Positions 1-64,000 of a stretch of DNA of 64,000 nucleotides are shown one piece after another. The stretch is taken from contig PSPX01000003.1 of the NCBI GenBank assembly GCA_004195715.1, forward strand, positions 5,232 through 69,231. The letters run 5' to 3'. Every line of letters starts with the position of its first letter. Position 1 is the first letter of the stretch. A model generated the notes under the pieces. It saw only the letters and a list, made by a program, of their open reading frames with translations. It searched no databases and was not told the DNA's origin. Origin of the DNA: Methanobacteriota archaeon (GTDB taxonomy: Archaea > Thermoplasmatota > Poseidoniia > Poseidoniales > Thalassarchaeaceae). The position numbers were made by a program, and so were the translations under genes.

Positions 1-1386
1 CTCGTCGACTGCCTCGACGTATGGAACGCCGAGACTGTCCAGTATGTTCCTGAGATAGTTCTCGGTGGCAGCCCAGTTCTCGGGCTGGTCGATGTACTTC
101 TCGGAGTTGGCAGGGTCCCAAAGAGAGAGCCGGAAGTGGTAACTCTCGAAGCCGAAGGCAGCATAGTAGTCTTGCACCATTCTGATATTGTCAGCGAATT
201 CTTGCGCCACTTGATCGAGGGTGCAGTAGATGTGAGCGTCGTTCATTGACAGCATCCTGACGCGCAGTAGCCCGGTGAGAGTTCCAGAGAGTTCGTTGCG
301 GTAGACAGTACCGTACTCGGCGATGCGCAGAGGAAGATCGCGGTAGGAACGTTTCTTGTTGCGGTATACGAGGTGATGCATCGGGCAATTCATTGCCTTC
401 AGGTAGTACGTCCCATCGTCCATTTCCATCGGAGGATACATTGAGTCGGCGTAGTGCGGCAGGTGCCCACTGGCCTCAAACAGCTGCTGCTTGGCGAGAA
501 CGGGGGTAGTCACCCTGACGTAGCCGTAGGCTTCCTCGGTCTCGACCGCGAAACGCTCAATCTCAGACTTGATGGTTTCACCGTTCGGTAACCACACCGG
601 TAACCCCTTGCCGATGAGTTCGTCAATCATATAGAGATCCATTTCCTTGCCAATTTTCTTGTGGTCGCGCTTGGCCGCCTCTTCCAGTTGGCGCACCCTC
701 TCCTGCAACGCCTCTTTGTTCGGGTAGCACATACCGTAGATCCGAACGAGGGACTCGCGCTTGCTGTCGGCCCTCCAGTAGGCTTGACTGGTGCTGGACA
801 ACCTGAACCAGCGCAGATGCGAGGTGCTGGGTACGTGCGGGCCACGGCACAAATCGACGAAGTCGCCCTGACGGTAAGCAGACGAACCTACGTCGTGACC
901 AATCTTGTCGTCCATTATCTCAAGTTTGAACGGGTTCGATGCGAACATCTCGCGCAACACGTCGTTGCCGTGATCTTCACGGATGATTGCATGGTTGGCC
1001 CGAACGTGCTCACTCATCTTCTTCTCAATCGCCCTGAGTTCCTCGTCACCAATCGGGTCCATGTGGAAGTCGTAGTAGAAGCCAGTCTCAATCGGTGGGC
1101 CAATGGTCGGCTTGGCATCAGGAAACAGTTCAGTCACGGCCTGGGCTAGCAGGTGAGCGCAAGAGTGACGCAGGATGTACAGGCCCTCATCGGAGGTCCC
1201 GGCGATGGTCTCGACTCCACAATTGGAATCGAGGATATGTGAAAAGTCCCGCTCGCTGCCGTCGACCAGGGCGGCAACGGCACCGGACTTCTTGCCGTGG
1301 ACATTCACGACGACCTCGCCGACTGTGACTCCTGAGGCGTACTCATGGACGCCCGCAGCGCCGACATCAACCGAAATCATCGCCAT
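1..1386 (-). CDS. thrS: Threonyl-tRNA synthetase, bacterial-type. Partial: the 3' end lies beyond window position 1.
   Basis: I translated the minus strand by hand from ATG at 1386 (complement). The product starts MAMISVDVGAAGV...GVTVGEV (TGS-like N-terminus), then RHSCAHLLAQAV (HxxxH of the ThrRS/AlaRS second additional domain), then a class II core (YGTVYRNELSG, RVRMLSMNDAHIY). The ORF track omits it because it runs off the window edge. Confidence 0.85.
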   Translation of the reverse strand, partial: MAMISVDVGAAGVHEYASGVTVGEVVVNVHGKKSGAVAALVDGSERDFSHILDSNCGVETIAGTSDEGLYILRHSCAHLLAQAVTELFPDAKPTIGPPIETGFYYDFHMDPIGDEELRAIEKKMSEHVRANHAIIREDHGNDVLREMFASNPFKLEIMDDKIGHDVGSSAYRQGDFVDLCRGPHVPSTSHLRWFRLSSTSQAYWRADSKRESLVRIYGMCYPNKEALQERVRQLEEAAKRDHKKIGKEMDLYMIDELIGKGLPVWLPNGETIKSEIERFAVETEEAYGYVRVTTPVLAKQQLFEASGHLPHYADSMYPPMEMDDGTYYLKAMNCPMHHLVYRNKKRSYRDLPLRIAEYGTVYRNELSGTLTGLLRVRMLSMNDAHIYCTLDQVAQEFADNIRMVQDYYAAFGFESYHFRLSLWDPANSEKYIDQPENWAATENYLRNILDSLGVPYVEAVDE

Positions 1387-1461
1387 CTAAGGTGTCCTCA
1401 GCGTGTTGGCGAAGCACATTGGATATGAAGCCAATCGCGAAAAACAGGCCGTAGGCCTGAA

Positions 1462-2370
1462 TCATTCGAGTACGAATTGAGTACCAGCGGTGCCAGCGAC
1501 CATGCCCTGCATGTCCGTGAGGGACCCTATCACCGCTCTGCCACCTGAGCGGCGCACGAAGCCGCAGGCAGCCTCCACCTTGGGCCTCATCGAACCCTCT
1601 TCAAACTCGTACTGCTCTATCTGCTCGGGTGTAACCCTCTCGATCCTGCGAGCATCTTCAGTCCCCCAGTCGAGGTAGACGCCATCGGTGTCAGTAGCGA
1701 GGATGAGCAGACCCGCGTCGAGCTCGAAGGCGAGCAGCGCGCTGGCCCTGTCCTTGTCAACCACCACCTCGACACCCTCTAGCGTCCCGTCCGGCTTGTA
1801 CACAGTCGGTATGCCACCGCCGCCAGCGCAAATTACGGTGGTGCCGTTCTCGAGCAGCCAGTGAATCGGTCTCATCTCGAAGATCCTCTGAGGCTCAGGG
1901 GATGCCACCACTCTCCTCCAATACTCGCCGTCGGGAGCAACGCTCCACCCCTTCTGTTTGGCCAGTGTCTTAGCCTCCTGCTCGCTGTAAACTGGACCTA
2001 TCGGCTTGGTCGGGTTGTCGAAGGCAGGATCCTCAGGATCGACTTCCACCATGGTCAGGATGGTCGCTAACGGCTCTTCCATCGGAAGCAGGTTGCCGAG
2101 TTCTTGTTCAATCATGTAGCCAATCATCCCCTCGGTCTGGGCCCCTAGGATGTCGAGCGGATACTCCTCGACTTCCTCGTAGGCCGCCGACTGCAATGAC
2201 AGCAGCCCGACCTGTGGGCCGTTGCCGTGAGAGATGACAAGCTGGTAGTCGTGTGCCAGTGGAGCTAACGCCTCGGCGGCTATCGCTACGTTGCGGCGCT
2301 GGTTCTCAGCCGTCAGTGGCTGACCGCGCTTCAGAAGTGCATTGCCTCCAAGCGCCACTACGACCCTCAT
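1462..2370 (-). CDS. arcC: Carbamate kinase
   Basis: 302 aa. N-terminus [13 protein letters not shown]...HGNGPQVG and the C-terminal half match the carbamate kinase / amino-acid kinase fold. Confidence 0.85.
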
Positions 2371-2417
2371 GAGTCCGGCGCGGAAGCGTGAAGCGATAAG
2401 AACACACGCCCTTTGGC

Positions 2418-3572
2418 ATGTCCATGGTGCGTCTTGGGCTGTTGGTTAATCCCGACGCCGGCCTCGGCGGCAGGCTGGGTCTGAAGGGCTCAGACGGTCA
2501 GGCCGAGTTGGCACGATCCATGGGGGCCGAGGACCGCTCAGGACCTCGACTGACCTTGATGCTTGAGCACTTCTCCAAGCTCCACAGAGCCAGCTTCGAT
2601 GACATCGAATGGCTGACTAGTGAGGGCAGTATGGGCACCGATTGGCTCCCTAAGGGAGCCAAAATCGGCTCTATCAGCACAGTTCACTCGGCTTCAGGTG
2701 GCACTTCCGCGTCCGACACCACCGCAGCGGTGGCGGCTCTTCTCGAGGGCGACATCGACCTGCTGGTCTACGCTGGCGGCGACGGCACCACGCGCGACAT
2801 CGTCGCCGCATTGGAGTCGACCGGTCATTCGAAGACCCCCGTAATCGGGGTCCCAACCGGAGTCAAGATGCACTCCGGCTGCTTTGCCGCCTCCCCGAGG
2901 GCCGCTGCAGAGGTACTTTCTGCATGGCTCAACGACGATTTGCTGCTGGCTAGTACCGAGGTGTTGGACCTCGACGAGGAGCGCTATCGGAAGGGCGAGT
3001 GGGTAGTGCAGTTGTACGCCGAGGCGATGACACCCGCCAGCCCGCGCTGGATGCAGGGTTCTAAGCAACGGATCGAGGCTACCGGTGAGGAGGACACCAC
3101 AGAAGGTCTGGCCGACCACATTGGAGAACTCATCATCAATGACGAGAGACTCGTCATCTGGGGATCGGGAGGGACATTACGGGCCATCGGAGAGATGAAC
3201 GGCTTTGAGATGACCAATCTCGGTATCGACGCTACTAGAGGCACAGAACAGGTCGGGATCGACCTAGATGAAGCAGGTCTGCTGAAGATTCTCTCATCAC
3301 ACACAGGATCGATCAAACTACTGCTTTCCCCTATGGGAGGCCAAGGGTTCCTGATTGGCAGAGGTAACCTGCAACTTTCCCCGGAGGTCCTGCGTGCGAT
3401 CGGCATAGACAATATACTCGGGGTTGTGACTCCAGCCAAACTGTTGACTGTCAGGAAACTACGCATCGAAACCGGTGATGCCGAACTCGATGAGGAGTTC
3501 GCGGCTAAGCGCTACATGAAGGTCCTACAGGGTTACAGGACCACCAGAGTCCTGCCGGTGTCAGTTGACTAG
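2418..3572 (+). CDS. ATP-NAD kinase family protein (COG3199-like, GGDGT motif)
   Basis: 384 aa. Contains [15 protein letters not shown], the GGDG motif of the NAD kinase / diacylglycerol kinase catalytic fold. The short antisense ORFs in this span are spurious. Confidence 0.55.
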
Positions 3573-5224
3573 ATTTCCAGTCCACATGCCGCCTTCATCA
3601 GACCGAGGAAAGGCGGGCTGGGTCTGCCCGGGCGCGATTTGAACTCGGGATGGTACTGGGTCCCGACAAAATAGGGGTGCTCGTCGAGTTCCATTATCTC
3701 GCAGCGCTGTCCAGTCTCGTCCTTGCCCACATACCTCAGGCCGGCACTTTCAATCTGCTCGATTAGTTCGGGATTGACCTCGTAGCGGTGGCGGTGGCGC
3801 TCATCTACGTGATCGGCGCCGCCATACAGCCGACGCATCTTGCAGTCATCAACGAGGAACGGAGTGGGTTTTGTCCCCAGACGCATGGTGCCTCCCATAT
3901 GGGTCTTGGAAATCTCCGGCATGAAAACTACAGCCTGGTGAGGGGTGTCTTCGTCAAACTCTGTTGAGTTCGCTCCTTCCATCCCGAGGACGTTGCGGCA
4001 GAACTCGATGGTAGCTACCTGTAGACCTAGGCAGACTCCGAGGTACGGCACCAAGTTCTTCCTTGCGAACTCGGCGGCCTTGATCTTGCCTTCTATCCCT
4101 CTGACTCCGAACCCCCCGGGGACAAGAATGCCGTTTGCACCTCTGAGGAGTTCCCATGCCCCCGCGTGGGCCCTGGGGTCGGAGGCAGCAGTTGCATCAT
4201 CTAGGTCGGCTGATTCTATCCAGTCGATGACGAGCTTTCGATTGACTGCATAGGAAGAGTGCTGCAGGGCCTTGATGACGCTCAGGTACGAGTCCGACAG
4301 GCCGGTGTATTTCCCCACCATAGCGATGTGAACCTCCTCCTCGACGTTGTCAACGCGGTCTGCCATCGCCTTCCACTCAGCGAGCAGAGGACGTTCTGCG
4401 ACTAACTCGAAGCCGAAGCACTCGGCTAATACTTCACTGACACCCTGTTCCTCAAACATGAGAGGAACTCGGTAAATGTTCGAGGAGTCGTGAGCGGACA
4501 CCACTGCCTCTTTGGAGACATGACAGAACTCGGCGAGTTTCGAACGCGTATCATCGTGCAGTGGGTTTGCCGATCTGCAAACGAGTATGTCGGGGATGAT
4601 TCCTAGCCCGCGCAATTCCTTCACGGTGTGCTGAGTCGGTTTGGTTTTCTGTTCACCGACCGGCCCCATCACAGGGACCAGACTGACATGGACGAAGCAG
4701 ATGTTATCCCTGCCAACTCTGAACTGAAACTGTCTGAGAGCTTCGATGAAAGGAGCACTTTCGATGTCGCCAACAGTCCCCCCTAACTCTATCACACAGG
4801 CGTCGGGAGTACCGTTGTTACCATCACTAGACTGGTGCGCGACCCTCTCAATCCACTCCTGAATCTCATCGGTGATGTGGGGGATAACTTGTACGGTCTT
4901 GCCGAGATAGTCGCCCCTCCGTTCGCGCTCGATTACGGTGGAGTACACCTTACCTGTGGTGATGTTGTTGTCCCTTGTCAGAGCTATGTCTAGGAATCTC
5001 TCGTAGTTACCTAGGTCTAAGTCAACTTCTCCCCCGTCATCGAGCACGAATACCTCCCCGTGCTCGAACGGACTCATGGTCCCAGCATCGATATTGAGAT
5101 AGGGATCTATCTTCACCGAAGTGACGCGCAGTCCAGCGGATTTGAGCAGGACGCCTATGCTGCTCGCAGTGACTCCCTTACCGAGTCCTGACAGCACACC
5201 TCCCGTGACCACGACATATTTCAT
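3569..5224 (-). CDS. pyrG: CTP synthase
   Basis: 551 aa. [25 protein letters not shown]-terminal synthetase domain, and a C-terminal glutamine amidotransferase with GVCLGLQ. Confidence 0.95.
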
Positions 5225-5332
5225 GCAATCAACGGGGTTTGAAGCCGTTGAGCCTCACATATCAAGGTTGGCTATGCGACTCGGTGGCCCGAACTACTCC
5301 ATGTTCAAGTATCGTCTGAATAACCGGAGTGC

Positions 5333-6292
5333 ATGGCCGAACCCCCCGGAGACAGAATTCTGGTAACCGGTGCTCTGGGGCAAATCGGAACTGATCTGGT
5401 TGGGGCCTTGAGGGATCGGCACGGTAGTGACTCGGTGATCGCCTCGGATGTTCGCGAGGTGCCTAGGCACCCATTGCTTGAGGACGGTCCGTTCCGATTA
5501 CTCAGCGTACTAGACGGAGATGGCATGGACTCGATGGTAAGGGAGGAGGAAGTCGGTGAGATATACCACCTCGCTGCGATTCTTTCGGCCACCGGAGAGA
5601 AGAAACCTGAACTGTGCCAGAGGGTCAACGTCGGCGGCACCATCACCGTGTTGGAGACCGCCAAGGAACACGGCCTGAGAGTATTCTCACCGTCTTCGAT
5701 AGCGGTCTTCGGCCCCGACGCTCCGAGAACCGCTCCGCAAGTGACGCCACTCAATCCTACCACCACCTACGGCATGACCAAAGTCACTGGGGAGATGATG
5801 GCACTGAACTACTGGAAGCAGTACGGCGTGGACGCCCGAGGAATTCGGTACCCAGGTTTGATTTCTTGGAAATCACCACCTGGAGGGGGGACTACCGATT
5901 ATGCAGTAGAGATCTTCCATGCCGCACTCAATGAGAGGCATTACGACTGCTTCGTTGGCCCCGATACGAGACTTCCCATGATGTACATCGACGATGCCAT
6001 CAGGGGTACGATAGAACTGATGGAGGCCCCCACTGAATCTATTGGACCGTCTAGGGGCGGATACAACCTCTCTGGGATGTCTTTCACCGCTGGGGATCTG
6101 GCTAATGCGATATCGGAGAGAGTGGATGGCTTCACCTGCGAGTTCAAGCCCGACGAGCGCCAACAGTACGCCGACTCATGGCCCGATGATGTTGACGATT
6201 CGACAGCCCGTGAGGATTGGGGCTGGAAAGCTGAATACGACTTGGGTCGAATGGTCAACGAGATGTTGGACAGACTGAATGATCAGTCCTGA
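5333..6292 (+). CDS. tdh: SDR-type NAD-dependent L-threonine 3-dehydrogenase (UDP-glucose-4-epimerase-like family)
   Basis: 319 aa. GALGQIG Rossmann motif, YGMTK catalytic YxxxK, and a C-terminal ...ADSWPDDVDDSTAREDWGW motif typical of short-chain TDH. Confidence 0.6.
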   Translation: MAEPPGDRILVTGALGQIGTDLVGALRDRHGSDSVIASDVREVPRHPLLEDGPFRLLSVLDGDGMDSMVREEEVGEIYHLAAILSATGEKKPELCQRVNVGGTITVLETAKEHGLRVFSPSSIAVFGPDAPRTAPQVTPLNPTTTYGMTKVTGEMMALNYWKQYGVDARGIRYPGLISWKSPPGGGTTDYAVEIFHAALNERHYDCFVGPDTRLPMMYIDDAIRGTIELMEAPTESIGPSRGGYNLSGMSFTAGDLANAISERVDGFTCEFKPDERQQYADSWPDDVDDSTAREDWGWKAEYDLGRMVNEMLDRLNDQS

Positions 6293-7896
6293 TCCTCCAT
6301 CTCACTCTGCCAGTCAGGAGTCTGAGCGTCTTGCTTGGCCCAGAGCACATCATCAATCCTCAGCACGCTGTTGGCAGCCTCGGTGGCTCCCGCAAGAGCA
6401 TGGTGAGCGACGAACAGTGGGTCGAATACTCCGACCTTATCCATTCTCACCTTATTCCCTGACGCCACATCCATCCCTATCCACGCACCTTCCTCAGCGG
6501 ATTCAGTCTGGGCTGCAGACAACTCGAGAATCTCATCTATTGGGTCGAGTCCGGAGTTCTCGGCGAGAGTTCTAGGCACAATCTCGAGAGCAGCCGCGAA
6601 AGCCTCTATGGCTAACTGTTCACGACCGGCCTGACTTGGAGCGAAGGCTCGCAGATGCCGAGCTAAGTGTGTCTGAGTAGCACCTCCTCCAGGTAGCATG
6701 CGTGAGTCGATTGAGAGTCTGTGGGCAACCCCTAGGGCGTCGTCAAAGGTACGCTTGACCTCTTCTCTGACAGAAGGAGAGGAACCCCGTATCAGAATCG
6801 TAACCGCTCCTCCTTCGGGACCTTCGATGTGAGTGTGCTTGACTCCAGAGTAGGAACACTCCGAGCGGGAACTGTAAGTGCCGATGTCCTTGTCTTTTAC
6901 CCTCTTGGCGTCGCGGACCATCACAGAGCCGGTGATTCTTGCCAATCTCTCAAGGTCCTCGCGATCGTAACGCCGGTACGCCGTGATACCGGCATCGGTC
7001 AGCATGGTCGTAGCGTCTTCGGCGATACCGTCGCGGACTATTAGAAGGTCGACACCGAGTGAGACCAGAAGATCGACCTGCTCACGCATGCGCTCCCTAG
7101 CCCGCTCGTGAAATCCTCTCAATGCATCCGTACTGGTGACTTCGATTGAGGCCTCGAAATCAAGTTTGGGACTCTCCATACCTCCATCGATGATGGCTAT
7201 CCGGCCTCCGTCGGATTCGGCCACTGATGCCATGTCCATCCTTGATTTAGGTAGAACGAGGCCGTGTATGACCTCAGAGTCCAACACACCACCGTCCTTG
7301 ATTAGTAGACGTTTCACCCGTAACCTCTCGAGATCTTGGCCACCGTTTTCGCCGGCGAGTGCCTCAGCGGCCTCGATAGCCAACTCCGTCAGGTGTCGAC
7401 TGACAGATGAGTCGACCTTCCCCGAAATCGAAGTGGCTACAGCTGCACGCATCTCGAAACCATCCTTGGGAATGCGTGAGATTCTCTCCATCTCATCGAG
7501 CGCCTCTGCCAGAGCAATCTGATACCCGTTCATAATAATTGACGGGTGCACACCGGAGCGAACCAGCTCAAGTGCGTTCTGCAGCAACTCGGAGGTCAGG
7601 ATTACCGTGGTCGTGGTGCCATCGCGAGCAGCACGATCCTGAGCCGACGCGGTTGAAATCAACAGTCGAGCAGTAGGATGCTCCACTTTGGCAGTCTCCA
7701 GCACGGTGACGCCATCGTTGGTTATCGTCGTCGAACCACCGTCCTCCACCAACATCTTGTCCAGGCCGCGCGGACCGAGCGTCGAACGGACCGCTTCTGC
7801 AAGCGCAGATGCGGCCTTGACGTTGTCGACCAGAGCTGAGCGCCCGTGCAGGCGGTCGGTGTCCTCTAGGGTCACATCATGCTCTGACTCGACCAT
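6283..7896 (-). CDS. ths: Thermosome subunit (group II chaperonin)
   Basis: The ORF runs to 8037, but the conserved N-terminus (MVESEHD...NVKAASALAEAVRSTLGPRGLDKML) begins at Met48 (ATG complement at 7896). The length upstream of the ...RTTLGP motif matches Thermoplasma thermosome. Equatorial and apical domain motifs are present throughout. Confidence 0.9.
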   Translation of the reverse strand: MVESEHDVTLEDTDRLHGRSALVDNVKAASALAEAVRSTLGPRGLDKMLVEDGGSTTITNDGVTVLETAKVEHPTARLLISTASAQDRAARDGTTTTVILTSELLQNALELVRSGVHPSIIMNGYQIALAEALDEMERISRIPKDGFEMRAAVATSISGKVDSSVSRHLTELAIEAAEALAGENGGQDLERLRVKRLLIKDGGVLDSEVIHGLVLPKSRMDMASVAESDGGRIAIIDGGMESPKLDFEASIEVTSTDALRGFHERARERMREQVDLLVSLGVDLLIVRDGIAEDATTMLTDAGITAYRRYDREDLERLARITGSVMVRDAKRVKDKDIGTYSSRSECSYSGVKHTHIEGPEGGAVTILIRGSSPSVREEVKRTFDDALGVAHRLSIDSRMLPGGGATQTHLARHLRAFAPSQAGREQLAIEAFAAALEIVPRTLAENSGLDPIDEILELSAAQTESAEEGAWIGMDVASGNKVRMDKVGVFDPLFVAHHALAGATEAANSVLRIDDVLWAKQDAQTPDWQSEMEDQD

Positions 7897-8027
7897 GCTG
7901 AGTCGCCGAATGACAGTCTTGCTTTGAACCCGTCCGTTCGGCGCGACATAGCCCGATTCTCGTGCATGCGTGACCGTGCGGTTCATATACGGCAGTACTG
8001 TCGTACTATACAACCTCAGGTTGAGTA

Positions 8028-8636
8028 GTGGTATCAATGGCTGACAGCGAGCGTGATGAGTGGGCTGACGACATGTTCGCCGAGATGGCGAGGATGTTCG
8101 AGCAAATGGGGATGCCCATCGACGTCAAGGCGCTTGAGGAGATGATGAAGAAGGTCATGGATCAGTTTGAGCAGATGGGCATTGACCCTACCAAGATCTC
8201 TCACTCACAATTCAAGGTCGAATCCAACACTGATCCCGAAGAACTGCGTCGGATGATGGATTCGATGATGAACAGCCCTGGGGGATTCTCAGACTTGTTC
8301 AAGAAGATGGGCGTCAATATCGAGGTAGAGAGTTCAGTCGAGCAGGCGGAGGCAGAGGTAGAGGAGCCCGAAGAGCACGAGGTCTCAGATCTGCCTGACG
8401 AGGATGTCTATGTGCATGGCAACACAATGGCTGTCACCATAGACATCTCTAGGATCCTCGACGTCAGGTCCGAGGACATCGAACTTGTACTCAGTAGTGG
8501 CGGCGAGGTGCTGCAACTGATGAGGCGAACCCAAACACGGCCTCTCAAGCGCTTCATACTCCCAGATGCAGCGAACCAGATTCGTGAGTGGCAACTGAAC
8601 AACGGCATCCTAGACATTACATTCGATTTGGCATAG
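8028..8636 (+). CDS. Small heat-shock protein-like: Met-rich N-terminal region plus Hsp20/alpha-crystallin-like C-terminal domain
   Basis: 202 aa. The C-terminus ...VHGNTMAVTIDISRILDVRSEDIELVLSSGGEVLQLMRRTQTRPLKRFILPDAANQIREWQLNNGILDITFDL fits the Hsp20 ACD beta-strand pattern. The N-terminus is methionine-rich and amphipathic (MFAEMARMFEQMGMP...EEMMKKVMDQFEQMG...RRMMDSMMNS). It sits 15 bp upstream of dnaK. Confidence 0.55.
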   Translation: MVSMADSERDEWADDMFAEMARMFEQMGMPIDVKALEEMMKKVMDQFEQMGIDPTKISHSQFKVESNTDPEELRRMMDSMMNSPGGFSDLFKKMGVNIEVESSVEQAEAEVEEPEEHEVSDLPDEDVYVHGNTMAVTIDISRILDVRSEDIELVLSSGGEVLQLMRRTQTRPLKRFILPDAANQIREWQLNNGILDITFDLA

Positions 8637-8666
8637 AGCCGAACGGAATCATTGGAGGAATTGAAA

Positions 8667-10544
8667 ATGAGCGAACCAGTAATCGGAATTGACCTTGGAA
8701 CAACTAACAGCTGCGTTGCTACCCTTGAAGGCGGACAAGCAGTGATAATTCCGAACTCGGAGGGTTCCCGAACCACCCCCAGCGTTGTGGCCTTCACCAA
8801 GGATGGCGAGCGTCTGGTTGGCATCATCGCGAAGCGCCAAGCAGTCACCAACTCCGACAGGACCATACTCTCCGTCAAGAGGGAGATGGGGACTAAGTGG
8901 AATAAGAAAATCGATAATGACAAATACACACCTCAGGAGATCTCCGCATTCGTGCTTCAGAAGTTAAAGTCCGATGCTGAGGAGTACCTAGGCAAGGAAG
9001 TGAAACAGGCAGTTATCACCTGTCCGGCTTACTTCAATGACGCACAGAGGAAGGCCACTCAAGACGCTGGTAGAATCGCCGGCCTCGAGGTACTAAGAAT
9101 CATCAACGAGCCTACTGCGGCGGCACTCGCCTATGGTGTCGACAAGGAAGAGGACCAGACCATCCTTGTGTTCGACCTCGGAGGCGGTACCTTCGACGTG
9201 TCCATCCTCGAGATCTATCAGGTCGATGGACAACCCCAGATCGAGGTCAAGGCAACCAACGGTGACCCCAAACTCGGAGGGGACGACTTCGACAAGAAGG
9301 TGATTGACTGGATTGTCTCGGAATTCAAGAAGTCCTCAGGAATCGACCTCTCAAAGGACCTGCAGGCCATGAGCCGGCTGCGAGAAGCGGCCGAGAAGGC
9401 CAAGATAGAACTCTCAGGAACCAACTCGACACAGGTCAACCTGCCTTTCATCACCATGAGGGACGGTCAGCCGGAGCACCTCGACATGGCCCTTTCACGG
9501 GCCAAGTTCGATGACCTCACCGCCGACCTCATCAGGAAGACGATGGAGCCAACGCGTCTAGCTATGAAAGACGCTGGCGTCAAGGCCGGCGACATCGACA
9601 AAATCCTCCTAGTTGGTGGCAGCACTCGTATTCCCGCGGTCCAAGACGCCGTCGAGAAGGAGACCGGCAAACCCTCGTTCAAGGGAATCAACCCAGATGA
9701 GGCCGTCGCTGCTGGGGCTGCCCTACAGGCTGGAATCATCGTCGGCGACGAGGGAGTCACAGATGTCCTACTGCTGGATGTCTCTCCATTGACTCTTGGA
9801 ATCGAGACGCTTGGTGGTGTAATGACTACGATGATCGAGCGCAACACCACGATTCCAACACGTCGCTCGGAGACCTTCTCCACCGCTGCTGACAATCAGC
9901 CAGCAGTAGAGGTCCATGTGCTACAGGGTGAGCGCGAGTTCGCCAAGGACAACGCTACTCTCGGGCGCTTCCACTTGATGGGCATCCCATCGGCACCACG
10001 TGGTATCCCCCAGATCGAAGTTACCTTCGACATAGACGCCAATGGCATTGTCGATGTTTCCGCCAAAGACCTAGGAACGGGTACAGAGCAGTCAATCAAG
10101 ATTGAGAGTCAGACCTCTTTGTCCGAAGACGATATCAAGCAGAAGATCGATGAAGCATCACAGTTCGCCAAGCAGGATAAGCTGCGAAGGGCTGGCATTG
10201 AACTCATCAACTCGGCCGACAGTATTGTCTACCAAACCAAGCGGATGCTCGAGGACGCTGCTGAGAAAGTCAGCGACCTCGATGCCGATCCAGTCCACTC
10301 TAAACTCGATGAATTGAGGGCGCTGATAACCAAGGAGGACGGCGAGACTACCATAGATGTCGAGGACCTCGACGAGGCTGCTGTTCAAACCAAAATTAGT
10401 GAACTCGAGCAGGAGATGCACGGTATCTCGACCAAGCTGTACGAGGCTGCAGCCGCCGAGATGGCCGAGCAGCAGGACGGGGAAAGCGACGATGATATCG
10501 TCGAGGCCGACTTTGAGGTCGTTGATTCGGACGAAGACGAGTGA
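8667..10544 (+). CDS. dnaK: Hsp70 chaperone DnaK
   Basis: The ORF starts at 8652, but the canonical N-terminus [18 protein letters not shown] starts at ATG 8667, preceded by GGAGG at -8. Full NBD, SBD and acidic C-terminal tail are present. Confidence 0.95.
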
Positions 10545-10545
10545 C

Positions 10546-12071
10546 TCAGTCATCTGTGATGAGCCGGTGCAGGGTCCTTACATGGACTCCTGAAACTCCG
10601 AACTCGAACAGCGGATTTGCACCCTCGGAGCGAGCCTTAGAACCCGGGCCCCAAGCAGTCCCGGCGATGTCGAGGTGCACCCAAGGGATCTTGTCTGCGT
10701 CCTCATCATAGCCACGGTGCGGCACGAAGTACTCGAGGAACGAGGCCGGTTGCGTATGTCGGCGAACGCCGAGTCAGTCATGTATTTCCTGAACTGGGCA
10801 TTCAGTGGCATTCTCCAGACTGACTCGCCCGACCTATTGGCAGCCTTCCTGACACGCTTTCCGATGCCTTCGTCGTTTGCCCACATGCCTGTAATCTGGT
10901 TGCCCAGTGCGACTACGACAGCACCTGTCAGGGTCGCAAGGTCGACGATGTACTCGGGATCGAATTCGCCAGCCTTCCATAGTCCATCAGCGAGTACGTT
11001 GCGCCCCTCGGCGTCGGTGCTGAACACCTCAATGGTCTTCCCCGAATATGTTTCGAACACGTCACCGGGGCGGTATGCTCCCGACCCGGGCATGTTCTCT
11101 GCTAGGCAGGCCAGTCCGTTCACACGACGCTCGTAACCAGTCGCGTGCAGGGCCTCCATGAGACCGAACACTGTGGCTGCCCCGCACATGTCGTACTTCA
11201 TGTCCCACATTCCGCTCGAGGGCTTGATTGAGATTCCACCAGTGTCGAAGGTGATTCCCTTGCCGACTATGCAGGGTCTCTGGACATTATCGTCGGCGTC
11301 AGGATTGAGTGTGAACAGCACCATGCAGGGCTTCCTGTCACTGCCCTTGCCTACGTTGATCAGACCGCCCATCCCGAGATCTCGTAGCTTGTCCCAGTCG
11401 TAGACCTCGACCACGACGTTGTCTTTGTTCTCTGCCCACTCGACAGCCCTGCGGGCGTATTCCATCGGGTACAGCACGTTTGCTGGTTCGTTGCCGAGGT
11501 CGCGAGCGAGATGGACCCCGCCTACAACCGAGTGGATTCTGGAGAGCCCGTCTGCGAGCGCATCCTGATGGCGTACGCTGGCTTGAAAGTCAGTCGACCA
11601 CGGCTCGGTGACATGCTCGTCATCGACCCCCTGGTGCGCGAGGAACTCGTAGTCGCGCAGCATCATGCCCTCAGCGAAGTCGAGCATGCGCTCGCTTGAC
11701 CAGCCTGAGGTGAAGCGTACAGTCAGTGCTAGCCCATTCTTCTTAGAGAGAGCAGCCATAACCCGAGCACCGATGTTCCGGGCCTTCCTGTGCCCGAAAT
11801 CAGTCTTCTTTCCCATGCCTACCAACAGCACCCTGCACCCGGGAGTCCAGACCGCCATCCGCTGACCTTTCTTTCCCTCAAAGTCGTCAGAGGCTATCGC
11901 CTCCCGGACTAGGCTTCGCTGACTCCGACTCAGCCCCGAAAGGGCGTTATTCGGAGCCTTACCGACACCCTCAAAGAGAGGTAGTAGCAGTTGTTTTCCG
12001 ACTTCTTCGAATTCGCTGTTGTTCCATTCCATGAATATTGCCAAAGCCTCTGATTCGGTAGTGATATACAA
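10546..12071 (-). CDS. Leucyl aminopeptidase (M17 family) with an apparent frameshift near 10745
   Basis: The ORF-track frame (10578..12071) carries the M17 core (GKGITFDTGGISIKP, NTDAEGR-like STDAEGRNVLADG). After ...ADIRNRP the conserved C-terminus continues in another frame (ASFLEYFVPHRGYDEDADKIPWVHLDIAGTAW...) to a stop at 10546. Confidence 0.75.
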
Positions 12072-12127
12072 AGAATTGCTTTTGAAAGATGAAGTTTCAA
12101 GGTCATTTTCAAAAAGAAAATATGTAA

Positions 12128-13468
12128 TTATTGCTCAAACTTGCGATTTCGGCTGTTTATCGCTGCAAGTGCGATGGAGATGATTACCATGAGTATTGAG
12201 GGAGCAGGTAGCAGCCATCCTGAATCCTCCTCCTGCAGCTTCACCATACTGTTGTTGATTGGCTCGTTGACCCATAGGGCAGCGTCAATCACACGCTTTT
12301 GGTAATGCAGTTCGAAGTATCCCCCATCCACCATGCTCAGCTCGCTCGCATCGAGCTTAGCCTTGGTGTGGTTGCTAGCGTTGACGCTGAAGTTTCCTGA
12401 GTGCCACTGCACTTCGCCCGCCCCGTCGATATAGTGAAGGGTGGCATTTGCTGTACTAGCCCGTCCTAGATTGCTCACGCTTAGGTCTACGAAATTACCA
12501 CCGAACTCCAGCGAATCAACACTGAGTCGGGCACGCCAGTACCAGACATTTGAGATCAAGTAGCGCATCACCTCGAGTTCAAGCGCCAACCGGTCGCTGA
12601 CCTCCTGGAGGCTGCCGAGCAAGAACTGCTCGTCGTCAGTCTCGAAGGTGAAGCACGGATACCCCATCACCCCGTAGCCGTAGTCGCGGCTGGTGCCGTG
12701 AGTAGGATATATGCCGGCGTTGGCGTTGCGGATTGGTAACTCTCCATCGATATTCTCGTGGATGTCGTCGCGGATGAACTCGAAGAGTTCGTAGTCCGAG
12801 GGCATGTTGGGAGTGAAGCCCCACGGATAGGCGAGAATCCACGTCCCGGTATGCATGGTGACATAGAGGTCGGCATCGGTAACCCACTCATGCATGTAGG
12901 CGGCATTGTTACTGGTCTCGGGCTCACTGAAAGGACCGTCACCACTTGCCGTTTCGTCGGTGGTCCAGTGATGGTCATAATTTCGATTCAGATCGACTTG
13001 GTTCATATTCCAACGCGAGTCGACATCATTGCCGTCCGCATTGAGCAGAATCATGATGTGTAATTCGGTGTTCTGCAGCACCTCGATAGCCACGGGGTCG
13101 CTTTCACTCCAGCCCTCGATGTAGAACTCGGCGGTAAGGAAAGCAAGTTCTGTCCCGAGGTGTTCATTGCCGTGGTGGCCACCGTCGATGTACACTTTCT
13201 CCTTGGGTGACCCGTCACTCTTGTTCTCGACGGACCAGTCGGAGATTTGCACGACCCACTGCTGCCTACCGTACAGGGTCGTGCCCGCACTGACCAAACG
13301 GACGACCTCAGGGTAGTCATCCTCCCAGGCCTGGACATCGATTGTGAGTGTTGCATAGGAGTGGTACCAGTGCTCTTGGGTGAAGTCGGGCTGCTGGGCT
13401 GTTGCTATCGGAGCGGCTCCAGCAACGAGCAGAACGACGACAAGCGCCAGTGCAGACGTGCCTCTCAT
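12128..13468 (-). CDS. Secreted zinc carboxypeptidase (M14 family) with C-terminal membrane anchor
   Basis: 446 aa. Signal peptide MRGTSALALVVVLLVAGAAPIATAQQ. IDGGHHGNEH (HxxE zinc site), NADGNDVDSRWNMNQVDLNRNY. C-terminal hydrophobic helix plus basic tail LLPAPSILMVIISIALAAINSRNRKFEQ. Several N-x-S/T sequons. Confidence 0.8.
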   Translation of the reverse strand: MRGTSALALVVVLLVAGAAPIATAQQPDFTQEHWYHSYATLTIDVQAWEDDYPEVVRLVSAGTTLYGRQQWVVQISDWSVENKSDGSPKEKVYIDGGHHGNEHLGTELAFLTAEFYIEGWSESDPVAIEVLQNTELHIMILLNADGNDVDSRWNMNQVDLNRNYDHHWTTDETASGDGPFSEPETSNNAAYMHEWVTDADLYVTMHTGTWILAYPWGFTPNMPSDYELFEFIRDDIHENIDGELPIRNANAGIYPTHGTSRDYGYGVMGYPCFTFETDDEQFLLGSLQEVSDRLALELEVMRYLISNVWYWRARLSVDSLEFGGNFVDLSVSNLGRASTANATLHYIDGAGEVQWHSGNFSVNASNHTKAKLDASELSMVDGGYFELHYQKRVIDAALWVNEPINNSMVKLQEEDSGWLLPAPSILMVIISIALAAINSRNRKFEQ

Positions 13469-13493
13469 AACAATCGGAGCGGGCGAAGCCCGT

Positions 13494-14429
13494 TCAATCC
13501 TTCTGATTCAGGCGTGTTGCGGTGTGACTAGCTACTATCTTTGTAGCAATCAGGGCTGCGTTGAACTGGGTGACCGAATCACTCTGACCAGGAACGATTT
13601 CGTTGACATCGGCTCCAATGACATTGGTTCCAGGTGCTAGGAACAGGCACTCGATGAGCTCGACTGCGGCCCAGTGGTACAACCCTCCCGGCACGGGCGT
13701 ACCGGTTGACGGGACCTGCGAACCATCCAACCCGTCGACATCGAAGGTGAGCCATACTGGGCCTTCGAGTTCATTGACTCTCTCAATCAGTCTAGCCCAT
13801 CCGGCCTGACCGTCGCAAACTCCCATGAAGTCGCGGGCGAACCAGGTCTCCACCCGCTCGTCGGCTTCGGCGAAGGCTGCCTCCTCGCGAGACAACGCCC
13901 GCGTGCCAATCTGTACTACTCTTCCAACACCCACATCGAGAGCCCGGCGCACAGCGGTGCCGTGCGAGAAGCGCTCCCCTCCCAACTCGTCCCTCAGGTC
14001 GGCATGGGCGTCGATCTGTACTAATGTCAGACGACCTAGGTCGCCTTCTATCTCAGGATGCTCGGCGGCGGCTTGCATCAGCGGAGGCAGGATGCCGTGC
14101 TCACCTCCAAGGAAGATTGGGAACTGAGATCCGTCGAGCCACTTTGCAGCGTAGTCACGAATCGAATCCAACTGCTCGAGCAGGGTGCCGGCTTCTGAGC
14201 CCCAAGCCACAGCGGTGTGAATATCGAGTCCGCACGGCAGGTCATAGGGAAGTATCGGGTCGTAGAGCTCGACTTGGGAACTCGCTTCTATGCAAGCTTT
14301 GGGCCCCTTCTCAGTGCCCTCGCCCCAACTTGTCGTCATCTCGTACGGCACCGGCAGGACCACCACGTCCCAAGGGCCTGAGTCGGACTCCTCCAACCCA
14401 AGAAATCTCGGTCTACTGGAGCCTTCCAT
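13494..14429 (-). CDS. Arginase/agmatinase family ureohydrolase (agmatinase-like)
   Basis: 311 aa. GGEHGI...QIDAHADLRD...SHGTAVRR...LTFDVDGLD are binuclear-Mn ureohydrolase motifs. Confidence 0.65.
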   Translation of the reverse strand: MEGSSRPRFLGLEESDSGPWDVVVLPVPYEMTTSWGEGTEKGPKACIEASSQVELYDPILPYDLPCGLDIHTAVAWGSEAGTLLEQLDSIRDYAAKWLDGSQFPIFLGGEHGILPPLMQAAAEHPEIEGDLGRLTLVQIDAHADLRDELGGERFSHGTAVRRALDVGVGRVVQIGTRALSREEAAFAEADERVETWFARDFMGVCDGQAGWARLIERVNELEGPVWLTFDVDGLDGSQVPSTGTPVPGGLYHWAAVELIECLFLAPGTNVIGADVNEIVPGQSDSVTQFNAALIATKIVASHTATRLNQKD

Positions 14430-14551
14430 GGCACTGCGAAAGTAGCGAGCAGATTAACCACTTCGGAGGGCAGAATGGCGAAAAACGAGGCTGTGCGAAG
14501 GACTGTTGAAATAGCGCGGCCTTCCATATTAGGCCACCGGGGGCGTATGCG

Positions 14552-14965
14552 ATGGGTCTGACGCTAGCACAACTCACACAGGCCATACGCCACAAGGTCG
14601 ACATCGACATGGAGACCGTTGTGGCTGAGTCGATAGCAGAGCACGCGCTGGGATTCTTCGGTTTCTCGAACCGCATCATTGACAATGCCCTAGAGCCAAC
14701 CGACCGCAACCTGTTCTACCAACTGCAGGACTACGACCTTCTGACCACCGAGTCAGAGGAGACAACGCTGTGGGACGGCAGGGAGTGGAGAATCCACTAC
14801 TGGAAATTCAAGTCTAACGCTGAGGAACTGGCTCTCCTGTGGGAGGCGAACGAGGCCTCCACCGTGGAAGAGGACCCATATGCTGGAATCTACGAAGACG
14901 TCCCGGTGTCTCTGTGGCGCGAGCGTTCCGGAGAGGATGACGACTACGAAGAGCCCCTATTCTGA
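14552..14965 (+). CDS. Hypothetical acidic protein
   Basis: 137-aa ORF with no recognizable motif. It ends 16 bp before the giant surface-protein gene and may be co-transcribed with it. Confidence 0.35.
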   Translation: MGLTLAQLTQAIRHKVDIDMETVVAESIAEHALGFFGFSNRIIDNALEPTDRNLFYQLQDYDLLTTESEETTLWDGREWRIHYWKFKSNAEELALLWEANEASTVEEDPYAGIYEDVPVSLWRERSGEDDDYEEPLF

Positions 14966-14980
14966 GTTACAACACCCCCA

Positions 14981-17900
14981 TTGGTTCATATCTTGAAGGT
15001 CGAGGCACGTTCCGTGCCTCGCGTGAGAACGGCCCTTACAGTGCTGACCGTCCTCTTGCTCAGTATCCCTGCTGCGATGGTAGTTGGAGAGGGAGACGAG
15101 CCTACGACCTGCACGGTACTGGTCGACTGGGACGTCGAGGGCTACTGGGACGGCGGATGGAATATGACCTACGACGTCCTGCACCGCTACCTCGTAGTCT
15201 TCGACCCACCGTTCATCAACGGCAGTTCGCCGAGCGCCCTCAACGTCGAGGTTCAACATCACAGAGAAGGTGAGCAGATAGCTGACACCTCCAACACCAC
15301 GGTGTTGAGCGCCGGAGGAGAGGTCGACATCACTCTCTCTACTGAGCCAGAGTTCGGCGACACGATTTCAATTTCTGTCGTTACTGGCGAGGCGTCCTGT
15401 TCTAGGATCCTCACCATCACTAACTGGAATCAGCCCATGGCCAATCACGAGATAACCCGCGAGACGACTTGGTCAATGGAAGGTGCTGAGCAAGGTAATG
15501 GAATCGACTTTGAGGGTCGAGGCTGGCAGAAGAGGACTGGCAGCATTCTCGAGTCTAACGAACTGGGTAATGGTACCCTGACTATGAACGGTACCGAGGG
15601 ACTAGTCCTTGAACTCAATCTCAATCGAATCTGGATGAACGAGACCTACGACGGTGTCGAATTGCTACGTCAAGACTTCGAGATGAGCGGCAATGGTTCG
15701 CTCTTCATCAACACCACCGAGGAGGGCGAGGGTGGTGAGGGCAGTGGTTTCTCAGTAGATGTCCAGGTCAACGACGTTTACGTCCTGCGCTCATGGGACG
15801 AAGGTAAACTCACCGAACGCTTTCTCATTGATGGCACAGGATGGCTCTCCTTCGGCGGTGGCGATAACAACAGCAACAGCGGAGGTTTCGGTCAGCTGTC
15901 ATCGTTCTACTACGAGACTTGGGATGAGGACGACCGCAGACGGCTACAACACCTGCAGTTAGAGGCCAACGCCACCCTGCGTCTGAATAACGGAGGGAGG
16001 GACTCGTTTTCATTCGATCTCGACGAGTTCAGGTTACTGGAGCGCTGGGAGGATGGTACGAGGGAGCAGCAGCACTTCCTGATACTTGGAGAGGGGGAAT
16101 TTGGCTTCGTTATCGAGGACGAGTTCTTTGAGGTCGAGGTCAATGGCACCATCCCGGTCATCCATATCGAAACTCAGGGTGGTGAGAACGTGGCGGAGAC
16201 CATACGGATCGACGGCACCTATGACGGCGACGCTGAGGGCAGTTTCGGCTTCATCAGGAGAATAGTCGATTCAGGCTCGCAAGAGAACGCGACCGGGGCT
16301 ATGTTCGAGGTTGATAAGATCGAGAACGAGTTCTGGTTCAATGTCTCTGCTACGCCGATTGGACCAATCACTGAGGAATGGGAGGCCGAGCACAACCTGA
16401 CTTACGAGTTCATCGTACCGCAGATCGACTGGGGAAACCGCACCATCCGCTATCAGTACATCGAGGACAACGGCACGATCACCAACGAGTACCCGGAGGT
16501 CTCGCCGATTATCATGCAGGCCGATGCCCCAGAGTCCCAGTTCGTGTTTGAGAACCACATCTCCAGAGAGACCGGCGCTGCCCCCGAGATCGTCGTCGCT
16601 GGCGACCGCTTCTCACTGGCCGGTAACGACGCAATGATACTGAGCATTGAGGTGACGGCCATTGTCGAGAGAGAGATGGACGGCCACATAGTCGAAGTCG
16701 CCGAGTGGCTCGGTGACTATGGCGAATACAGTCACGCCTCAGGGGGCATCGTCAATGAGGGGCCCCTCGCAGGCCTGCTCAACGAGGTTCACCGGTGGGT
16801 GGAGATCGAAATTGGCCAGAATGACTCGAGCGAGGGCATTGCCTTCGTCGAACATCAACTCGTTGACAGGGTACTGTCACCCTCAGTAGTTTCCGAGGAA
16901 GAGAATACCCCTCCCTCTCTGGTCTCGGTAGGCTTCCGTGAGGGCAGGCTGCTGACCGAGGGCGACTCAGCCCACTTAGAGGCCCTAGTCTACGACTTCG
17001 ATACAGATGTCACAGTTGTCACCATCGACCTGTCGGAGTTAGGACTTGGCACGGTCGAACTTTCTGACTCCGGTCTACAGGGCGACCACACCATCCACGA
17101 TGACATCTGGACGGCACTGATTACCTATGATGGCCTCAATCACGGAATGATGGACGCATCAGTAGTCATTGAGGACTTCTGGGTCGCAGTCGAGGAGCAG
17201 ACATCCATCGAGATCATCAATGCCGCGCCGAGGATGATTTCACTAGACTTCATGCCCGATACCGTCAGGCGCGGCGAGACAGTTGATGTCAGTGTCACCG
17301 CGCTGGACGGGCATGGCATCGACTCAGTCGGCATCGATTTGCTGAGTGCAGGCGGCGCGCTCAGCGCGCTCTCGGAGTCCGACGGAGTATGGAGTGGAAA
17401 TTTCGTGGTACCAGATGGGATTTCTCCCGGTGAACGTTCCATCCCAGTCAGAATCACGGACGGCGACGGCGAGACCGTGATGGCTGTTCATACTCACTTC
17501 GACGGCTTCCCAGTGGATGCGCCAATGCTGACCATCGAGAATGAGGCACCATCGGTCACCTCGGTCAGCTTGCTCAGATCCGGAGAGACGGCTGAGAAGA
17601 TTCACGTCCCTCACAGTGGCGACCCCATTCCTCATTCTCTTGAGGCAAGTATCGATGACCCGGACGGAATCTCGTCAGTGCAGGCTAAGATAGGCAGGCT
17701 GGCTCCGATTGGCAGCTCCGGAGCCTGGCTGTTGATGGTCGACGACGGCACCGGTGGAGACCGAGTATCAGGCGACGGAATCTACACTTTGCAGTTCGAT
17801 GTCAGGGCGAGTCTGCCCGAGGGCAACATCACCATCCAGATACGAGCTACAGACACCTACCTGTCCACTACGCCTACCCTCGAACAGCCACACATCCTCA

Positions 17901-18046
17901 AACTTGAGAAGCTAGGCGCGGGAGGAGGGAGTAACTGGTTCAGCGACAACTCGACGACCCTCGTGTTTGTGACTGTGGGCCTCTTGCTGATTGTCGGTAT
18001 CGCAGTCTTCGCGATTTCCTTGCGGAAATCAGATACCGAGTGGTGA
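14981..18046 (+). CDS. Large cell-surface glycoprotein (S-layer/adhesin-like), 1021 aa
   Basis: N-terminal signal/TM (RTALTVLTVLLLSIPAAMVVGEG). Roughly 20 or more N-x-S/T sequons. C-terminal TM anchor plus basic tail (LVFVTVGLLLIVGIAVFAISLRKSDTEW). No catalytic motifs. Confidence 0.6.
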   Translation: MVHILKVEARSVPRVRTALTVLTVLLLSIPAAMVVGEGDEPTTCTVLVDWDVEGYWDGGWNMTYDVLHRYLVVFDPPFINGSSPSALNVEVQHHREGEQIADTSNTTVLSAGGEVDITLSTEPEFGDTISISVVTGEASCSRILTITNWNQPMANHEITRETTWSMEGAEQGNGIDFEGRGWQKRTGSILESNELGNGTLTMNGTEGLVLELNLNRIWMNETYDGVELLRQDFEMSGNGSLFINTTEEGEGGEGSGFSVDVQVNDVYVLRSWDEGKLTERFLIDGTGWLSFGGGDNNSNSGGFGQLSSFYYETWDEDDRRRLQHLQLEANATLRLNNGGRDSFSFDLDEFRLLERWEDGTREQQHFLILGEGEFGFVIEDEFFEVEVNGTIPVIHIETQGGENVAETIRIDGTYDGDAEGSFGFIRRIVDSGSQENATGAMFEVDKIENEFWFNVSATPIGPITEEWEAEHNLTYEFIVPQIDWGNRTIRYQYIEDNGTITNEYPEVSPIIMQADAPESQFVFENHISRETGAAPEIVVAGDRFSLAGNDAMILSIEVTAIVEREMDGHIVEVAEWLGDYGEYSHASGGIVNEGPLAGLLNEVHRWVEIEIGQNDSSEGIAFVEHQLVDRVLSPSVVSEEENTPPSLVSVGFREGRLLTEGDSAHLEALVYDFDTDVTVVTIDLSELGLGTVELSDSGLQGDHTIHDDIWTALITYDGLNHGMMDASVVIEDFWVAVEEQTSIEIINAAPRMISLDFMPDTVRRGETVDVSVTALDGHGIDSVGIDLLSAGGALSALSESDGVWSGNFVVPDGISPGERSIPVRITDGDGETVMAVHTHFDGFPVDAPMLTIENEAPSVTSVSLLRSGETAEKIHVPHSGDPIPHSLEASIDDPDGISSVQAKIGRLAPIGSSGAWLLMVDDGTGGDRVSGDGIYTLQFDVRASLPEGNITIQIRATDTYLSTTPTLEQPHILKLEKLGAGGGSNWFSDNSTTLVFVTVGLLLIVGIAVFAISLRKSDTEW

Positions 18047-18085
18047 GGGGATGGAAGCTGTTAGCATCCTGCTGGTTGAATGCCT

Positions 18086-18547
18086 CTAGTCTAGTTCCCT
18101 AGGACATATTAAGTCCTCAATCAACCAGTCTCCTCCGGACTCTACTAGTAACGCAGCCGCCGCCGGAGGCATCGTGTGCCACTCTCCAGTAAGGTGGTTA
18201 ATCAGCACCTCCGAACCGGGATTGTGCCCGAGAATCATCGTTGTGCCTTCGCCCAACATTCCTTCTAGCTGGGTCAGCAGTGTGCTTATTCCAGCATGGT
18301 AGATTTCAGGCTTTATCTCTGTCCTCACACCTTCCATATGCTGAACCATTCCCTCCAGAGTCTCCAAAGTGCGTGTGGAACTACTCACTAGCACCAGCTG
18401 CGGCAACCACCCACGCCCGGCCAGAGCATCACCTACGAGACAAGCATCTCTCTGGCCTTGAGCGTTCAGAGGCCTGTCGTGATCGGGGAGGCCGTGGTAG
18501 TCTCTACTGCTCTCGGCGTGACGCATCACGATAAGTCGTCCAGTCAC
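18086..18547 (-). CDS. Histidine phosphatase family protein (SixA-like)
   Basis: 153 aa. LIVMRHAES plus the downstream GHNPG motif, consistent with the phosphohistidine phosphatase / PGAM branch. Confidence 0.6.
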   Translation of the reverse strand: MTGRLIVMRHAESSRDYHGLPDHDRPLNAQGQRDACLVGDALAGRGWLPQLVLVSSSTRTLETLEGMVQHMEGVRTEIKPEIYHAGISTLLTQLEGMLGEGTTMILGHNPGSEVLINHLTGEWHTMPPAAAALLVESGGDWLIEDLICPRELD

Positions 18548-18615
18548 ATATCCCTGAGGCCATCTCAGTTATTGAATTGCATGAATCTCATAAGACGCCA
18601 CGCAGTCGAGCAGGC

Positions 18616-20034
18616 ATGCACACGCGCGAGGAGTTGTACATCGGCGGCCAGTGGGTCGAACCTCTTGGCGAAGGCACGATCGAAGTGGCCAATCCAGCCA
18701 ATGATGAATTGATTGGCTCGGTGCCAGTTGGTTCGGCCGCAGACGTGGATGCCGCGGTGGCCGCAGCGCACTCCGCTTTCCCCTCTTGGTCGCAGACTCC
18801 GGTAGAAGAGCGTGCGGAGTTTCTGAACAGACTGTCCGCGGCCATAAAGGAGCAGACTGAGGAACTATCTCAATTGATTACGGCCGAGGTCGGCACTCCC
18901 ATCAACTACTGCAGGATGGCTATGGTGGGAACCCCGAAGGTGGTCTCGCGCTCATACGCAAAGATTCTCGATGGATTCGAGTGGGAGCAGGAGGTCCGCA
19001 ACTCACTTGTGGTCAAGGAGCCTATTGGCGTGGTAGCGATGATCACTCCCTGGAACTTCCCTCTTCACCAGATCATCGGTAAGGTGGCACCCGCCATCGC
19101 CGCCGGCTGCACCATGGTAGTCAAGCCATCCAAGGAGGCGCCACTGAACGCCTTCGCACTCGCAGACATCATCCACGACATCGGGTTGCCTGCTGGAGTG
19201 TTCAACCTAGTTTCTGGACACGGCAGGGAGATTGGGGAGGTTCTGAGTTGCCACCCCGATGTCGACATGGTCAGCTTCACTGGCTCCACCAGCGCTGGAG
19301 TAAGAGTCAGCGAATTGGCCTCCCCCAGCGTCAAGAGGGTCACCCTCGAGCTCGGCGGTAAGAGCGCCAACATCATCCTCGACGACGCCGACATCGCCAA
19401 GGCATCTGGCTCTGCAATATACTCCTGCTTCAGTAATTCCGGACAGGAGTGCTCGGCGCTGACGAGACTACTCATCCCCGAGTCCAAACGCGATGAGGTG
19501 ATTGAGATTATTTCCACCAAGGTGGCCAAGTACACCGTTGGTGACCCACTCGACGAATCGATGCGCTGCGGCCCTATGGTGTCAAAGCGGCAGCAACAGA
19601 GCGTGGCCTCGTACATCGCCAGTGGAATCGAGGAGGGCGCAACTCTGATTGCTGGGGGTCAGGGCATGCCCGAGGGGCTGGATTCAGGTTGCTTCGTCAG
19701 ACCCACCGTGTTCGCCGACGTTACTCCTGAGATGACTATCTTCCGAGAGGAGATATTCGGCCCCGTCCTCTCTATCACTACCTACTCGACCGAGGACGAG
19801 GCAGTTGCGCTGGCCAACGACTCCGAGTACGGACTCTCCGGAGGTGTCTGGTCGGGAGATGATGAACGGGCTATGCGGGTCGCCCGTCGGTTGCGCACCG
19901 GACAGGTAAGCATCAACGGAGGATTGTTCAACGTCTCAGCGCCATTCGGTGGTTACAAGCTCTCTGGGAACGGGCGCGAGCTCGGGGTTCACGGGCTTGA
20001 GGAATACCTCGAGATCAAGGCGATTCAACGCTGA
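18616..20034 (+). CDS. NAD(P)-dependent aldehyde dehydrogenase
   Basis: The ORF begins at 18577, but the conserved N-terminus MHTREELYIGGQWVEP begins at ATG 18616. ALDH motifs present: FTGSTSAG, ELGGKSA, catalytic Cys region GQECSA. Confidence 0.85.
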   Translation: MHTREELYIGGQWVEPLGEGTIEVANPANDELIGSVPVGSAADVDAAVAAAHSAFPSWSQTPVEERAEFLNRLSAAIKEQTEELSQLITAEVGTPINYCRMAMVGTPKVVSRSYAKILDGFEWEQEVRNSLVVKEPIGVVAMITPWNFPLHQIIGKVAPAIAAGCTMVVKPSKEAPLNAFALADIIHDIGLPAGVFNLVSGHGREIGEVLSCHPDVDMVSFTGSTSAGVRVSELASPSVKRVTLELGGKSANIILDDADIAKASGSAIYSCFSNSGQECSALTRLLIPESKRDEVIEIISTKVAKYTVGDPLDESMRCGPMVSKRQQQSVASYIASGIEEGATLIAGGQGMPEGLDSGCFVRPTVFADVTPEMTIFREEIFGPVLSITTYSTEDEAVALANDSEYGLSGGVWSGDDERAMRVARRLRTGQVSINGGLFNVSAPFGGYKLSGNGRELGVHGLEEYLEIKAIQR

Positions 20035-20042
20035 GGGCCAAT

Positions 20043-20624
20043 ATGAGTAGACCTCGACTACTGGTCATCACCGGCAGCAGCGGTGTCGGCAAGTCAACTA
20101 TCTCCGCCAGAGCAGCAGCAGCTCTGGGATTCTCCAAGAGTGCCTCCACCGATACTATTCGGGAGACTCTGAGGACCCAGTTCGATTCCGAGCAGGCACC
20201 TGCTCTGCACCGTTCTTCCTTTGAGCCTGCGGGAAGTGGGGCCATCGAGGACTGGCACGCGACCGTAGTAGTTCTCTCCAAGGCTATTCAGGCGGTTGTG
20301 AGCAGAGCGGTCTCGAAACGCTCTGACCTACTCCTAGAAGGTGTCCACATCATCCCCGGCAGCGGTATTCTCGAAGGTTGGAGGGAATCTGGGGGGGTTG
20401 CCAGTGGAGTGTTGTTACACGTGGGGGATGAAGACACCCACCGCCAGTTCATCAGGATGAGAGAGAAGCACAATGACCGCGGACTGGGCCACTATCTGGA
20501 CAATCTTGATCGCATCAGGGCGATTCAAGAAGAGATGTTGGGAAAGGCTGACGAATCCGGATGGCTCGTCCTCGATGCTAGCACCGGTGACCCGGTTGGA
20601 CAGATAGGCGATTCGTTTGAGTAA
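20043..20624 (+). CDS. 2-phosphoglycerate kinase family P-loop protein
   Basis: 193 aa. ITGSSGVGKSTISARAAAALGFSKSASTDTIRETLR...LHRSSF...LLLEGVHIIPG match the conserved blocks of the 2PGK family. Confidence 0.55.
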   Translation: MSRPRLLVITGSSGVGKSTISARAAAALGFSKSASTDTIRETLRTQFDSEQAPALHRSSFEPAGSGAIEDWHATVVVLSKAIQAVVSRAVSKRSDLLLEGVHIIPGSGILEGWRESGGVASGVLLHVGDEDTHRQFIRMREKHNDRGLGHYLDNLDRIRAIQEEMLGKADESGWLVLDASTGDPVGQIGDSFE

Positions 20625-21200
20625 TTAGAATCCCAGCGTTTCGAATATCATGTCGGACCTCTCCTCAAGTTCCTCGAGAGAACCCTCGTTGAGGATAATA
20701 GCGTGAGCCTGCTCCATCAGCATCTCAAGCCCCCATCCCCATTCGCGCTCCTCGCGTTCGGTGAACTCCGTTCCGCCGCCGTCCTCTCCTCGCCCGCGCC
20801 CCTCGAGCCATTCCGATCTCGATTGAGGCGTTGCTGACATCGCGACCACCGTGACATCGTCGACATGCTCCCTCAGTCGATCCATCTCTTCGGGCTGGCG
20901 CATTCCATCGATGAGAACATCTGACACCTCCAAGGTACTCATCAAACTCGGAATCAGCCTGTCAACAACAATCTCCTCACCATGCTCCTCGCGCATCGAG
21001 AGAGCAGTCTTACCTACGTTTGCGGGAGTCTCTGGCAAACCTTTCGAGGCCATCTCAGAGCGCACGATGTCACCCAGTGATAGGACACTCATCCCCCTCT
21101 CGGACGCTTTTCGTGCCACCACACCCTTGCCCGAGCCGGGCGGACCGCACAGCACCAACACACGCCCCGTCATGGCCTGCGGTGAAAGTTCCTCGAACAT
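20625..21200 (-). CDS. P-loop nucleoside/nucleotide kinase-like protein (adenylate/cytidylate-kinase-related)
   Basis: 191 aa. LVLCGPPGSGKG Walker A with an AK-like context. Convergent with the 2PGK-like gene and abutting its stop. Confidence 0.45.
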   Translation of the reverse strand: MFEELSPQAMTGRVLVLCGPPGSGKGVVARKASERGMSVLSLGDIVRSEMASKGLPETPANVGKTALSMREEHGEEIVVDRLIPSLMSTLEVSDVLIDGMRQPEEMDRLREHVDDVTVVAMSATPQSRSEWLEGRGRGEDGGGTEFTEREEREWGWGLEMLMEQAHAIILNEGSLEELEERSDMIFETLGF

Positions 21201-21219
21201 GACGCTTGCTGACCTTAGG

Positions 21220-22053
21220 CTATCTGCCGACCCATTCTGCGTCCTCGCGCCTGAGGAAGGCCGACACTCCGATTTCCTTATCCTCGGTGTCGAACAGAGC
21301 CACGAACTCCGAGCGCTCGGTGAGAACTCCCTCTGTGAACGGCAGATCTAGAGCGGCACGTACGGCACGCTTCGCGACCCTGACAGTGTAAGGTGACTTC
21401 CTAGCTATATTCTCCGCTAGCGCAAGCGCCTCCCTCTCGAGTTCTTCGGGCTCGACTACCTTGTTGACCAGACCAATGCTCAAGGCCTCCTCTGCCCCTA
21501 CCATTTCCCCGGTCAGAGTCATTTCCATCGCTTTGCCGTAGCCCAGCAGTCTGCACAGGCGCTGGGTCCCACCGCCACCCGGTATCAGTCCGAGGTTAAT
21601 TTCGGGCTGTCCGAACTTGGCTCGAGTAGAGGCGACTCTCAGGTCGCAGGCCAGCGCGAGTTCGGTGCCACCACCTAGTGCGAAACCATCTACCATTGCG
21701 ATAGTCGGCTTGGAAAGACCCCAGACCGCCTCCCAAGCATTGTTCGCGAAGAATTCACGTACATCGTCCGAGTTCTTGCCCGCGAACTCGGAGATATCTG
21801 CACCAGCAGCGAAGGCTGCCGGTTTGGGCCGCTTTCCTTCTTCAGGTGTTGGCGGGGCCGCACCTCGGATGACCACGGCCCTGACTGCGTCGTCCGACTC
21901 GACCCGCACGCACTGCTCCTTAATCGCCAAATGCGAGTCACGGTTCAGAGCGTTGAGCTTCTCGGGGCGGTTTAACGTCCAGACGGCCACGACTCCACCC
22001 GAGGGACTGCATCCCTCAACAGCGATGTCATCAGTAAGCAGCACCCCGCTCAT
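21220..22053 (-). CDS. Enoyl-CoA hydratase/isomerase (crotonase family)
   Basis: 277 aa. LNRPEKLNALN...AMVDGFALGGGTELALACDLRVAS...KFGQPEINLGLIPGGGGTQRL. Confidence 0.8.
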   Translation of the reverse strand: MSGVLLTDDIAVEGCSPSGGVVAVWTLNRPEKLNALNRDSHLAIKEQCVRVESDDAVRAVVIRGAAPPTPEEGKRPKPAAFAAGADISEFAGKNSDDVREFFANNAWEAVWGLSKPTIAMVDGFALGGGTELALACDLRVASTRAKFGQPEINLGLIPGGGGTQRLCRLLGYGKAMEMTLTGEMVGAEEALSIGLVNKVVEPEELEREALALAENIARKSPYTVRVAKRAVRAALDLPFTEGVLTERSEFVALFDTEDKEIGVSAFLRREDAEWVGR

Positions 22054-22097
22054 GCGACGTCCACAGTCCCCTTGCGCTTCAATTTTCAGTTACTCGA

Positions 22098-22979
22098 CTA
22101 ATTCTCTTCGCGTGTGACCGGCGGAGGCATTGGCGGCATTCCGGGAGGCGGAGGCATGCCCTCAAGAGGGGGCAAAGGCATCTTAGACACTTCCGGAGGA
22201 GCCTGTGTAGGTGTCTTCTTTACCAGCATTTCCAGAGGCAGTTTGACTTTCAGGATGCGCTCATCGTCGATTCGTATGTAGGAAACACCCTGTGGCTTGC
22301 TGGTATCTGCTTCTTCAGGCTCCTCGAGCACAGTCAGTCCATGATTTGGATCCTTCAGCAGAGCAGCGAGATCCTCGCCGTCCTCAACAGCCGACCATGC
22401 CCTCGCCTTGGACGCCCTCCTCTCTGCTAGTTCCATCCGACGCTTCCTAACTAGTTGGGAACGTATCTCGGCTCGCTTGACCCTCCTGTCGCTGACGTAC
22501 GCCTCGACTTCCGCCTCTTCCCCGGATTGCGGGTCCGATTCGGCCACGTATCTCGATGCCACAACGGTACCATCACCTGGAACGGGAGGCATAGGTGGAG
22601 TCGGCCCCCCTTCATCCTCAGTCGCTGAGACTGGCGGTGGCATAGGCATAGGTGGCGGCAGCGTCCCAGCGACGGGCTGCGCCACTTTCCCCCTGCTCCG
22701 CTTGATCTTGTCCTCGCGACGCTCGCTTGCTCCCTCGAGCTCAAGTACGGGCTCAGGCAAGTCAAATTCGGCCTGCGGCTCCTCCACAACCACAATCTCG
22801 GCCTTAGGTGGTTTGGGCACAGGAGAACGGCCTGAGAACATCAGAATCGATACCAGAGCGAGTAGTATTGTACCACCTGCGACCCTAGTAATCAGGTTCG
22901 CCTCGCCCTGCAGGATTAGAAACAGCGGAATACCTAGCAAAACCGCCGCCCAGAGGACCATACGAGTTAGCGAGACCAT
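22098..22979 (-). CDS. Membrane protein with proline-rich low-complexity region
   Basis: 293 aa. Two N-terminal TM helices, then PPPMPMPPPV / GMPPPPGMPPMPPP tracts and a charged helical segment. Confidence 0.4.
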   Translation of the reverse strand: MVSLTRMVLWAAVLLGIPLFLILQGEANLITRVAGGTILLALVSILMFSGRSPVPKPPKAEIVVVEEPQAEFDLPEPVLELEGASERREDKIKRSRGKVAQPVAGTLPPPMPMPPPVSATEDEGGPTPPMPPVPGDGTVVASRYVAESDPQSGEEAEVEAYVSDRRVKRAEIRSQLVRKRRMELAERRASKARAWSAVEDGEDLAALLKDPNHGLTVLEEPEEADTSKPQGVSYIRIDDERILKVKLPLEMLVKKTPTQAPPEVSKMPLPPLEGMPPPPGMPPMPPPVTREEN

Positions 22980-23012
22980 GCCTATCGGCCTGTCACGGAG
23001 AGCGCTCCGCCT

Positions 23013-23609
23013 TCACCTTGACGGGGAGTTGAGGAGGTCCGCGAGACGGTTCATCGCCCTCGCTCTGTGTGTGATTTCACTTCTTTTGCCTTCTCCCCAC
23101 TCTCCGAAGGTGCGCCCGTCGCCCTCGTCAGGGATGAATATAGGGTCGTAGCCGAACCCCTGAACTCCCCTCACTGTCTCGGAGATCCTGCCTCTGCAAA
23201 CACCTGTACTGCTCCACGTCACGACTCCATCGGACACAATGGCGACGGCCCTGTACTCAGCGCCCCTCTGCCGATTGTCGGTCAGCATCTCGAGCAACCC
23301 TTCCAGACCGATTTCCCTCTCGACATCCGATGATGCAGCTCCTGGCCAGTTCTCGAAGGCATCGAGGAAGATCCCTGAATCCTCGACCATGATTGCGGAT
23401 CCCTCGAACTCGGTGCCGTGTATGAGTTCGAGCGCCTGCTCGATCTTGGCCCCAGCCACAGCCTCTAGGCCGAGTTCCTTCGGCTCCTTGAAGTCAGGCG
23501 GAACGCCCTCGACCAGCAATTGCTCGACGCGGTGGCCGGATAGTTCCAGTACTATGGACGCCTCTTCCACTTTGTTGGGATTGCTGGTTGCGAACAGTAT
23601 CCTCATCAC
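23013..23609 (-). CDS. Non-canonical purine NTP pyrophosphatase (Ham1/RdgB/ITPase family)
   Basis: 198 aa. ILFATSNPNKVEE N-terminus and GFGYDPIFIP motif. Confidence 0.85.
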   Translation of the reverse strand: MMRILFATSNPNKVEEASIVLELSGHRVEQLLVEGVPPDFKEPKELGLEAVAGAKIEQALELIHGTEFEGSAIMVEDSGIFLDAFENWPGAASSDVEREIGLEGLLEMLTDNRQRGAEYRAVAIVSDGVVTWSSTGVCRGRISETVRGVQGFGYDPIFIPDEGDGRTFGEWGEGKRSEITHRARAMNRLADLLNSPSR

Positions 23610-23614
23610 ATCGC

Positions 23615-24250
23615 CTATCCGTGATACCTGACCCTGCCTCTGATAGCGTCGAACCTAGAGATGACATCACTGGCTCCGAATTCGCCCCCTCCGTCCCCGA
23701 GGTAACCCTCGACCATTGCCTCCACAGCGCCCTCAAACTCGGAGTGACTAGCCGTCAGACATTCGTTGAGGACCTGTAGATCCAGTCCCATGTGCTCGAG
23801 TTCGGGTGAAATCCTAGCGAGGCCAAAATCAATCAGACTCAGGGAACCTGAGGCATCGATTAGTATGTTGTGCGTGGTCAGGTCTCCATGGGAGAAACCT
23901 TCCTCATGCAACCTCCTGATTAGCGCCCCGGTGGACTTGACCGCGGTGAGATCTGCTGAACCGTCCCTGAGAGCATCGCACAGGGGCCTGCCATCCATGC
24001 GAGAGAGCAGCATCCAGCCCCCTTCGACATCTAAATCGTACAGAGAGGGAGAGGGAAAACTAATGAGGTGCAGTTTGCCAAGAACTCGGGCCTCCACTGA
24101 TAGGCGCTGGCGTGTCAGCCTGCGGTCTAAATCAGGGTGCCTGTAGCCTCGAGGCCTGCGCATTTTCAGGACTGCTGGCTTGCCCATCCAGGTACCAGCT
24201 GTGACAGTAGCCTCTGCACCCTCATGAAGCACTTCGAAAGGTTCCCACAT
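23615..24250 (-). CDS. Kae1-associated kinase Bud32 (KEOPS component)
   Basis: The ORF extends to 24310, but the conserved start MWEPFEVLHEGAEATV is at Met21 (complement ATG 24250). ~211 aa minimal kinase with KMRRPRGYRHPDLDRRL, HGDLTTHN, LIDFGLA. Confidence 0.7.
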   Translation of the reverse strand: MWEPFEVLHEGAEATVTAGTWMGKPAVLKMRRPRGYRHPDLDRRLTRQRLSVEARVLGKLHLISFPSPSLYDLDVEGGWMLLSRMDGRPLCDALRDGSADLTAVKSTGALIRRLHEEGFSHGDLTTHNILIDASGSLSLIDFGLARISPELEHMGLDLQVLNECLTASHSEFEGAVEAMVEGYLGDGGGEFGASDVISRFDAIRGRVRYHG

Positions 24251-24292
24251 CGATATGGTGGCGGTGTCCATGCAACTCCGAGATGAGATGCC

Positions 24293-25432
24293 TTGAAAGC
24301 GGTTGCACATAACGAAGGCCCGGGAGACATGACAATCGAGCTTCCGTCCGCTCCGATGCCCCGTGGCAGCCTGATTCCAGGTTCTTACTCAGAATTTGAG
24401 ATTGAGATGGAGGCAAGACGTTTGCAAAGCGCCATTAAGCAGCCAGTGAGGTGGAGTCTGGGCACCTGCAGGGCGATTGCACCGCTCACTCTCGAGATTA
24501 ACGATTTGAAGCGGAAGAACGACGTTTTTCTAATCGCCCACTCCTATCAGACCCCTGACATCACTTACGGCGTAGCCGACTCGGTGGCCGACAGTTACGC
24601 GCTTTCGAAGGAGGCCCGGGATGCCCCACAGCAGACTATCCTGTTCTCCAGCGTTCGTTTCATGGCCGAGACCGCTAAGATAGTCAGTCCGCACAAGATT
24701 GTACTCCACCCATCTCCCAAGGCAGGCTGCTCTTTGAGCGATGGTATCGTCGCTCAGGACATCCTCAACCTCAGGGAGAAACACCCCGGAGTCCCCGTCG
24801 TGTGCTACATCAATACCAGTGCCGAGGTCAAGGCCGAGTGTGATGTCTGCGTAACCAGCAGTAACTACATGAAAATCTGTGAGATGCTTCCGGGGGACAG
24901 TCTAATCTTCGTCCCGGATCGTTTCATGGGTAAGCACCTGCAGAACCACTTGGCAGGAAAGAAGAAAATTATCGTGTTCGATGGGGAGTGCGAGGTGCAT
25001 GCTGCATTCACCGGCGATAAGATTCGCAACTGGAGGAAGCGCACTGCTGCGGTCGGCATCGATCTGAAGGTGCTCAGTCACCCCGAGTGCGATGCCGAGG
25101 TAATAGAGGAGAGTGACTTCGTTGGTAGCAGCGAGGTGCTGATGAACGAGGCACTCCGGCTCGCCTCGGAGGGAAACAAGGATCTGATGCTAATCACCGA
25201 GTGTGGCACTGTTGACAGGGTGATGGCGGAGTCCGATTACGATTTGAACCTAATAGGAGCATGTGTGATGTGCCCTCACATGAAGACGACCCAGCTTGAG
25301 GACATTCTACAGGCACTCAGAAATCCTCGTCCCGAGCAGGTCATCGAACTCGATGCAGACGTCATAGAGAGGGCGAGAAGCAGCCTTGACGAGATGTTTC
25401 GACTCGCCGAGAATTCAGCCCCGACGTTCTGA
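24293..25432 (+). CDS. nadA: Quinolinate synthase
   Basis: ILFSSVRFMAETAKI...LHPSPKAGCSLSD...VVCYINTSAEVKAECDVCVTSSN...MCPHMKTT match NadA. The true start is probably internal, because the ORF would overlap the Bud32 ORF. Confidence 0.8.
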   Translation: MKAVAHNEGPGDMTIELPSAPMPRGSLIPGSYSEFEIEMEARRLQSAIKQPVRWSLGTCRAIAPLTLEINDLKRKNDVFLIAHSYQTPDITYGVADSVADSYALSKEARDAPQQTILFSSVRFMAETAKIVSPHKIVLHPSPKAGCSLSDGIVAQDILNLREKHPGVPVVCYINTSAEVKAECDVCVTSSNYMKICEMLPGDSLIFVPDRFMGKHLQNHLAGKKKIIVFDGECEVHAAFTGDKIRNWRKRTAAVGIDLKVLSHPECDAEVIEESDFVGSSEVLMNEALRLASEGNKDLMLITECGTVDRVMAESDYDLNLIGACVMCPHMKTTQLEDILQALRNPRPEQVIELDADVIERARSSLDEMFRLAENSAPTF

Positions 25433-27502
25433 GGCGGCTTGGTACGCCCACAGGAATAACAGCGGTATCAGCATCAGGATTGCTGCTTGCAAAATCACCG
25501 ATGAGTACGGCTGAAAAGTATCCCCCGAATATACCTTGAGAGTAGATGTCCCGTCAGAATCAACCTCGACCCAAGCTACGTCCTCCAGCAGCACCTGTGG
25601 GTCTAACTGATCGACGTCGTCGTCGTGGGTTATCGCCAGAGTGGTGTTCGCCTCGATGTCATGTAGGTAGACGTCTCTGGCTGTTGCTACTTCTTCAGGG
25701 TCCAGCGACGGGTCCCATAACGGTATCTGGAGGAATGCCACGCGCCCGTGAGCGACGCTTGGAGATGATGACTGCCACTTCGGGTCGGAGAGCAAGGTCT
25801 GCTCTCCGGTTAGTATGTCCACCAGAACAGTTCGGTTAACTGGGCCGACATCGACTACCGCGACAACCCAAGACGGATCCATGTCGATGTCGATAACCTC
25901 CGCTTCACTGTAGTTTACTGCGATGCCGGAGATTTCTTCCAAGTACTCGTCCTCGTCTTCGGAAGCCGTCACATCCAGAGTCAGACTGATGGAGATACTA
26001 CCTGAAATCGAAGTCACGTTGACAGTAGGTGAGGACGATGCCCCAACAGCCCACGCCACCAACTGCTCGGATGCGGCTACGATTGAGAATATCCCTCCGG
26101 ATACTACTGTGCCGACAGGTACTTGCTCATCATCCACGACCTCTAGGTAATCTTCGTGAACCATAATCAGCAGAGGTTGCCCTGTCGCCGACTCGGCTAT
26201 GGCGACATCGAGCAACACCTCGCTCTCGTTGCGACTGAACTTCGGAGAGAACTCGGTGCTAATTGACTCGAGTTCGTAGTAATCCAGCCTATGCGAGTCG
26301 TGAAGCACCAACGAGGAGCCCGAGATAACGACGGCCGGTGAAGACCCCCATGGCTCACCCGATATCCTACTGCCTTGCTCGACACTCACATTCCAGACGT
26401 TTATCGAGACGCTCATAGATTCAGGGTCCTCCTCGACCGAGACCAGCCACCCGTCAGAGCCGGCAGCGGACGTCGGCCACTCCACTCCCTCGACAGGGAA
26501 GTCCTGATGTGTGGCGTCCCATAGCAACACTAAGCCAGTGGAGAGGAGCAGTGCTGCGATTATCGCACTGGTCTGTTTCCTGTTCGGTTCTTTCAGTGGT
26601 CTGAACACAGAGATAATGCTGCTGACCGTGCCTCGGATTGACTTGCCCGGATCCGCGATAGTGCGCGCCAGTCTGCGGCTGAATAAACGCTCGTCTACGA
26701 CATTCCATAATGGCTGATTGGTCTTGGAGGTCATCTGGACTGCTATGATGCCTACCACCATGCCACCGATGATGTCGACTATCCAGTGAATGCCGAGGTA
26801 GATGATGGCGAAAGCAGTCAACATTGTGAACGCCATCAGGAAGTTGCGGTACTTCTCCCACCTACCGTCATCGTCCCATCTCTGCATGGTCAGCCAGATC
26901 GCGAATGGTAGCCCAATGTGTAGGCTGGGCATGCCGTTTGAGAAAGGGTCGATGCGGGTGAACCAGTTGTTGATCTCGGGAGTCAGGTCGTAAGCGATGG
27001 TCTGCATAGCCGGAATGTGGGCCCCGGTCACTCCTACGTTGAAGAACAGGTAGAATGGGATGGCTATGACGTAGACCCAGAACATCGACAGCGACACCCT
27101 GTCCGCCATGTGCCTGTCATCGAAATATATTGGGTACAGGAAGGAGGCGAAGGTGGCGGTCATGAAGCCCATGACGTAGAAGTGAGTGAGAGCTTCGTCG
27201 AGGAACGCGTTGCGGAGCCCCTGCTGTACCCACAGCACGATGTCACCCTCTACGGCGTACACATAGGGAGTCATATCGATCTGGGTGTTGGCCATCAGGG
27301 CCCTGTCTATACCATCCAGCAGATCCTTCCAGAGATAGACCGAGAAGACCACAATCATATGCGCCCAGTAGCGCCTGAACATGTCGATGAAACCGTCAAG
27401 GCTGAGTTTCGCATACTTCGGCTTGAACAGCGGCATCATCGCTATGCTGAGTATGATCGCACCTGTGACCCAGGTGATGTAGATGCCAGTGCCCGCTGCC
27501 AT
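25415..27502 (-). CDS. Multi-pass membrane protein: PAP2 (type 2 phosphatidic-acid-phosphatase superfamily)-like N-terminal domain fused to a large extracellular domain
   Basis: 695 aa. Around 6 TM helices carrying PSLHIGLPF (PSGH-like) and IHWIVDIIGG (HxxxD-like) motifs, then a ~400-aa region with N-x-S/T sequons and a C-terminal TM (ILQAAILMLIPLLFLWAY). Confidence 0.5.
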   Translation of the reverse strand: MAAGTGIYITWVTGAIILSIAMMPLFKPKYAKLSLDGFIDMFRRYWAHMIVVFSVYLWKDLLDGIDRALMANTQIDMTPYVYAVEGDIVLWVQQGLRNAFLDEALTHFYVMGFMTATFASFLYPIYFDDRHMADRVSLSMFWVYVIAIPFYLFFNVGVTGAHIPAMQTIAYDLTPEINNWFTRIDPFSNGMPSLHIGLPFAIWLTMQRWDDDGRWEKYRNFLMAFTMLTAFAIIYLGIHWIVDIIGGMVVGIIAVQMTSKTNQPLWNVVDERLFSRRLARTIADPGKSIRGTVSSIISVFRPLKEPNRKQTSAIIAALLLSTGLVLLWDATHQDFPVEGVEWPTSAAGSDGWLVSVEEDPESMSVSINVWNVSVEQGSRISGEPWGSSPAVVISGSSLVLHDSHRLDYYELESISTEFSPKFSRNESEVLLDVAIAESATGQPLLIMVHEDYLEVVDDEQVPVGTVVSGGIFSIVAASEQLVAWAVGASSSPTVNVTSISGSISISLTLDVTASEDEDEYLEEISGIAVNYSEAEVIDIDMDPSWVVAVVDVGPVNRTVLVDILTGEQTLLSDPKWQSSSPSVAHGRVAFLQIPLWDPSLDPEEVATARDVYLHDIEANTTLAITHDDDVDQLDPQVLLEDVAWVEVDSDGTSTLKVYSGDTFQPYSSVILQAAILMLIPLLFLWAYQAASERRG

Positions 27503-27562
27503 GCCCCATCCTTTTCGGGTCGTGAGCGCGTCATCAAATCGACCCCTCTGCGAGAGGCTCCG

Positions 27563-28576
27563 TCAAGTAATGCGCACCTGAGGCCCAGAACCCTCTTCGA
27601 GGGTGGCCAGAATGTTGTCCACTATCGAGTTGAACGACCTCGCCGTCTCACCGTCGGGCTCAGCAATAATCCGATGCACCCCGTCATCACCCCCTCTGAC
27701 TACCCCCGGATCGAAAGGCAGGGAGCCGAGGAACGGCACATCCAGTTCTGTGGCGGCGGAGGCACCACCTCCGGACTTGAAGATATCCAGAGTTAGCGAC
27801 CAGTCGCCTGCCTCATCAGCCAACGCCTGTAGAGGTACACCTGCTGGCCCCATTACCGAGACTTCGGTACTAGGCTCGGCTGTGCCTCGGATGGTGTAAC
27901 CGCTCATGTTCTCGACCACGCCCAGCACCGGGACAGAGAGAGTCTTGGAGAAGTTGATCGACTTGCGACTATCGAGCAGCGCTACTTCCTGAGGCGTAGT
28001 GACGATTACCATGCCGTCAATTCCTGGCAGGTTCTGGCTAACTGTAAGGGGTTCGTCGCTGGTTCCGGGGGGGAAATCGATGATGAGGGCGTCAAGTTCG
28101 CCCCAAGCCACGTCGCCAATGAACTGTTGAACGGCTCCGAGCTTGATTGGACCCCTCCATATGACCGGCTTGTCAGGGTCCTCGAGCAGGAAGGCCATCG
28201 AGATTACTTTCACCCCATGAGGGCCAAGTGCTGGATGTATCTGTCCGTCCTCGACATTCAGCTCGGCTGCCTCTATACCAAGCATCTTTGGTACATTCGG
28301 GCCGGTGATGTCGATGTCCATCAAACCGACGCTCATGCCCCTGCGTGCGAGGCACAATGCGAGCCCAGTTGCGACGGTGGACTTGCCCACTCCGCCCTTG
28401 CCGGAGAGTACCATGATCTTGTGCTTGATGTCCTCGTCCAGCTTGGTTATCCGCAACTTGCGTTGCATCTGTTGGTAGGCCTGCTCCATCTGCGCTTTCT
28501 GCTCGGGAGAGCCATCATCTTCAGCGGGCTTCTCGACCGAGCCTCCCGTATGGTGGCTGATCGGTGAATCTGTCAT
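27563..28576 (-). CDS. Mrp/NBP35 family Fe-S cluster carrier ATPase (ApbC-like)
   Basis: 337 aa. MVLSGKGGVGKSTVATGLA deviant Walker A and a C-terminal CxxC region. Confidence 0.85.
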   Translation of the reverse strand: MTDSPISHHTGGSVEKPAEDDGSPEQKAQMEQAYQQMQRKLRITKLDEDIKHKIMVLSGKGGVGKSTVATGLALCLARRGMSVGLMDIDITGPNVPKMLGIEAAELNVEDGQIHPALGPHGVKVISMAFLLEDPDKPVIWRGPIKLGAVQQFIGDVAWGELDALIIDFPPGTSDEPLTVSQNLPGIDGMVIVTTPQEVALLDSRKSINFSKTLSVPVLGVVENMSGYTIRGTAEPSTEVSVMGPAGVPLQALADEAGDWSLTLDIFKSGGGASAATELDVPFLGSLPFDPGVVRGGDDGVHRIIAEPDGETARSFNSIVDNILATLEEGSGPQVRIT

Positions 28577-28684
28577 GTCACGCTCGCGACATGAGACATA
28601 CTTGAATTCTATTCATACCGTCTCAGACTCCGTATTACGAATATTGCGGTTTAGTTCATTAAATCCGGACCGCACAGGGTTGTC

Positions 28685-29044
28685 ATGCGACTGCTGTTTA
28701 TCTGTGTCGGCAACACCTGTCGCAGTCAGATGGCTGAGGCTGTAGCCAAGCACATGGGCCACGAGGCTCAATCTGCTGGAACGAACCCCGGTTCTGCAGT
28801 GGCACAGGACGCGATTAAGGCGACCGGAGAGGCCGGCATAGAAATGAGCGGCCAGTACCCAAAATCAATCGATGATATCGACACCACATGTTTCGACCGG
28901 ATAGTCAGCATGGGCTGTGGTGTCGAATGCCCGACCCTGCCGCTGGACGACGATTGGGGACTTGAGGATCCGATGGGTCGGGGTGAGGCTTTCTACAGAA
29001 AAACTCTCGAAGAAATCAAGCAGCGGCTCCTAACGCTGGACTGA
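28685..29044 (+). CDS. LMW protein-tyrosine-phosphatase family protein, likely thioredoxin-coupled arsenate reductase
   Basis: 119 aa. LLFICVGNTCRSQMAEA (CxGNxCRS P-loop) plus downstream Cys residues (CFDRIVSMGCGVEC). Confidence 0.65.
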   Translation: MRLLFICVGNTCRSQMAEAVAKHMGHEAQSAGTNPGSAVAQDAIKATGEAGIEMSGQYPKSIDDIDTTCFDRIVSMGCGVECPTLPLDDDWGLEDPMGRGEAFYRKTLEEIKQRLLTLD

Positions 29045-29090
29045 GATAAACCGACGCTTAGAAAAGCGATTCTAGTTTCCCAGATTCCGC

Positions 29091-29165
29091 ACGAGTGTAG
29101 TGTAGTGGTTATCACCGGGCGTTGCCAACGCCTGAACCCGGGTTCAAATCCCGGCACTCGTACCA
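29091..29165 (+). tRNA. tRNA-Gly (anticodon GCC), CCA encoded
   Basis: Hand-folded. Acceptor ACGAGTG/CACTCGT, anticodon stem GGGCG/CGCCT with loop TTGCCAA, T-arm CCGGG-TTCAAAT-CCCGG, discriminator A, CCA. Confidence 0.75.
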
Positions 29166-29245
29166 TTCGATTGTTCCAGATGCCCTCGAATCGCTCGTAG
29201 AGGTGACTTCGACAGATTCAATATGTAATGCCATGACTCCACTTC

Positions 29246-29590
29246 ATGAAAGAATTCAGAATCAACATGAGTGATGAACCCGGTTCTCTAGCTGAGCTCT
29301 GCGAGACTATCGCTTCGAAAGACGTCAACATACTGACTATCGTTGCAATATCGGGAGAACCCGCATCTGCTGCAATCTTGACCGACAACGCAGATGCCAC
29401 CTCTGCGGCGCTTGATGGAATGGGTGCTAAATACTCGGTAGCAGATCTCAAGTCAGCCAAGTTGGATCACAAGCCGGGCTCACTGGCCGCCTTCACAAGA
29501 GGGATGAGCAACTCCGAAGTCAACCTCACATCGCTATACGTCATGTCAATGGATGGCGACAGCGCCACCATCGGTTACACTACTGACTGA
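29246..29590 (+). CDS. ACT-domain protein (small amino-acid-binding regulatory domain)
   Basis: 114 aa. RINMSDEPGSLAELCETIASKDVNILTIVAIS fits the ACT beta-alpha-beta-beta-alpha-beta pattern. It sits between two tRNA genes. Confidence 0.5.
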   Translation: MKEFRINMSDEPGSLAELCETIASKDVNILTIVAISGEPASAAILTDNADATSAALDGMGAKYSVADLKSAKLDHKPGSLAAFTRGMSNSEVNLTSLYVMSMDGDSATIGYTTD

Positions 29591-29595
29591 TGCAA

Positions 29596-29670
29596 GCGGA
29601 CATGGTCTAGTGGTTATGACAGTAGGTTCCCAACCTGCTAACCCGGGTTCAACTCCCGGTGTCCGCACCA
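29596..29670 (+). tRNA. tRNA-Gly (anticodon CCC), CCA encoded
   Basis: Acceptor GCGGACA/TGTCCGC, anticodon stem GTAGG/CCTGC with loop TTCCCAA, T-arm CCGGG-TTCAACT-CCCGG, discriminator A, CCA. Confidence 0.75.
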
Positions 29671-29728
29671 ATCGCACGCGTGAGGGTTTAGCAACGCTAA
29701 TGCGCGAATCTGAATTCGAACGGCCACA

Positions 29729-29806
29729 GGGCCCGTGGGTTAGCTTGGCCTATACTTGGCGCTTCGGGGGCGTTAGACCTCAGTTCAAATCTGGGCGGGC
29801 CCACCA
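29729..29806 (+). tRNA. tRNA-Pro (anticodon CGG), CCA encoded
   Basis: Acceptor GGGCCCG/CGGGCCC, anticodon stem GGCGC/GCGTT with loop TTCGGGG, T-arm CTCAG-TTCAAAT-CTGGG, discriminator A, CCA. The D-arm pairing is irregular by hand-folding and needs tRNAscan confirmation. Confidence 0.6.
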
Positions 29807-29808
29807 CT

Positions 29809-30138
29809 TCAGTAGTTGCCGATGGTCGATAGGCAGCGCTCTATCAGAGTGCCAAGCTCGCCAATCATCGCATCCTCTTCGTTTGTGAATCTGAGTGTCG
29901 CAGCTCCGGACTTCTTTGACTCAAGACTGGATGGTAGTATGTAGGGGTAGTAGTACAGCGGCAGCAGGTAGACCCCAACGTGGTGGAGCTGTATCCTGAC
30001 GCTGGCGAAGGGCCTGCCCGCTCCGGTCTCGATCCTGAGGTCTCCTGGTTCGTCCACGGTGACCGGCAGGCCTGCAGAGCCATCTCTTACTATCTCAGCC
30101 AACCTAGCCCAGAGGAACAAGTGGCCGGGGTTCTTCAT
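29809..30138 (-). CDS. Hypothetical protein (109 aa), translationally coupled to the upstream 3-hydroxyacyl-CoA dehydrogenase
   Basis: Its start overlaps the HBD stop (ATGA). No confident family assignment. Confidence 0.35.
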   Translation of the reverse strand: MKNPGHLFLWARLAEIVRDGSAGLPVTVDEPGDLRIETGAGRPFASVRIQLHHVGVYLLPLYYYPYILPSSLESKKSGAATLRFTNEEDAMIGELGTLIERCLSTIGNY

Positions 30139-31010
30139 CGCTCGACCTTCTTGCCGCTGGTCCAGTCGTAGATGCCCTCACCGGTCTTCTTGCCTAGGTC
30201 ACCTGCTTCGACCAATCGGTCAAGCAAAGGGTGCGGTCTGTAACTCTCGTCATCAAAGGCATCCGCGAGGTTGTTGAGAATGTCACGTCGCACATCCAGG
30301 CCAACGAGGTCGCTGAGTTCCAACGGCCCCATCGGATGCCTGTAACCCAGACGCATCGCTGTGTCTATGTCGCTTGCCGAGGCAACTCCGTCAGCCAGCA
30401 TGCGAATCGCCTCGTTGCCGAGCACGACCCCGAGGCGACTTGTCGCGAAACCCGGGACGTCGCGCACCACGATGGTTGTCTTTCCCATCGCAGAACCGAT
30501 TGATTGTGCGGCTGCGATGGTCTCCTCGGAGACAGTGTCGTGGCGCACCAACTCAAGCAGGCTCATCAGCGGTACTGGATTGAAGAAGTGCATCCCGATG
30601 ACCCTCTCGGGGCAGCCTGTCGATTGCGCTATCTCGGAAATCGAGAGCCCTGAGGTGTTGGTCGCGAGCATCGCGTGACTCGGTGCTAGACGCTCCAGTT
30701 TGGCGAAGATGTCCTGCTTCAACTGCATGCTCTCCGGCACCGCCTCGATAACAAGATCGGCGCCTTCGACCGCCTCAGCCAAGTCATTGACGCCCCTCAG
30801 GTTTTCCGACCACTCGGCCTTCTGAGTGGATGTGGTCTTGCCTCGCTCGATGCCTTTGTCCCAGAAAGCCTCGATTGCAACCATCCCCTTGGTAAGGCTC
30901 TCTGGAAACGCATCGTACAAACGGGTATTCCACCCAGTCTGGGCGCAAACTTGAGCTATCCCTGCACCCATAGTCCCAGCGCCGATGACGGCGACGCTTC
31001 GAACATCCAT
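30135..31010 (-). CDS. 3-hydroxyacyl-CoA dehydrogenase (3-hydroxybutyryl-CoA dehydrogenase-like)
   Basis: Conserved start MDVRSVAVIGAGTMGAGIAQV at Met22 (complement ATG 31010). NAD-binding and C-terminal dimerization domain present. Confidence 0.85.
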   Translation of the reverse strand: MDVRSVAVIGAGTMGAGIAQVCAQTGWNTRLYDAFPESLTKGMVAIEAFWDKGIERGKTTSTQKAEWSENLRGVNDLAEAVEGADLVIEAVPESMQLKQDIFAKLERLAPSHAMLATNTSGLSISEIAQSTGCPERVIGMHFFNPVPLMSLLELVRHDTVSEETIAAAQSIGSAMGKTTIVVRDVPGFATSRLGVVLGNEAIRMLADGVASASDIDTAMRLGYRHPMGPLELSDLVGLDVRRDILNNLADAFDDESYRPHPLLDRLVEAGDLGKKTGEGIYDWTSGKKVER

Positions 31011-31014
31011 CCGA

Positions 31015-31575
31015 TTACTCCCTACCATAGGCTGCAAGCGCGGCTTGGAATAGTCGCTGGCGGGGCACGTCATGCTCTAGAAAACAAGTGAATGGAGCGA
31101 CGTCCTTCAGTAATTCGATGGCGCTGACATAGGCGCCGTAGACGAATGGATCAGCTGATTCGGTTGCAGGGATTTCGATTCCGAGCTTGACCAGTCCCTT
31201 GCGGGTGTCTTCGTCCCAGATTGCGTAGGTATGGTTGGTGAAGTGGAGATAGGCAGACAGTCTGCGCAGATCCGACCTAGCCTTCTCGGTAAAACTCTCT
31301 ATCAGAAGCGTATCAGGGTACCTAATGGCGTACAACGCCAACATGACCTCTCTCTGGGTCTCTTCGCTCCAGTCACGCTCTGTTAGGCCCATCCAAGAAT
31401 CAATCATGTCGAGCATCTTGGGAGTGTACGGTCTACGAATCCTGTACAGCAGTTCCTCGTAACCCCCTGCATCTCCCTCCTCGGAGTGATGGTGCTGGTG
31501 GAAGTATTCGGTCAATCTTTCAAAGAACGGCCCGCACCGCTCCTTGTCAAATGATATCAGCGCGACGTGCTGCAT
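31015..31575 (-). CDS. Hypothetical protein (186 aa), possibly an accessory subunit of the adjacent PaaA-like oxygenase
   Basis: No diagnostic motif. It is histidine-rich near the N-terminus and sits 19 bp downstream of the PaaA-like gene in the same orientation. Confidence 0.3.
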   Translation of the reverse strand: MQHVALISFDKERCGPFFERLTEYFHQHHHSEEGDAGGYEELLYRIRRPYTPKMLDMIDSWMGLTERDWSEETQREVMLALYAIRYPDTLLIESFTEKARSDLRRLSAYLHFTNHTYAIWDEDTRKGLVKLGIEIPATESADPFVYGAYVSAIELLKDVAPFTCFLEHDVPRQRLFQAALAAYGRE

Positions 31576-31594
31576 ATCAAGGCCTCCAGCCGAG

Positions 31595-32737
31595 TCAGTC
31601 TCCCTTCCATTCTCGGTATTGAATCCATTCTTGTTGCATGTACTCGTTTACCAACTGATGCTCGTCCTCGTCTGATGGGAGGACTGACGAGAGGTACTCT
31701 TCCCAAGACTCTTCATCTCCCTCGAACTCCTCGCCGTGTACGGTGTAGCGCTTGCCGGCGAACCTACCTATGCCTCGCTCGAACTTGTCTGAGGGGATGT
31801 AGAGTTCCGGCTCCCCCTTCTTGCGAACTTTGCTGATTCTTCGCATCTCATCTCGAAGTTCTTGGAAGTACAACTCCCTACTGGCTTCGTTCAGGTGCTC
31901 CCTGTCCGCGTCCTCCCGTGCCTCACGCTCATCGTAGCGGCCCTTGACCCCGTAGACGTATGCCCACTGGGCGCTCGCCGAGTCATCGGTCCCAAACAAA
32001 TCGAGTCCGGTGCTCACCCACTTGTTGACATATTTCTGAATGAGGTCGCATGGGATGACGCCCTGCTTCACTATCCGACGCAGGCCGTTAGCTCCGGTTC
32101 CGAGGTGAAAAGACTCCTCCTTCAGCATTGGCCCCATGCTCGCAGCCAGCGGTTTGAACGACGAGGTACTAAGCATCTTGAGTTGGTACTTGCCGTCACG
32201 ATCAATGAAGTGAGTGAACATGAAGAAGTCGAGCCAGTGATCAATCGGCTCGTTGAACGAGCCCAGTATCCTCGTCCCTTCCTGAGCGTTTCTCTCGAGC
32301 AGCTTGGCGGCTTCGCGAACCCCCTGCTCGCCGAAGAATGTGCACAATAGGTAGGCCATCTGCCAACCGTGCCGCTGCTCCTCGCACATAATTCGTAGAG
32401 CGGACTTGCGGTCGTATTCAGTCGGAGCTGAGGCGAGCAGGTGATTCTGCTGCTCAACTGAGGCGAATTCGGTGTCGCCCTGAACACTGACCATATTGAT
32501 AATCGCATCGCGAATGGTCTGCTGAGGAATTTGCATCCTGCGATCCCACTTCGGTTTGCCTACGAAGTCGCCAAACTCGATTTGGTTGCCAGCTGTATCC
32601 CAATCGAACTTGATGTCGAAGCGGTAGTCGCCGAGCCATGAGGGGTCGAAGCCTATTCTGGTCTGCCACTCGCTGAAGTCGTGAATCCACGTCTCGAAGT
32701 TCTGAGTGTAGTCCTTGACAATCTCTGCGTCTGCCAT
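31595..32737 (-). CDS. Ferritin-like diiron oxygenase of the PaaA (1,2-phenylacetyl-CoA epoxidase subunit A)/BoxB family
   Basis: 380 aa. MCEEQRHGWQM (ExxH), GPMLKEESFHLGTG (the KEESFH block of PaaA), and a C-terminal ...FEGDEESWEEYL reminiscent of the PaaA C-terminus. Confidence 0.55.
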   Translation of the reverse strand: MADAEIVKDYTQNFETWIHDFSEWQTRIGFDPSWLGDYRFDIKFDWDTAGNQIEFGDFVGKPKWDRRMQIPQQTIRDAIINMVSVQGDTEFASVEQQNHLLASAPTEYDRKSALRIMCEEQRHGWQMAYLLCTFFGEQGVREAAKLLERNAQEGTRILGSFNEPIDHWLDFFMFTHFIDRDGKYQLKMLSTSSFKPLAASMGPMLKEESFHLGTGANGLRRIVKQGVIPCDLIQKYVNKWVSTGLDLFGTDDSASAQWAYVYGVKGRYDEREAREDADREHLNEASRELYFQELRDEMRRISKVRKKGEPELYIPSDKFERGIGRFAGKRYTVHGEEFEGDEESWEEYLSSVLPSDEDEHQLVNEYMQQEWIQYREWKGD

Positions 32738-32807
32738 GCAATATCGGCAGCAAGAACTGGTATATCAAACGCTGTATCAATATTCGCACTCTTTAGAGTG
32801 CGTTCAT

Positions 32808-33647
32808 TTAATTTCCATCGAATTCGGGAACTTCTCTGTTGACGTAGGCCGCAATCCCCTTCTTGGCATCGTCGCTCTGGAACAAGTCCGATTGCAACTC
32901 CCTCTCTAGGGCGAGATGGTACTCAAGAGGTATCTCCATCCCACTTTGGACGCTGCGCTTGATGTTCCCGATGGCCTTGCTGGCCGCATAGGGCAAAGTG
33001 AATTGTCCGGCGTAGTCAAGAGTGTCTTGACGAAACTCGTCGAGACTGCCGGCCCAGACGTCATGAACTAGGTCCATTTCCTTGGCTTCCTCGTACGAGA
33101 ACTTGCGTCCTGTAACCATTATCTCCATCGCCTTCGCCTTGCCGACTAGACGAGACAGTCTGGCAGTCCCGCCGGTGCCGGCGAGAACACCCAGAGATAC
33201 TTCGGGCAAACCCACCTGACCCGAGTCCTTACGGCCGATTCGGATATCGGCTGCCATGGCGATCTCAAGGCCGCCTCCTACGGCGTGTCCATTGAGAGCG
33301 GCGATTACTAGTTTGGGTGTCTGCTCTAGCCTGCTTAGAGTCTCATTGGCATGAAGGCAGAAGAAGTACTTGAAGCCGGGAGTGACTGAGTCTAGCATGC
33401 TGATGCTGGCTCCGGCAGAGAAGAACTTCTCGCCGTGCCCAGTCAGCATAATCACGGTGACGTCATCGTCGAAGCGAGCCTTAAGCACGGCTTCATCGAT
33501 GTCGCGCATCATCGAGTGGGTGTAGGTGTTCACGGGAGTCTTTCCCTCTGTGAGGGGTTCTCCAGTTGAATCCGAGCACAGTTCAATGACGGCTATCCCG
33601 TTGTCCGTCACTCCGTAGTTCACAAGGTTGTTCGTCATCGGCTCCAT
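32808..33647 (-). CDS. Enoyl-CoA hydratase/isomerase family protein
   Basis: The ORF extends to 33776, but the crotonase N-terminus (MEPMTNNLVNYGVTDNGIAVIEL) starts internally. ALNGHAVGGGLEIAMAADIRIG...GLPEVSLGVLAGTGGTARL. Confidence 0.75.
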   Translation of the reverse strand: MEPMTNNLVNYGVTDNGIAVIELCSDSTGEPLTEGKTPVNTYTHSMMRDIDEAVLKARFDDDVTVIMLTGHGEKFFSAGASISMLDSVTPGFKYFFCLHANETLSRLEQTPKLVIAALNGHAVGGGLEIAMAADIRIGRKDSGQVGLPEVSLGVLAGTGGTARLSRLVGKAKAMEIMVTGRKFSYEEAKEMDLVHDVWAGSLDEFRQDTLDYAGQFTLPYAASKAIGNIKRSVQSGMEIPLEYHLALERELQSDLFQSDDAKKGIAAYVNREVPEFDGN

Positions 33648-33718
33648 TTCGGGCCAAGAGGTCATGCTAGCGCCACAGAGGGACGCCATATCAATCAAAC
33701 GGAGTTGGAGGGACGCCT

Positions 33719-34945
33719 TTAGGCGTCGTTCTCGCTGAAAGAGGTCTTCCCCCCGCCCTTGCGAACGAGGTCCCAATGTTCTGCAATTTCATTGCCTCTG
33801 GCGCTTGGTTCCCAGACGTCCCTAGAAAGTGCCTTCCTGAATGGCATGCGACTAACCATCCTGCTGTCCGCGAGCCGTTTGCGCCTCAACATGCCGAGTC
33901 TGACTACTGGCCACAGCATTCTCCGAACTAGTCCAGGCTTGTACACCCAGCGCATGAACACGAGACCATCTCCCTTCTTGCGCTGGTCACGCATCCAGTG
34001 ATTAGCCACCATCTTGAATCCCCGATTGCCAACTCTGTTCATCAGGAAACGGTTGACGGCGCTAGCTCTGACAAGGGGAACGAGACGCCCCCTCACCTCG
34101 CTCTCGTAGTCGCACTCGCCTAGAACGGCCTTGGCGGCCATAACGCCGCTGGTGACTGCGTAACGCATCCCGAAGCCCCACATGAAGTCCTGTAGTCCAC
34201 CCGCCTCGCCAACGTAGTAGCGGCCCTCGTGTACGTACTTGTCAGGCAGCGAAAAGTCGCCTTTGCCGCCGACCCTCTTAATCGGTCTGCGATTCAGGTC
34301 GTAGTGCTGTTCGTACCACGCGATGGTTTCGTTGAGGTAGCGCGAGGTCTTCTTCTGCTGGCGCCACAGGCAGGTGCAAATCAGACCTATGCCATCGATG
34401 ATGATGAGATAGGAGTAGGCCCCCGGAGCCAGTTTGTCATTCAGTTGGAAGGTGACATGATTGGGATGGTCTGTGTGAAAGATCTCCCCGAACGCCACCG
34501 CACTGGACTCCTTTGGACCGGCGGCGATAATATGGCAGTCCTTGGGATCCCTGCGGGTATCGTAGTGGATTTCTGCGCCTGCATCGAGTGCCATCCGCTT
34601 GAAGCCCTGGTCGATGCAATGTCCAGCGGTCCCACGCTCTACGACACGGAAAGCAAGTCCTGAGGTTCGAGGTTGAGTTATTTCGTCGTCAGGGTGTACG
34701 AGGTCAATCACATCGAACCCATTGGACTTGAATTCCTCTGGGTCGAAGCCCCATTCTCGTATCTCATCGAAGAAGTCGGAGTCACTGGTCCAGTTCTCTA
34801 TGCCTTGGAAATCACCGTCGAAGCGAGCCCCACTATCTGAGCGGATCTCGTGTACATGCACCTCCCGTCCCGCATTCGCGAGATAGGTAGCTGCAGCGAG
34901 ACCCGAGAGGCCTGCCCCTAGTATGTGGACTGGCTCACTGCTCAT
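33719..34945 (-). CDS. FAD-dependent oxidoreductase, geranylgeranyl-reductase-like
   Basis: 408 aa. HILGAGLSGLAAATYLA FAD dinucleotide fold, YVGEAGGLQDFMWGFGMRYAVTSG (GGR-like GDAAG region), and an Arg-rich C-terminal extension. Confidence 0.55.
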   Translation of the reverse strand: MSSEPVHILGAGLSGLAAATYLANAGREVHVHEIRSDSGARFDGDFQGIENWTSDSDFFDEIREWGFDPEEFKSNGFDVIDLVHPDDEITQPRTSGLAFRVVERGTAGHCIDQGFKRMALDAGAEIHYDTRRDPKDCHIIAAGPKESSAVAFGEIFHTDHPNHVTFQLNDKLAPGAYSYLIIIDGIGLICTCLWRQQKKTSRYLNETIAWYEQHYDLNRRPIKRVGGKGDFSLPDKYVHEGRYYVGEAGGLQDFMWGFGMRYAVTSGVMAAKAVLGECDYESEVRGRLVPLVRASAVNRFLMNRVGNRGFKMVANHWMRDQRKKGDGLVFMRWVYKPGLVRRMLWPVVRLGMLRRKRLADSRMVSRMPFRKALSRDVWEPSARGNEIAEHWDLVRKGGGKTSFSENDA

Positions 34946-35025
34946 GTTACTTCGACTTCAGGCCCTCCGCTTGAACGGTTGGGTCGCGTCCGTCGCGTTC
35001 AAGCGCAGCACCTCGATGGCTCTGC

Positions 35026-35448
35026 ATGACTCACGTACGAGTACTCATCGAGTCCGAGCGACTCGACCCCGAGGAACTGAGGAAGATGCTCACTGCGGAT
35101 GGCTGCGGCAGCGTAGTCTCTTTCGTAGGACTCACCCGAGGGGAGGACCATGGAGTGGCTGTCGAGCGACTAGAGTTCGACGCTTGGGAGAAAAGACTCC
35201 CAGAGGTACTGAACGAGCTCGCCGAGCAGGCTCTGGGCCAGTTCGGAGTGAGTTCGGTGGTGCTGGCCCACCGCACTGGTTCGGTCGGGCCAGGCGAACC
35301 CATAGTATGCATCCACGTCGGCTCGCCCCATAGGGCCGAGGGCTTCGAAGCCTGTAGTTGGCTGATAGATGAGCTGAAGCGGCAGGCTCCATTGTGGAAG
35401 AAGGAGATCCGGGCCGATGGTGAGATCTGGAAGGCCGGTCTTGGATGA
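35026..35448 (+). CDS. moaE: Molybdopterin synthase catalytic subunit
   Basis: 140 aa. VSFVGLTRG...LEFDAWEK...VLAHRTGSVGPGEPIVCIHVGSPHRAEGFEACSWLIDELKRQAPLWKKE matches the conserved MoaE blocks. Confidence 0.75.
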   Translation: MTHVRVLIESERLDPEELRKMLTADGCGSVVSFVGLTRGEDHGVAVERLEFDAWEKRLPEVLNELAEQALGQFGVSSVVLAHRTGSVGPGEPIVCIHVGSPHRAEGFEACSWLIDELKRQAPLWKKEIRADGEIWKAGLG

Positions 35449-36795
35449 TTATATCGTGTCCATCACACCACTGACACTGGCCACTGCCTCAGGCACGTTC
35501 GATGCTATTCCTTCTACCATCATCCAGCCGTGTCCCTTGACCCCGTCGCCAACGAGACGAACTCCCTCTATGCCGACATCTGAGGGCAGTTCGGCGCCCT
35601 GTGGGGCGCGATTGCAAGGCCAGTTCCTGTGGTAGGTGTGAACACACAACTCTTCTCCATGGTCAGCGAGCCACGGGATGGCATTGTAGAGATCCTCGCG
35701 CCCCTTCGTTATCTCCGATTTCACGCTCGGGTCCGGCACATACTGGTGTGTGATCATCATGTGCTTGCCCTCAGGTGCGAGGCTCGGATCAGAAAAGGTT
35801 GGAATTACATATCCGCCAACTCTTTCCAAGCCTGGCAGCATGGTTACTCCACTGCCGCGGTGAGGAATATCGTCGTCTAGCGCGAACACGAAGCCGATGC
35901 CCCCGACTGCTTGAGTGTCACGGACCTGCTCTCTGATTCCCGTAGATACCTCAAAGTCGTCCGAGAGCGCCTTGAGCAGGTTAGGGTGTCCGCCATTGTG
36001 GATAATCGCATCAGCACCAACCCAAACCCCCTCATCCCGACCGCGCCGCCTGATGCCGATACAGAAGCGGTTTCCCTTGGTCGACTCCTCTGCGTCACCG
36101 GGCAGTATCTCGGTAATCTCGTGGGACAGCTTGACGCGGGCTCCGTTCTCCCGCAGGTCGCTTCGCAGCCCGTCGATGACCCCCTTGCACCCGCCCTTGG
36201 GGACATGAGGACGGTCGCTCCAGAACGAATTCTGAAGCATCCTCACGACTGTTGATGCAGGCATCTGCTCGAACCTCAAGCTGATGGCGAAATTGGCAAA
36301 AGCATCGACAAAGTCGATGAAGTCATTGGAGAAGTACCTCGACATCCAAGTTCTGCCGTCCTCGGTCTCGTTGCCCCATGGCTGTTTGGCGGGCTTCATC
36401 AACAACCGCGGCAGGTTCAGCGTGTCCTTGAGCGAGAACCACGGTAAGACCCCGTAGACCGAGTTGGCCCGTTGAAGTTTACCATCCTTGATCTGGCAGG
36501 CGAACTTGGTGGTTGGCAGGAAGTCGACTCCATGGCGCCCAAGGTCGAGCCCACCGCTGCTCCGTTTGCCGAGTATCAGTTTTGCGAAGGGCCCCTTCTT
36601 GCCATGCGGGATCATGTGGACCGCGCCGGTTGGAATCTGAAAACCGTCGTGGTCGTGCTGAGTGAACCTGCCCCCGGCGAAAGACATCCTCTCGTAGACT
36701 GTGACATCGTACTTCTGTGTCTGTGCGAGACTTGCAGCTGATGCCAGCCCTCCTACTCCGGCGCCGATGACCACTGCCTTTGCTCGCTCGCTCAT
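35449..36795 (-). CDS. Phytoene-desaturase-family FAD-dependent oxidoreductase (CrtI-like, COG1233)
   Basis: 448 aa. AVVIGAGVGGLASAASLA...YERMSFAGGR and overall length/architecture of amine-oxidase-fold desaturases. Confidence 0.55.
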   Translation of the reverse strand: MSERAKAVVIGAGVGGLASAASLAQTQKYDVTVYERMSFAGGRFTQHDHDGFQIPTGAVHMIPHGKKGPFAKLILGKRSSGGLDLGRHGVDFLPTTKFACQIKDGKLQRANSVYGVLPWFSLKDTLNLPRLLMKPAKQPWGNETEDGRTWMSRYFSNDFIDFVDAFANFAISLRFEQMPASTVVRMLQNSFWSDRPHVPKGGCKGVIDGLRSDLRENGARVKLSHEITEILPGDAEESTKGNRFCIGIRRRGRDEGVWVGADAIIHNGGHPNLLKALSDDFEVSTGIREQVRDTQAVGGIGFVFALDDDIPHRGSGVTMLPGLERVGGYVIPTFSDPSLAPEGKHMMITHQYVPDPSVKSEITKGREDLYNAIPWLADHGEELCVHTYHRNWPCNRAPQGAELPSDVGIEGVRLVGDGVKGHGWMMVEGIASNVPEAVASVSGVMDTI

Positions 36796-36804
36796 CCTGC
36801 CACC

Positions 36805-37065
36805 TCAGGAGTACACTAGGGCTCCTGTCGGACACCAAAGGAGGCACCTCAGGCAGTCAGTGCAGTTATCCTCGATGACCTCGCAAAGTCCCTCGACGAT
36901 TAGCGCATCGTCCTTACAGGTCATCAGACAGTAAGAGCAGCCAACACAGAGTTCGTCGATTACCTGCAGTTTCAGGCCGTCAGTGATAGGCCTGTCATGG
37001 GCGATACCAGATTCCAACTCGGGGACAGCGCCCGGAGTCGCCTTGTTTCGAAACGCCTCGGCCAC
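36805..37065 (-). CDS. 2x[4Fe-4S] ferredoxin
   Basis: 86 aa. CVGCSYCLMTC and CTDCLRCLLWCP cluster motifs. It lies 9 bp upstream of the CrtI-like gene. Confidence 0.7.
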   Translation of the reverse strand: MAEAFRNKATPGAVPELESGIAHDRPITDGLKLQVIDELCVGCSYCLMTCKDDALIVEGLCEVIEDNCTDCLRCLLWCPTGALVYS

Positions 37066-37194
37066 GCCACCCCATTGCCGCCGACTATTTCAGATGTTAT
37101 CCACCAACTCACTACAACTACGACTCCGCCGATAGGCCGGTTTGCTGAATAGTAATGATGAACTCGCAAGCACACAGGCGAGAGAGGCGATCGA

Positions 37195-37656
37195 TTGGAC
37201 GAGGAGTCGTGGACCGGGATAATCGATGTGGGATCTAAGCCCGTTGTCGCTCGCGAGGCGGTAGCCACTGGCCTGCTTGTCCTCTCCGAGAGAGGTATCG
37301 ATGTCGTGGCAAACGGTCGCTCCCCAAAGGGCGATGTCAGAGAAGCCTCGACGGTAGCCGCTATCCAAGCGGTAAAGGAGACGCCCCGAACCTTACCTCA
37401 CTGCCATCCAATTCCCATCGAGGGCTGCACGGTTGATTGGAGGATAGAGGAGAACGGTCTGCGCTGTACAGTCTCCGTGCGCACCCACTGGATCACTGGG
37501 GTGGAGATGGAGGCACTGTGCGGAGTCAACGCAGGGCTGCTGTGTGCCTGGGACATGCTCAAGTCAATTGAGAAGGACTCCGAGGGGCAGTATCCGACTT
37601 CTACGATAGAAGGAGTACGGGTCTTGCGCAAGAGCAAGGGTGACCCGCATGATTGA
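37195..37656 (+). CDS. moaC: Cyclic pyranopterin monophosphate synthase
   Basis: 153 aa. KGDVREASTVAAIQAVKETPRTLPHCHPIPIEG...TGVEMEALCGVNAGLLCAWDMLKS. Confidence 0.8.
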   Translation: MDEESWTGIIDVGSKPVVAREAVATGLLVLSERGIDVVANGRSPKGDVREASTVAAIQAVKETPRTLPHCHPIPIEGCTVDWRIEENGLRCTVSVRTHWITGVEMEALCGVNAGLLCAWDMLKSIEKDSEGQYPTSTIEGVRVLRKSKGDPHD

Positions 37657-38628
37657 ATGCTAAGGCTCGTTCGGAACAGCATGGCGACCACCGACCTCAT
37701 TGAGCACTTTCTACAGGCCACTGAGGCCGCTGCGGTAGCAGCTTCGGCTTGGAGGGGACTGGAGGACCGCAAGGCCGCAGACGGAGCAGCCGTCGAAGCC
37801 ATGCGTACCGTATTCGACAGCGTGCCCTTTGACGGGCGCGTGGCTATAGGCGAGGGCGAGCGCGATGATGCACCAATGCTTTGGATTGGCGAACCCCTAG
37901 GCTCGATGCAAGGTGTCACCGGGGCACCGACAATCGACATAGCCGTCGATCCTCTGGAGTGTACTAACCACGTCGCCCTCGACCTGCCCAATGCGATGGC
38001 AGTTCTCGCTGCAGCTCCTCGCGGTAATTTGCTGCACGCCCCCGACTGCTACATGGACAAGATAGCCGGTCCGGCCGCCCTCGCAGGCGAGGTTAGCCTT
38101 GAGGCCGACACTTCTTACAACGTTGAGGCTGCCTGCGCCGCTCTCGGAAAAACCACTTCACAGCTCCGCGTGGTGGTGATGGACCGGCCGCGACACGAAC
38201 AGCTGATACGCGAGCTGAAGCAGCACAATGTCAACATCATCCTCATTGGCGACGGCGACATCGCCGCGGCTCTGAACGCCGCCGACCCTGATTCGGACAT
38301 TGACATGCTGATGGGGATAGGGGCAGCCCCCGAGGGAGTAATCACAGCGACTGCCCTCAGGGGGCTGAAGGCTCCCTTTGAGGGACGACTAGTGTTCAAA
38401 AACGAAGGTCATCGCGAGCGCGCTGAGAGTATGATTGAGGGTGATGTGGACAGAATCTGGAATCGCGATGAGTTATGCTCGTCGGACGATTCAGTATTCA
38501 TCGGCTCCGGAGTCTGCCCAGGACGGACCCGCGGTGTCGAGGAAACCGATGACGGAAGGTACTCAGTTCACTCAGAAGTGATTGATGTTAAATCCGGTGA
38601 GCATTACTTCGTGTCCTCGGTGCGATGA
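37657..38628 (+). CDS. glpX: Fructose-1,6-bisphosphatase class II
   Basis: 323 aa. AAVEAMR...GRVAIGEGERDDAPMLWIGE...IDIAVDPLECTN match the conserved GlpX blocks. Confidence 0.85.
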   Translation: MLRLVRNSMATTDLIEHFLQATEAAAVAASAWRGLEDRKAADGAAVEAMRTVFDSVPFDGRVAIGEGERDDAPMLWIGEPLGSMQGVTGAPTIDIAVDPLECTNHVALDLPNAMAVLAAAPRGNLLHAPDCYMDKIAGPAALAGEVSLEADTSYNVEAACAALGKTTSQLRVVVMDRPRHEQLIRELKQHNVNIILIGDGDIAAALNAADPDSDIDMLMGIGAAPEGVITATALRGLKAPFEGRLVFKNEGHRERAESMIEGDVDRIWNRDELCSSDDSVFIGSGVCPGRTRGVEETDDGRYSVHSEVIDVKSGEHYFVSSVR

Positions 38629-38669
38629 GTTCTTCTCCTACTGCTCGCACGTGCTCACGAGGTCATCGG

Positions 38670-39689
38670 ATGGACATTGAACTCCTTGAGAAGACCGCAA
38701 GCGAACTGGTGGCTCCGGGCAAGGGAATACTCGCCGCTGATGAGAGCAACGGGACGATGTCGAAGCGCTTGGCTGCTGCCGGAGTCGAGCCCTCGTCTGA
38801 GTCTCGGCGCTCGTACCGAGCAAACTTGCTTGATACAGCAGGATACGAATCTGCTGTCGGAGGCGTCATATTGTTCGATGAGACAATCAGACAGAACATG
38901 GACGACGGCTCTCTCATAGCTGAGGCACTGAGTTCCAGAGGAATCCACCCAGGAATCAAGGTTGACACAGGGGCAAAGGATCTCGCCAATCACCCGGGTG
39001 AGAAAATTACAGAGGGTCTCGATGGACTTAGGGAACGCTGCATCGAGTATTTCGAGATGGGCGCGCGTTTCGCCAAGTGGCGAGCTGTCATCCGTATCTC
39101 TGAGGGGATACCTAGTCCTGCCTGCATATCTACCAACGCACACGCGCTGGCCCGATACGCTGCAATCTGCCAGGAGCAGGGGCTGGTCCCCATCATCGAG
39201 CCAGAGGTACTGATGGATGGCTCCCATGACGCGCAGCGCTGCTATGACGCCACAGCCGAGATTCTCGATGCGACCTTCGCCGCTTGCGCTGAGCAGGGCA
39301 TCCACATCCCGGGAGCACTGCTCAAACCCAACATGATCATCGCTGGCAACGACTGCCCCAACCAAATCTCGAGGGAAGAAGTGGCTAGGATGACAATCGA
39401 CTGTCTGATCAATCACGTCCCGCAAGACCTGCCGGGCATAGTCTTCCTCTCAGGAGGCCAGTCTGACAAGGATGCGACAGCCCACCTCAATCTGATGAAC
39501 CAGATGGATGTCGAGCACCCTTGGCAACTTTCTTACTCCTACGGCCGGGCACTGCAGGCACACGCCCTCACGACTTGGGCCAAAGGAGGTTCCGAGTCTG
39601 CAGCCGCTAGCCAGCGGATGTTCGCTCACCGGGCCGGCATGAACAGCCTAGCTCGAAGCGGTGATTGGGGACCCGACTTAGAGGTCTGA
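38670..39689 (+). CDS. Fructose-bisphosphate aldolase class I (bacterial/eukaryotic-type)
   Basis: Conserved start MDIELLEKTASELVAPGKGILAADES at ATG 38670. GIKVDTG, GLDGLRERC...GARFAKWR, and the Schiff-base Lys region LLKPNM. Confidence 0.85.
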   Translation: MDIELLEKTASELVAPGKGILAADESNGTMSKRLAAAGVEPSSESRRSYRANLLDTAGYESAVGGVILFDETIRQNMDDGSLIAEALSSRGIHPGIKVDTGAKDLANHPGEKITEGLDGLRERCIEYFEMGARFAKWRAVIRISEGIPSPACISTNAHALARYAAICQEQGLVPIIEPEVLMDGSHDAQRCYDATAEILDATFAACAEQGIHIPGALLKPNMIIAGNDCPNQISREEVARMTIDCLINHVPQDLPGIVFLSGGQSDKDATAHLNLMNQMDVEHPWQLSYSYGRALQAHALTTWAKGGSESAAASQRMFAHRAGMNSLARSGDWGPDLEV

Positions 39690-39941
39690 TTAGTTTTCGT
39701 CCAAGGCCCCAGGTCTCAGTTGCCAGACACAGATTTCGTAGCGACCGGAGAGGGCACCGCCACGTTTTGTCGTTGCGACCTTCATGATGTCCTTGTCTTT
39801 AGACAGGACGTTCCCCAGTTGCTGGGGAGTAGTCCCATGACGCATGGTGGAGTTCACGTGCTCAAGAATCTCTGTCGTGTTGGCTTCTCCTCTGTCATCC
39901 AAGAATTTTTTTATCTTCTGTCGTAGTCTGGTTGTCCTCAT
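39690..39941 (-). CDS. Small winged-helix DNA-binding protein (83 aa)
   Basis: Basic N-terminal helix (RLRQKIKKFL), TTEILEHV, and a putative recognition helix/wing. Paralogous to the adjacent 88-aa ORF and to the N-terminus of the 873-aa protein. Confidence 0.4.
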   Translation of the reverse strand: MRTTRLRQKIKKFLDDRGEANTTEILEHVNSTMRHGTTPQQLGNVLSKDKDIMKVATTKRGGALSGRYEICVWQLRPGALDEN

Positions 39942-39951
39942 TTAATTCCTC

Positions 39952-40218
39952 CTATTTGTTGTCGGGCTTAGCACGCTCATGGTGCTGTACCCACTCCTTG
40001 GTCGCCCATTCCGAGAGTGGGGGGGTACTGCCGGTCATTCCGCTCTTGCGAACAGTTCCGATGCGGACGATACTCGTGTCTGTCTCCATCAGTGATGCTA
40101 GATCCAAGCTTCCAGAGTAGCCTTCCTGATCACTCAGCCAAGTTGCGATCTCAGCACTGTTCCTAGGCTGCTCAGAGATGTATTTGCGAATGATAAGTCG
40201 GATTTTTTCCACTTCCAT
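39952..40218 (-). CDS. Small winged-helix DNA-binding protein (88 aa), tandem paralog
   Basis: KIRLIIRKYISEQPRNSAEIATWLS... aligns with the 83-aa neighbour. Confidence 0.4.
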   Translation of the reverse strand: MEVEKIRLIIRKYISEQPRNSAEIATWLSDQEGYSGSLDLASLMETDTSIVRIGTVRKSGMTGSTPPLSEWATKEWVQHHERAKPDNK

Positions 40219-40472
40219 CTGTCTCCCTCAAGCATACTCTCGGACCCGGCAGTCGGCCCGATGCGCATAGGATGGCGGGCGCTGATATAACCGTTCTGCA
40301 CGAAATCACACCTTTTCGTTACAAATAGTTGCTAGAAATGAGGGAGTTTTCAGGTTTGAACCAAGTGTGGAAATGAAACTGATATATTCTCCATAGGAAA
40401 TATGTAATTAACTGTAACTAAACAACATAATTTAATACATCAACTTTAGTAAGATGTATTGAGAGGTGGCGA

Positions 40473-43094
40473 GTGGTGCCAAATGAATCCCCTGAGCCAC
40501 TGAAACCCGATTATTCAGGCAGTGCTTGGAAAATCAGGAGCAAGCATCGCAGGAGACTCCTTGACCGGCTAACTGAGGGCGGTGACACCGTCAGTGTGCT
40601 GGCTAGGGATGTTGAACTCAGGGTCCCGCACGCCTCAGCAGAGATAAAACGATTGAGAAACGATGGACTGGTCTCCAGCGACCTATCTGCTGGGAGTCGT
40701 GGAGCTAGGATTCACCTGACCGAATTGGGCTGGGAGTCAGTGAGTGCTGACGAGTGGTCCAGGGCATCCGAGGCCTCTCCCTTGCCCGAAGACTCTAGCA
40801 TGTGCTGCCTGCTGTTTCGTGATGGTCCAAACCTCCTGCTTGGAGTTATGGAGCCTTGCGACTCCCCATTACTGTTGATTCCGGATCGCCCCCCTGTTTC
40901 GATTCTGGGCAATTCTGGTTCCACCGGAAGCGATGGGGTCCTTTGGAGCTGGGCGGTACTCAGGGAGAGGGAACCCCGGTGGTTCGACCTCTCGTCAATG
41001 GAGCCCAAGCCAAGCCCTCCGCCTCCTTCCGATCCGGAGAACATAGCGGCTTACTCGGGACAGCGCACTGTCGTCGGGATAATCCGCGCTAGGCTGCTTG
41101 ACGCCGAGCGACCGATTGCCATAGCGCCGGGTCAGTGGTTCGGGTCTCCGGACTTCCGGCCCGCGCCCCCGTTGCCTGAGGGCGGCTATCATCGGGGCCC
41201 GTGGGTACTTGGTGCGTGCCACGAGATGTCACCGGAGATTAGGCCGAAGGAACCAGTGGTCGCTGTGATGGAAGACAGGCTCCCCCGCTCCATGCTGCTT
41301 AGGACAGCGAGGAATAATTCTCTGGTCATCGCGGATCTCGGAGGGCTGGACACCGAGGGTGACCCGTACCCATTGGCAGCCCTTGACCCATGGATCGAAA
41401 GGGCCCACCCGCGTCTGAGCGATGCTGAGAGGAAACGGAGACTAGGTGCCCTGAAGGACAGGGTCAGCAAGGCGAGAAAGGTCAGGACCGAGGATTCCAC
41501 CTGGCGTCGATTCAGACAAGATTGGGGTGAGTCGGTGTTCACCGAGGAAGGAGATTCAATCAGGATCCTTGACCTAAGGGGGCTGGGTGACACGGCGGCT
41601 GAGGCATTAGTGAGATGGGCAATCAATGACGATGGCAAACGCCCGCTGACTATCGAAGTCGGGGTTGATATGCCCGAGGAACTAATCTCTTCAATCGCTT
41701 CTCACTCCAATCTCCGAATGGCTCTCCTCGAGGGTGAAGCATCTGCGTTCTCCAGCTTCGACATACTGGATGCTGATCCCCTGAGGCCGCTGCCTTGGCT
41801 GCGCCTGACAACTAGGGGGGGGAGGGTACTGCCAATGCGACTGGTCGATCCAGCCCAGGTCCCTGAGTTTTCAGAATCCGATGAACCGGTCGTACTAGAG
41901 TGGGAATCCCTAGGCATCGACATCGAGTTGGTCGGGAATATCGAAGAGGGCCACCTCTCAGTCATCAATTCAGCTGTAGTTCAATATCCCACAGGCAATG
42001 AGGAGTGGGCCAACCAAATGGAAGCCAGATACCCAATTGCGGCTTGGATAGCATCTCCCGCTAGGACTAGATGGCCACGCTGGCAGAGACTCAGGAACCG
42101 ACTCAGTCCGGAGTGGCTAGCACTCATGAATCTGGACGACCTCCCGCTGGAGAGGCTGTCAGAGGTCGCCGACGAGGCACCCGACTCGGTTTTGGAAGAA
42201 TTCTCCAAGAAGATTACCAACAGATTCAGACAGGATTCCGATGCAGCACTCAGAACGAGACCAGCGACGGATCCGAAGCAAGCAACCCGCGGAGCCGCTT
42301 GGGTAGCAGCTCAACTGCTGTCAAACGCCCCCTGGCTACCTGAGCACATGCACTCGGACTTGCTCCATTGGGCACTGGAGGCATGGCTCTCCGAGCCCCC
42401 AAGCGATTCGATGCCTGCACTGCAGGGAGTCGCGTGGCTTTATTCTCCGGGCCGCAGCGATGAATCCAGTTTCAGACCAATACTTGAGGGGATTCGGAGC
42501 AAGGGAAAGGAATCTCCTTCTGGCCATGACCTGCACACTTGGGCCAGCCTAGCAGACATGATGCTGGACGATTCGAAGATGAATCTCGATGAATTGGAGA
42601 GAATACTGGAACTACCTCCCGGCTGGTGGGCACCGATTTCCGTCAAGATACTCTCTGGGCTATTGGAGGAGGAGGATTCTACAGATTGGGTCATCGCCAA
42701 TACCGTCCCCTGGTGTGCGGCAGTGCTGCGTCCGATAGGCGATTGCTGTCAGGCACCCGGACTCCGTTCCTACGAGCATCCCGGATGCGACTCAGAACTG
42801 TACTCCCGCCTTTCCCGGAGGTTGAGGGGCAGGCGTGAGCGTCAGGGCATGCCCGATACCGCTGAACCACTGCTCGATTTACTCGACGCCCTAGACGCGG
42901 TGAATGATGGCAAATCTCCTTCGCCGGGAAAGACGCATCCCCTATCGGGGTGGCTCGCCCAGCCGTTGGAGAAATGGCCGGAGTTCTCTTCGTCCGAGAT
43001 CATGGACGGCGATGTTCACATCACTGAGAGGCTGCTCTTGAGGAGCTCAGGGTATCATCCAAAAATCGTCCCTTCAATCTCGATTTCGGGTTGA
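40473..43094 (+). CDS. Large orphan protein (873 aa) with N-terminal winged-helix domain
   Basis: GTG start preceded by GAGGTGG. N-terminus KIRSKHRRRLLDRLTEGGDTVSVLARDVELRVPHASAEIKRLRNDGLV is the same wHTH family as the two small upstream proteins. The remainder has no recognizable catalytic motif, with a Cys cluster near the C-terminus (WCAAVLRPIGDCCQAPG...HPGC). Confidence 0.5.
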   Translation: MVPNESPEPLKPDYSGSAWKIRSKHRRRLLDRLTEGGDTVSVLARDVELRVPHASAEIKRLRNDGLVSSDLSAGSRGARIHLTELGWESVSADEWSRASEASPLPEDSSMCCLLFRDGPNLLLGVMEPCDSPLLLIPDRPPVSILGNSGSTGSDGVLWSWAVLREREPRWFDLSSMEPKPSPPPPSDPENIAAYSGQRTVVGIIRARLLDAERPIAIAPGQWFGSPDFRPAPPLPEGGYHRGPWVLGACHEMSPEIRPKEPVVAVMEDRLPRSMLLRTARNNSLVIADLGGLDTEGDPYPLAALDPWIERAHPRLSDAERKRRLGALKDRVSKARKVRTEDSTWRRFRQDWGESVFTEEGDSIRILDLRGLGDTAAEALVRWAINDDGKRPLTIEVGVDMPEELISSIASHSNLRMALLEGEASAFSSFDILDADPLRPLPWLRLTTRGGRVLPMRLVDPAQVPEFSESDEPVVLEWESLGIDIELVGNIEEGHLSVINSAVVQYPTGNEEWANQMEARYPIAAWIASPARTRWPRWQRLRNRLSPEWLALMNLDDLPLERLSEVADEAPDSVLEEFSKKITNRFRQDSDAALRTRPATDPKQATRGAAWVAAQLLSNAPWLPEHMHSDLLHWALEAWLSEPPSDSMPALQGVAWLYSPGRSDESSFRPILEGIRSKGKESPSGHDLHTWASLADMMLDDSKMNLDELERILELPPGWWAPISVKILSGLLEEEDSTDWVIANTVPWCAAVLRPIGDCCQAPGLRSYEHPGCDSELYSRLSRRLRGRRERQGMPDTAEPLLDLLDALDAVNDGKSPSPGKTHPLSGWLAQPLEKWPEFSSSEIMDGDVHITERLLLRSSGYHPKIVPSISISG

Positions 43095-43454
43095 AAGCCA
43101 GTAAATATCTGACCGAGGGGTTCTTGACCACCCCCCATGGCCGATGTTTGCCCGAGCTGCAACACCGTGGCGACGAAGCCCCCCGCTGGAGGAATAGGAT
43201 GAATCACGGTACCAAGTTCGGGTCACCACTTGCCGAAGACCAGTGTGACCAGCTGCAACGGAATGATCACTGGAGCAAATCAAGTGGCCGGATTGTGTTA
43301 GGTCCCCCGATGACCGGAAGGAATGACTCAAGGGACTACCCCACAGTTCGACAGACGTCCCGGGGTGGGTCAGGCGCCCGAGCTTTGCTGTGAAGGACCG
43401 CCGTTACGCCCCGGGGCACACACACTCCATTTGTCCAAAAAAGGCGGGAATCTG

Positions 43455-44471
43455 ATGCACGACATCGGCCTAATCGGCGGCACCTTTGACCGCTTCCATG
43501 CCGGACACCTATCGCTGATGGAGGCCGGTCTGTCCAAATGCTCCTTCATTGAGGCCTGGCTCACCGCAGATAGCCTTGCTCACTCGAAGGATCCGCGGGT
43601 GAATTCATGGGGTACAAGGGCTCAGGAGATGAAGGAGGCGTTGGGGGACGATGCTGGCAGAGTTAGATTCCATACCCTCGAAGATAACCACGGACCCGCA
43701 CCGGCGCATGCTGATGCCACAGCGATTATTTGCACCGGCGAGACCCGCGCCGAGTGTGAGGAAATTAACCGACTAAGAGAAGGCAGCGACCTGCCACCGC
43801 TACACATCATCAGCGTAGGACACGTACTCGCATGGGACGACAAGCCGATATCCAGCTCTAGAATCAGAGCAGGAGAGATCGACCGTAACGGAAAACCATG
43901 GATTCCAAACTCGATTAGGGCGGGCAGAGTGGTCTTGACATCCCAGATCGAAGCAGAACTCAAGGAGCCCTTCGGTCAGTTGGTTTCTGGCCCGGAAGAC
44001 AATCCCTCCGTTGCAATGACAGAAGTCCTCACCCATGTCGAAGGGGAGTCGGGGCCGGTCATCGCTGTCGGCGATGTGACAGTCCGCACTCTGCAGGACC
44101 TCAATCGGCCAGCCGACATCGCCCTCATCGATGGACTCACTAGGAGGGAGCCTTGGGAGGGCGCAGACGGAATCGACTCGTCTCTGTATGACAAGACCCT
44201 GCAGTGTTCCAGCCCTGCTGGTTCCCTGACGCCTTCGTTGCTGGAGGCCTGTGAGCGGGCAATGAAATCCTGGAAGGAAGGGCGGTTAACCCATCTAATT
44301 CAGGTCGAAGGTGAGGAAGATCTAGCCCCACTTATTTTGCATCCACTGGCTCCCTTGGGTGCTGTTGTGCTATATGGCCAACCAGGAAAAGGAGTCGTAG
44401 TCAGATGGTGTGGAGAGGACGCCAAACAGCGTTGTCGCAGACTGCTCAGCGAATTCGTTCCCGCCGAATGA
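43455..44471 (+). CDS. Bifunctional CoA biosynthesis protein: archaeal-type phosphopantetheine adenylyltransferase fused to a DUF359-type GTP-dependent dephospho-CoA kinase
   Basis: Conserved start MHDIGLIGGTFDRFHAGH (nucleotidyltransferase H-x-G-H) at ATG 43455. C-terminal half has VIAVGDVTV...ALIDGLTRRE...QVEGEEDLAPL...VVLYGQP blocks of DUF359 / archaeal DPCK. Confidence 0.65.
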   Translation: MHDIGLIGGTFDRFHAGHLSLMEAGLSKCSFIEAWLTADSLAHSKDPRVNSWGTRAQEMKEALGDDAGRVRFHTLEDNHGPAPAHADATAIICTGETRAECEEINRLREGSDLPPLHIISVGHVLAWDDKPISSSRIRAGEIDRNGKPWIPNSIRAGRVVLTSQIEAELKEPFGQLVSGPEDNPSVAMTEVLTHVEGESGPVIAVGDVTVRTLQDLNRPADIALIDGLTRREPWEGADGIDSSLYDKTLQCSSPAGSLTPSLLEACERAMKSWKEGRLTHLIQVEGEEDLAPLILHPLAPLGAVVLYGQPGKGVVVRWCGEDAKQRCRRLLSEFVPAE

Positions 44472-45005
44472 TCAGGACTCGGAATCAACCATCGTGTGGA
44501 TAGCGAAGCCGAAACTCACCATCACGATCATTACAGCGTAAACCCCTGGGTCGACCCAAGTCGTGTTCATCAAGCTCCAATAGAGGTAGAATCCAACACC
44601 GAGGGCGATGAGCCAACTTGCGATGGTGCGGTTGAAGCCTCCGTCAGGGGAGAACAGACTGGATGCAATTGTCCCTTGAGGGATGCCATTGACCCAAGCC
44701 GAGAAGCCACCTTCTACAGCCTTGCCTATTCCCATGGCACCTAGGCCTAGGAGGGCTACACCTATCAGTCCGAAGACGATGTCATCTGCGACCACTTCAA
44801 ACCCGTCATGGACAACGTTCGAAGCAGCGCTGTCACCAGTGATGAATCCGATCCACAGAACCTTGAATCCTGAGGAGTAGGCCCCGGAGAAGAGGTTCAC
44901 TGCAGTCAGCAATAGCACCCAGACACCGAGCAAGACGGCGGCGCTGGACGCAGTGCTACTGGGTCTGGTCAGGGCACTGCCCCACTCGGATTCTTGCATG
45001 GACAT
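44472..45005 (-). CDS. Hypothetical integral membrane protein
   Basis: About 4-5 predicted TM helices. The likely start is internal (MSMQESEW), which avoids overlap with orc1/cdc6. Confidence 0.4.
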   Translation of the reverse strand: MSMQESEWGSALTRPSSTASSAAVLLGVWVLLLTAVNLFSGAYSSGFKVLWIGFITGDSAASNVVHDGFEVVADDIVFGLIGVALLGLGAMGIGKAVEGGFSAWVNGIPQGTIASSLFSPDGGFNRTIASWLIALGVGFYLYWSLMNTTWVDPGVYAVMIVMVSFGFAIHTMVDSES

Positions 45006-45060
45006 CGAGCCGGCGACCTTGACCTTCGGTTTAACGATTGTCTGAGGGAAGAACAGCTTC

Positions 45061-46299
45061 TCAGAGTTGACCCTGCAGGTTGTATCTGCCGAGCGCGGCC
45101 TCGGCAATCATAGGTTCACTCTCACTCATTGTAGCGATGGCGTCCACCGCCTTGGGTATGGCCGAGTTGACCTGTTTACTCCTACCGCCGCGGCCCTTGC
45201 TGACGTTCCTAGCCATAATCAGCCCGAGCGTATCGAGTTCGTTGAGCAGCGAAGATATCCTCCTAGGGGTGAGCGGCTCGACACTGATCTTCATGCATGC
45301 TTCGGCATAAGTCCGGTAAGTCTCCCCAGTGGAGATGTTCCTCAGGCCGTTATCTTCGTTCATCCTAATTGAGAATAGCAACAACTTTTGGTGCAGTGGC
45401 AGAGTCTTCAGCACAGGAGTAACTTGGTCGTACTCCAACTGACTCTGCGCCAATCTGACGTGCCTGGGGTCTACAACCTTCTGAGCTCGCTGCTCTGCCT
45501 TCTGCACTGAGATGCGTAACAGGTCGAGCGCTCTGCGCGCGTCCCCGTGCTCCTGTGCGGCCAGTGCCGAGCAGAGTTCGAGCACACCAGAATCGAGGAC
45601 CCCCTCGCGAAGACCGGTGCTAACACGCTCGGTTAGGATGTCCTGAATCTCTGGAGCCCCGTAGGGGTGGAAGACGACATCCTCCTGACTGAGCCTCGAG
45701 CTGACCCGAGGATCGAGCTGCTGAGTGAAGTGCAGATCGTTGCTGATCCCGATGAGACAGCAGCGGGCGTTTTTCAGAGAGGTATTCAAGCTGGTCAGGT
45801 TGTACAGCAAACCATCTCCAGCTCTGGCCACGAGATTGTCGATCTCGTCCAGCACTAGAATGTGCACCCCTCCTGCCCGATCCATCCTCTCAATCAGAAC
45901 TTCGAGAACCCTGTCGGTGGGCCAACCGGTGAATGGGATTGGAGTATCTCCCCGTCGAGCGAGTTGGGAGGCGATACTCTGAACGACGCGATACTTGGTG
46001 TCCACGACACGGCAGTTGATCTCGTAGGTCTCAACGCTCTGCCCCATCTCCTTGCCCTTGTCGAGAAGCTGCCCTAAGACGAATCTTGTGACCACGGTTT
46101 TGCCTGACCCGGGTACTCCATAGAGCAGCATGTTCGAAGGGATGTGGCCATTCAAGGCATCAACCATATTGCGTACCAAAGCATCCACTTCGTGTTCTCT
46201 GTGAGGCAGGGTAGATGGCTCGAAGGCGTGATCAAACGCTCGCCTGTCGACGAAGAGACTGTCTTGCCCGAGAATCTTTTCGAAAATGTTTCCTTCCAT
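45061..46299 (-). CDS. cdc6: Orc1/Cdc6 replication initiator
   Basis: 412 aa. LLYGVPGSGKT (Walker A), VLDEID (Walker B), sensor regions, and a C-terminal winged helix. Confidence 0.9.
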   Translation of the reverse strand: MEGNIFEKILGQDSLFVDRRAFDHAFEPSTLPHREHEVDALVRNMVDALNGHIPSNMLLYGVPGSGKTVVTRFVLGQLLDKGKEMGQSVETYEINCRVVDTKYRVVQSIASQLARRGDTPIPFTGWPTDRVLEVLIERMDRAGGVHILVLDEIDNLVARAGDGLLYNLTSLNTSLKNARCCLIGISNDLHFTQQLDPRVSSRLSQEDVVFHPYGAPEIQDILTERVSTGLREGVLDSGVLELCSALAAQEHGDARRALDLLRISVQKAEQRAQKVVDPRHVRLAQSQLEYDQVTPVLKTLPLHQKLLLFSIRMNEDNGLRNISTGETYRTYAEACMKISVEPLTPRRISSLLNELDTLGLIMARNVSKGRGGRSKQVNSAIPKAVDAIATMSESEPMIAEAALGRYNLQGQL

Positions 46300-46700
46300 T
46301 TTCTTTCACCAAGGGTCCAGTCGCGTATCCAGCTCCCTCTTACTCTGGTCGAGTAGGTGTCGGCGAACGCGGATTCTCAGCGAGGGTGCAGGGGGTAATA
46401 AGACTGTCCGAGAAGAACGAAATCTTGCTTGATTATCATGCCCTCTAATGCCTCAGTACCATGGCCCTCTAACATCCGCCTAAGAACTCTCTTAGTTGTA
46501 CTCAGTCAGGCTTTTTTATCAATATAATTTCAGTGTATTTATTGCATCTAATTCATTCATTCATGTATTTCTCCCGCCCCTGTCACTATGGCAAGTGATC
46601 GAACCTGCCGAGGCTTCTTCGACAGCGATATTCGACACTATCTCTGTGAACTACTCAGGGCTCCGATGTAAGCTAATATAAAACAAGATAAATTATTCAC
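46300..46700. other. Candidate replication origin (oriC): AT-rich intergenic region adjacent to orc1/cdc6
   Basis: ~400-bp non-coding region, markedly AT-rich at 46510-46575 (DUE-like). Direct repeats GCCCTCTAA x2 (46441-46473). Palindrome CTAAGAactcTCTTAG (46480-46495). ORB-like dyad TCACTatggcaAGTGA next to a C/G-string CTCCCGCCCC (46571-46598). Confidence 0.45.
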
Positions 46701-47512
46701 GAATTTCTTTGCAGAGATAGTTGGCCATCGTCGCCTATATTCAGGTAGTCACCATCCTCGAGTTGGATGATCGAATCGGGCAGATCAGGCATCCTAAAAC
46801 CCGCTTCCACTCCAGTGGCGCTCGCAAAGTTATGAGTCACTAAGACCAGCGCGTGAGGATGCCTCTGAGCGAATGTAATCGCATCCGATGGAGTATGGTG
46901 ATGGGGACTGTTCACGAAGTCTGGGATACCCATCTCGAGCAGCACGACATCGGCATTCTGGGCCCGCTGCTCGATGCCTTCGCAAGGACCCGAGTCTCCG
47001 CAGTGGAGGAACCTGAATCCACTTGAGTGAATGAACTCATAGCCATGCGGGTCGGTCTCCAGAGTGTGACTCACCGGAAACCTCTCAAAACTCCAGTCCG
47101 TTCCTGCCAGTTCACCCGACTCCGACTCCGACCAGTCGACCCCACTCTCTAGGACGCCATCGAGACTCCCTGGGAATCCCGTTCTGCACAAGTCACTGAG
47201 CAGTTCCCTGCCACCTGGCCTGAGGCAAACTCCCAACGCATTCTCAGATTTTGGGTCTGAGATGTACTTCCTCTCGAGCAGTATGAATGGGAAGCCGAAG
47301 ATGTGGTCGGCGTGCCAGTGGGTGATCAAGAGGTGCTTGAGATTAGCGGGCGAGATATCGACCCTTTGCAGTTGGACCAGCGCTGTTGGTGGCGCGTCTA
47401 CTAGCACGCTGCCGTCCAGCAGTGCCAGCGCATGCATCCTACCAGGCGGTGAGAAGGCATTCCCTGTGCCGAGGAAGTCGATACGCGCCACGAGCCGCGA
47501 TGAGGGCATCAT
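46697..47512 (-). CDS. MBL-fold metallo-hydrolase
   Basis: 271 aa. LLITHWHADHIFG (HxHxDH) and downstream His/Asp ligands. Confidence 0.65.
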   Translation of the reverse strand: MMPSSRLVARIDFLGTGNAFSPPGRMHALALLDGSVLVDAPPTALVQLQRVDISPANLKHLLITHWHADHIFGFPFILLERKYISDPKSENALGVCLRPGGRELLSDLCRTGFPGSLDGVLESGVDWSESESGELAGTDWSFERFPVSHTLETDPHGYEFIHSSGFRFLHCGDSGPCEGIEQRAQNADVVLLEMGIPDFVNSPHHHTPSDAITFAQRHPHALVLVTHNFASATGVEAGFRMPDLPDSIIQLEDGDYLNIGDDGQLSLQRNS

Positions 47513-47582
47513 GACTTGACCCCATCGCCTTACCTCTCTCGGCTCTCGCAGTACCCGTTCAGCATTTCTTCATAAACAGGTC

Positions 47583-48899
47583 GTGTCTCGCGGAGAGCGA
47601 GCATTCAGGAGGCTTGACGTGTCGGATTGGAGCGCAAAGAATCCATACTCTTCTAATCTGAATGAGAACTACGTTCTCAATGGTGAGGGATCACTCAAAG
47701 AGACCCGGCACATTGTATTCGATCTCGGCGACTCCGGTCTGCAGTACAAGGCCGGCGATGCACTTGGGGTGATTCCACGCTGTCCGCCTGAACTGGTTGA
47801 GGGGATTCTGACCACCTGTGGCTTCTCAGGTGAGGAAGAGGTCGAGACCCATCTAGGGGCTTGCAGTTTGCGCGAGGCGCTCACTGATCGATACGAGATT
47901 CACAGGATTTCGAAGAAGTGGATTAAGGGACTCGGATCAAGACTGTCGTCCGGTTCGGGCAGCATCGAGATCCGAATCGTCCATCGGCAGCGAACCTCGT
48001 CACAAGATGGTTCAGTAGTGATGGACTGGAGGGGGAGCGGAGTCGAGGATGACATTCCAGACGGCTATGTCGAAATCGGCTCAGCCAGAGATCCTGCCGA
48101 GGTACTCTGGGCTGAACTGACAGAGGACCCCAAGGCAATGGAGGACTACATCTGGTCGCGTGACTACATCGACGGTCTCGCAGACTTCGGGCACATCGGT
48201 TTCACTCCTCAGCAGCTCGTCGAGGACATGGACAGGCTCAAGCCAAGACTCTACTCTATTGCCAGCAGCCCCGACTTCGAGCCGGGCGCAATCCACCTCA
48301 CAGTCGCTATCGTCCGTTACAATCACCACGAGCGCGATCGGGCCGGGCTTTGCACCGGATTCATGGCGGACCGCTGCGAGATCGACGAAACCGAGATCGG
48401 CGTATTCATGTCTCCGACCCGGTCGTTCGTCCTGCCCGAGGATGGCTCAACAGACGTCATAATGGTAGGCCCGGGAACGGGAATCGCTCCATTCAGGGCC
48501 TTCCTGCAGCAGCGTGAGATCGACGGCGCAAGTGGGCGCAACTGGCTGTTCTTTGGCGACTGGACCGAAGAGGGAGAGTACCTGTATCGTGAAGAGATGG
48601 AGGCATGGAGGGATAGCGGATTCATCGATCGCCACGACCTAGCTTGGTCTCGTGCAGGCTCGGAGAAGGTCTACGTCCAGCATCTGATGAAGCAGAACGG
48701 TGAGCAGATTTGGAATTGGATTGACGGTGGCGGGTACTTCTACGTCTGCGGCGACAAGAACTACATGGCCAGAGACGTCCACACCACCCTCATTGAAATC
48801 TGTTCAGAGTTTGGTGGTATGTCAGAAGATGAGGCTAAGGAGTTCGTCGAGACCGGTCTGATGAAGACCGAGAAGCGATATCTCAGAGATGTCTACTGA
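47583..48899 (+). CDS. Diflavin-reductase-type FAD/NADPH-binding oxidoreductase (CysJ/CPR C-terminal module without FMN domain)
   Basis: 438 aa. RLYSIASSP (RxYS), GPGTGIAPFRAF, and C-terminal YVCGDKNYMARDVHTTL...RYLRDVY typical of sulfite reductase flavoprotein / CPR. No flavodoxin-like N-terminus. Confidence 0.7.
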   Translation: MSRGERAFRRLDVSDWSAKNPYSSNLNENYVLNGEGSLKETRHIVFDLGDSGLQYKAGDALGVIPRCPPELVEGILTTCGFSGEEEVETHLGACSLREALTDRYEIHRISKKWIKGLGSRLSSGSGSIEIRIVHRQRTSSQDGSVVMDWRGSGVEDDIPDGYVEIGSARDPAEVLWAELTEDPKAMEDYIWSRDYIDGLADFGHIGFTPQQLVEDMDRLKPRLYSIASSPDFEPGAIHLTVAIVRYNHHERDRAGLCTGFMADRCEIDETEIGVFMSPTRSFVLPEDGSTDVIMVGPGTGIAPFRAFLQQREIDGASGRNWLFFGDWTEEGEYLYREEMEAWRDSGFIDRHDLAWSRAGSEKVYVQHLMKQNGEQIWNWIDGGGYFYVCGDKNYMARDVHTTLIEICSEFGGMSEDEAKEFVETGLMKTEKRYLRDVY

Positions 48900-48949
48900 C
48901 CTCTAATGCTCCGCATTGCTCATACGGCGTACGCTAGGAGCGGTTCACC

Positions 48950-50293
48950 ATGTTCCGCCGAGTGCTCATCGCCAATCGCGGCGAAATCGCGCTTCGCATA
49001 CTCCGCTCTCTACGTTCACTGGGTGTCGAAGTCGTAGTCACTCACGGGCGCGACGACAGGCTGACACTCCCGGTCCGACTGGCCGATGAGGGTGTGTTCA
49101 TCGCACGCGATGATCCACTGGCTTCCTACCTCGACATCGAAGCCGTCGTCTCCGCTGCCAAGGAGGTCGGTGCAGATGCAGTGCATCCCGGATACGGGTT
49201 CTTAGCCGAGAATTCTACTCTAGCCGAGAGGCTAGCCGAGGAGGGTATAGCCTTCATCGGACCAAGCCCCGAGGTTCTCAGACTTCTTGGAGACAAGCTA
49301 TCCGCCAGAGATGCGATGGTGAGGGCAGGCCTGCCCGTCGCCCAAGGCTCTGGTAAGCCGATTTCGAACGAGAGGGAAGCTTGGGCCATGGCTGAAGACA
49401 TCGGCTATCCAGTGATGCTCAAGGCGGCGGCCGGCGGCGGAGGGATAGGCATGCAGATTGTAGAGTCTGCTGACGACTTCGAAACTGCACTGAGGCTGTG
49501 CCAAGGTCGCGCACTGTCGGCTTTCGGGGATGATAGGGTGTTCGTGGAGAAATACATCGAAGGGGCCCAGCACATCGAATTTCAAGTGCTTGGCGATGGT
49601 TCCAAGGCTATTCACTTCGGCGAGAGGTTTTGCTCCATCCAACGGAGGCATCAGAAAATCATCGAGGAGGGTCCTTGGCTATCTGAAGAAGTACGTGAGG
49701 AACTCGGCGCCAAGGTGGTAGCCGGTGCCGAGGCGGTGGGCTACAAGGGGTTAGCCACCTTTGAGTTCCTGCGAGATGCCGACGGTGAGTTCTACTTCCT
49801 CGAGGTGAATCCGAGGGTGCAGGTCGAGCACACGGTCACAGAGATGATAGCCGGTGTCGACCTAGTTTCTCTTGGCATCAGAGTAGCGGCAGGAGAGTCA
49901 CTCCCCATCACACAATCCGAGGTCAGTATCTCCGGCCATGCCATCCAGACTAGGATAAACGCGGAGAACCCGTTCACTCTCGAACCTTCACCCGGACGCA
50001 TTTGGGAGTGCCACTGGCCAGGCGGTCCAGGCGTGCGCGTAGATACGCATGCGCACACGGGGTATGACATGCCACCCTCCTTCGACTCCTTGTTGGCCAA
50101 GGTGATCGTATGGGCACCCACCCGCAGCGAAGCCATAGCCAAGATGGATTCGGCCTTGAAAGAGACACTAATCATTGGGGTTGACACCCTGATACCGCTT
50201 CACCGCGCAATCCTCAATGAGACCGATTTCCGAAATAGAGAAATCACAATCAGTTACCTCGACGAGCACCCGGGACTGTTGGATGGAGCGTGA
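48950..50293 (+). CDS. accC: Biotin carboxylase (ATP-grasp) subunit
   Basis: 447 aa. RVLIANRGEIALRI, ATP-grasp glycine-rich loop, biotin carboxylase C-terminal domain. No fused BCCP or carboxyltransferase, and none adjacent. Confidence 0.85.
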   Translation: MFRRVLIANRGEIALRILRSLRSLGVEVVVTHGRDDRLTLPVRLADEGVFIARDDPLASYLDIEAVVSAAKEVGADAVHPGYGFLAENSTLAERLAEEGIAFIGPSPEVLRLLGDKLSARDAMVRAGLPVAQGSGKPISNEREAWAMAEDIGYPVMLKAAAGGGGIGMQIVESADDFETALRLCQGRALSAFGDDRVFVEKYIEGAQHIEFQVLGDGSKAIHFGERFCSIQRRHQKIIEEGPWLSEEVREELGAKVVAGAEAVGYKGLATFEFLRDADGEFYFLEVNPRVQVEHTVTEMIAGVDLVSLGIRVAAGESLPITQSEVSISGHAIQTRINAENPFTLEPSPGRIWECHWPGGPGVRVDTHAHTGYDMPPSFDSLLAKVIVWAPTRSEAIAKMDSALKETLIIGVDTLIPLHRAILNETDFRNREITISYLDEHPGLLDGA

Positions 50294-51260
50294 TTACGTG
50301 GAGATGGTGATTGTCGGAAGCATCGGTTTCGATGACATTGACACCCCCGAGGCGAGTGGCTCCGACCTTCTCGGAGGTGCCGCTACCTACGCCGGTCTAG
50401 CTTCGGGATTCCACCTGCCTCCGACGCCGCGCAAGCCACCAAGAATCGGACTGGTCAGCGCGGTCGGCACTGACTTCCCAGAGGAAGCTCAAGAGATACT
50501 TGAGGACTCAGGACTAAACCTCGCAGGAGTGGTCCGAAGAGATGGACGCACGTTCCGTTGGGCGGGACGTTACGAGGGTTCTATGGAAGAGGTGCAGACC
50601 ATATCGACAGAGGTCAACGTGCTCGAGGATTTTAGCCCCGAGATCCCGCCGTCGTGGCGCACCCCCGGGGTTCTGCTCTGTGCCAACACGCACCCACGCA
50701 CTCAGGTTTTGGTACTCGATCAGTGCCCGGGTGCGGGGGTAACCGCCCTGGATACGTTCATGCTTTGGATAGACACAGAGTTTGAGTTGCTGTCGGAAGC
50801 CCTGCGCAAGGTGGACATGGCCATCCTCAACGAAGAGGAGGTGTGCTCTCTAGCCGATGAGGAGGTGCTTCACCGTGCAGTCGAGGCGATTCGCTCGGGC
50901 GCGGCGCTTTATGGAGGACAGGAGGCCGGCCCCGGGCCTCGGAGCATGGTCATCAAGCGTGGTGGCAGCGGCTCAGTAGCCTACCTGCCATGCGGTACTA
51001 TCACCCTGCCCGCCTTTCCAACTGACGATCTAGTCGACCCTACAGGTGCCGGCGACTCGTTTGCTGGGGCCCTGCTAGCCAACATAGTCGGCAGGAAGGG
51101 CGCCTTGAACCAGGCAGAGACCATGCGTAACGCGCTAGTACACGCGACAGTGACTGCGTCTTTCGCCATAGAGGGACTCGGCGCCTCTGCCCTGTACGGT
51201 CTTGAGAGAGGAAGGTACCACGCGAGGGTGGACAAATACCGGAGAATGGTCGGGCTGTAA
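50283..51260 (+). CDS. PfkB-family carbohydrate/nucleoside kinase
   Basis: The ORF runs from 50217; plausible starts are ATG 50283 or 50304. DPTGAGDSFAGALLA (GAGD anion hole) and N-terminal GG motif region. Confidence 0.75.
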   Translation: MERDYVEMVIVGSIGFDDIDTPEASGSDLLGGAATYAGLASGFHLPPTPRKPPRIGLVSAVGTDFPEEAQEILEDSGLNLAGVVRRDGRTFRWAGRYEGSMEEVQTISTEVNVLEDFSPEIPPSWRTPGVLLCANTHPRTQVLVLDQCPGAGVTALDTFMLWIDTEFELLSEALRKVDMAILNEEEVCSLADEEVLHRAVEAIRSGAALYGGQEAGPGPRSMVIKRGGSGSVAYLPCGTITLPAFPTDDLVDPTGAGDSFAGALLANIVGRKGALNQAETMRNALVHATVTASFAIEGLGASALYGLERGRYHARVDKYRRMVGL

Positions 51261-52949
51261 TCACTCGAGCCGCTTGATTCCGGGAAGCGGGTGCGGGTCG
51301 CCCTTGGATGACGTTCTCCTGAGTTGCGAGAACCTGAGTCCACCTTCCTGATTAGGAAGTTGGGTGGGCCTGCTCTCACCTCCGCTCGATACTCTGTTCA
51401 CGAGATGGTCCAATGCGTCCTGTGCTGAATGAGGGTGGGGCGCCCGCGACTCTCTCGCTCTACCAGCCACATCCGCCTGGTGATCTTGGTCACTGCGAAG
51501 ACGGATGTGCTGTGAGGATTGGAACCTAGCTCCCGACTGTACTTCCCCTCCATCTCCATCTCCGTACTCAGAAGCGTAAGAGTCGGTGGTTCTGTCAACC
51601 GCCCGAGCCGCCGGACCTAGTAGGGCACCAATCCAACTGGTTCGTCTGAGGGGTGTCTTCCTACTACTGGTTTTGACCCTGCCCGAACTCATCGAGTTGG
51701 CGATTCTGGATAGCCCCGGGAATTCCTCGAGACTCGAGGCATCGAGCGCAGGCTGGGACATCTCGCCGCTAGTCAGCAGCGCCTGCTTGGCTCGTGCCTG
51801 CTTGACGACACCGGGTCGACATTCCTCCCGTATCGCTGCCTCAGTGGGGGCCGGCAGACCGGGCCCGGCGTAGGGGCCTGAGGTCCCGAACCTATCTTGA
51901 GCCCGTCTAATCAACTGCGAGCTGGTCGGATCTCGTTTGAAAGCAGGAGGGTCTGTAGCGTTGATGTAGGTCTCAGAAGGAGCGTAACTTGCCGCAGGTG
52001 TGGCGAACTCAGAGGGAGGAGGAGTCGTGGGCGGCGAGTAACTGGTCGCAGGTTCAGCATCGAACATACCGCCCTCACTGAACATGCCCATTCCGGTAGC
52101 AGCCTCATCCAGCGCCGAGTCTATCCTGCTGCCAGCCGGCTTCTCTTCGTACCACGATGGGGACTCATTCTTCCCCCAAGCCCTCTCATAAGCCGAGCGA
52201 ACATCCTCCTGAGGAGAGGGGGGCGGCTCGTAACTTGGAAACGATTCTGTAGGAATCTTGCCTTCCCACGGGAAGATCGACTCAGCCTCAGCCATCGCAG
52301 GTGCTGGGGGAGTAGGTGACGGTGGGGCGGCGAAGCCGTCGAACAACGACTCTCCTACCGACTCTGACTCAGCACCGAGCAGCAACTCTTCCTCTGGTGC
52401 GACCAGCAGGCCCTTTGGTTCTGACAGTCCGCCTCCGGCGTCTCTGAAAGCGGGGTAGTTCGACAGTTCCGCATCGATGTGCTCAAGCCCCCTGCGGGCT
52501 TCATCTATCGAATTACCGTGGCGGACTCTATCGACCATCAGACACAACCTGAGCAGTATTCCTTCGCTGCCAGATATGATATGTCGGTCCCCAGCCTCTG
52601 TCTCGATAGCAAGGACCGAGGTCCTAGATAGCACGTATCCTAGTAGTGTCAGAGATCCTCCCGCCAGCGCCACCATGGCGTAAGGAGGCATCAGAACGTT
52701 CATGCCGAGATAGATTGCCAACAGCCCAATGGGAACGGCTCCCGAGGGAAACATCGGGACTTTCATGTGTCGCATTCTTGATATCGAACCCAGAGATAGT
52801 CGGATGCCATGTCCATCAAATCTCTCCAGCGTTAGCTGACGCTTAGTGAGGACCGCTACGAACCTACCTCCAGACCCGACCAGACTCAGATTGCCGAACA
52901 GTTCCGACTTCTCCTCATCTCGGTCGGGCGTTAGCCCGACTGAATACAT
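51261..52949 (-). CDS. Hypothetical membrane protein with long disordered Pro/Ser/Ala-rich C-terminal region
   Basis: 562 aa. N-terminal ~60-aa soluble segment, 2-3 TM helices, then a ~400-aa low-complexity tail (PPSPTPPAPA, SPPTTPPPSEF). Confidence 0.4.
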   Translation of the reverse strand: MYSVGLTPDRDEEKSELFGNLSLVGSGGRFVAVLTKRQLTLERFDGHGIRLSLGSISRMRHMKVPMFPSGAVPIGLLAIYLGMNVLMPPYAMVALAGGSLTLLGYVLSRTSVLAIETEAGDRHIISGSEGILLRLCLMVDRVRHGNSIDEARRGLEHIDAELSNYPAFRDAGGGLSEPKGLLVAPEEELLLGAESESVGESLFDGFAAPPSPTPPAPAMAEAESIFPWEGKIPTESFPSYEPPPSPQEDVRSAYERAWGKNESPSWYEEKPAGSRIDSALDEAATGMGMFSEGGMFDAEPATSYSPPTTPPPSEFATPAASYAPSETYINATDPPAFKRDPTSSQLIRRAQDRFGTSGPYAGPGLPAPTEAAIREECRPGVVKQARAKQALLTSGEMSQPALDASSLEEFPGLSRIANSMSSGRVKTSSRKTPLRRTSWIGALLGPAARAVDRTTDSYASEYGDGDGGEVQSGARFQSSQHIRLRSDQDHQADVAGRARESRAPHPHSAQDALDHLVNRVSSGGESRPTQLPNQEGGLRFSQLRRTSSKGDPHPLPGIKRLE

Positions 52950-53031
52950 CCCAATGCGTCAGCAACTCCGATTGGCTATAACTGCTCGGGGTGCTGAGTA
53001 CTCGCGCGCGCCCCTTACGCGCACGAGAGAC

Positions 53032-54018
53032 TCATGCCAAGGTCATTTCTGAGGCTATACCCATGATGCGCATCGGCACAGCATCGAGATGAACTATCAA
53101 AATGGGTTCAGTACCACGTTTTCTCAGTAAAAGAGGGGTCTCCCAATCAATCAATACAAAGTCTTCCTTAACCTCTCTGACTCTTCCGACATTGAACTGT
53201 AGGTTGACGGCAGCGTGGACTACATCGTCCAGTGATAATCCTCGCTTCTGAAACGGGGCCTCGATTAATCTGAAACGGGACGATTCATGACTTTCAATGG
53301 CATCCGAATCTTGGTGTACTATCATGCAGCCCTTGTGTAGCGACTCTTCCTTGAGATTCCGCAATGCTAGGCCGACCCTGTCACCAGTAACCGCAGTGTC
53401 CACATCATCGTCCATCACTTGTAGACTTCTGACTATGCCGAAATCTCCTGCGGGATGAGATTCGATAGCATCGTGCTTGTTGACTGAACCGGACTGTACA
53501 TATCCAATGCCCACCAGCCCTATTCCTCGAACGACGAAGTGCTGATCGATAGGAATCACCAGTGCCTCTGAAACCGAGTTTTTCTCAACGCTCAAGAATT
53601 TGAGTAAAGTCTCTCTGAGATCGTGAGAATCAGGAGTCCCTTCCAAGACGGTCCAAGGCAAACCCGCTTGAGATAAAATCACCCTGACCTGGTCTGGATC
53701 CACCCAACCACCGTCTTCTGGATTGATGACTACTATCCCATCTGTGATGCCTGCGCATCCGAAGGATACCAAAACCTCCCCAAGAGCAGCATCCACTTTA
53801 GTAATCTCGACTAATCCCGCCTTGGCGACATTCAACACCGATAACAACGGGCGGATACTATCGGGGAACTTGAGAGGACGGAGCAATGAGATGATGCGAG
53901 TTTCACCACCAGACATCTCCTTGTACACGTACGACTCGATATCACGAACGTCTCCAAGCTTAGCGATACTTCGAGCCAATTCTTTCGAACCTACGTATCC
54001 AACGTTGAGGACAGGCAT
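53032..54018 (-). CDS. EF-Tu/EF1A-like protein with degenerate GTPase motifs (SelB-like pseudo-GTPase)
   Basis: Domain 2 beta-barrel VIPIDQHFVVRGIGLVGIGYVQSGSVNKHD...GDRVGLALRN is strongly EF-Tu-like, and a domain 3-like C-terminus follows. The N-terminal domain has NVGYVGSKELARSIAKLG instead of GHVDHGKST, and other G motifs are degenerate. Likely start at Met35 (complement ATG 54018). Confidence 0.55.
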   Translation of the reverse strand: MPVLNVGYVGSKELARSIAKLGDVRDIESYVYKEMSGGETRIISLLRPLKFPDSIRPLLSVLNVAKAGLVEITKVDAALGEVLVSFGCAGITDGIVVINPEDGGWVDPDQVRVILSQAGLPWTVLEGTPDSHDLRETLLKFLSVEKNSVSEALVIPIDQHFVVRGIGLVGIGYVQSGSVNKHDAIESHPAGDFGIVRSLQVMDDDVDTAVTGDRVGLALRNLKEESLHKGCMIVHQDSDAIESHESSRFRLIEAPFQKRGLSLDDVVHAAVNLQFNVGRVREVKEDFVLIDWETPLLLRKRGTEPILIVHLDAVPMRIMGIASEMTLA

Positions 54019-54064
54019 GCGCCCGCGAATGGTCTGAACTTGTTGAACCGAACGGTCGCGAACA

Positions 54065-54541
54065 TCATCCCATGGCGTCGCGGGCGGCTTGAGCCCTAGT
54101 CCAGAGCTCTTTCTCCTCATTGGTCACAGGTGAGAACTGGGGAACCCCGGTCGGCCGCATATCTGAGTCGACCGCCACCATGAAGAAGAAACCCGAGCAG
54201 ATCTCCTCTCCCTCCCACTCCGAGCGTGACAGCCTGCACGATACCACGTGGACCCCAGTGGTGTGAGGAGAGGTCCAGACCACTCTGGAGGTGGTGCGGA
54301 TGATGTCCCCTTGGTAAGCCGGTCTGCGGAACTTGAGGGAGTCGACGGAGACGGTTACGAATTCACTGTGTGCGAACTTGCTTGAGACCATCCCGGCTGC
54401 GGTGTCCATGATTGACATCAGACGCCCTCCATACAGCGTATCCATCGAGTTGGTGTGCTCCGGGAAGACCTCATTCAGCAGCACGACGGGCTCGAGAGAG
54501 TGGGGTTCGGACATCTTTCTCATCCGCTCTCGAGAGCCCAC
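54065..54541 (-). CDS. Acyl-CoA thioesterase (hotdog fold, YciA/BFIT-like)
   Basis: 158 aa. GGRLMSIMDTAAGMVSSKF...VTVSVDSLKFRRPAYQGDII...FFFMVAVDSDMRPTGVPQ. Confidence 0.75.
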   Translation of the reverse strand: MGSRERMRKMSEPHSLEPVVLLNEVFPEHTNSMDTLYGGRLMSIMDTAAGMVSSKFAHSEFVTVSVDSLKFRRPAYQGDIIRTTSRVVWTSPHTTGVHVVSCRLSRSEWEGEEICSGFFFMVAVDSDMRPTGVPQFSPVTNEEKELWTRAQAARDAMG

Positions 54542-54720
54542 CCCCCTTCAATCCTACATTTCAGCAATCTTCTCCGAATCGGTTCTTCGACCGTTGTCTT
54601 CAATCGAGGGAGGCCGCTCGCAGAGCCGTGGAAGTGCCCCAGCTACGTTGGAATCCAACCGCCCTAGACGACCCAGACGGCGGACGCATAGTTCTGTGGC
54701 CGCACCTACCGTGCGTCCGC

Positions 54721-55428
54721 ATGCCGTCTTCACTGAGGTACAGGGACGCGTGGGACGGGCTCGCACTTTTGTTCAGTCCGAGCGATCTCAGTGGATGGCG
54801 GCAGGACGAGGAGCAGGACAGAGAGAGTCCTGGCGTACACATCGAGGCGGCCATCACTTCGGGCACTGTGCTCGGTCGGTTGATGAAAGACCTGCAAGAA
54901 TACGAGGTCGACGGACCGAAGATTCCCGACCCGGAACAGGTCCGGCTGTTGCTGCACGCCGACAACGCGAGGGGTGGGATGCCAATCTACGCAATCGAAC
55001 CGGAACTGGATGATGCCGATTGGGTAAATTGGTTCGAAAGGAGTGCTGATGAGCAGTCACGGGTAACCAATCTTCTCTCAACTTTGACCACTCCACGACG
55101 CTGGCGCAAGACTCGTTCTGCGGCTGTAGCGATGGTTGAGATGTCGAAAGGTGTGAACTCGCATATGGGCGCAGCAGCAGCATCTTGTGCGACTTGGTGG
55201 ATCGAAGAGCAGGGAGCGCTGACTACCGAACTGATATCCGAGCGCAACAGCCGCTTTGCGGCTCGTTTGCGCGGCGCCCTCGCAAATTTGAGGGACAGCA
55301 GGGTTGATGATGCGAAGGCATCTGACTGCACCTTACTGGTACCGGTCCACCAAGCCTGGTTGCCCTCCTTGGAGGCAGCAGTCAGAGCATGGCCGGACGC
55401 AGAACCGGTTAGCAAGGAGGAGCGATGA
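54721..55428 (+). CDS. Hypothetical protein
   Basis: The ORF-track entry (54412..) overlaps the thioesterase by 130 nt. An internal ATG at 54721 gives ~236 aa. No family assignment. Confidence 0.3.
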   Translation: MPSSLRYRDAWDGLALLFSPSDLSGWRQDEEQDRESPGVHIEAAITSGTVLGRLMKDLQEYEVDGPKIPDPEQVRLLLHADNARGGMPIYAIEPELDDADWVNWFERSADEQSRVTNLLSTLTTPRRWRKTRSAAVAMVEMSKGVNSHMGAAAASCATWWIEEQGALTTELISERNSRFAARLRGALANLRDSRVDDAKASDCTLLVPVHQAWLPSLEAAVRAWPDAEPVSKEER

Positions 55429-55955
55429 TGGAGGAAGGGAGGATAGTGGTCGGCATTGAGACCCAGACCTTCAGGTTCACGCCTTCTTCACCGATTAATC
55501 ATCACGATGCAGTGTCCCTAGCCGGTGGAACGGTGAGCGGCCCCTATGTCGTGGTCAGTCACGAGCAGCCTCGTGCCACCTTCGTCATCGAGCCCGACGG
55601 CTCTGTACTTGTGCATGGCATCGCAAGGACCGAAGTCGCAAGGATCGCAATGCAGGAGCTATTGTTGACCCTTGGAATGTCGGAGGAGAATCTGACAATA
55701 GAGATGGGAGGGATGCTAATCAGATTCTCAATTGGTAGGGCGGTGATGTTGAATCTCGCCGCAGATAGATTCGCTGATATCGAGTTCGATGACAGACTAG
55801 GAGCCCTGAGAATCAACGCCGCTCTACACAACGCACAGATCCTGATGTTCAACAACGGCCACGGTGTCGTACTGGGCCAGTCCTCGAAGAAGATAGCCGA
55901 GATGGCCGTGCGTCACTGGGCCGGCCTTCTCGATGAAGAGGGAGCCCTAGCGTGA
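55425..55955 (+). CDS. Divergent TBP-fold protein with two internal repeats (TBP-like)
   Basis: 176 aa. The two halves align to each other and to the two TBP repeats: PRATFVIEPDGSVLVHGIARTEVARIAMQELLLTLG vs TBP [20 protein letters not shown]...; IRFSIGR...ILMFNNGHGVVLGQSSKKIAEMAVRHWAGLL vs TBP DIGRE...[27 protein letters not shown]. Identity to canonical archaeal TBP is low. Confidence 0.45.
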   Translation: MMEEGRIVVGIETQTFRFTPSSPINHHDAVSLAGGTVSGPYVVVSHEQPRATFVIEPDGSVLVHGIARTEVARIAMQELLLTLGMSEENLTIEMGGMLIRFSIGRAVMLNLAADRFADIEFDDRLGALRINAALHNAQILMFNNGHGVVLGQSSKKIAEMAVRHWAGLLDEEGALA

Positions 55956-55959
55956 GACC

Positions 55960-56850
55960 ATGTTGCTGGACGGGCGCTGGACAGGCCCCATCCTCGACCA
56001 GCACATGCACCTCGATCGTTCCAATAGGTTCCTCGACGCAGTCTCGGAATTCACTCTCGCCGGTGGCACCGGGATTATGCTAGTCCACAAGCCTAGCTTC
56101 TCTTCGGACTTGCCTACAGATTTAGACGGCTACCGGAGAGCCTACTCGGACACACTTAGTATGGCTGAGGAAGTGAGGGCTGCATACGGAATCGAAGTGA
56201 GAGTCGTACTCGGCCCACACCCCGTCGTCTGGGAGCACCAGATCGAGCCGCTTGGCCTCAAGAGAGCGACAGAGCTCCACCTCGAAGCAGTAAACCTCGC
56301 GCTTGACCACATAGAAGCAGGAGATGCTGTCTGCCTCGGAGAGGTAGGAAGGCCGCACTACCCGGTCTCGGATGAGATTTGGAGCGCTGCCAATGAGATG
56401 CTCAGAGAGGTCATGACGATGGCTGCCGGAGCCGGCACGTCGATACAACTGCATGTCGAGGACAACGGTGAGGCTACCTGTCGAGAACTCGCAACTCTGT
56501 GTGACGAGGCGGGACTTGCTCGCAACCGAGCGATTCGTCACTACGCGCCCGCTGACGTCGGCACCAACTTCACACACGGTCTCGCCGCCACCGTGAGTGT
56601 TGGCAGAGGAAGTGTGGAAACCATCACTGCTACCGCTGCCAGTGCCAGCGCCCCTTGGGGTATGGAGACCGACTTCCTCGACGACCCGCGCAGACCGGGT
56701 GCGGTTCTCGGCCCCAAGACCGTGCCCAAGCGCACGCAGCAACTGTGTGCTGCTCTGCAGGCATCCGGTTGGGACGATGACGAGGTGAGCGAGCTGATGA
56801 GTAGCATCCACAATGATTGGCCGGCACAGCTCTACTCAGTAGGTAACTGA
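55960..56850 (+). CDS. TatD-family metal-dependent hydrolase
   Basis: 296 aa. N-terminal ILDQHMHLD (HxH) and downstream metal-ligand His/Glu/Asp pattern of TIM-barrel amidohydrolase / TatD. Confidence 0.6.
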   Translation: MLLDGRWTGPILDQHMHLDRSNRFLDAVSEFTLAGGTGIMLVHKPSFSSDLPTDLDGYRRAYSDTLSMAEEVRAAYGIEVRVVLGPHPVVWEHQIEPLGLKRATELHLEAVNLALDHIEAGDAVCLGEVGRPHYPVSDEIWSAANEMLREVMTMAAGAGTSIQLHVEDNGEATCRELATLCDEAGLARNRAIRHYAPADVGTNFTHGLAATVSVGRGSVETITATAASASAPWGMETDFLDDPRRPGAVLGPKTVPKRTQQLCAALQASGWDDDEVSELMSSIHNDWPAQLYSVGN

Positions 56851-57081
56851 AGCTTAGGGGAAATCACCATCGCGGCCCCTATCACGAATAGCAGGAGAGT
56901 CAACGCGAAACCTTGAAACTCACCCAACGGAATCTCGTACCCCAGCTCCGATAGACCCATTCTCCAGAGGGGTCCATTGATTGGCATAAACACCAGCATC
57001 AGCACGACTCCGAGCTTCTGTCGCGTCTGCACGTGAGTTCGACAGAGGTCCGGTAAATGAACTGAGCGCAGGAGGATTTGA

Positions 57082-57158
57082 TGGTGCGCTCTGGGGAATT
57101 CGAATCCCCGTGGACGGGTTGGAAACCCGTAATCATAACCAGACTAGATCAAGAGCGC
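57082..57158 (-). tRNA. tRNA-Gly (anticodon TCC), CCA encoded
   Basis: Reverse complement reads GCGCTCT...acceptor/AGAGCGC, anticodon stem ACGGG/CCCGT with loop TTTCCAA, T-arm GGGGA-TTCGAAT-TCCCC, discriminator A, CCA. Confidence 0.75.
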
Positions 57159-57251
57159 GTTGACTCTCCGAACCGAGACATCCTCTAAACCGATTCGGTG
57201 AGAAAATTACCAGAGTGAAGCATTCAAACACCTCCCTCCTACCGGGGGGAT

Positions 57252-59144
57252 GTGTCACAGGACGACGATGCTCCCGCTCCGGGTATAGCAATCAGCAAGG
57301 ATGCCTCCGACACCATCGACGAGAAACAGATAATCGGCCGCAAGATATGGCGAATAGTGCCCTATATCAAGCGTTATTGGAGGCGTGCCGTCGGAGGTTT
57401 TGCTGCTAACGCAGCGGCACGAGCATTCGATTTGATTCCATTCGTGATGATTGGGGCAGCAGCGGATTGGTACCAGAGTGAGACGTACACAAATTCCACT
57501 CTCAAGTCCCTAGTAAATTCAGAGCACCTGCCTTCGTTAGGCCCTATTGGATCCATAGAGTTTGGCTTCGGTCTGCTAATTCTAGTATCATTCGTATTCC
57601 TTGCTGTCTTCCAAGGAATCAGCGAGTACCTATGGCAGTCTACTGCATACAAGGTCCAGCACGATATCCGGATGGAGGCGACGACCAGTCTTATGGCAAT
57701 GGAGGCGTCCTACTTCGAGACTAGGCAGACAGGGAATCTGATGGCTGTTCTCTCTGCAGACGTGGCTCAGTTAGAGGACATAGTATCCGACTCATCGACC
57801 TCGATAATTCGAATTTTAATTACTTTCACCACGGCTTTCGCCATCATGTACTGGATGTCCCCTACTTTGGCGCTCATTCTCTTCATCCCACTTGTCCTAG
57901 TGATTCCCATGGTAATATGGTTCAGTACGCGCGTGCAGCGCCGCTACAGGAAACAGCGTGAGAGCACCGGTGGAATCGTCGCCATACTCGAGAACGTTCT
58001 AGCAGGAATCGTCACCGTTCAGGCCTACAATGCAGGCGATTTCGAGCGTTCTCGCGTTGAGAGAGAGAGTGCTGACTACCGCGACCAGGCCATCCATGCC
58101 GCTAATCTGCGCAACCGATTCATCCCAGGCATCTATGTGGTCGCAGGACTCTCATTCGGACTGTTGGTATCCGCAGGTGGTTGGCTCATGGAGTCCGGAG
58201 AGATCACGGTTGGTCAGTTCGTGACCTTCCTTTTGATCAGCACGCGTATGACGATGCCCATGTTCATTTTGGGGATGCTTCTAAACCAACTCCAGAGGGG
58301 AGAAGCCGCCTCCAAGCGAGTGTTTGCACTAATCGACCTCGAACCGTCTATTTTTGACAAGCCAGACGCTATCCCTCTCGCCAGCCCGATTCGCTCGATT
58401 TCGTTTGACGACGTCACCTTCGCCTATCCTACATCGAAGGCCAACGTGCTCAATGGAATCTCGTTCTCCGCATCATCGGGAGAGTTCCTCGGGGTGATGG
58501 GGCACACCGGTGCCGGCAAGAGCACCATCCTCAAGCTGGTCGAGAGATTCTATGAGCCCCAGCATGGCACAGTGAAGATCAACGGCATAGACATCAACGA
58601 CTACGCCATCGCCTCAGTACGCGACAGAATCGGCTTCGTATCTCAAGATCCCTTCATGTTCTACGGCGACGTGAAGTCCAACGTCTCCTATGCCCGTGAG
58701 GCATCAGACGACGAGATTCAGAAAGCCCTCGAGACCGCAGGTGCGTGGGAGTTCGTCTCCCGACTCCCAGACGGCGTCGACACGATGGTCGGCGATCGCG
58801 GCGTCATGCTGTCCGGGGGGCAGAGGGCCCGTATCGCTCTGGCTCGCGCCCTTCTCAAGAGCCCAGACTTGCTCATTCTCGATGAGGCCTCAGCGGCTCT
58901 TGACGCCGAGACCGAGAAGCGCATACAGATGTCTCTCTTCGACGGCTCAAACGGGGATTCGAATAGAATTACCATCGCTGTAGCCCACCGGCTTGCGACT
59001 ATACGCAAGGCCGATGAGATAGTGGCTATGGTCGATGGTGTGATTGTCGAACGAGGTATTCACCGAGAACTCTTAGACAATGAAAACGTGTACGCATCGC
59101 AGTGGATGATACAGACTGGTGAACTAGGTACGGCAGAGATCTAG
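57252..59144 (+). CDS. ABC transporter, fused permease/ATP-binding (ABCB/MsbA-like exporter)
   Basis: 630 aa. 6-TM N-terminal domain, then GHTGAGKST (Walker A), LSGGQRARIALARAL (signature), LILDEASAALD (Walker B). Confidence 0.85.
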   Translation: MSQDDDAPAPGIAISKDASDTIDEKQIIGRKIWRIVPYIKRYWRRAVGGFAANAAARAFDLIPFVMIGAAADWYQSETYTNSTLKSLVNSEHLPSLGPIGSIEFGFGLLILVSFVFLAVFQGISEYLWQSTAYKVQHDIRMEATTSLMAMEASYFETRQTGNLMAVLSADVAQLEDIVSDSSTSIIRILITFTTAFAIMYWMSPTLALILFIPLVLVIPMVIWFSTRVQRRYRKQRESTGGIVAILENVLAGIVTVQAYNAGDFERSRVERESADYRDQAIHAANLRNRFIPGIYVVAGLSFGLLVSAGGWLMESGEITVGQFVTFLLISTRMTMPMFILGMLLNQLQRGEAASKRVFALIDLEPSIFDKPDAIPLASPIRSISFDDVTFAYPTSKANVLNGISFSASSGEFLGVMGHTGAGKSTILKLVERFYEPQHGTVKINGIDINDYAIASVRDRIGFVSQDPFMFYGDVKSNVSYAREASDDEIQKALETAGAWEFVSRLPDGVDTMVGDRGVMLSGGQRARIALARALLKSPDLLILDEASAALDAETEKRIQMSLFDGSNGDSNRITIAVAHRLATIRKADEIVAMVDGVIVERGIHRELLDNENVYASQWMIQTGELGTAEI

Positions 59145-60226
59145 TCTCTAGTCCGGTCGTCTATCTGGAGGCCTGAGTTTCCAGTGAATATCCTCCACCA
59201 GCCCCGTAGCACACCCATTCCATAGTTCCAGTGCAGGACGAAAGTGGTAATCGAGGATAGGAAGACAGTCTTGGGCGTCCGGCAAGGTGAGCTGCCCTTG
59301 GCAGCGCCGTACCAGGCAATCAGGTTGTACAGCACGATGAGGCTGACCAAGGAATGAACTCCTGCCCTCGGCCAGCCCATCGGAACAGCCTCTAGCGAGA
59401 TGTCCCACCACGGCGAGCCTAGCCCGCCGTTGTCCAGCCCCCAGAAGAAGAACACGAAGGCACTGACAACAAGTGGCGGGAACATAGCTACCATGACGTG
59501 ACTCCAGGTTCTCAGTTCGTGATGCTCGTGGCTGGCCAGACTTCTGACCAGTCCGTAGTTTCGAATCTGTTTCTTGACACTCGACAGGTCGCGCCTGCGG
59601 TGCCACATCACTGCTTCCGGATCTGTCCAAAGTCGATATCCGGCCTGTCTTATCCTGTGGTCGAGAATCACATCTTCGGCCCCGATGCATCCGTCTGGGA
59701 ATCCACCAACCTCTGCGAGGACAGAACGGCGGTAGGCCGAATTGACACCGGGCAGTTGATCGACCTCTTCGAGCGCGCCCTCCCCCTTCCTACCGTAGTT
59801 GGTTCCGGCAGTGAATATCCTGCTGCAGAAGCTGACGTCGATAATCTGCTGCTGCAGCGTCGAGCTCTCTGGGGGTGCGAAGTTCGGGCCGCCTACGCCT
59901 GCGACTTCGGACTGCTCGAACCAGTGGGCCAGTTTCTCTACCCATTCCTTGGGCACGATGACATCGTCATCAGTAAACATCACCAGATCTGATTCCGTCG
60001 AATCAAGTGCGATGTTGCAGGCATCAGCGCGAGTGCGTGAGCCAGCATCGTCGATGAATCGAAGACTTCTGGATTCAGCCTGCTGTCTGCCGGAATCTCC
60101 ACTCGGTCCAACCACTACAACCTCAAGCGGGCCGTAGTAGGTCTGGGCCATCAGACCGTCCAGCGCAATGCCAAGTTCGTTTGCATTGCCAACACTCGGT
60201 ATTACAACGCAGACAGAGCGGCCCAT
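59141..60226 (-). CDS. Family 2 glycosyltransferase with C-terminal membrane domain (dolichyl-phosphate sugar synthase / AglD-like)
   Basis: 361 aa. VCVVIPSVGN...LVMFTDDDVIVP (DxD), GT-A fold, and 3-4 C-terminal TM helices. Confidence 0.8.
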   Translation of the reverse strand: MGRSVCVVIPSVGNANELGIALDGLMAQTYYGPLEVVVVGPSGDSGRQQAESRSLRFIDDAGSRTRADACNIALDSTESDLVMFTDDDVIVPKEWVEKLAHWFEQSEVAGVGGPNFAPPESSTLQQQIIDVSFCSRIFTAGTNYGRKGEGALEEVDQLPGVNSAYRRSVLAEVGGFPDGCIGAEDVILDHRIRQAGYRLWTDPEAVMWHRRRDLSSVKKQIRNYGLVRSLASHEHHELRTWSHVMVAMFPPLVVSAFVFFFWGLDNGGLGSPWWDISLEAVPMGWPRAGVHSLVSLIVLYNLIAWYGAAKGSSPCRTPKTVFLSSITTFVLHWNYGMGVLRGWWRIFTGNSGLQIDDRTRD

Positions 60227-60263
60227 GGCTCGCCGCCCTAGTCCGACCTCAAGAGTTCACGGG

Positions 60264-61010
60264 TCAGTCGTTAGTCACTCGGGGCGCTAGGAAGTACGTC
60301 CAACTCGCTCCGCCATCATTACTGTTCCAGTCCAGCCTCAATGGGTACTTGTCTTGAAACTGCATACGAATGTCTTGGGTCAATCCAGAGGCGAGTTTCC
60401 TCGTCAGAGGGTCGAGGAATTGCAGGCTGTAGGTGCCTTGGGTAGGCGAGGGGCAGACCAACTCGCTGAGTTCACCGGACTCGAAGCGTACATTGACTCC
60501 TTCGCCAGCCTCAACGGTCACGCTTATCCGCAGCTCCTTACTGTCAAGGCTTAGATCTACTAACTCACCTACAAACTTGGCCGCCCTGAGTGCTCTGGAG
60601 AGCTTCTCCGCCCCGATGGCGGCACTGCAGTCGAAATCAAGAACTGGAAGTTTAGGTTCCTGCATGGAACCGGTGTCGAGTCCGCGCAGTATTCTGTGGA
60701 CCTCGCCGACTCTTACATTGACTGCTCCGACCGCGTCATCGTAGTCAATTTCGACCAGGTCGCCCGGGCCAGCGAGAGTCAGGAGGTCACGCAGTTTGCC
60801 TAGTTCCAGTCCAATTTCGACCGGCTCGACTTCGTAGGTCTCGAAGCAGGCGTCTGAGATGGTAGCGCTAAGGAGGGCAACGTGAGAACCGTCGACAACG
60901 TTCACTGTCAGTCCTTTCTCTCCCCAGCTCAACTTCGCTTCTTCGGTCAGGACCGAGAGCAAATCGACAATCTCCCTCATCAGTTGAGTATTTGCCGTCA
61001 CTCTCAGCAT
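60264..61010 (-). CDS. pcn: DNA polymerase sliding clamp PCNA
   Basis: 248 aa. Two-domain PCNA fold with N-terminus MLRVTANTQLMREIVDLLSVLTEEAKLSWGEKGLTVNVVD. Confidence 0.9.
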   Translation of the reverse strand: MLRVTANTQLMREIVDLLSVLTEEAKLSWGEKGLTVNVVDGSHVALLSATISDACFETYEVEPVEIGLELGKLRDLLTLAGPGDLVEIDYDDAVGAVNVRVGEVHRILRGLDTGSMQEPKLPVLDFDCSAAIGAEKLSRALRAAKFVGELVDLSLDSKELRISVTVEAGEGVNVRFESGELSELVCPSPTQGTYSLQFLDPLTRKLASGLTQDIRMQFQDKYPLRLDWNSNDGGASWTYFLAPRVTND

Positions 61011-61068
61011 GGAATCACCTCGTTACATATCTCCTATAAATCGAAGGTCTTTCATTCATTCGGGACAC

Positions 61069-61449
61069 TTATTGGTATTCTCGGAAACGCTTGTCACAAT
61101 TTTTGCATTGGCAAATTTTAGTTTCTGGTTCATCACTTGACCTAGTTTGCTTGAGTTCGACGAATATCTCGTTACAATCACACACAGGGCAGCGAATGTC
61201 CCCCACTCTGAGAGTACCTCGAGCTATTTCCGGCTCAACGACTTCGGTTAAATGCTTGAGCGATTTTTCATCGCCTGTGGCAGTGGCGCTGGTCAGATCC
61301 ACCGTCTCTCCAGTCATCGGGTCGGTGAAAGTGCCTCCTGAACCGTCTCTGCCAGTCAGAGGTCCCTCGTATTTACACTGGTAATTGTCGCATCTGATGT
61401 TCCCTGAAGAATCGGGGTATGACAGTGCACCACATTCAGGACAAAACAC
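61069..61449 (-). CDS. tfs: Transcription factor S (TFS) / RNA polymerase subunit M
   Basis: 126 aa. N-terminal Zn ribbon CPECG...CDNYQC and C-terminal TFIIS-type ribbon CPVCDCNE...QTRSSDEPETKICQCKNC with the acidic hairpin. Confidence 0.9.
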   Translation of the reverse strand: MFCPECGALSYPDSSGNIRCDNYQCKYEGPLTGRDGSGGTFTDPMTGETVDLTSATATGDEKSLKHLTEVVEPEIARGTLRVGDIRCPVCDCNEIFVELKQTRSSDEPETKICQCKNCDKRFREYQ

Positions 61450-61614
61450 CGCTATCGAACACCTAGTCGGTTAAACGCCAACCGAACAGCGACATCCAAA
61501 CCATCTATTGAACTATCGCTTATGCGCACCAGTGGAAAAGCCCGAACTCAGTCCCTATTGAGCGACTTAAATGGGACCGCACCGTTGAAGCGAAGCCGGC
61601 ACTACGGAGTAATC

Positions 61615-62616
61615 ATGCGTATTCACTACGATTGGAGGCTTGCTAGAGTCGTCGATTCCGACGGCGAAGTCTTTGACGAGTTGGGTTGGTCGCCCAAAAG
61701 GTCTGTCCGCGCTTTGGCAGACCGACTGTCAGACCTGCAATCGGGCAGGATGAGCCCCGAGGCGAGAACCCTCAGTAAGAGATTCCCGGATGCTGAGGCG
61801 GATGGAATGGCGGCGATGTCGGACCCCGACTGGCCCGAGCTTGAGGCTGAGGAACAAGAGATGCTCTCTGAGGCAGCGGCTATACTGGCCAAGCGAGGAG
61901 TGGCCGATGCCGCTGCCGACCTCGACCGACGACTCGACATGCTGTCTTCGGCGGCGATTGAACTGAGGTCATCGTGGACCACCAGTGAGGCGAGATGTAT
62001 CGAATGGGCAGGGCTGTTTTTGTCCGAGGTGGATTTAGATGGGCAGAGGCGAGAAATTCCAGCAGCTGTAGCTGAGGCTGAATCGATTGATGCAGTCGCT
62101 GTCGCACTCGATGTCGCAACCCCCGCACACCAGCCCGAGCAGGCCGAGTGGGTGGCCTTGAATGGCCATGCGGTTGGCGTTGTTGCTCTGGCAGAGAGGC
62201 TGGGAGTGGCCGAGGCGGCCACGCGTGAACTCGCGCGTCAGTACGTACCCACCCTGAGTATGCTAGTCGGCCCGTTAGGAGCTGCTAGGCTAGTGGTGTT
62301 AGCAGGAGGTCGCGAGAGACTGGCCAGAATGCCGAGCGGCAGCCTACAGGTCCTCGGGACCCGTGGTGCCATGGCTGCCCATCGCAGGGGCGCTCCCTCG
62401 CCCAAGCATTCGCCCGTTCTGTTCTCTCTGCCACAGGTCTCGAGATCTCCTCGATGGGTCAGGGGAAAGATTGCCCGATACATGGCTGGTAAGTGTTCGA
62501 TTGCGGTTCGCGTCGATCACTTCGACGGCGAGTCGTGGAGTGAGGAAAGGATAGCAGAGATCAACCAAGAGTGCGAGAACATCCGCGAGAGGTTCCCAAA
62601 GCCACCAAGGAGGTGA
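61615..62616 (+). CDS. C/D box snoRNP protein Nop5 (Nop56/58 homolog)
   Basis: The ORF runs from 61522, but the conserved start MRIHYDW... is at ATG 61615. C-terminal Nop domain: LVGPLGAARLVVLAGGRERLARMPSGSLQVLGTRGAMAAHRRGAPSPKHSPVLFSLPQV...RGKIARYMAGKCSIAVRVD. Confidence 0.85.
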   Translation: MRIHYDWRLARVVDSDGEVFDELGWSPKRSVRALADRLSDLQSGRMSPEARTLSKRFPDAEADGMAAMSDPDWPELEAEEQEMLSEAAAILAKRGVADAAADLDRRLDMLSSAAIELRSSWTTSEARCIEWAGLFLSEVDLDGQRREIPAAVAEAESIDAVAVALDVATPAHQPEQAEWVALNGHAVGVVALAERLGVAEAATRELARQYVPTLSMLVGPLGAARLVVLAGGRERLARMPSGSLQVLGTRGAMAAHRRGAPSPKHSPVLFSLPQVSRSPRWVRGKIARYMAGKCSIAVRVDHFDGESWSEERIAEINQECENIRERFPKPPRR

Positions 62617-62620
62617 GAGG

Positions 62621-63334
62621 TTGGCGCGTAAGCCAGTAAAACTCGCTTGGGGGGTCCGTCGTGAGGGTCGTTCTCTGTGGACTAGGAACGCCGTTCGCGG
62701 AGTCTCAGTCAGAGGCGAGCGCAGAAAGACGGATTCTCGAATAGAATGGAGGTCTTGGGATCCCACGCGCTCCAAGGTCGCAGCAGCCCTGCTGCGAACC
62801 AACGGCGACCCCTCGAGGCTGCTTCCAGAGACAGGCTCGACATGCCTCTATCTGGGTGCGTCGTTCGGCTCTACAGTTTCACACATACACGACCAAGTCT
62901 GTGGATCTCAAAATCACCACGGAGGACAAGTCGTGGCAGTGGAGATAGCTCCTCGAGCTATGCGCGACCTGTCGGAACTGTCTTGCCGCAGGCCCGGACT
63001 CGTCCCTGTTCTCGGCGATGCTAGGCAGCCACAGACAATAGCTCCCTACATCCGCAGTCAGGCAGACTGGATGCATCAGGACCTCAGTATCGCAGATCAG
63101 GCCAAGACCTTCGTTAGAATGGCCGGTGCGTTTCTCAGACCCGGCGGCACTGGTCTGTTGTCACTGAAGGCGGCAAGCGAGAGATCTTCGGACGGCGATG
63201 ACGACAGCAGGTTCGCGAAGGCCGCGAAGATACTCCAAGAGTCCAACCTCGAAGTGGTCGAAAGAATCGACCTGAAAGGGCTCGAAGAACAGCACGTTGT
63301 TTTCCTAGTTAGGAAGACAGCCCATTCAGGTTAA
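62621..63334 (+). CDS. flpA: Fibrillarin-like rRNA/tRNA 2'-O-methyltransferase
   Basis: 237 aa. RIEWRSWDPTRSKVAAALL, CLYLGASFGSTVSHIHD, VVAVEIAPRAMRDL, VPVLGDARQP. Confidence 0.9.
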   Translation: MARKPVKLAWGVRREGRSLWTRNAVRGVSVRGERRKTDSRIEWRSWDPTRSKVAAALLRTNGDPSRLLPETGSTCLYLGASFGSTVSHIHDQVCGSQNHHGGQVVAVEIAPRAMRDLSELSCRRPGLVPVLGDARQPQTIAPYIRSQADWMHQDLSIADQAKTFVRMAGAFLRPGGTGLLSLKAASERSSDGDDDSRFAKAAKILQESNLEVVERIDLKGLEEQHVVFLVRKTAHSG

Positions 63335-63736
63335 TTCAGACCATCCAACGCCGAGTAAAGCCGCGCCGAACACCACGCCGATGACATACATAGCCAGTGA
63401 CAAATAATTCATCACTAAGCCAGCAAGGGCCTCGTTACGAGAGAGACCATTCATCTCTTTTGAGGCTTTGAAACCCATATGACCAAACACAATTCCAGCA
63501 ATGGTCGTGAATGGTGCAAGACATGCGGTGAAGCACACAAAACCGGCTGTTATATGGCAAACCCAAGTTGCAATTCCCAGCCACATTGAATATGTGGCGA
63601 AGTCGTTCGCCTGCGGGACCGGAAGCATCGGCTGTTGGTAGGCCCCGGTTCCAGCATACGGGTTGAACTCTTGAGAATTTCCAGATTCGGCACTCGGCGT
63701 GCCGGAGAGTACCACCGTCTCTGGAGCATCTTCCAT
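63326..63736 (-). CDS. Small membrane protein (DUF4190-like)
   Basis: 136 aa. Gly/Gln-rich N-terminus, then two TM helices with GIVFGHMGF and [10 protein letters not shown]. Confidence 0.4.
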
Positions 63737-63810
63737 GGACCCCGATACTGATAGTGCAATTGAAACTATCTTGGCGTCAGTATCATGGAGTCGAATGGGT
63801 TCAGCGGGTC

Positions 63811-64000
63811 ATGCCAGAGTTACCGGAGGTCGAGACTGTCAGACGAGGTCTTGAACGCCATCTCAACGGTCAGCGCATAGAAAATGTCGAACTGCGCCGA
63901 CCCGATCTTCGTTTCTCGTTTCCCGAAGGATTCGCGTCTAGACTGAAGGGCAGATTGGTCGAGCGCATAGATAGGCGCGCGAAATACCTCCTGATTAGAC
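63811..64000 (+). CDS. mutM: Formamidopyrimidine-DNA glycosylase (Fpg/MutM). Partial: runs off the window end.
   Basis: Starts [28 protein letters not shown], the canonical Fpg/Nei N-terminus with catalytic Pro2 and Glu3. Confidence 0.75.

Follow-up and report, generated by a model that had tools for sequence, protein, structure and literature searches.

An MGII (Marine Group II) archaeon of the Poseidoniales (Thalassarchaeum) carries an sHSP-like gene and dnaK in what appears to be a single stress operon, placed under a candidate operator of the Phr/HSR1 (arCOG01684) type; we put the probability of this whole model at roughly 60%. The window analyzed, a 64-kb stretch of this organism's DNA, contains what is, judged by comparison with related sequences, a conserved stress-chaperone locus of Poseidoniales in which the sHSP-dnaK layout is an order-wide trait. 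The description of the locus in a first-pass annotation is confirmed overall with small corrections, and its interpretation is partly supported. The features are listed below by position in the window.

6283-7896, minus strand: thermosome paralogue, 537 aa, with its ATG at 7896-7894
7897-8036: spacer of 140 bp between the divergent thermosome and sHSP-like genes
7928-7921, minus strand: thermosome TATA-like box, TTCAAAGC, located 24 nt upstream of the ATG
7929-7971, no strand: variable inter-promoter spacer, free to diverge in sequence and length (~40 to 120 bp) among relatives
7974-7989, plus strand: sHSP-dnaK promoter, with CCGT in the BRE position (7974-7977) and the TATA box TTCATATA (7982-7989)
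7995-8010, plus strand: direct repeat GTACTGTC / GTACTATA of the first-pass annotation
8005-8029, no strand: dyad ACTATACAAC-CTCAG-GTTGAGTAGT, 25 bp, candidate operator over the predicted transcription start
8037 (ATG), stop by 8636, plus strand: sHSP-like gene, 199 aa
8037-8309, plus strand: N-terminal Met-rich helical region, residues 1-91
8310-8381, plus strand: acidic linker, predicted to be disordered, residues 92-115
8382-8636, plus strand: alpha-crystallin domain (residues 116-199) and stop codon, without a C-terminal IXI extension
8654-8658, plus strand: GGAGG, Shine-Dalgarno sequence of dnaK as read from the sequence
8667-10544, plus strand: dnaK (Hsp70), 625 aa
10578-12032, minus strand: pepA, M17 leucyl aminopeptidase, convergent with dnaK

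The divergent arrangement of the thermosome gene and the sHSP-dnaK pair was identical in 90/90 related loci with flanks present, and the sHSP-like gene lay 19-74 bp upstream of dnaK in 90/90 loci (46-98% identity). The two genes also adjoin in a lineage of only 38% identity (L091) despite rearranged flanks. The control region shared by the divergent genes starts at 7897 as claimed and is 140 bp long, against the ~130 bp given before, when the sHSP-like gene is started at ATG 8037. An alternative start at GTG 8028 would give an ORF of 202 aa, but in many relatives this GTG falls in a different frame from the ORF, and ATG 8037 was therefore taken as the start. The gap of 30 bp between the sHSP-like stop and dnaK holds the dnaK Shine-Dalgarno sequence, and neither a TATA-like nor a terminator-like site was found in it. 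Published MAG data indicate that the unannotated sHSP-like gene is transcribed in situ.

The product of this gene is labelled 'hypothetical' by NCBI and JGI in this clade, and it can be assigned to the sHSP family. Its C-terminal domain has the seven- to eight-stranded beta-sandwich of an alpha-crystallin domain (ACD), and the predicted structure returned sHSPs as all of its top nine PDB matches in Foldseek. A family profile matched the whole ACD of Hsp20.1 from Sulfolobus solfataricus (PDB 4rzk), the closest solved relative, at E 4e-5, while the single sequence reached only E 0.17 against PDB. The protein carries the beta9 signature NNGILDITF, in line with the ...NGxLxI signature of sHSPs, and like them is built of three parts, an N-terminal region, an ACD and a C-terminal tail. 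Distant members of the family end in GGIPIF, GNIPIL or GGIPII, the IXI (IPI) motif of sHSPs, and some of these are named 'HSP20 family' by JGI/IMG. In contrast, the window protein ends in ...ITFDLA and has no IXI motif, as is the case for all homologues at 46-98% identity, which makes classical sHSP oligomer assembly uncertain. The family is small (1.8 billion proteins yielded 74 clusters at 50% identity), and all members bearing a taxon name are Poseidoniales. By homology, the 199-aa protein is a lineage-specific sHSP, for which we infer chaperone activity. The Hsp20-like protein proposed earlier in front of dnaK is thus upheld by the ACD and the family profile, but at 199 aa from ATG 8037, not 202 aa. 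When the profile comparison suggested for it was carried out, GrpE gave no match, and neither the window protein nor any of 20 family members matched Pfam HSP20 (PF00011), even with the threshold relaxed to E ≤ 1.

Methionine makes up 17 of the 199 residues (8.5%, compared to 3.0% over the genes of the window), and 15 of these lie within the first 100 residues. Helices are predicted at residues 3-23, 30-46, 51-56, 67-78 and 84-90 (pLDDT 50-78), and two of them, 30-46 and 67-78, show strong amphipathy with Met lining the hydrophobic side, in agreement with the Met-rich, amphipathic N-terminus described before. sHSP N-terminal regions are usually variable, whereas the one found here is long (~90 aa), Met-rich and conserved across the family alignment. 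It is followed by an acidic linker of 20-25 residues that sets the protein apart from other sHSPs; residues 92-111 have pLDDT <50, and the length of the linker varies in the family alignment. A J-domain was considered for the N-terminal region and ruled out, as it has no HPD motif and no DnaJ similarity.

DnaK itself is of the usual type (Pfam HSP70, 1.7e-229; NCBIfam DnaK equivalog NF001413, 880.8 bits vs a cut-off of 648; TIGR02350, 851.7 vs a cut-off of 822.6). Searches of the 64-kb window, and of 90 related loci to a distance of 10 kb, turned up neither grpE nor dnaJ. This bears out the earlier statement that both are missing near dnaK, but published MGII tables list GrpE, DnaJ and DnaK as core genes, and the published annotation of one MGII MAG places grpE, dnaJ and dnaK on three different contigs. 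Since GrpE and DnaJ are core genes sited elsewhere, the DnaK system of MGII would be dispersed, not incomplete. ClpB is a core gene in MGIIb only, according to published lists.

The thermosome-family gene is, by sequence, a divergent group II chaperonin paralogue. It matched Pfam Cpn60_TCP1 (PF00118) at 8.6e-133, scored barely above the cut-off for NCBIfam thermosome_alpha (NF041082; 450.8 vs 450) and fell below that of TIGR02339 (442.7 vs 671). A second, canonical thsA is also present in a published MGII MAG. Linkage of the paralogue to sHSP-dnaK was kept in all related loci as well as in the distant lineage, whose orthologue has 47% identity. At the other end of the locus, pepA (Pfam Peptidase_M17, 1.1e-92) gave a match that was cut at profile position 267/310. 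Alignment with L011, L001 and L012 showed that its 3' end is frameshifted in the window by a 37-bp deletion after ~10748. The intact pepA of L011 stops 1 bp from the dnaK stop, which is the distance the first-pass annotation had given; in the window the main pepA ORF stops 33 bp from dnaK because of the deletion.

The TATA-like tracts noted previously in the control region are real and conserved on both strands (TTCATATA, 7982-7989, plus; TTCAAAGC, 7928-7921, minus). The pattern CCGT-N4-TTCAWATA was conserved in 72 distinct upstream sequences and also kept in L091, and the TATA box at 7982-7989 is the only promoter-like element serving the sHSP-dnaK pair. On the thermosome side, every lineage keeps the block, as TTCAAAKC or TTGAAAxC, at a distance of 22-24 nt from the start codon. 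The 24-nt distance between TATA and ATG implies a leaderless thermosome mRNA, and the same spacing was seen at other genes of the window. The thermosome promoter has no dyad.

A repeat at 7994-8010 had been proposed as the operator, and its conservation in related genomes had been set as a test beforehand. The repeat is present, but only one of its two copies passed. The first copy, GTACTGTC, was conserved only in relatives with at least 66% protein identity (a genus-level clade), while the second, GTACTATA, was conserved more widely and is the left-arm part of the longer dyad at 8005-8029. A strongly conserved, operator-like element does adjoin the TATA box, although it is the dyad and not the repeat. 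The dyad reads ACTAtaCAAC-N5-GTTGagTAGT. It lies 15 bp downstream of the TATA box, a spacing that is fixed among relatives. Of the 86 loci with the upstream region, 74 carried the dyad pattern without a mismatch and 12 with one. The copy at the locus was the only match to the pattern, with no second copy in the window or in ~1.1 Mb of related loci. A further half-site, GTTCAGTAGTG, at 48010-48020 was attributed to chance, as it falls within a 438-aa CysJ-like ORF and the number of matches, two, equals the chance expectation.

The arms of the dyad are near-invariant and symmetric at 8/10 positions, the central 5 bp vary, and the spacer around the dyad has diverged; the left arm is under stricter conservation than the right. 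L091 has a variant at the same spacing, with the core GTAAC-N5-GTTCA and the left arm ACTATGTAAC. Because leaderless TATA-to-ATG spacing elsewhere is 22-24 nt, transcription is expected to start in the left arm (~8012-8014), so that the dyad is predicted to overlap the start downstream of the TATA box. The half-sites, ACAAC-N5-GTTGA within ACTAnnCAAC-N5-GTTGnnTAGT, are 5 bp apart as in the HSR1 palindrome. In these respects the dyad looks like a binding site of the archaeal heat-shock repressor family, from which we infer an operator function.

Bacterial-type sites were compared as well. With up to 3 mismatches allowed, the CIRCE inverted repeat bound by HrcA (TTAGCACTC-N9-GAGTGCTAA) was absent from the window, and control of this type was rejected. 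The HspR/HAIR site is CTTGAGT-N7-ACTCAAG; the right arm of the dyad has TTGAGT, but the orientation and spacing of the arms are opposite to those of HAIR, and this candidate was set aside. A scan of viral contigs for the dyad gave 12 matches, compared to 12 for a reversed and 2 for a shuffled control pattern, and hence no enrichment by count. The same extended motif was found in one TerL-linked lineage of marine phage contigs, which may mean that the dyad is not specific to heat shock.

The conservation of the dyad could have other causes than repressor binding. It might be kept for core-promoter function or for translation initiation, or it might bind an unrelated transcription factor, a reading that we consider unlikely but still worth weighing. 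The left arm contains a TATA (CTATACAA, 8006-8013) that ends ~24 nt before ATG 8037, the spacing of the leaderless thermosome promoter and of other genes in the window, and could act as a second, leaderless promoter for the sHSP gene. GTGRT (GTGGT or GTGAT) at the end of the right arm lies 5-8 nt upstream of the ATG and may also serve in ribosome binding, as a Shine-Dalgarno sequence on a leadered mRNA. The stricter conservation of the left arm, and the lack of a second dyad copy throughout the window and ~1.1 Mb of related DNA, would also fit such an element. However, symmetric arms around a free 5-bp center are typical of the site of a dimeric DNA-binding protein and are not needed by TBP or the ribosome. 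Furthermore, the recognizable TATA boxes of the window are of the type TTSAWAWN, which CTATACAA does not fit, and in L091 the dyad is kept although its left arm is less TATA-like. That the dyad is instead an RNA hairpin in the 5' leader, an RNA thermometer for sHSP translation like bacterial ROSE or fourU elements, seems very improbable. Bacterial sHSP genes are classic targets of RNA thermometers, and the 25 nt of the dyad fold as a hairpin of -8 kcal/mol (z = -2.6). Yet the hairpin would not be transcribed whole, as the predicted transcription start is inside the left arm; a leader from 8012 has no unusual structure (z = +0.4). The hairpin also leaves the SD-like GTGGT and the AUG unpaired, the arm changes among 23 variants all break pairs and none is compensatory, and no Rfam family was matched.

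The slot directly upstream of dnaK, which in most DnaK-bearing archaea belongs to a cluster of grpE, dnaK and dnaJ (PMC3564930), raises the question of whether the 199-aa protein is a functional GrpE replacement (a nucleotide-exchange factor) or a very diverged GrpE. Its size (~200 aa), helical N-terminal half and beta-rich C-terminal domain are superficially GrpE-like. Nevertheless, the protein has neither the GrpE fold nor a match to GrpE in Pfam (PF01025) or NCBIfam, and phmmer with the E. coli and B. subtilis GrpE gave E ≥ 0.49. One MGII MAG has a genuine GrpE (PF01025, 1.4e-47) at another site, and the MGII core list includes GrpE. We rejected a GrpE identity; the idea is largely refuted and its remaining probability is slight.

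If the dyad is the operator of an MGII member of the Phr/HSR1 (arCOG01684) family of winged-helix repressors, the locus might work as follows. The sHSP gene and dnaK would be co-transcribed from ~8012-8014, inside the left arm. By analogy with Phr, a repressor dimer on the dyad would permit TBP/TFB to bind but block the recruitment of RNA polymerase, and heat or proteotoxic stress would free the repressor from the dyad, so that sHSP and DnaK are produced together. The sHSP could then hold unfolding clients on its Met-lined helices and pass them to DnaK, which would act together with DnaJ and GrpE from other loci and, in MGIIb, also with ClpB. The divergent thermosome paralogue, with no dyad, would be expressed from its own leaderless promoter (TATA-like box at 7928-7921). 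No Phr homologue was found at E ≤ 10 in the window and 93 related loci; an arCOG01684/COG1777 protein is listed in the published annotation of one MGII MAG.

Our literature search found no paper on stress regulation of MGII archaea. These results refine annotation and yield testable predictions; they do not overturn current understanding. A hypothetical gene can be placed among the sHSPs, and its product has a Met-rich N-terminal region that is conserved and unusual. The dyad, if it is an operator, would show that Phr/HSR1 logic, known from hyperthermophiles, also operates in a mesophilic marine order and on an Hsp70 operon, and the sHSP-dnaK transcript could mark proteotoxic or thermal stress of MGII populations in metatranscriptomes. 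A bolder reading, which we offer as speculation with the odds well against it, is that the IXI-less, Met-rich protein is not a generic oligomeric holdase but a dedicated DnaK partner that co-evolved in Poseidoniales, a client-loading or methionine-oxidation-sensing adaptor for sunlit, ROS-rich surface water; that the dyad is the first Phr/HSR1-type operator on an archaeal Hsp70; and that the site was perhaps borrowed by a marine virus lineage to sense host stress.

Among known systems, the closest regulatory parallel is with Phr and HSR1, which both belong to arCOG01684 (PMC5852551). HSR1 of Archaeoglobus fulgidus recognizes CTAAC-N5-GTTAG, and Phr of Pyrococcus furiosus occupies 29 bp across the transcription start and prevents RNAP from being recruited (PMC9133787). 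The dyad shares with these operators a palindrome with an AAC-N5-GTT core, a similar total size (~25-29 bp) and the same place, at the (here predicted) transcription start downstream of the TATA box; resemblance to the sites of HSR1 and Phr goes no further than this core and the overall architecture. Phr and HSR1 each control an sHSP gene and not thermosome genes (PMC10653856), as would be the case here, where the thermosome promoter is free of the dyad, and the regulator family is present in an MGII MAG. In contrast to the hyperthermophiles, which lack dnaK, the target operon includes dnaK, and neither an AAA+ Cdc48 gene nor a regulator gene is linked to the locus.

Compared to the canonical archaeal grpE-dnaK-dnaJ cluster, the type of DnaK is unchanged (NCBIfam DnaK equivalog), but none of 90 loci has grpE or dnaJ next to dnaK, and the slot upstream of dnaK is filled by the sHSP. 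The bacterial sHSP-DnaK-ClpB triad, in which sHSP holdases hand clients over to Hsp70 (Mogk et al. 2003, cited in PMC9133787), follows the same holdase-to-Hsp70 logic as proposed for MGII, with ClpB on the MGIIb-specific core list. The absence of adjacent co-chaperones was initially described as unusual, and it does depart from most DnaK-bearing archaea; within Poseidoniales it is order-wide, and there is a bacterial precedent. Thermotoga maritima is said to have a dnaK-sHSP operon, reportedly described by Michelini and Flynn in 1999, and resembles the predicted MGII operon in combining an sHSP gene with dnaK while grpE and dnaJ lie at other places in the genome. Non-synteny of dnaK and dnaJ has been noted (PMC12077118). 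Unlike Thermotoga and other bacterial systems, the MGII pair has an archaeal TATA promoter and a candidate dyad operator in place of a sigma factor or HrcA/CIRCE, and an sHSP whose N-terminal region is different and lineage-specific.

The 199-aa protein encoded directly 5' of dnaK is identical or >90% identical to MAG proteins labelled 'Candidatus Poseidoniales', 'Marine Group II euryarchaeote MED-G34' and 'Candidatus Thalassarchaeum', and the window is therefore assigned to an MGIIb archaeon. The locus and its control region are laid out as follows.

CTP synthase, minus strand, 5'-ward neighbour in the local gene order
NAD-dependent epimerase, plus strand, between CTP synthase and the thermosome gene
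6283-7896, minus strand, thermosome-family gene
7897-8036, spacer of 140 bp between the thermosome and sHSP genes
7928-7921, minus strand, thermosome promoter TTCAAAGC, 22-24 nt 5' of the thermosome ATG in all lineages
7974-7989, plus strand, conserved block CCGT-N4-TTCATATA, sHSP-dnaK promoter
8005-8029(30), dyad ACTATACAAC-CTCAG-GTTGAGTAGT(G), exactly 15 bp 3' of TTCATATA, with the ATG 5-7 nt on
8037-8636, plus strand, 199-aa predicted sHSP gene
8667-10544, plus strand, dnaK
10578-12071, minus strand, M17 aminopeptidase (pepA), convergent with dnaK

The left boundary of the spacer had been placed exactly by the first-pass annotation (the thermosome ATG lies at 7896-7894), while the 202-aa length proposed for the sHSP, from a GTG at 8028, had to be revised. 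Because this GTG falls within a non-coding conserved motif and in many relatives is not in frame with the ORF, ATG 8037 was taken as the start. The 30-bp gap between the sHSP gene and dnaK in the window carries a ribosome-binding site (GGAGG); elements resembling a TATA box or a terminator were not found in it.

In 10 species-representative genomes and 80 metagenome contigs (46-98% protein identity), the order CTP synthase, epimerase, thermosome (-), sHSP (+), dnaK (+), pepA (-) was maintained wherever flanks were present, and no match to DnaJ or GrpE was obtained within 10 kb of these 90 loci. The MGII MAG SIMO Bin 19-2 has the same order (pepA, dnaK, an unannotated gene, thermosome, epimerase), with transcript levels of the unannotated gene comparable to those of dnaK (PMC9723583 supplement). 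A distant Poseidoniales lineage (38% identity), whose sHSP has an IPI tail, shows rearranged flanks: pepA, a 185-aa gene, sHSP, dnaK and thermosome follow one another on a single strand. The sHSP-dnaK pair is kept there with a 19-bp gap, as is the linkage to the thermosome orthologue (47% identical). Contig L091 (7295-12321), like L092 and L093, carries this cluster, in which the 185-aa gene is unknown and the sHSP has an acidic tail with IPIF; the rearranged arrangement goes with the IXI tail, the C-terminal anchoring motif of sHSPs, and with lower Met content.

Neither HSP20 nor GrpE, the two identities to be separated by profile search, gave a significant match to the 199-aa protein in Pfam or NCBIfam. 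The Pfam HSP20 model misses it, its label in this clade is 'hypothetical', and some distant members are named 'HSP20 family molecular chaperone IbpA' in JGI/IMG. When 1.84 billion cluster representatives were searched exhaustively with HMMER, a family of only 74 clusters emerged, whose named members are all from Poseidoniales. It was the family profile that pointed to an sHSP: built from 20 diverse members, it matched the alpha-crystallin domain of Sulfolobus solfataricus Hsp20.1 (4rzk) over the whole domain (E 4e-5). The protein carries a beta9 signature, NNGILDITF, and several distant members have an acidic C-terminal extension ending GGIPIF, GNIPIL, GGIPII or DGIPIL, the sHSP IXI motif. On this evidence we identify the protein as a divergent, lineage-specific sHSP. 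The earlier description of an Hsp20-like C-terminal domain and a Met-rich, amphipathic N-terminus thus stands. Residues 1-91 are predicted to be helical, are kept across the family and hold 15 of the 17 Met (8.5% overall, compared to a Met content of 3.0% across genes of the window). Strong amphipathicity was calculated for helices 30-46 (muH 0.62) and 67-78 (muH 0.60), whose hydrophobic face carries Met. An acidic, disordered linker follows (residues 92-115), and all homologues at 46-98% identity, the window protein included, end directly after beta9 without IXI. Given its unusually conserved Met-rich N-terminus, its clade's loss of IXI and its strict linkage to dnaK, the protein may have a more specialised role, e.g. 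as an adaptor dedicated to DnaK or a chaperone sensitive to oxidation.

Alignment of 72 distinct spacers showed that the region is mostly free to diverge in sequence and length, with three conserved blocks. The distance from TTCAAAGC to the thermosome ATG, found likewise at other genes of the window, indicates a leaderless thermosome mRNA. With this promoter as a ruler, transcription from TTCATATA would start at ~8012-8014, within the left arm of the dyad. Among 23 dyad variants the ACTA, AAC, GTT and TAGT blocks are almost invariant, the central 5 bases take many forms, and 8/10 arm positions are symmetric. ACTANNCAACNNNNNGTTGNNTAGT was present at 0-1 mismatch in 86/86 loci that include the upstream region; the rest of the window and ~1.1 Mb of related DNA gave no further match, even at 3 mismatches. 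The 38%-identity lineage has the same architecture, TTCATATA-N15-CACTATGTAAC-CGATG-GTTCAGTAGTG. The operator had been proposed to be a repeat at 7994-8010; the neighbourhood was right, but the first copy (7995-8002) is conserved only among close relatives, and the candidate is instead the dyad at 8005-8029. An exact copy of the right half-site variant GTTCAGTAGTG at 48010-48020 was rejected as a second site: it lies inside a 438-aa CysJ-like flavoprotein ORF (47583-48899), and two matches in the window is the number expected by chance.

The dyad is close in design to two known archaeal sites, CTAAC-N5-GTTAG of Archaeoglobus HSR1 (PMC9133787) and the 29-bp Phr site of Pyrococcus, which spans the transcription start and blocks recruitment of RNA polymerase (PMC9133787; PMC6316755). 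The regulons of both Phr and HSR1 include an sHSP gene but no thermosome genes (PMC10653856). An ArsR-type protein of arCOG01684/COG1777, the family to which Phr and HSR1 are assigned (PMC5852551), appears in the published annotation of one MGII MAG; no Phr homologue was found in the window and related loci searched. From the site design, the sHSP target and the arCOG01684 protein, the best-supported reading is a putative Phr/HSR1-type repressor site, at which a bound repressor would control co-expression of the sHSP and DnaK; beyond a conserved dyad at this position, we infer every step. The same 25 nt can fold (-8 kcal/mol), as an RNA thermometer hairpin would require, but a transcript starting inside the left arm would lack that arm, the SD-like GTGGT and the AUG would stay outside the hairpin, arm substitutions are never compensatory, and Rfam gave no match. 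The dyad may also have a dual role, either supplying a second TATA box (CTATACAA) that would drive a leaderless transcript or contributing to the ribosome-binding site. The bacterial control element CIRCE is absent.

The dyad pattern had 12 matches in viral contigs, compared to 12 in the reversed and 2 in the shuffled control. One lineage of terminase-bearing marine phage contigs shares with the MGII dyad the extended consensus ACTATACAACC-nnn-GGTTsAGTAGTG, located in non-coding DNA at a syntenic position. In these tailed phages (IMG/VR contigs L094, L097-L102 and L105; GC 0.38-0.49; e.g. L105 2367-2392) the motif, ACTATACAACC-nnn-GGTT[C/G/A]AGTAGTG, lies in a repeat-rich stretch, in most contigs just 5' of a ~370-aa gene adjoining the large terminase gene, and agrees with the MGII dyad even at search-free positions. 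The resemblance may be due to chance, since the total match count equals the reversed control. In a viral contig of 72% GC (L096, 597-623), an Xis/HTH-like gene and a 108-aa gene divergent from it are separated by a region with a perfect palindrome, CACTATACAAC-GCACT-GTTGTATAGTG. A further IMG/VR contig (L095, 7448-7505) has two tandem motif copies 32 bp apart; both cases look like operators of unrelated systems.

The aminopeptidase was said to end 1 bp from dnaK, which is true of intact relatives, where it ends 1 bp from the dnaK stop, but not of the window. Here pepA has a 37-bp deletion after ~10748 relative to the close relatives L011, L001 and L012, shifting the frame of the last ~50 codons (~60 in the intact gene, 37 bp longer), and its Pfam match ends at profile position 267 of 310. 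The deletion may reflect an assembly error, or else a genuine pseudogene or variant. With a score under the TIGR02339 cut-off and only just above that of NF041082, the thermosome gene is a divergent paralogue. In an MGII MAG its orthologue has very low transcript levels, far below those of a second, canonical thsA located elsewhere (PMC9723583 supplement). Elsewhere in the window (39690-40218, minus strand), tandem small genes of 83 and 88 aa both match DUF3860 (3.7e-39 and 3.3e-20), a structurally solved family of unknown function.

The first-pass observation is thus confirmed and its interpretation right in outline, with the detail sharpened. What is new stays within known kinds: a divergent sHSP family, an archaeal sHSP-dnaK operon and a Phr/HSR1-like candidate operator. 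The absence of grpE and dnaJ holds for the window and the flanks of related loci but not genome-wide. MGII core functions include dnaJ (158 and 92 genomes), dnaK (154 and 85) and GrpE (141 and 83) (Tully 2019 Supplementary Data 10), and SIMO Bin 19-2 carries grpE (PF01025, 1.4e-47), dnaJ and dnaK on three different contigs (PMC9723583 supplement). Because these data place grpE and dnaJ elsewhere in MGII genomes, the DnaK machine is complete but dispersed. ClpB is core to MGIIb only (142/158 vs 1/92; Tully 2019 Supplementary Data 10), which makes a bacterial-style pathway from sHSP through DnaK/DnaJ/GrpE to ClpB plausible in MGIIb. An sHSP-dnaK pair without adjacent co-chaperones is unusual, as had been suggested: in most DnaK-bearing archaea grpE, dnaK and dnaJ are usually clustered (PMC3564930), whereas in MGII the three are unclustered. 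The locus resembles that of Thermotoga maritima in having dnaK beside an sHSP gene and apart from dnaJ. That arrangement was reportedly described by Michelini and Flynn in 1999. Non-synteny of dnaK and dnaJ is also documented (PMC12077118).

What the first reader, a model, noticed from the sequence alone, without database searches (positions are those of the whole stretch)
30135..33776. Beta-oxidation-like operon containing a PaaA-type diiron oxygenase and two unassigned small proteins
The same-strand gene order is: enoyl-CoA hydratase, PaaA/BoxB-family ferritin-like diiron protein (EEQRHGWQ and KEESFH blocks), a 186-aa unknown, 3-hydroxyacyl-CoA dehydrogenase, and a 109-aa unknown (translationally coupled, ATGA overlap). 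Canonical PaaA works with PaaBCDE, including a reductase, and none of those are recognizable here. This may be an uncharacterized CoA-ester oxygenation/epoxidation step embedded in an acyl-CoA degradation pathway. The substrate could be aromatic or branched acyl-CoA.
Basis: partly seen in the sequence, partly recalled or inferred. Interest (0 to 1): 0.55.

Follow-up and report, generated by a model that had tools for sequence, protein, structure and literature searches.

The report
Short BoxB-type epoxidase operon in marine archaea
A conserved operon in abundant ocean-surface archaea (Marine Group II) pairs a shortened relative of the bacterial benzoyl-CoA ring epoxidase BoxB with beta-oxidation-type enzymes, which suggests an untested oxygen-dependent route for breaking down aromatic acids.

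Summary
The minus strand carries crotonase, diiron protein, a 186-aa ORF, 3-hydroxyacyl-CoA dehydrogenase and a 109-aa ORF with an ATGA overlap. All are real, conserved genes of a Thalassarchaeaceae (Marine Group II b) archaeon.

The diiron protein is BoxB-type, not PaaA-type, so missing PaaBCDE is not an anomaly. The real gap is the absence of BoxA reductase and BoxC lyase.

All six iron ligands are conserved, and so are six of seven benzoyl-pocket residues. The protein belongs to a distinct ~375-380-aa "short BoxB" clade found in Marine Group II, Gemmatimonadota, Acidobacteriota, Eremiobacterota and Deltaproteobacteria.

Across domains, its core neighbour is the orthologue of the window's crotonase (38 of 45 bacterial loci, 7 of 7 archaeal). 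An aldehyde dehydrogenase, further crotonases, the dehydrogenase and a thiolase often accompany it.

In Acidobacteriota the operon continues into a 4-hydroxybenzoyl-CoA reductase. In Deltaproteobacteria it continues into a NuoEF-like reductase.

Best reading: a BoxA/BoxC-independent variant of the aerobic aromatic acyl-CoA epoxide pathway.

The 186-aa protein is specific to Marine Group II and weakly resembles the HhH-GPD glycosylase fold. The 109-aa protein has a YdhG/DUF1801 fold and is accessory.

Substrate and electron donor remain unproven.

The parts
33719..34945 (-). 408-aa FAD-binding flavoprotein, distantly like geranylgeranyl reductase. It is conserved directly upstream of the crotonase in all Marine Group II loci. 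It is a candidate, unproven electron donor or additional oxidoreductase.
   Evidence: PF13450 NAD_binding_8 at residues 8-41. Partial TIGR02032 match at residues 160-274, 33.8 bits against a 158.8 cutoff. Only Rossmann-region matches to PDB. Present in 7 of 7 archaeal loci and 0 of 45 bacterial loci. It stays next to the crotonase even where that pair is separated from the BoxB-like gene (L009-L011).
32808..33665 (-). Crotonase-family enzyme ('ECH-A'), the core conserved partner of the short BoxB. The ORF runs to 33776. Public gene calls start at the residue equivalent to 33647 or 33665.
   Evidence: PF00378 E=4.6e-46. Best PDB hit is 2ppy, E=1e-58. Orthologues at 55-67% identity lie on the same strand within 6 kb of the short BoxB in 38 of 45 bacterial loci; in 7 of 7 archaeal loci they lie within 6 kb (same strand in 6). 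Both hydratase-type catalytic Glu motifs (GGGLE and GLPE) are visible in the sequence. The motif assignment rests on my own knowledge of rat enoyl-CoA hydratase.
31595..32737 (-). 380-aa ferritin-like diiron oxygenase, a short-form BoxB relative (putative aromatic acyl-CoA epoxidase).
   Evidence: TIGR03225 BoxB 223 bits (cutoff 499). PaaA 43 bits. PF05138 51 bits. PDB 3per BoxB E=3.4e-47. Ligands E90, E120, H123, D179, E208 and H211 are conserved. The second-shell residues equivalent to Q116, T119, S123, F193, F203 and F206 are conserved. T210 is replaced by Ile (residue list from PMC5489048).
31015..31575 (-). 186-aa conserved protein restricted to Marine Group II, always directly after the BoxB-like gene. 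Function unknown. All-alpha with a weak HhH-GPD-glycosylase-like fold.
30135..31010 (-). NAD-dependent 3-hydroxyacyl-CoA dehydrogenase (PaaH/Hbd-like). The ORF extends to 31073, but the start at M22 (31010) matches public gene calls.
   Evidence: PF02737 E=1.4e-62 and PF00725 E=6e-33. PRK09260 337 bits. PaaH TIGR02279 252 bits. A 291-aa gene call in L085-L088. Present in 7 of 7 archaeal loci and 7 of 45 bacterial loci within 6 kb.
29809..30138 (-). 109-aa accessory protein with a YdhG/DUF1801-like alpha/beta fold. It is translationally coupled to the dehydrogenase (ATGA).
   Evidence: Only 31 homologue clusters. Replaced by a PQ-loop gene in L001. AlphaFold2 pLDDT 93. Foldseek PDB top hits are 9t2w, a YdhG-like protein (probability 0.97-0.99, TM 0.59-0.68), and 2oc6, B. 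subtilis YdhG (probability 0.96), all with E>0.05. One homologue hits Pfam DUF1801 at E=3.4e-4.
18577..20034 (+). Aldehyde dehydrogenase. It is a displaced member of the module, adjacent to the cluster in related genomes.
   Evidence: Generic ALDH (BADH-like, 472 bits, below cutoff). At 69-78% identity it lies 3.8-3.9 kb from the BoxB-like gene in L001 and L006. Relatives at about 41% identity sit between ECH-A and the short BoxB in 16 of 45 bacterial loci.
21220..22053 (-). Second crotonase, like PaaF or short-chain enoyl-CoA hydratase. It is a displaced member of the module.
   Evidence: PRK05809 236 bits and PaaF NF007239 224 bits. It lies next to the aldehyde dehydrogenase and the cluster in L001 and L006.

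Best explanation
The operon encodes a variant of the aerobic 'hybrid' aromatic acyl-CoA pathway, the kind known from the Box and Paa systems.

The proposed sequence of steps is inferred.
1. The 380-aa diiron enzyme takes two electrons from a donor that is not yet identified. It activates O2 and epoxidises the ring of benzoyl-CoA or a close analogue.
2. The tightly linked crotonase (ECH-A) processes the epoxide hydrolytically, in place of BoxC.
3. The aldehyde dehydrogenase oxidises the resulting semialdehyde.
4. The PaaF-like crotonase, the PaaH-like dehydrogenase and a thiolase encoded elsewhere finish the job by beta-oxidation.

What is shown:
- BoxB-type homology.
- An intact diiron site.
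- A largely conserved benzoyl pocket.
- Conserved gene linkage across two domains of life.

What is inferred:
- The substrate.
- The role of ECH-A.
- The electron donor.
- Any role for the 186-aa, 109-aa and 408-aa proteins.
For: Homology and active site:
- BoxB homology: TIGR03225 223 bits and PDB 3per E=3e-47, against only 43 bits for PaaA.
- All six iron ligands are invariant in 72 short-form sequences.
- Five of the seven residues that orient the benzoyl ring in BoxB are invariant. A sixth is Phe or Tyr (residue list from PMC5489048).

The clade:
- The short form is a coherent clade, separate from canonical 445-495-aa BoxB.

Gene context:
- ECH-A orthologues are present in 38 of 45 bacterial loci and 7 of 7 archaeal loci.
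- Gemmatimonadota loci read TetR, ECH-A, ALDH, thiolase, PaaG-like ECH, short BoxB, dehydrogenase, PaaF-like ECH. These enzyme types match what ring-cleavage and lower-pathway steps would need.
- In 17 Acidobacteriota loci the operon continues into a three-subunit molybdoenzyme. Its large subunit passes the equivalog cutoff for 4-hydroxybenzoyl-CoA reductase alpha (1022 bits against 994.55). The product of that enzyme is benzoyl-CoA.
- In Deltaproteobacteria a NuoE/NuoF-like NADH-dependent module follows the gene. This is consistent with a redox-dependent oxygenase.

Expression:
- A Marine Group II boxB was reported as highly expressed in the Red Sea (PMC5069720).
Against: - No BoxA, BoxC, aryl-CoA ligase or thiolase was found in the window (the central cluster, the aldehyde dehydrogenase/second-crotonase region and 25 further large ORFs were profile-scanned; the rest was covered only by coarse motif scans) or within 8 kb of any archaeal locus (motif scans only).
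- The protein scores well below the BoxB equivalog cutoff.
- It lacks two BoxB insertions.
- Residue T210 of BoxB is always V, I or M in this clade, so substrate or regiochemistry may differ.
- ECH-A retains both hydratase glutamates and is not BoxC-like.
- The aldehyde dehydrogenase is generic, not BoxD/PaaN-type.
- Aldehyde dehydrogenase and the 4-hydroxybenzoyl-CoA reductase are linked mainly in bacteria. The inference is carried over to archaeal orthologues at about 50% identity.
- No biochemical data exist for any member of the clade, as far as the searched literature shows.
Confidence: 0.55

Rival explanations
1. The enzyme is a phenylacetyl-CoA (or other arylacetyl/arylpropionyl-CoA) epoxidase. 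It would serve aromatic amino-acid catabolism in these peptide-consuming archaea, as a single-subunit functional analogue of PaaABC.
For: - The window is rich in peptidases (M17, M14) and an arginase, which fits a peptide diet.
- Linked bacterial crotonases score best on PaaG (232 bits) and the alternative oxepin-CoA hydrolase (193 bits).
- An aldehyde dehydrogenase plus a crotonase is the known substitute for PaaZ (my own knowledge: Teufel et al. 2011, J Biol Chem).
- The best hits of the bacterial aldehyde dehydrogenase are phenylacetaldehyde dehydrogenases (571 bits, below cutoff).
Against: - The sequence is far closer to BoxB than to PaaA (223 against 43 bits).
- The benzoyl-orienting residues of BoxB are conserved.
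- The Acidobacteriota linkage is to 4-hydroxybenzoyl-CoA reductase, which makes benzoyl-CoA.
Confidence: 0.12
2. The diiron enzyme acts on a non-aromatic acyl-CoA, for example as an O2-dependent desaturase or hydroxylase. It would replace acyl-CoA dehydrogenase, or bypass a methyl branch, within a beta-oxidation operon.
For: - The operon holds a hydratase and a 3-hydroxyacyl-CoA dehydrogenase but no acyl-CoA dehydrogenase.
- ECH-A keeps both hydratase glutamates.
- A Marine Group II 3-hydroxyacyl-CoA dehydrogenase is among the most transcribed genes and is read as fatty-acid oxidation (PMC9723583).
- The T210 position is hydrophobic (V, I or M) in this clade.
Against: - The aromatic-pocket residues F193, F203 and F206, and the thioester-binding Q116, are conserved.
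- An aldehyde dehydrogenase recurs inside the bacterial operons. Simple beta-oxidation has no use for it.
- A 4-hydroxybenzoyl-CoA reductase is adjacent in Acidobacteriota.
- To my knowledge, the characterised members of this family (PaaA, BoxB) act on aryl-CoAs.
Confidence: 0.15
3. The cluster is a mosaic with no dedicated pathway. The BoxB-like protein would be an orphan paralogue that merely sits among housekeeping beta-oxidation genes, and the two small ORFs would be unrelated passengers.
For: - The slot between the BoxB-like gene and the dehydrogenase is filled by unrelated genes in different lineages: the 186-aa protein, a GDPD, rhodanese plus ArsC, and an EamA transporter.
- The 109-aa gene is replaced by a PQ-loop gene in L001.
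- In the window, the aldehyde dehydrogenase and second crotonase lie about 10 kb away.
Against: - The ECH-A to short-BoxB linkage holds across Archaea and at least five bacterial phyla.
- A TetR regulator in bacteria and an HTH_10 regulator in some Marine Group II loci sit at the head of the cluster.
- The genes are tightly spaced, with gaps of 4-70 nt and an ATGA overlap.
- The 186-aa gene is next to the BoxB-like gene in 7 of 7 archaeal loci.
Confidence: 0.1

Closest known systems
BoxB, benzoyl-CoA 2,3-epoxidase oxygenase component (Azoarcus evansii; PDB 3per/3pm5; NCBIfam TIGR03225)
   Same: - Ferritin-like diiron fold.
- All six metal ligands.
- The Q116/T119/S123/F193/F203/F206 benzoyl-pocket residues.
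- A homologous C-terminal region.
- A setting among CoA-ester-processing enzymes.
   Different: - About 95 residues shorter, with two insertions and the C-terminal tail missing.
- Only 36-38% identical and below the family cutoff (223 against 499 bits).
- T210 is replaced by V, I or M throughout the clade.
- No boxA or boxC next to it in any of 80 loci.
- The partner crotonase is a single-domain protein of about 280 aa that is hydratase-like, not the roughly 550-aa BoxC (BoxC size from my own knowledge).
PaaA of the PaaABC(D)E phenylacetyl-CoA epoxidase (PDB 3pvr/4ii4; TIGR02156)
   Same: - The same Pfam family (PF05138) and the same diiron ligand pattern.
- The downstream logic is shared: a crotonase isomerase or hydrolase, an aldehyde dehydrogenase, PaaF/PaaH-like enzymes and a thiolase.
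   Different: - Very weak similarity (43 bits, E about 1e-5 to PDB).
- No PaaB, PaaC, PaaD or PaaE-type genes in the window or in related loci.
PDB 4mud, 'ring oxydation complex/phenylacetic acid degradation related protein' (235 aa; structure solved, function unknown)
   Same: A short BoxB/PaaA-family diiron domain. It aligns over residues 68-223 at E=6e-21.
   Different: It is much shorter and lacks the C-terminal half. No functional data exist, and its gene context was not examined here.
YdhG/Fra (DUF1801) proteins, for the 109-aa protein
   Same: The predicted alpha/beta fold matches 9t2w and 2oc6 (probability 0.96-0.99, TM 0.6-0.68).
   Different: - No significant sequence match for the window protein itself.
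- Foldseek E-values are above 0.05.
- An iron-chaperone role has been proposed for Bacillus Fra (my own knowledge). Applying it here is speculation.
HhH-GPD superfamily (Ogg2 3n0u, endonuclease III, MagIII, DUF2419 queuosine salvage), for the 186-aa protein
   Different: - 8-14% identity.
- No recognisable helix-hairpin-helix/Gly-Pro/Asp signature was established.
- The gene sits in an acyl-CoA operon, not in a DNA-repair context.

Membership tests
BoxB (benzoyl-CoA 2,3-epoxidase subunit B, TIGR03225) | Diiron ligands Glu120, Glu150, His153, Asp211, Glu240 and His243 | tested here: met
   The window equivalents are E90, E120, H123, D179, E208 and H211. They are invariant in 72 short-form sequences. 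The ligand list comes from PMC5489048.
BoxB (benzoyl-CoA 2,3-epoxidase subunit B, TIGR03225) | Score above the curated equivalog cutoff | tested here: not met
   223.3 bits against a cutoff of 499.1. The match covers profile positions 63-328 of 471.
BoxB (benzoyl-CoA 2,3-epoxidase subunit B, TIGR03225) | Benzoyl-orienting second-shell residues Gln116, Thr119, Ser123, Phe193, Phe203/206 and Thr210 | tested here: inconclusive
   Six of seven are identical in the window protein. Thr210 is Ile here and V, I or M in the whole clade. Phe206 is Tyr in most bacterial members.
BoxB (benzoyl-CoA 2,3-epoxidase subunit B, TIGR03225) | Works with BoxA, a reductase with 2x[4Fe-4S] plus an FNR-like FAD domain, normally encoded alongside | tested here: not met
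   No BoxA-like gene lies within 8 kb in any of about 80 loci (motif scan) or next to the cluster in the window. The only pieces present are a separate 2x[4Fe-4S] ferredoxin (36805-37065) and a CysJ/FNR-like flavoprotein (47583-48899; 82 bits to the BoxA C-terminus). Neither is linked to the cluster.
BoxB (benzoyl-CoA 2,3-epoxidase subunit B, TIGR03225) | Coupled to BoxC, the two-domain crotonase-type epoxybenzoyl-CoA dihydrolase or lyase | tested here: not met
   The linked crotonase has about 280 aa. Its best matches are ordinary hydratases (2ppy, PRK07658), and BoxC is not among its top hits.
BoxB (benzoyl-CoA 2,3-epoxidase subunit B, TIGR03225) | Catalyses 2,3-epoxidation of benzoyl-CoA | not testable with these tools
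   This needs an enzyme assay. The only indirect support is the adjacent 4-hydroxybenzoyl-CoA reductase in Acidobacteriota loci.
PaaA (phenylacetyl-CoA epoxidase subunit A, TIGR02156) | Score above the family cutoff | tested here: not met
   42.9 bits against a cutoff of 280. E is about 1e-5 to the PaaA structures.
PaaA (phenylacetyl-CoA epoxidase subunit A, TIGR02156) | Encoded with PaaB, PaaC, PaaD and the PaaE reductase | tested here: not met
   None was found among the cluster genes. There is no plant-type 2Fe-2S/FNR protein in the related loci. The 186-aa protein shows no profile similarity to the PaaA_PaaC/BoxB family.
Canonical fatty-acid beta-oxidation operon | Acyl-CoA dehydrogenase, enoyl-CoA hydratase, 3-hydroxyacyl-CoA dehydrogenase and thiolase | tested here: not met
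   The hydratase and the dehydrogenase are present. No acyl-CoA dehydrogenase or thiolase motif was found anywhere in the 64-kb window.
DUF1801 / YdhG-like (109-aa protein) | YdhG-type alpha/beta fold and a Pfam PF08818 match | tested here: inconclusive
   The fold matches with probability 0.96-0.99 but E>0.05. The Pfam match appears for only 1 of 21 homologues (E=3.4e-4) and not for the window protein.
HhH-GPD glycosylase superfamily (186-aa protein) | Two-lobed all-alpha fold with a helix-hairpin-helix, a Gly/Pro loop and a catalytic Asp | tested here: inconclusive

The most novel reading that the evidence does not exclude
Marine Group II archaea, the most abundant archaea of the surface ocean, would run a previously unrecognised oxygen-dependent aromatic acyl-CoA epoxide pathway as a core trait that may be highly expressed. 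The pathway would have three features:
- a shortened BoxB that needs neither BoxA nor BoxC;
- a lineage-specific 186-aa partner, with the adjacent GGR-like flavoprotein as the electron-delivery or assembly system;
- a simple hydratase-type crotonase doing the ring opening.

The same short-BoxB/ECH-A module would define a third, widespread branch of the hybrid aerobic aromatic pathways, alongside Box and Paa. It would be present in soil Acidobacteriota and Gemmatimonadota.
Probability: 0.25. Interest if true: 0.75.

Novelty: new variant of a known kind. Interest (0 to 1): 0.5.

Why it matters
What Marine Group II archaea actually consume is a long-standing open question, because none has been cultured. 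This operon is conserved in all seven Marine Group II loci examined (both MGIIb and the more distant Marine Group II loci). Its diiron gene has been reported as highly expressed in situ. The predicted biochemistry can be tested directly by heterologous expression.

If the module is confirmed, it would add aromatic acids to the carbon sources of these archaea. It would also define a BoxA/BoxC-independent branch of the aerobic benzoyl-CoA pathway that is common in soil Acidobacteriota and Gemmatimonadota.

It would correct current automatic annotations. These variously call the protein BoxB, PaaI, 'phenylacetic acid catabolic protein' or hypothetical.

Tried and rejected
1. PaaA membership was rejected. 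The score is 43 bits against 223 bits for BoxB.
2. The 186-aa protein is not a PaaC/ferritin-like or BoxB-derived domain. The hhalign probability is 0.3%, and no Pfam family fits any of 29 homologues.
3. The ferredoxin plus CrtI-like pair (35449-37065) was rejected as the dedicated reductase.
   - MoaE on the other strand separates it from the cluster.
   - It is absent from L001-L004.
   - It matches the crtI/crtD retinal genes reported for Thalassarchaeaceae (PMC9723583).
4. ECH-A as a BoxC homologue is not supported. Its best hits are ordinary hydratases.
5. The aldehyde dehydrogenase as a BoxD/PaaN-type enzyme is not supported. It is a generic ALDH.
6. Motif scans of the window for aryl-CoA ligase, thiolase, acyl-CoA dehydrogenase, Rieske and NuoF proteins found nothing relevant. 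The Rieske ring-hydroxylating oxygenase seen near the cluster in L005, L007 and L008 is absent from the window.
7. The first search for related loci attempt, with a 15-sequence alignment, failed because the alignment was too diverse. It succeeded with 6 sequences.
8. A Foldseek search of AFDB50 for the 186-aa model was not available.
9. Literature searches found no characterisation of the short form. They found only a mention of Marine Group II boxB expression.

Full report
**Organism and locus**

The window has about 56% G+C. It encodes thermosome, Cdc6/Orc1 and other archaeal-type genes. The closest homologues of the cluster proteins come from Tara and other marine metagenomes, where named, most are labelled Euryarchaeota archaeon or Candidatus Thalassarchaeaceae, that is Marine Group II b.

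Identical gene order and gene calls exist in four NCBI MAGs.

**Checking the observation**

The minus strand carries six ORFs, in the order of transcription.

| Coordinates | Product |
|---|---|
| 33719-34945 | 408-aa flavoprotein |
| 32808-33776 | crotonase ORF |
| 31595-32737 | 380-aa PF05138 protein |
| 31015-31575 | 186-aa ORF |
| 30135-31073 | 3-hydroxyacyl-CoA dehydrogenase ORF |
| 29809-30138 | 109-aa ORF |

- Pfam and NCBIfam confirm the crotonase, the diiron family and the dehydrogenase. They give nothing for the two small proteins.
- The dehydrogenase stop and the 109-aa start overlap as ATGA.
- Public gene calls put the dehydrogenase start at M22 (31010). That is 4 nt after the stop of the 186-aa gene, so the apparent 59-nt overlap is an ORF artefact.
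- The crotonase start falls at 33647-33665.
- tRNA-Pro converges on the end of the operon.

The description is therefore accurate.

**Identity of the diiron protein**

- It scores 223 bits on NCBIfam BoxB (TIGR03225, cutoff 499) and only 43 bits on PaaA.
- Against PDB it matches BoxB 3per at E=3e-47. It matches the 235-aa archaeal-type protein 4mud at E=6e-21. It matches PaaA structures at about 1e-5.
- The BoxB numbering in that alignment coincides with the published numbering.
- The published ligands are Glu120, Glu150, His153, Asp211, Glu240 and His243 (PMC5489048). They correspond to E90, E120, H123, D179, E208 and H211 in the window protein.
- Of the seven residues said to orient the benzoyl group, Q116, T119, S123, F193, F203 and F206 are identical. 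T210 is Ile.

**The short-BoxB clade**

A search of 1.84 billion representative proteins found 912 related clusters at E up to 0.001. The relatives split into canonical forms of about 445-495 aa and a short form of about 375-380 aa.

A scan of one genome per species recovered 584 relatives. The best 80 were all short-form.

| Group | Identity to the window protein |
|---|---|
| Marine Group II b | 85% |
| Other Marine Group II, including Poseidonia | 56-62% |
| Gemmatimonadota, Acidobacteriota (Terriglobia, Acidoferrales), Eremiobacterota, Deltaproteobacteria/Thermodesulfobacteriota, Binatia | 46-56% |

A rough neighbour-joining tree shows three things.
- The short form is one clade, apart from canonical BoxB.
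- The Marine Group II sequences are monophyletic within it.
- They sit next to the Gemmatimonadota-type sequences.

In 72 short-form sequences the six ligands and five pocket residues are invariant. F206 is Phe in archaea and Tyr in most bacteria. T210 is always V, I or M, whereas canonical forms have Thr.

**Conserved neighbourhood**

I ran tblastn with the window proteins against all loci, and I clustered about 1,100 neighbour ORFs. The findings are as follows.

- The orthologue of the window's crotonase (55-67% identity even in bacteria) lies on the same strand within 6 kb in 38 of 45 bacterial loci with full flanks. It lies within 6 kb in 7 of 7 archaeal loci (same strand in 6).
- An aldehyde dehydrogenase is present in 16 of 45 bacterial loci. 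A second crotonase is present in 39 of 45. The dehydrogenase is present in 7 of 45 bacterial and 7 of 7 archaeal loci.
- A typical Gemmatimonadota locus (L014) reads TetR, ECH-A, ALDH, thiolase, PaaG-like crotonase, short BoxB, GDPD, dehydrogenase, PaaF-like crotonase, Amidohydro_2.
- Acidobacteriota loci add a two-subunit CoA-transferase and a three-subunit molybdoenzyme.
  - The large subunit of that enzyme scores 1022 bits on 4-hydroxybenzoyl-CoA reductase alpha, above the 994.55 cutoff.
  - Its FAD subunit scores 326 bits on the beta subunit. It carries the Cys-rich insertion typical of that enzyme (the insertion's significance is from my own knowledge).
- Three deltaproteobacterial loci place a NuoE-like 2Fe-2S module and a NuoF-like protein (408 bits) directly after the short BoxB.
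- No locus has a BoxA-like or PaaE-like gene within 8 kb (motif scan).
- In the window, the aldehyde dehydrogenase (18577-20034) and the PaaF-like crotonase (21220-22053) lie about 10 kb away. In L001 and L006 they abut the cluster.

**The proteins found only in archaea**

- *408-aa flavoprotein.* It is found only in Marine Group II and always next to ECH-A. This holds even in L009-L011, where that pair is separated from the BoxB-like gene by MoaE, MoaC, GlpX and an HTH_10 regulator. Only its FAD-binding N-terminus and a short GGR-like stretch are recognisable.
- *186-aa protein.*
  - It has 175 homologue clusters; the few that carry names are Thalassarchaeaceae, Thermoplasmatota or unclassified marine Euryarchaeota MAGs.
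  - It has 53 invariant positions, including several His, Glu and Asp.
  - Relatives at 27-31% identity occupy the same slot in other Marine Group II loci.
  - Its AlphaFold2 model (pLDDT 81.6) is all-alpha.
  - It has no conserved Cys, so it is not an iron-sulfur carrier.
  - It is unrelated to the BoxB family.
- *109-aa protein.*
  - It has only 31 homologue clusters.
  - It is replaced by a PQ-loop gene in L001.
  - Its model (pLDDT 93) matches YdhG/DUF1801 proteins, with probability 0.96-0.99 and TM up to 0.68.
  - One homologue hits Pfam DUF1801.
  - I regard it as an accessory passenger. A possible iron-handling role, by analogy with Bacillus Fra, is speculative.

**Interpretation**

The enzyme inventory linked to the short BoxB is a crotonase, an aldehyde dehydrogenase, PaaG-like and PaaF-like crotonases, a PaaH-like dehydrogenase and a thiolase. 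This is the set the Box and Paa pathways need after ring epoxidation.

Two further points support benzoyl-CoA, or a close analogue, as the substrate.
- The benzoyl pocket is conserved.
- Acidobacteriota loci link the gene to an enzyme whose product is benzoyl-CoA.

BoxB does not use PaaB, PaaC or PaaD.

I infer that ECH-A takes over the second role, because it is the one gene that travels with the short BoxB across domains. It retains both hydratase glutamates and is not BoxC-like, so this is an inference and not a demonstration.

The electron donor in Marine Group II is unknown. The candidates are:
- the adjacent flavoprotein;
- a general ferredoxin;
- the CysJ/FNR-like flavoprotein at 47583-48899, which scores 82 bits to the FNR half of BoxA.

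The ferredoxin and CrtI-like pair at 35449-37065 is a separate unit.

**Rival readings**

- Phenylacetyl-CoA as the substrate.
- An aliphatic desaturase or hydroxylase that substitutes for the acyl-CoA dehydrogenase missing from the operon.
- A functionally unconnected mosaic of genes.

The evidence for and against each is given in the Rival explanations section.

**Comparison with what is known**

Public annotation is inconsistent.
- JGI labels these proteins 'benzoyl-CoA 2,3-dioxygenase component B'.
- NCBI labels them 'hypothetical', 'PaaI' or 'phenylacetic acid catabolic protein'.

One metatranscriptome paper lists Marine Group II boxB among highly expressed genes (PMC5069720). Another finds a Marine Group II 3-hydroxyacyl-CoA dehydrogenase among the six most transcribed genes (PMC9723583). 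Whether that is this gene was not shown.

I found no paper that recognises the short clade, its ECH-A partner, or the lack of BoxA and BoxC.

**Verdict**

- The feature is real and correctly described, but it was assigned to the wrong subfamily.
- It is best filed as a new variant of the Box-type aromatic acyl-CoA epoxide pathway.
- It is not a member of the BoxB equivalog as curated. It fails on the cutoff, on BoxA and on BoxC.
- Interest is moderate (0.5). The homology is known and already annotated. The variant is widespread, apparently highly expressed in uncultured archaea that matter ecologically, and directly testable.

Noticed in passing
window 35449-37065 (-): An 86-aa 2x[4Fe-4S] ferredoxin sits directly upstream of a 448-aa CrtI/phytoene-desaturase-like flavoprotein. 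MoaE (35026-35448, + strand) separates the pair from the cluster. The pair is present in L006 and L085-L088 but absent in L001-L004. It is probably the crtI/crtD retinal or carotenoid unit reported as highly transcribed in Thalassarchaeaceae. A ferredoxin-dependent desaturase pairing may be of interest in itself.
   Followed up: partly
window 47583-48899 (+): A 438-aa CysJ-like FAD/NADPH flavoprotein with no flavodoxin domain. It scores 370 bits on sulfite reductase alpha-type models and 82 bits on the FNR half of BoxA. It could be a general NADPH-dependent reductase, including for the diiron enzyme. No linkage was shown.
   Followed up: partly
L045, L049, L069 and 14 other Acidobacteriota loci, about +2 to +6 kb from the short BoxB: A three-subunit 4-hydroxybenzoyl-CoA reductase-like molybdoenzyme follows the oxygen-dependent short BoxB in the same gene string. 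Its alpha subunit scores 1022 bits, above the cutoff. This is an unusual pairing of a typically anaerobic enzyme with an oxygenase.
   Followed up: partly
L016, L018, L023 (Deltaproteobacteria/Thermodesulfobacteriota), +1.1 to +2.7 kb: A NuoE-like 2Fe-2S module and a NuoF-like FMN/4Fe-4S protein lie immediately downstream of the short BoxB. They are a likely NADH-dependent reductase partner of a different type from BoxA.
   Followed up: partly
L026 8522-9052, and 7 other Acidoferrales loci: A UDG-superfamily (Mug/TDG-like) DNA glycosylase gene sits between ECH-A and the second crotonase inside the short-BoxB operon. The Marine Group II operon carries a protein with a glycosylase-like (HhH-GPD) predicted fold. 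Two unrelated glycosylase-like proteins in the same kind of operon may be coincidence, or may relate to reactive epoxide intermediates.
   Followed up: no
L005, L007, L008 at about +4.7 kb (- strand); L009 at about -6.8 kb: A 351-aa Rieske ring-hydroxylating oxygenase alpha subunit (PF00355 plus PF00848) lies near the cluster in several Marine Group II genomes. It is absent from this window.
   Followed up: partly
window 29091-29806: Three tRNA genes (Gly-GCC, Gly-CCC, Pro-CGG) and a 114-aa ACT-domain ORF (29246-29590) lie directly downstream of the operon. In L001 this stretch, and the genes up to the NadA/PAP2 region, are arranged differently. The cluster's downstream border is therefore a rearrangement point between Marine Group II b genomes.
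   Followed up: partly
window 14981-18046 (+), 40473-43094 (+), 51261-52949 (-): Three large ORFs (1021, 873 and 562 aa) have no Pfam domain. The first has only a C-terminal 'choice-of-anchor X' match. The 873-aa protein is conserved at 51% identity in L001. They are possibly surface or secreted proteins.
   Followed up: no
L085, L087, L088 at about 12.7-13.8 kb, compared with L086 and window 24293-25432: The NadA (quinolinate synthase) gene is called as truncated fragments (145-256 aa) in three near-identical MAG contigs. It is intact (367-379 aa) in L086 and in the window. This is either an assembly or frameshift artefact or population-level pseudogenisation.
   Followed up: no
window 45061-46299 (-): A Cdc6/Orc1 gene, so a replication origin may lie nearby.
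   Followed up: no

What the first reader, a model, noticed from the sequence alone, without database searches (positions are those of the whole stretch)
40219..40472. 254-bp AT-rich spacer with repeated GAAATG motifs upstream of the 873-aa gene
This is the most AT-rich stretch in the window, in a genome that is otherwise ~58% GC. It contains at least three GAAATG-type repeats (cGAAATcac at ~40301, aGAAATGAGGGAG at ~40336, gGAAATGAAACTG at ~40371, gGAAATATGTAAT at ~40397) and several TA-rich tracts. It is flanked divergently by the wHTH paralogs. This is consistent with iterated operator sites for those wHTH proteins. Less likely, it could be an unwinding element.
Basis: seen in the sequence. 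Interest (0 to 1): 0.5.

Follow-up and report, generated by a model that had tools for sequence, protein, structure and literature searches.

The report
Conserved promoter hub, candidate replication origin
The AT-rich spacer is a control region conserved across Marine Group II archaea, with two back-to-back promoters and initiator-type binding motifs, and it is the best local candidate for the chromosome's replication origin; the GAAATG repeats themselves are mostly chance.

Summary
The window comes from a Marine Group II archaeon (Thalassarchaeaceae, Poseidoniales).

**Observation.** The spacer 40219-40472 is the most AT-rich stretch of the window. GAAAT does occur four times. That count is not beyond chance once the free choice of motif is allowed for (P about 0.13). 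Only one of the four copies is conserved.

**What is conserved.** The spacer keeps its length and a set of sequence blocks in more than 30 genomes. Their GC content ranges from 37 to 60%, and the flanking 873-aa protein falls to about 30% identity.
- Two TATA-type promoter elements.
- Two inverted pairs of TGTAAC-type hexamers.
- The dyad TCCAnnnGAAA, which is the core of archaeal origin recognition boxes (ORBs).

**Second ORB.** A full ORB lies 448 bp downstream, inside the 873-aa gene at 40920-40939. It matches the published consensus at 17-20 of 20 positions in every lineage. It is the only place where synonymous codon positions are frozen. An Orc1-1-type cdc6 gene lies 4.1 kb away, and its own upstream region has no ORB.

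**Reading.** This is a bidirectional promoter and operator hub bound by Orc1/Cdc6. It is probably the origin or part of it (about 0.5).

The parts
39690..39941 (-). DUF3860a gene: 83 aa, basic (pI 9.8), winged helix, extremely conserved
   Evidence: PF12976, E 3.7e-39. PDB 2OD5, E 2.9e-30. 95-100% amino-acid identity across the 28 loci. At least 83% identity in the top 120 database hits. AF2 model pLDDT 81, winged-helix fold. pI.
39952..40218 (-). DUF3860b gene: 88 aa, divergent paralog, absent in several lineages
   Evidence: PF12976, E 3.3e-20. No DUF3860b match in L026. Only one DUF3860 gene is called next to the spacer in L029, L031 and L032. The spacer motifs persist in those lineages.
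40219..40262 (-). Predicted 5' UTR of the DUF3860b-a operon: SD-like GAGGGAG, a hairpin at about 40240-40262, conserved ATCG at the predicted start
   Evidence: Minus-strand alignment A2. Per-sequence folds place a hairpin at the same position in most lineages, but with modest z-scores. The TSS position is inferred from the TATA distance, not shown.
40268..40284 (.). Conserved GC-rich block (TAGGrTGrCGGG) between the left TATA and the predicted TSS; function unknown
   Evidence: Invariant or near-invariant columns in A1 across the 22 aligned genomes. Not conserved in L029, L031 or L032.
40285..40300 (-). Leftward promoter core: TTATAT (rc of ATATAA, 40285-40290) with upstream AGAA (rc of TTCT, 40294-40297)
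   Evidence: ATATAA and TTCT are invariant in all 8 representative lineages and in 22 of 22 genomes. The TATA/BRE assignment is inferred from archaeal promoter architecture.
40300..40319 (.).
   Evidence: Read from the sequence. L010 carries ACGAAT...ATTCGT, a compensatory change. Replaced by AACT...AGTT in the low-GC group. Weak evidence.
40318..40332 (-). Left hexamer pair GTTACA-N4-GTTGC (minus strand: GCAAC-N4-TGTAAC)
   Evidence: GTTACA is invariant in 22 of 22 genomes and in all 8 distant lineages. It forms an inverted repeat with 40406-40422 (I1).
40333..40365 (.).
   Evidence: Least conserved part of the spacer (0.51-0.73 mean column identity).
40366..40382 (+).
   Evidence: 15 of 20 to the published Thermococcaceae ORB motif (P = 0.014 within the spacer). 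Only partly conserved.
40388..40402 (.).
   Evidence: TCCA and GAAA are invariant in 22 genomes. TC.A...GAAA is invariant order-wide. 13-14 of 15 to the published Thermococcaceae mini-ORB regex (motif from PMC4164010). It is the only exact TCCANNNGAAA in the window.
40403..40418 (+). Right hexamer pair TGTAAT-N4-TGTAAC, 10-bp spacing, abutting the dyad and 12 bp upstream of the right TATA
   Evidence: Invariant TGTAA and TGTAAC. Unique in the 64-kb window. TAAC and T.TAA are kept order-wide.
40427..40439 (+). Rightward promoter core: A-rich BRE-like run plus TTTAATAC TATA box for the 873-aa gene
   Evidence: Conserved AATT and AATACA. The TATA-to-start-codon distance is 34 nt in both group A and group C.
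40402..40462 (.). AT core (21% GC), candidate duplex-unwinding element; overlaps the right hexamer pair and the TATA box
   Evidence: Composition. The DUE role is inferred.
40463..40475 (+). SD GAGGTGG and GTG start of the 873-aa gene
   Evidence: Sequence. GGAG is conserved.
40473..43094 (+). 873-aa protein: N-terminal MarR/ArsR-like winged HTH plus a large domain of unknown fold
   Evidence: Weak HTH_20/HTH_5 matches. AF2 pLDDT 61. Foldseek matches only the N-terminal wHTH. Homologs were found only in Marine Group II / Poseidoniales records.
40920..40939 (+). Canonical full ORB TCCACCGGAAGCGATGGGGT embedded in codons S150-V156 of the 873-aa gene
   Evidence: 17 of 20 to the published Common ORB motif; the only hit of 16 or more in the window. 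17-19 of 20 at the same position in 24 loci. 20 of 20 in L031, 18 in L029 and L032, 17 in L033. Of 146 invariant degenerate-codon columns, only S150 (TCC) and G155 (GGG) have an invariant codon; other genes give 2 of 526.
45061..46299 (-). orc1/cdc6 gene, Orc1-1 type
   Evidence: Pfam Cdc6 lid and winged-helix domains. Best PDB relatives are A. pernix ORC1 2V1U (7e-89) and S. solfataricus Orc1-1 2QBY_A (3e-84), against Orc1-3 at 9e-39.

Best explanation
The spacer is a compact bidirectional control region conserved across the order Poseidoniales.

**Promoters.** It carries two archaeal TATA-type promoters. One points left to the DUF3860b-DUF3860a operon. The other points right to the 873-aa winged-HTH protein.

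**Protein-binding elements between and upstream of the promoters.**
- Two inverted pairs of TGTAAC-type hexamers.
- A dyad with the core of an archaeal origin recognition box (TCCAnnnGAAA).

**Link to replication.** A canonical full ORB lies 448 bp downstream inside the 873-aa coding sequence. An Orc1-1-type initiator gene lies 4.1 kb beyond it.

**Proposed mechanism.** Orc1-1 binds the full ORB, and more weakly or cooperatively the spacer dyad. The 60-bp, 21%-GC core next to the dyad (40402-40462) is the easiest DNA to open in the region. The locus then acts as the chromosomal replication origin or as part of it. The same sites, together with the TGTAAC hexamers bound by one of the locally encoded winged-helix proteins, couple transcription of the two divergent units to initiator occupancy.

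**Shown:** the conservation, the motif matches, the synonymous-site constraint, and the gene identities.

**Inferred:** the transcription start sites, which protein binds which element, DNA unwinding, and origin activity.
For: 1. Conservation.
- The spacer is 252-255 bp in the 26 loci that carry DUF3860b (241 bp in L026). Genome GC in these loci ranges from 37 to 60%.
- Its nucleotide identity (0.63-0.87) equals or exceeds that of most flanking coding genes.
- The core blocks are invariant in 22 genomes. They persist in lineages whose 873-aa ortholog is only about 30% identical.
- Spacer GC stays at 31-43% whatever the genome GC. The AT-richness is therefore conserved sequence, not compositional drift.

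2. Not an RNA. The RNAalifold consensus is -8.9 kcal/mol with 1 covarying pair. The neighbouring RNA candidate gives -85.6 kcal/mol with 18 covarying pairs. There is no Rfam hit.

3. Promoters. ATATAA and TTTAATAC are invariant. The TATA-to-start-codon spacing is a fixed 34 nt in groups A and C, with a conserved SD.

4. ORB.
- 40920-40939 matches the published Common ORB motif TCCA[CG]T[TG]GAAA[TC][GA]AAGGGGT (PMC4164010) at 17 of 20 positions with identical spacing.
- It is the only hit of 16 or more in 64 kb; shuffles give 0.13 hits of 17 or more per window.
- The same position scores 17-19 of 20 in 24 loci, 20 of 20 in L031 and 17-18 in L029, L032 and L033.

5. Nucleotide-level selection. 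Only 2 of 146 invariant four- or six-fold-degenerate columns of the 873-aa alignment have an invariant codon. Both lie in the ORB. Seven neighbouring genes give 2 of 526.

6. Spacer dyad. It is invariant. It scores 13-14 of 15 against the published Thermococcaceae mini-ORB regex; only 4% of 500 shuffles reached the window's 13, and none reached L026's 14.

7. Initiator. The cdc6 is closest to the ORB-bound structures 2V1U and 2QBY_A.

8. No competing ORB site. The cdc6 upstream region has no ORB-like element, is poorly conserved and varies in length.

9. Skew. The cumulative G-C minimum of the window is at 37.1 kb. This is weak evidence.

10. Precedents. Intragenic ORB clusters lie next to oriC and cdc6 in Pyrococcus (PMC1904270). 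A small sequence-specific protein binds an essential non-ORB motif inside Sulfolobus oriC1 (PMC12141716).
Against: - Only one full ORB and one mini-ORB were found within about 6-8 kb. Characterised Orc1-1 origins have two or more ORBs in inverted orientation flanking a DUE of about 100 bp. In Sulfolobus, loss of either ORB abolishes activity (PMC12141716).
- Here the two elements are 530 bp apart (start to start). The polarity of the palindromic dyad cannot be read.
- The full ORB is not adjacent to orc1-1 but 4.1 kb from its 3' end.
- The spacer dyad is only moderately ORB-like in any single genome (P 0.01-0.1). Its left half degenerates to TTCT or TTCG in distant lineages.
- The AT core is itself made of conserved promoter and hexamer motifs. 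A DUE is usually free to vary.
- In low-GC genomes the spacer is not more AT-rich than other intergenic DNA.
- The GC-skew signal in 64 kb is weak, and its minimum lies 3 kb away.
- No binding, TSS or replication data exist for this uncultured lineage.
Confidence: 0.5

Rival explanations
1. The spacer is purely a transcriptional control region. The conserved hexamer pairs, the dyad and the palindromes are operators for the locally encoded winged-helix proteins (DUF3860a/b and the N-terminal wHTH of the 873-aa protein). These proteins auto-regulate and cross-regulate the two divergent units. The origin lies elsewhere, for example upstream of cdc6 at 46300-46696. The intragenic ORB is then an accessory or regulatory Orc1 site.
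For: - The TGTAAC pairs sit in the same orientation upstream of each TATA box, 12 bp and 27 bp away. That is typical placement for archaeal regulators.
- DUF3860a and the motifs are both ultra-conserved and always adjacent.
- All three flanking proteins have winged-helix DNA-binding folds.
- The cdc6-upstream region is AT-rich, variable in sequence and adjacent to orc1-1, as classic origins are.
- Accessory ORB clusters outside the origin proper are known (PMC1904270; PMC4010727).
Against: - The cdc6-upstream region has no ORB-like motif in any lineage and shrinks to about 210 bp in some.
- The only canonical ORB within 6-8 kb is 448 bp from the spacer and is under nucleotide-level selection.
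- The invariant spacer dyad has the ORB core.
- The motifs survive loss of DUF3860b, so that protein at least is not the essential binder.
Confidence: 0.38
2. The spacer encodes a small non-coding RNA or a conserved structured leader. On this reading the conservation reflects RNA structure rather than protein-binding DNA.
For: - The noncoding conservation is very high.
- A hairpin recurs at the same place in the predicted 5' UTR of DUF3860b, with different stem sequences in different lineages.
- The long-range complementarity GTTACA...TGTAAC could pair in an RNA.
Against: - RNAalifold gives -8.9 kcal/mol over 254 nt on the plus strand with 1 covarying pair.
- It finds no consensus pairs in the 86-nt leader segment of the minus strand.
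- The paired blocks never vary, so they carry no covariation.
- There is no Rfam hit even at E up to 10.
- Hairpin z-scores are modest, about -1 on average.
- A real structured RNA 2.7 kb away shows what a positive looks like: 67 pairs, 18 covarying.
Confidence: 0.04
3. The spacer is an ordinary AT-rich intergenic region in a GC-rich genome. On this reading the GAAAT copies and other repeats are chance products of its composition.
For: The count of four GAAAT copies is matched by some pentamer in 13-15% of shuffles. The 13-mer shared with 12118 is at chance level (P = 0.22).
Against: Length and sequence blocks are conserved across more than 30 genomes and two deep lineages, with genome GC from 37 to 60%. 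This is true for the GAAATG repeat as such, but false for the region.
Confidence: 0.02

Closest known systems
Orc1-1-dependent archaeal origin oriC1 (Sulfolobus ORB3-DUE-ORB2 with the ucm/UBP element; PMC12141716)
   Same: - ORB of the canonical type (TCCA...GAAA...GGGGT).
- Orc1-1-type initiator gene nearby.
- AT-rich segment.
- Additional short invariant non-ORB motifs inside or next to the AT-rich segment.
- A small basic DNA-binding protein as a possible partner: here DUF3860a, 83 aa, pI 9.8, encoded next door.
   Different: - Only one full ORB, and it is inside a coding sequence.
- The second element is a mini-ORB 530 bp away (start to start), whereas the whole Sulfolobus ORB3-DUE-ORB2 region spans 130 bp.
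- Not adjacent to orc1-1.
- DUF3860 is a winged helix, unlike the saddle-shaped beta-hairpin UBP.
- No functional data.
Pyrococcus/Thermococcales oriC with a second ORB and mini-ORB cluster inside the dp1 gene (PMC1904270)
   Same: - An ORB embedded in a protein-coding gene within a few kb of cdc6 and conserved in related genomes.
- Both mini-ORB and long ORB forms are present.
- The spacer elements resemble the Thermococcaceae motifs (13-16 of 15-20 positions).
   Different: - In Pyrococcus the main cluster with inverted long ORBs lies directly upstream of cdc6.
- Here the cdc6 upstream region has no ORB at all.
Haloarchaeal accessory ORB clusters (Haloarcula hispanica oriC2 downstream cluster; PMC4010727)
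   Same: Cdc6-binding elements outside the minimal origin, with a proposed regulatory role.
   Different: - Those are clusters of several ORBs next to a defined ARS.
- Here there is a single ORB, and no defined origin to be accessory to.
Archaeal divergent BRE/TATA promoters controlled by winged-helix regulators (MarR, ArsR and Lrp-type; general knowledge)
   Same: - Two TATA elements about 145 bp apart facing outward.
- Conserved short repeats and palindromes directly upstream of or overlapping the promoters.
- Winged-helix proteins encoded on both sides.
   Different: - The degree and phylogenetic depth of conservation: order-wide, exceeding the coding flanks.
- The ORB-type dyad is unusual for an ordinary operator region.

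Membership tests
Archaeal ORB / Orc1-1-type replication origin | Sequence match to the ORB consensus (dyad TCCA..GAAA plus G-string GGGGT at fixed spacing) | tested here: met
   40920-40939 scores 17 of 20 against the published Common motif with the same spacing. Other lineages score 17-20 of 20. The spacer dyad matches only the mini-ORB core: 13-14 of 15, no G-string.
Archaeal ORB / Orc1-1-type replication origin | Two or more ORBs in inverted orientation flanking an AT-rich DUE of roughly 100 bp | tested here: not met
   One full ORB and one palindromic mini-ORB lie 530 bp apart (start to start). No conserved inverted full-ORB partner was found within -6 to +8 kb. The inverted elements that do flank a variable 70-bp centre are TGTAAC hexamer pairs, not ORBs.
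Archaeal ORB / Orc1-1-type replication origin | AT-rich, easily melted segment | tested here: met
   40402-40462 is 21% GC. It lies within the lowest-GC 100-bp stretch of the 64 kb.
Archaeal ORB / Orc1-1-type replication origin | Adjacency to the cognate orc1/cdc6 gene | tested here: inconclusive
   An Orc1-1-type cdc6 is at 45061-46299, 4.1 kb from the ORB. Three genes and an RNA candidate lie between them. The synteny is conserved.
Archaeal ORB / Orc1-1-type replication origin | Extremum of nucleotide disparity (GC skew) | tested here: inconclusive
   The cumulative G-C minimum of the window is at 37130, and the curve is flat afterwards. 64 kb is too short, and gene-strand effects were not removed.
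Archaeal ORB / Orc1-1-type replication origin | Initiator binding, initiation point, ARS activity or marker-frequency peak | not testable with these tools
   The lineage is uncultured and no experimental data are held.
Archaeal BRE/TATA promoter pair | Conserved TATA-like octamer at a fixed distance from the gene start, with a purine-rich element upstream | tested here: met
   Right: TTTAATAC at 40431-40438, 34 nt from the start codon in groups A and C, A-rich upstream. Left: TTATAT plus AGAA, invariant order-wide. The BRE match on the left is imperfect.
Archaeal BRE/TATA promoter pair | Transcription start about 25 nt downstream of the TATA box | not testable with these tools
   No transcript data. 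Conserved ATCG lies at the predicted leftward start.
   For GAAATG: P(any pentamer reaches 4 or more copies) = 0.13-0.15, and 1 of 4 copies is conserved. For TGTAAC-type hexamer pairs the feature is met: they are invariant, unique in the window and conserved order-wide.
   Only the folds could be checked. DUF3860a is a winged helix. The 873-aa N-terminus is a MarR/ArsR-like wHTH.
Structured non-coding RNA | Conserved secondary structure supported by covariation | tested here: not met
   -8.9 kcal/mol with 1 covarying pair on the + strand. No consensus pairs in the 86-nt leader segment on the - strand. No Rfam hit.

The most novel reading that the evidence does not exclude
The spacer is the core of the Poseidoniales chromosomal origin, and it works with lineage-specific winged-helix factors in addition to Orc1-1.
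- The ultra-conserved, basic 83-aa DUF3860a, and/or the 873-aa wHTH protein, both encoded on either side of it, bind the inverted TGTAAC hexamer pairs that flank the variable centre.
- They would act as origin accessory or co-initiator proteins. DUF3860a would be a functional analogue of Sulfolobus UBP/ucm or of WhiP at oriC3.
- The canonical ORB has been pushed into the coding sequence of one of these factors. That sequence therefore carries a dual code: a protein linker and an initiator site.
Probability: 0.15. Interest if true: 0.75.

Novelty: new member of a known kind. Interest (0 to 1): 0.52.

Why it matters
Marine Group II archaea are among the most abundant archaea of the surface ocean, and none has been cultured. 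I found no described replication origin for them in the paper library.

- **A testable origin candidate.** A sequence-defined candidate, with a diagnostic ORB conserved from 37 to 60% GC genomes, gives an anchor for growth-rate estimates from metagenome coverage (peak-to-trough ratios). It also helps orient and close assemblies.
- **A clean example of dual coding.** An initiator site is maintained at synonymous positions inside a protein-coding gene.
- **An open question becomes testable.** The Sulfolobus UBP study asks whether other archaeal lineages have small sequence-specific proteins working at their origins (PMC12141716). The ultra-conserved DUF3860 winged-helix protein and the 873-aa protein become concrete candidates.
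- **If the origin reading fails.** The region is still one of the most conserved noncoding control regions of the order. It controls a structural-genomics orphan (PDB 2OD5) of unknown function.

Tried and rejected
- **Sigma-70 promoter and intrinsic terminator scan:** nothing found, and not applicable to an archaeon.
- **Rfam on the spacer:** only chance-level hits outside it.
- **RNA structure of the spacer and of the leftward leader:** no consensus structure. Single-sequence hairpins have modest z-scores.
- **GAAATG as an enriched repeat:** rejected by shuffles and by conservation.
- **Origin directly upstream of cdc6 (46300-46696):** no ORB-like elements, poor conservation, variable length.
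- **Exact TCCANNNGAAA count in the window:** a single hit against 1.74 expected, so uninformative by itself.
- **13-mer AAATATGTAATTA shared with the AT-rich region at 12118:** chance level, P = 0.22.
- **Second AT-rich region at 60.9-61.2 kb with two TCGTTACA copies:** this is the PCNA/TFS junction. No comparative data were available, so it was not pursued.
- **Fold of the 873-aa protein:** only the N-terminal wHTH is recognisable. The C-terminal helical domain has no PDB match, so it gives no clue to a replication role.
- **Literature on DUF3860:** none found.
- **Literal-sequence paper search for an ORB string:** returned only unrelated primer hits.
- **Papers on Marine Group II origins:** nothing specific.
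- **Polarity of the spacer dyad:** it scores similarly on both strands, so its orientation relative to the full ORB is unresolved.
Full report
**Context.** The window is 56.4% GC and comes from a Marine Group II archaeon. The closest loci are Thalassarchaeaceae / Candidatus Thalassarchaeum MAGs. Around the finding the gene order is:
- glpX (+), then class-I FBP aldolase (+);
- DUF3860a (39690-39941, -) and DUF3860b (39952-40218, -);
- the spacer 40219-40472;
- an 873-aa protein (40473-43094, +);
- a conserved noncoding stretch, then PPAT/DUF359 (+) and a 211-aa ORF with no Pfam match (-);
- orc1/cdc6 (45061-46299, -);
- an AT-rich intergenic region, then a metallo-beta-lactamase-fold gene (-).

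This order is kept in 28 genome loci. It is also kept in four further lineages fetched later.

**The observation.** The spacer is 41.7% GC. The lowest-GC 100-bp and 150-bp stretches of the window (40363-40462, 25%; 40313-40462, 28.7%) lie inside it. GAAAT occurs at 40302, 40335, 40370 and 40397 on the + strand, and two of these are GAAATG. In dinucleotide-preserving shuffles that particular pentamer rarely reaches four copies (P about 0.001). Some pentamer does so in 13-15% of shuffles, and no hexamer is enriched. A repeat chosen after reading is therefore not beyond chance. Across 22 aligned genomes only the copy at 40397 is kept, as GAAA in 22 of 22. The copy at 40302 survives in the two higher-GC groups. 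The copies at 40335 and 40370 keep GAAAT in 5 of 22.

**What is conserved instead.**
- The spacer is 252-255 bp in the 26 loci that carry DUF3860b (241 bp in L026). Genome GC in these loci ranges from 37 to 60%, and the 873-aa protein is only 45-60% identical between groups.
- Its nucleotide identity between groups (0.63-0.87) matches or exceeds that of most flanking coding sequences.
- Its GC stays at 31-43% regardless of genome GC. The AT-richness seen in this GC-rich genome is therefore a consequence of conserved AT-rich motifs, not drift.

Blocks identical in at least 90% of the 22 genomes:

| Coordinates | Block |
|---|---|
| 40259-62 | CGAT |
| 40268-71 | TAGG |
| 40276-79 | CGGG |
| 40285-90 | ATATAA |
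| 40294-300 | TTCTGCA |
| 40318-23 | GTTACA |
| 40328-32 | GTTGC |
| 40390-93 | TCCA |
| 40397-400 | GAAA |
| 40403-07 | TGTAA |
| 40413-18 | TGTAAC |
| 40429-32 | AATT |
| 40434-39 | AATACA |

An eight-lineage alignment includes genomes whose 873-aa ortholog is only about 30% identical. In it ATATAA, TTCT, TT.GTTACA, TC.A...GAAA, T.TAA, TAAC and the right TATA region are still invariant. The conserved blocks are contiguous rather than three-periodic, so they are not coding.

**Not an RNA.** The consensus fold of the + strand is -8.9 kcal/mol with one covarying pair. Its long-range pairs (GTTACA with TGTAAC) never vary and so say nothing for or against a structure. The 86-nt leftward leader segment gives no consensus pairs. 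Single-sequence folds do place a hairpin at the same spot in most lineages, with different stems, such as GGGCCC/GGGCCC in L010 and GTGGCC/GGCCAC in L026. Rfam finds nothing in the spacer. For comparison, the noncoding stretch at about 43150-43425 gives -85.6 kcal/mol with 18 covarying pairs.

**Promoters (inferred).**
- *Rightward.* TTTAATAC (40431-38) is preceded by an A-rich run. It lies 34 nt from the start codon in both group A and group C. GGAG of the SD is conserved. A start near 40461 would give a short SD-bearing leader.
- *Leftward.* On the minus strand AGAAsnG-TTATAT is invariant order-wide. A start near 40262, within conserved ATCG, would give a 44-nt leader containing the hairpin and GAGGGAG.
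- In lineages without DUF3860b this promoter faces DUF3860a directly.

**Iterated elements.** The repeated unit is a TGTAAC-type hexamer in two pairs with 10-bp spacing. On the minus strand this is GCAAC-N4-TGTAAC (40332-40318), and on the plus strand TGTAAT-N4-TGTAAC (40403-40418). The two pairs form the inverted repeat found (I1). Each points toward its own TATA box, 27 bp and 12 bp away. The composite is unique in the 64-kb window.

**ORB-type elements.** The invariant T.TCCAnnnGAAA at 40388-40400 has the core shared by archaeal origin recognition boxes. Three papers define that core:
- 'TCCA-GAAAC' is common to all families in Ori-Finder 2 Table 1 (PMC4164010).
- 'TTCC' and 'GAA' are the perfectly conserved core in Pyrococcus (PMC1904270).
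- The euryarchaeal consensus is GTTCCAGTGGAAAC-AAA----GGGGG (PMC1868953).

Against the published Thermococcaceae mini-ORB regex the spacer dyad scores 13-14 of 15. Only 4% of 500 shuffles reached the window's 13, and none reached L026's 14. It lacks a properly spaced left arm and is only partly conserved.

Scanning the related loci for the dyad revealed a second, much stronger element at +447 of the 873-aa gene. In the window this is 40920-40939, TCCACCGGAAGCGATGGGGT. It matches the published Common ORB motif TCCA[CG]T[TG]GAAA[TC][GA]AAGGGGT at 17 of 20 positions with identical spacing. It is the only hit of 16 or more in the window, and shuffles give 0.13 hits of 17 or more per window. The same position scores 17-19 of 20 in all 24 loci tested. 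In the distant lineages it scores 20 of 20 (L031, TCCAGTGGAAACGAAGGGGT), 18 of 20 (L029, L032) and 17 of 20 (L033).

The element encodes S-[TI]-G-x-[DE]-G-V, in a segment the AF2 model leaves at low confidence (residues 129-166).

The decisive control is synonymous variation. Among 146 alignment columns with an invariant four- or six-fold-degenerate amino acid in 23 genomes, only two have an invariant codon. These are S150 (TCC) and G155 (GGG), and both lie inside the ORB. Seven neighbouring genes give 2 of 526 such columns. The DNA element itself is therefore under selection.

**Initiator and alternatives.** The cdc6 product is closest to the two Orc1 proteins crystallised on ORB DNA: A. pernix ORC1 2V1U (7e-89) and S. 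solfataricus Orc1-1 2QBY_A (3e-84). Its match to Orc1-3 is far weaker, at 9e-39. Its own upstream region (46300-46696) has no ORB-like motif, is poorly conserved (identity 0.36-0.65) and shrinks to about 210 bp in some genomes. The cumulative G-C curve of the window falls to a minimum at 37.1 kb and is flat afterwards. This is compatible with a nearby origin, but it is weak evidence.

**Flanking proteins.**
- *DUF3860a* is 83 aa and basic (pI 9.8). It is 95-100% identical across the 28 loci and at least 83% identical in the top 120 database hits. It has a solved orphan structure, 2OD5. It models as a winged helix with weak similarity to forkhead, Z-alpha, TFE and BlaI domains.
- *DUF3860b* is a 16%-identical paralog. 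It is dispensable for motif conservation.
- *The 873-aa protein* has a MarR/ArsR/SmtB-like wHTH at residues about 20-100. Its confident C-terminal helical domain has no PDB match.

**Interpretation.** Three statements hold with decreasing certainty.
1. The spacer is a functional, order-wide conserved bidirectional control region made of protein-binding-type DNA motifs (about 0.9).
2. Orc1-1 binds the intragenic ORB and probably the spacer dyad (about 0.7-0.8 for the ORB, about 0.5 for the dyad).
3. The spacer, with its 21%-GC core at 40402-40462, is the origin or part of it (about 0.5).

The main objection to the third statement is architectural. Characterised Orc1-1 origins have two inverted ORBs flanking a DUE, the whole region spanning about 130 bp, and both ORBs are needed (PMC12141716). 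Here there is one full ORB and one palindromic mini-ORB 530 bp apart (start to start). The inverted elements that flank the variable centre are TGTAAC pairs of unknown specificity.

Two precedents soften the objection. ORB clusters lie inside the dp1 gene next to oriC in Thermococcales (PMC1904270). In Sulfolobus oriC1 an essential non-ORB motif is bound by a small basic protein (PMC12141716). The authors of that study ask whether other lineages have analogous proteins. DUF3860a is an obvious but untested candidate.

The AT-richness and the coordinates are right. The GAAATG repeat is not the signal. "Iterated operator sites" is right in kind, but for different motifs and probably for a different protein at the dyad. 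The lower-ranked "unwinding element" idea deserves at least equal weight.

**Novelty.** ORBs, Orc1-1 origins and archaeal divergent promoters are all known kinds. This would be a new member in an uncultured, ecologically dominant order. Its unusual features are an intragenic ORB under dual constraint, an origin candidate not adjacent to orc1-1, and TGTAAC hexamer pairs of unknown binder.

Noticed in passing
window 43150-43425 (+), between the 873-aa gene stop (43094) and the likely true PPAT start (about 43455): A structured-RNA candidate of about 280-330 nt. Nucleotide identity between genome groups A and B is 84-91%, higher than for any coding gene nearby. RNAalifold gives -85.6 kcal/mol with 67 pairs, 18 of them with compensatory double changes. 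The low-GC group carries a 24-nt hairpin insertion. There is no Rfam match at gathering threshold or at E up to 1.
   Followed up: partly
window 43323-43454 (+): The first 44 codons of the 382-aa PPAT/DUF359 ORF are probably not coding. tblastn matches break frame there in several genomes, and the region belongs to the conserved RNA candidate. The real start is probably the ATG of MHDIGLIGG at 43455.
   Followed up: partly
window 39690-39941 (-): DUF3860a (PF12976, PDB 2OD5) is extraordinarily conserved. It is 95-100% identical in amino acids where neighbouring enzymes are 70-80% identical and the 873-aa protein about 50%. It is at least 83% identical in the top 120 database hits. It is basic, has a winged-helix fold and has no known function. 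This conservation suggests a core chromatin or information-processing role.
   Followed up: partly
window 40010-40018 and 40236-40244: A perfect 9-nt complementarity links the predicted 5' UTR of DUF3860b (UCCGAGAGU) to its own coding region near the 3' end (ACUCUCGGA). The coding-region arm includes codon S69 (TCG), one of only two invariant codons found among 526 degenerate columns in seven neighbouring genes. This could be a long-range mRNA pairing.
   Followed up: no
window 46300-46696: The cdc6-to-MBL intergenic region lacks ORB-like motifs. It does carry an invariant GGTAATAAG (46393-46401; on the cdc6 strand CTTATTACC, a likely TATA region about 95 nt upstream of the cdc6 start). It also has a conserved TATATAA..AAGTTAAT block at its far end. 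A direct repeat CATGnCCCTCTAA occurs twice (about 46438 and 46461) in the close relatives only.
   Followed up: partly
window 60264-63334: A cluster of information-processing genes, identified by eye from the translations: PCNA (60264-61010, -), a TFS/RpoM-like zinc-ribbon protein (61069-61449, -), Nop5/Nop56-like (61522-62616, +) and fibrillarin (62621-63334, +). TCGTTACA, as in the spacer, occurs 10 nt upstream of the PCNA start and again at 61168.
   Followed up: no
L029 7614-7633 (reverse-complement coordinates), inside the ortholog of the 873-aa gene: A second ORB-like element on the opposite strand (TTTACTGAAAATGAAGGGGT, 17 of 20) lies about 2 kb into the gene. It was seen in L029 and did not reach 15 of 20 in L031 or L032. 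It may be chance or a lineage-specific inverted partner.
   Followed up: no
window 12118-12130 and 40398-40410: The 13-mer AAATATGTAATTA is shared by the two most AT-rich regions of the window. Shuffling gives P = 0.22 for such a match, so it is probably chance.
   Followed up: yes
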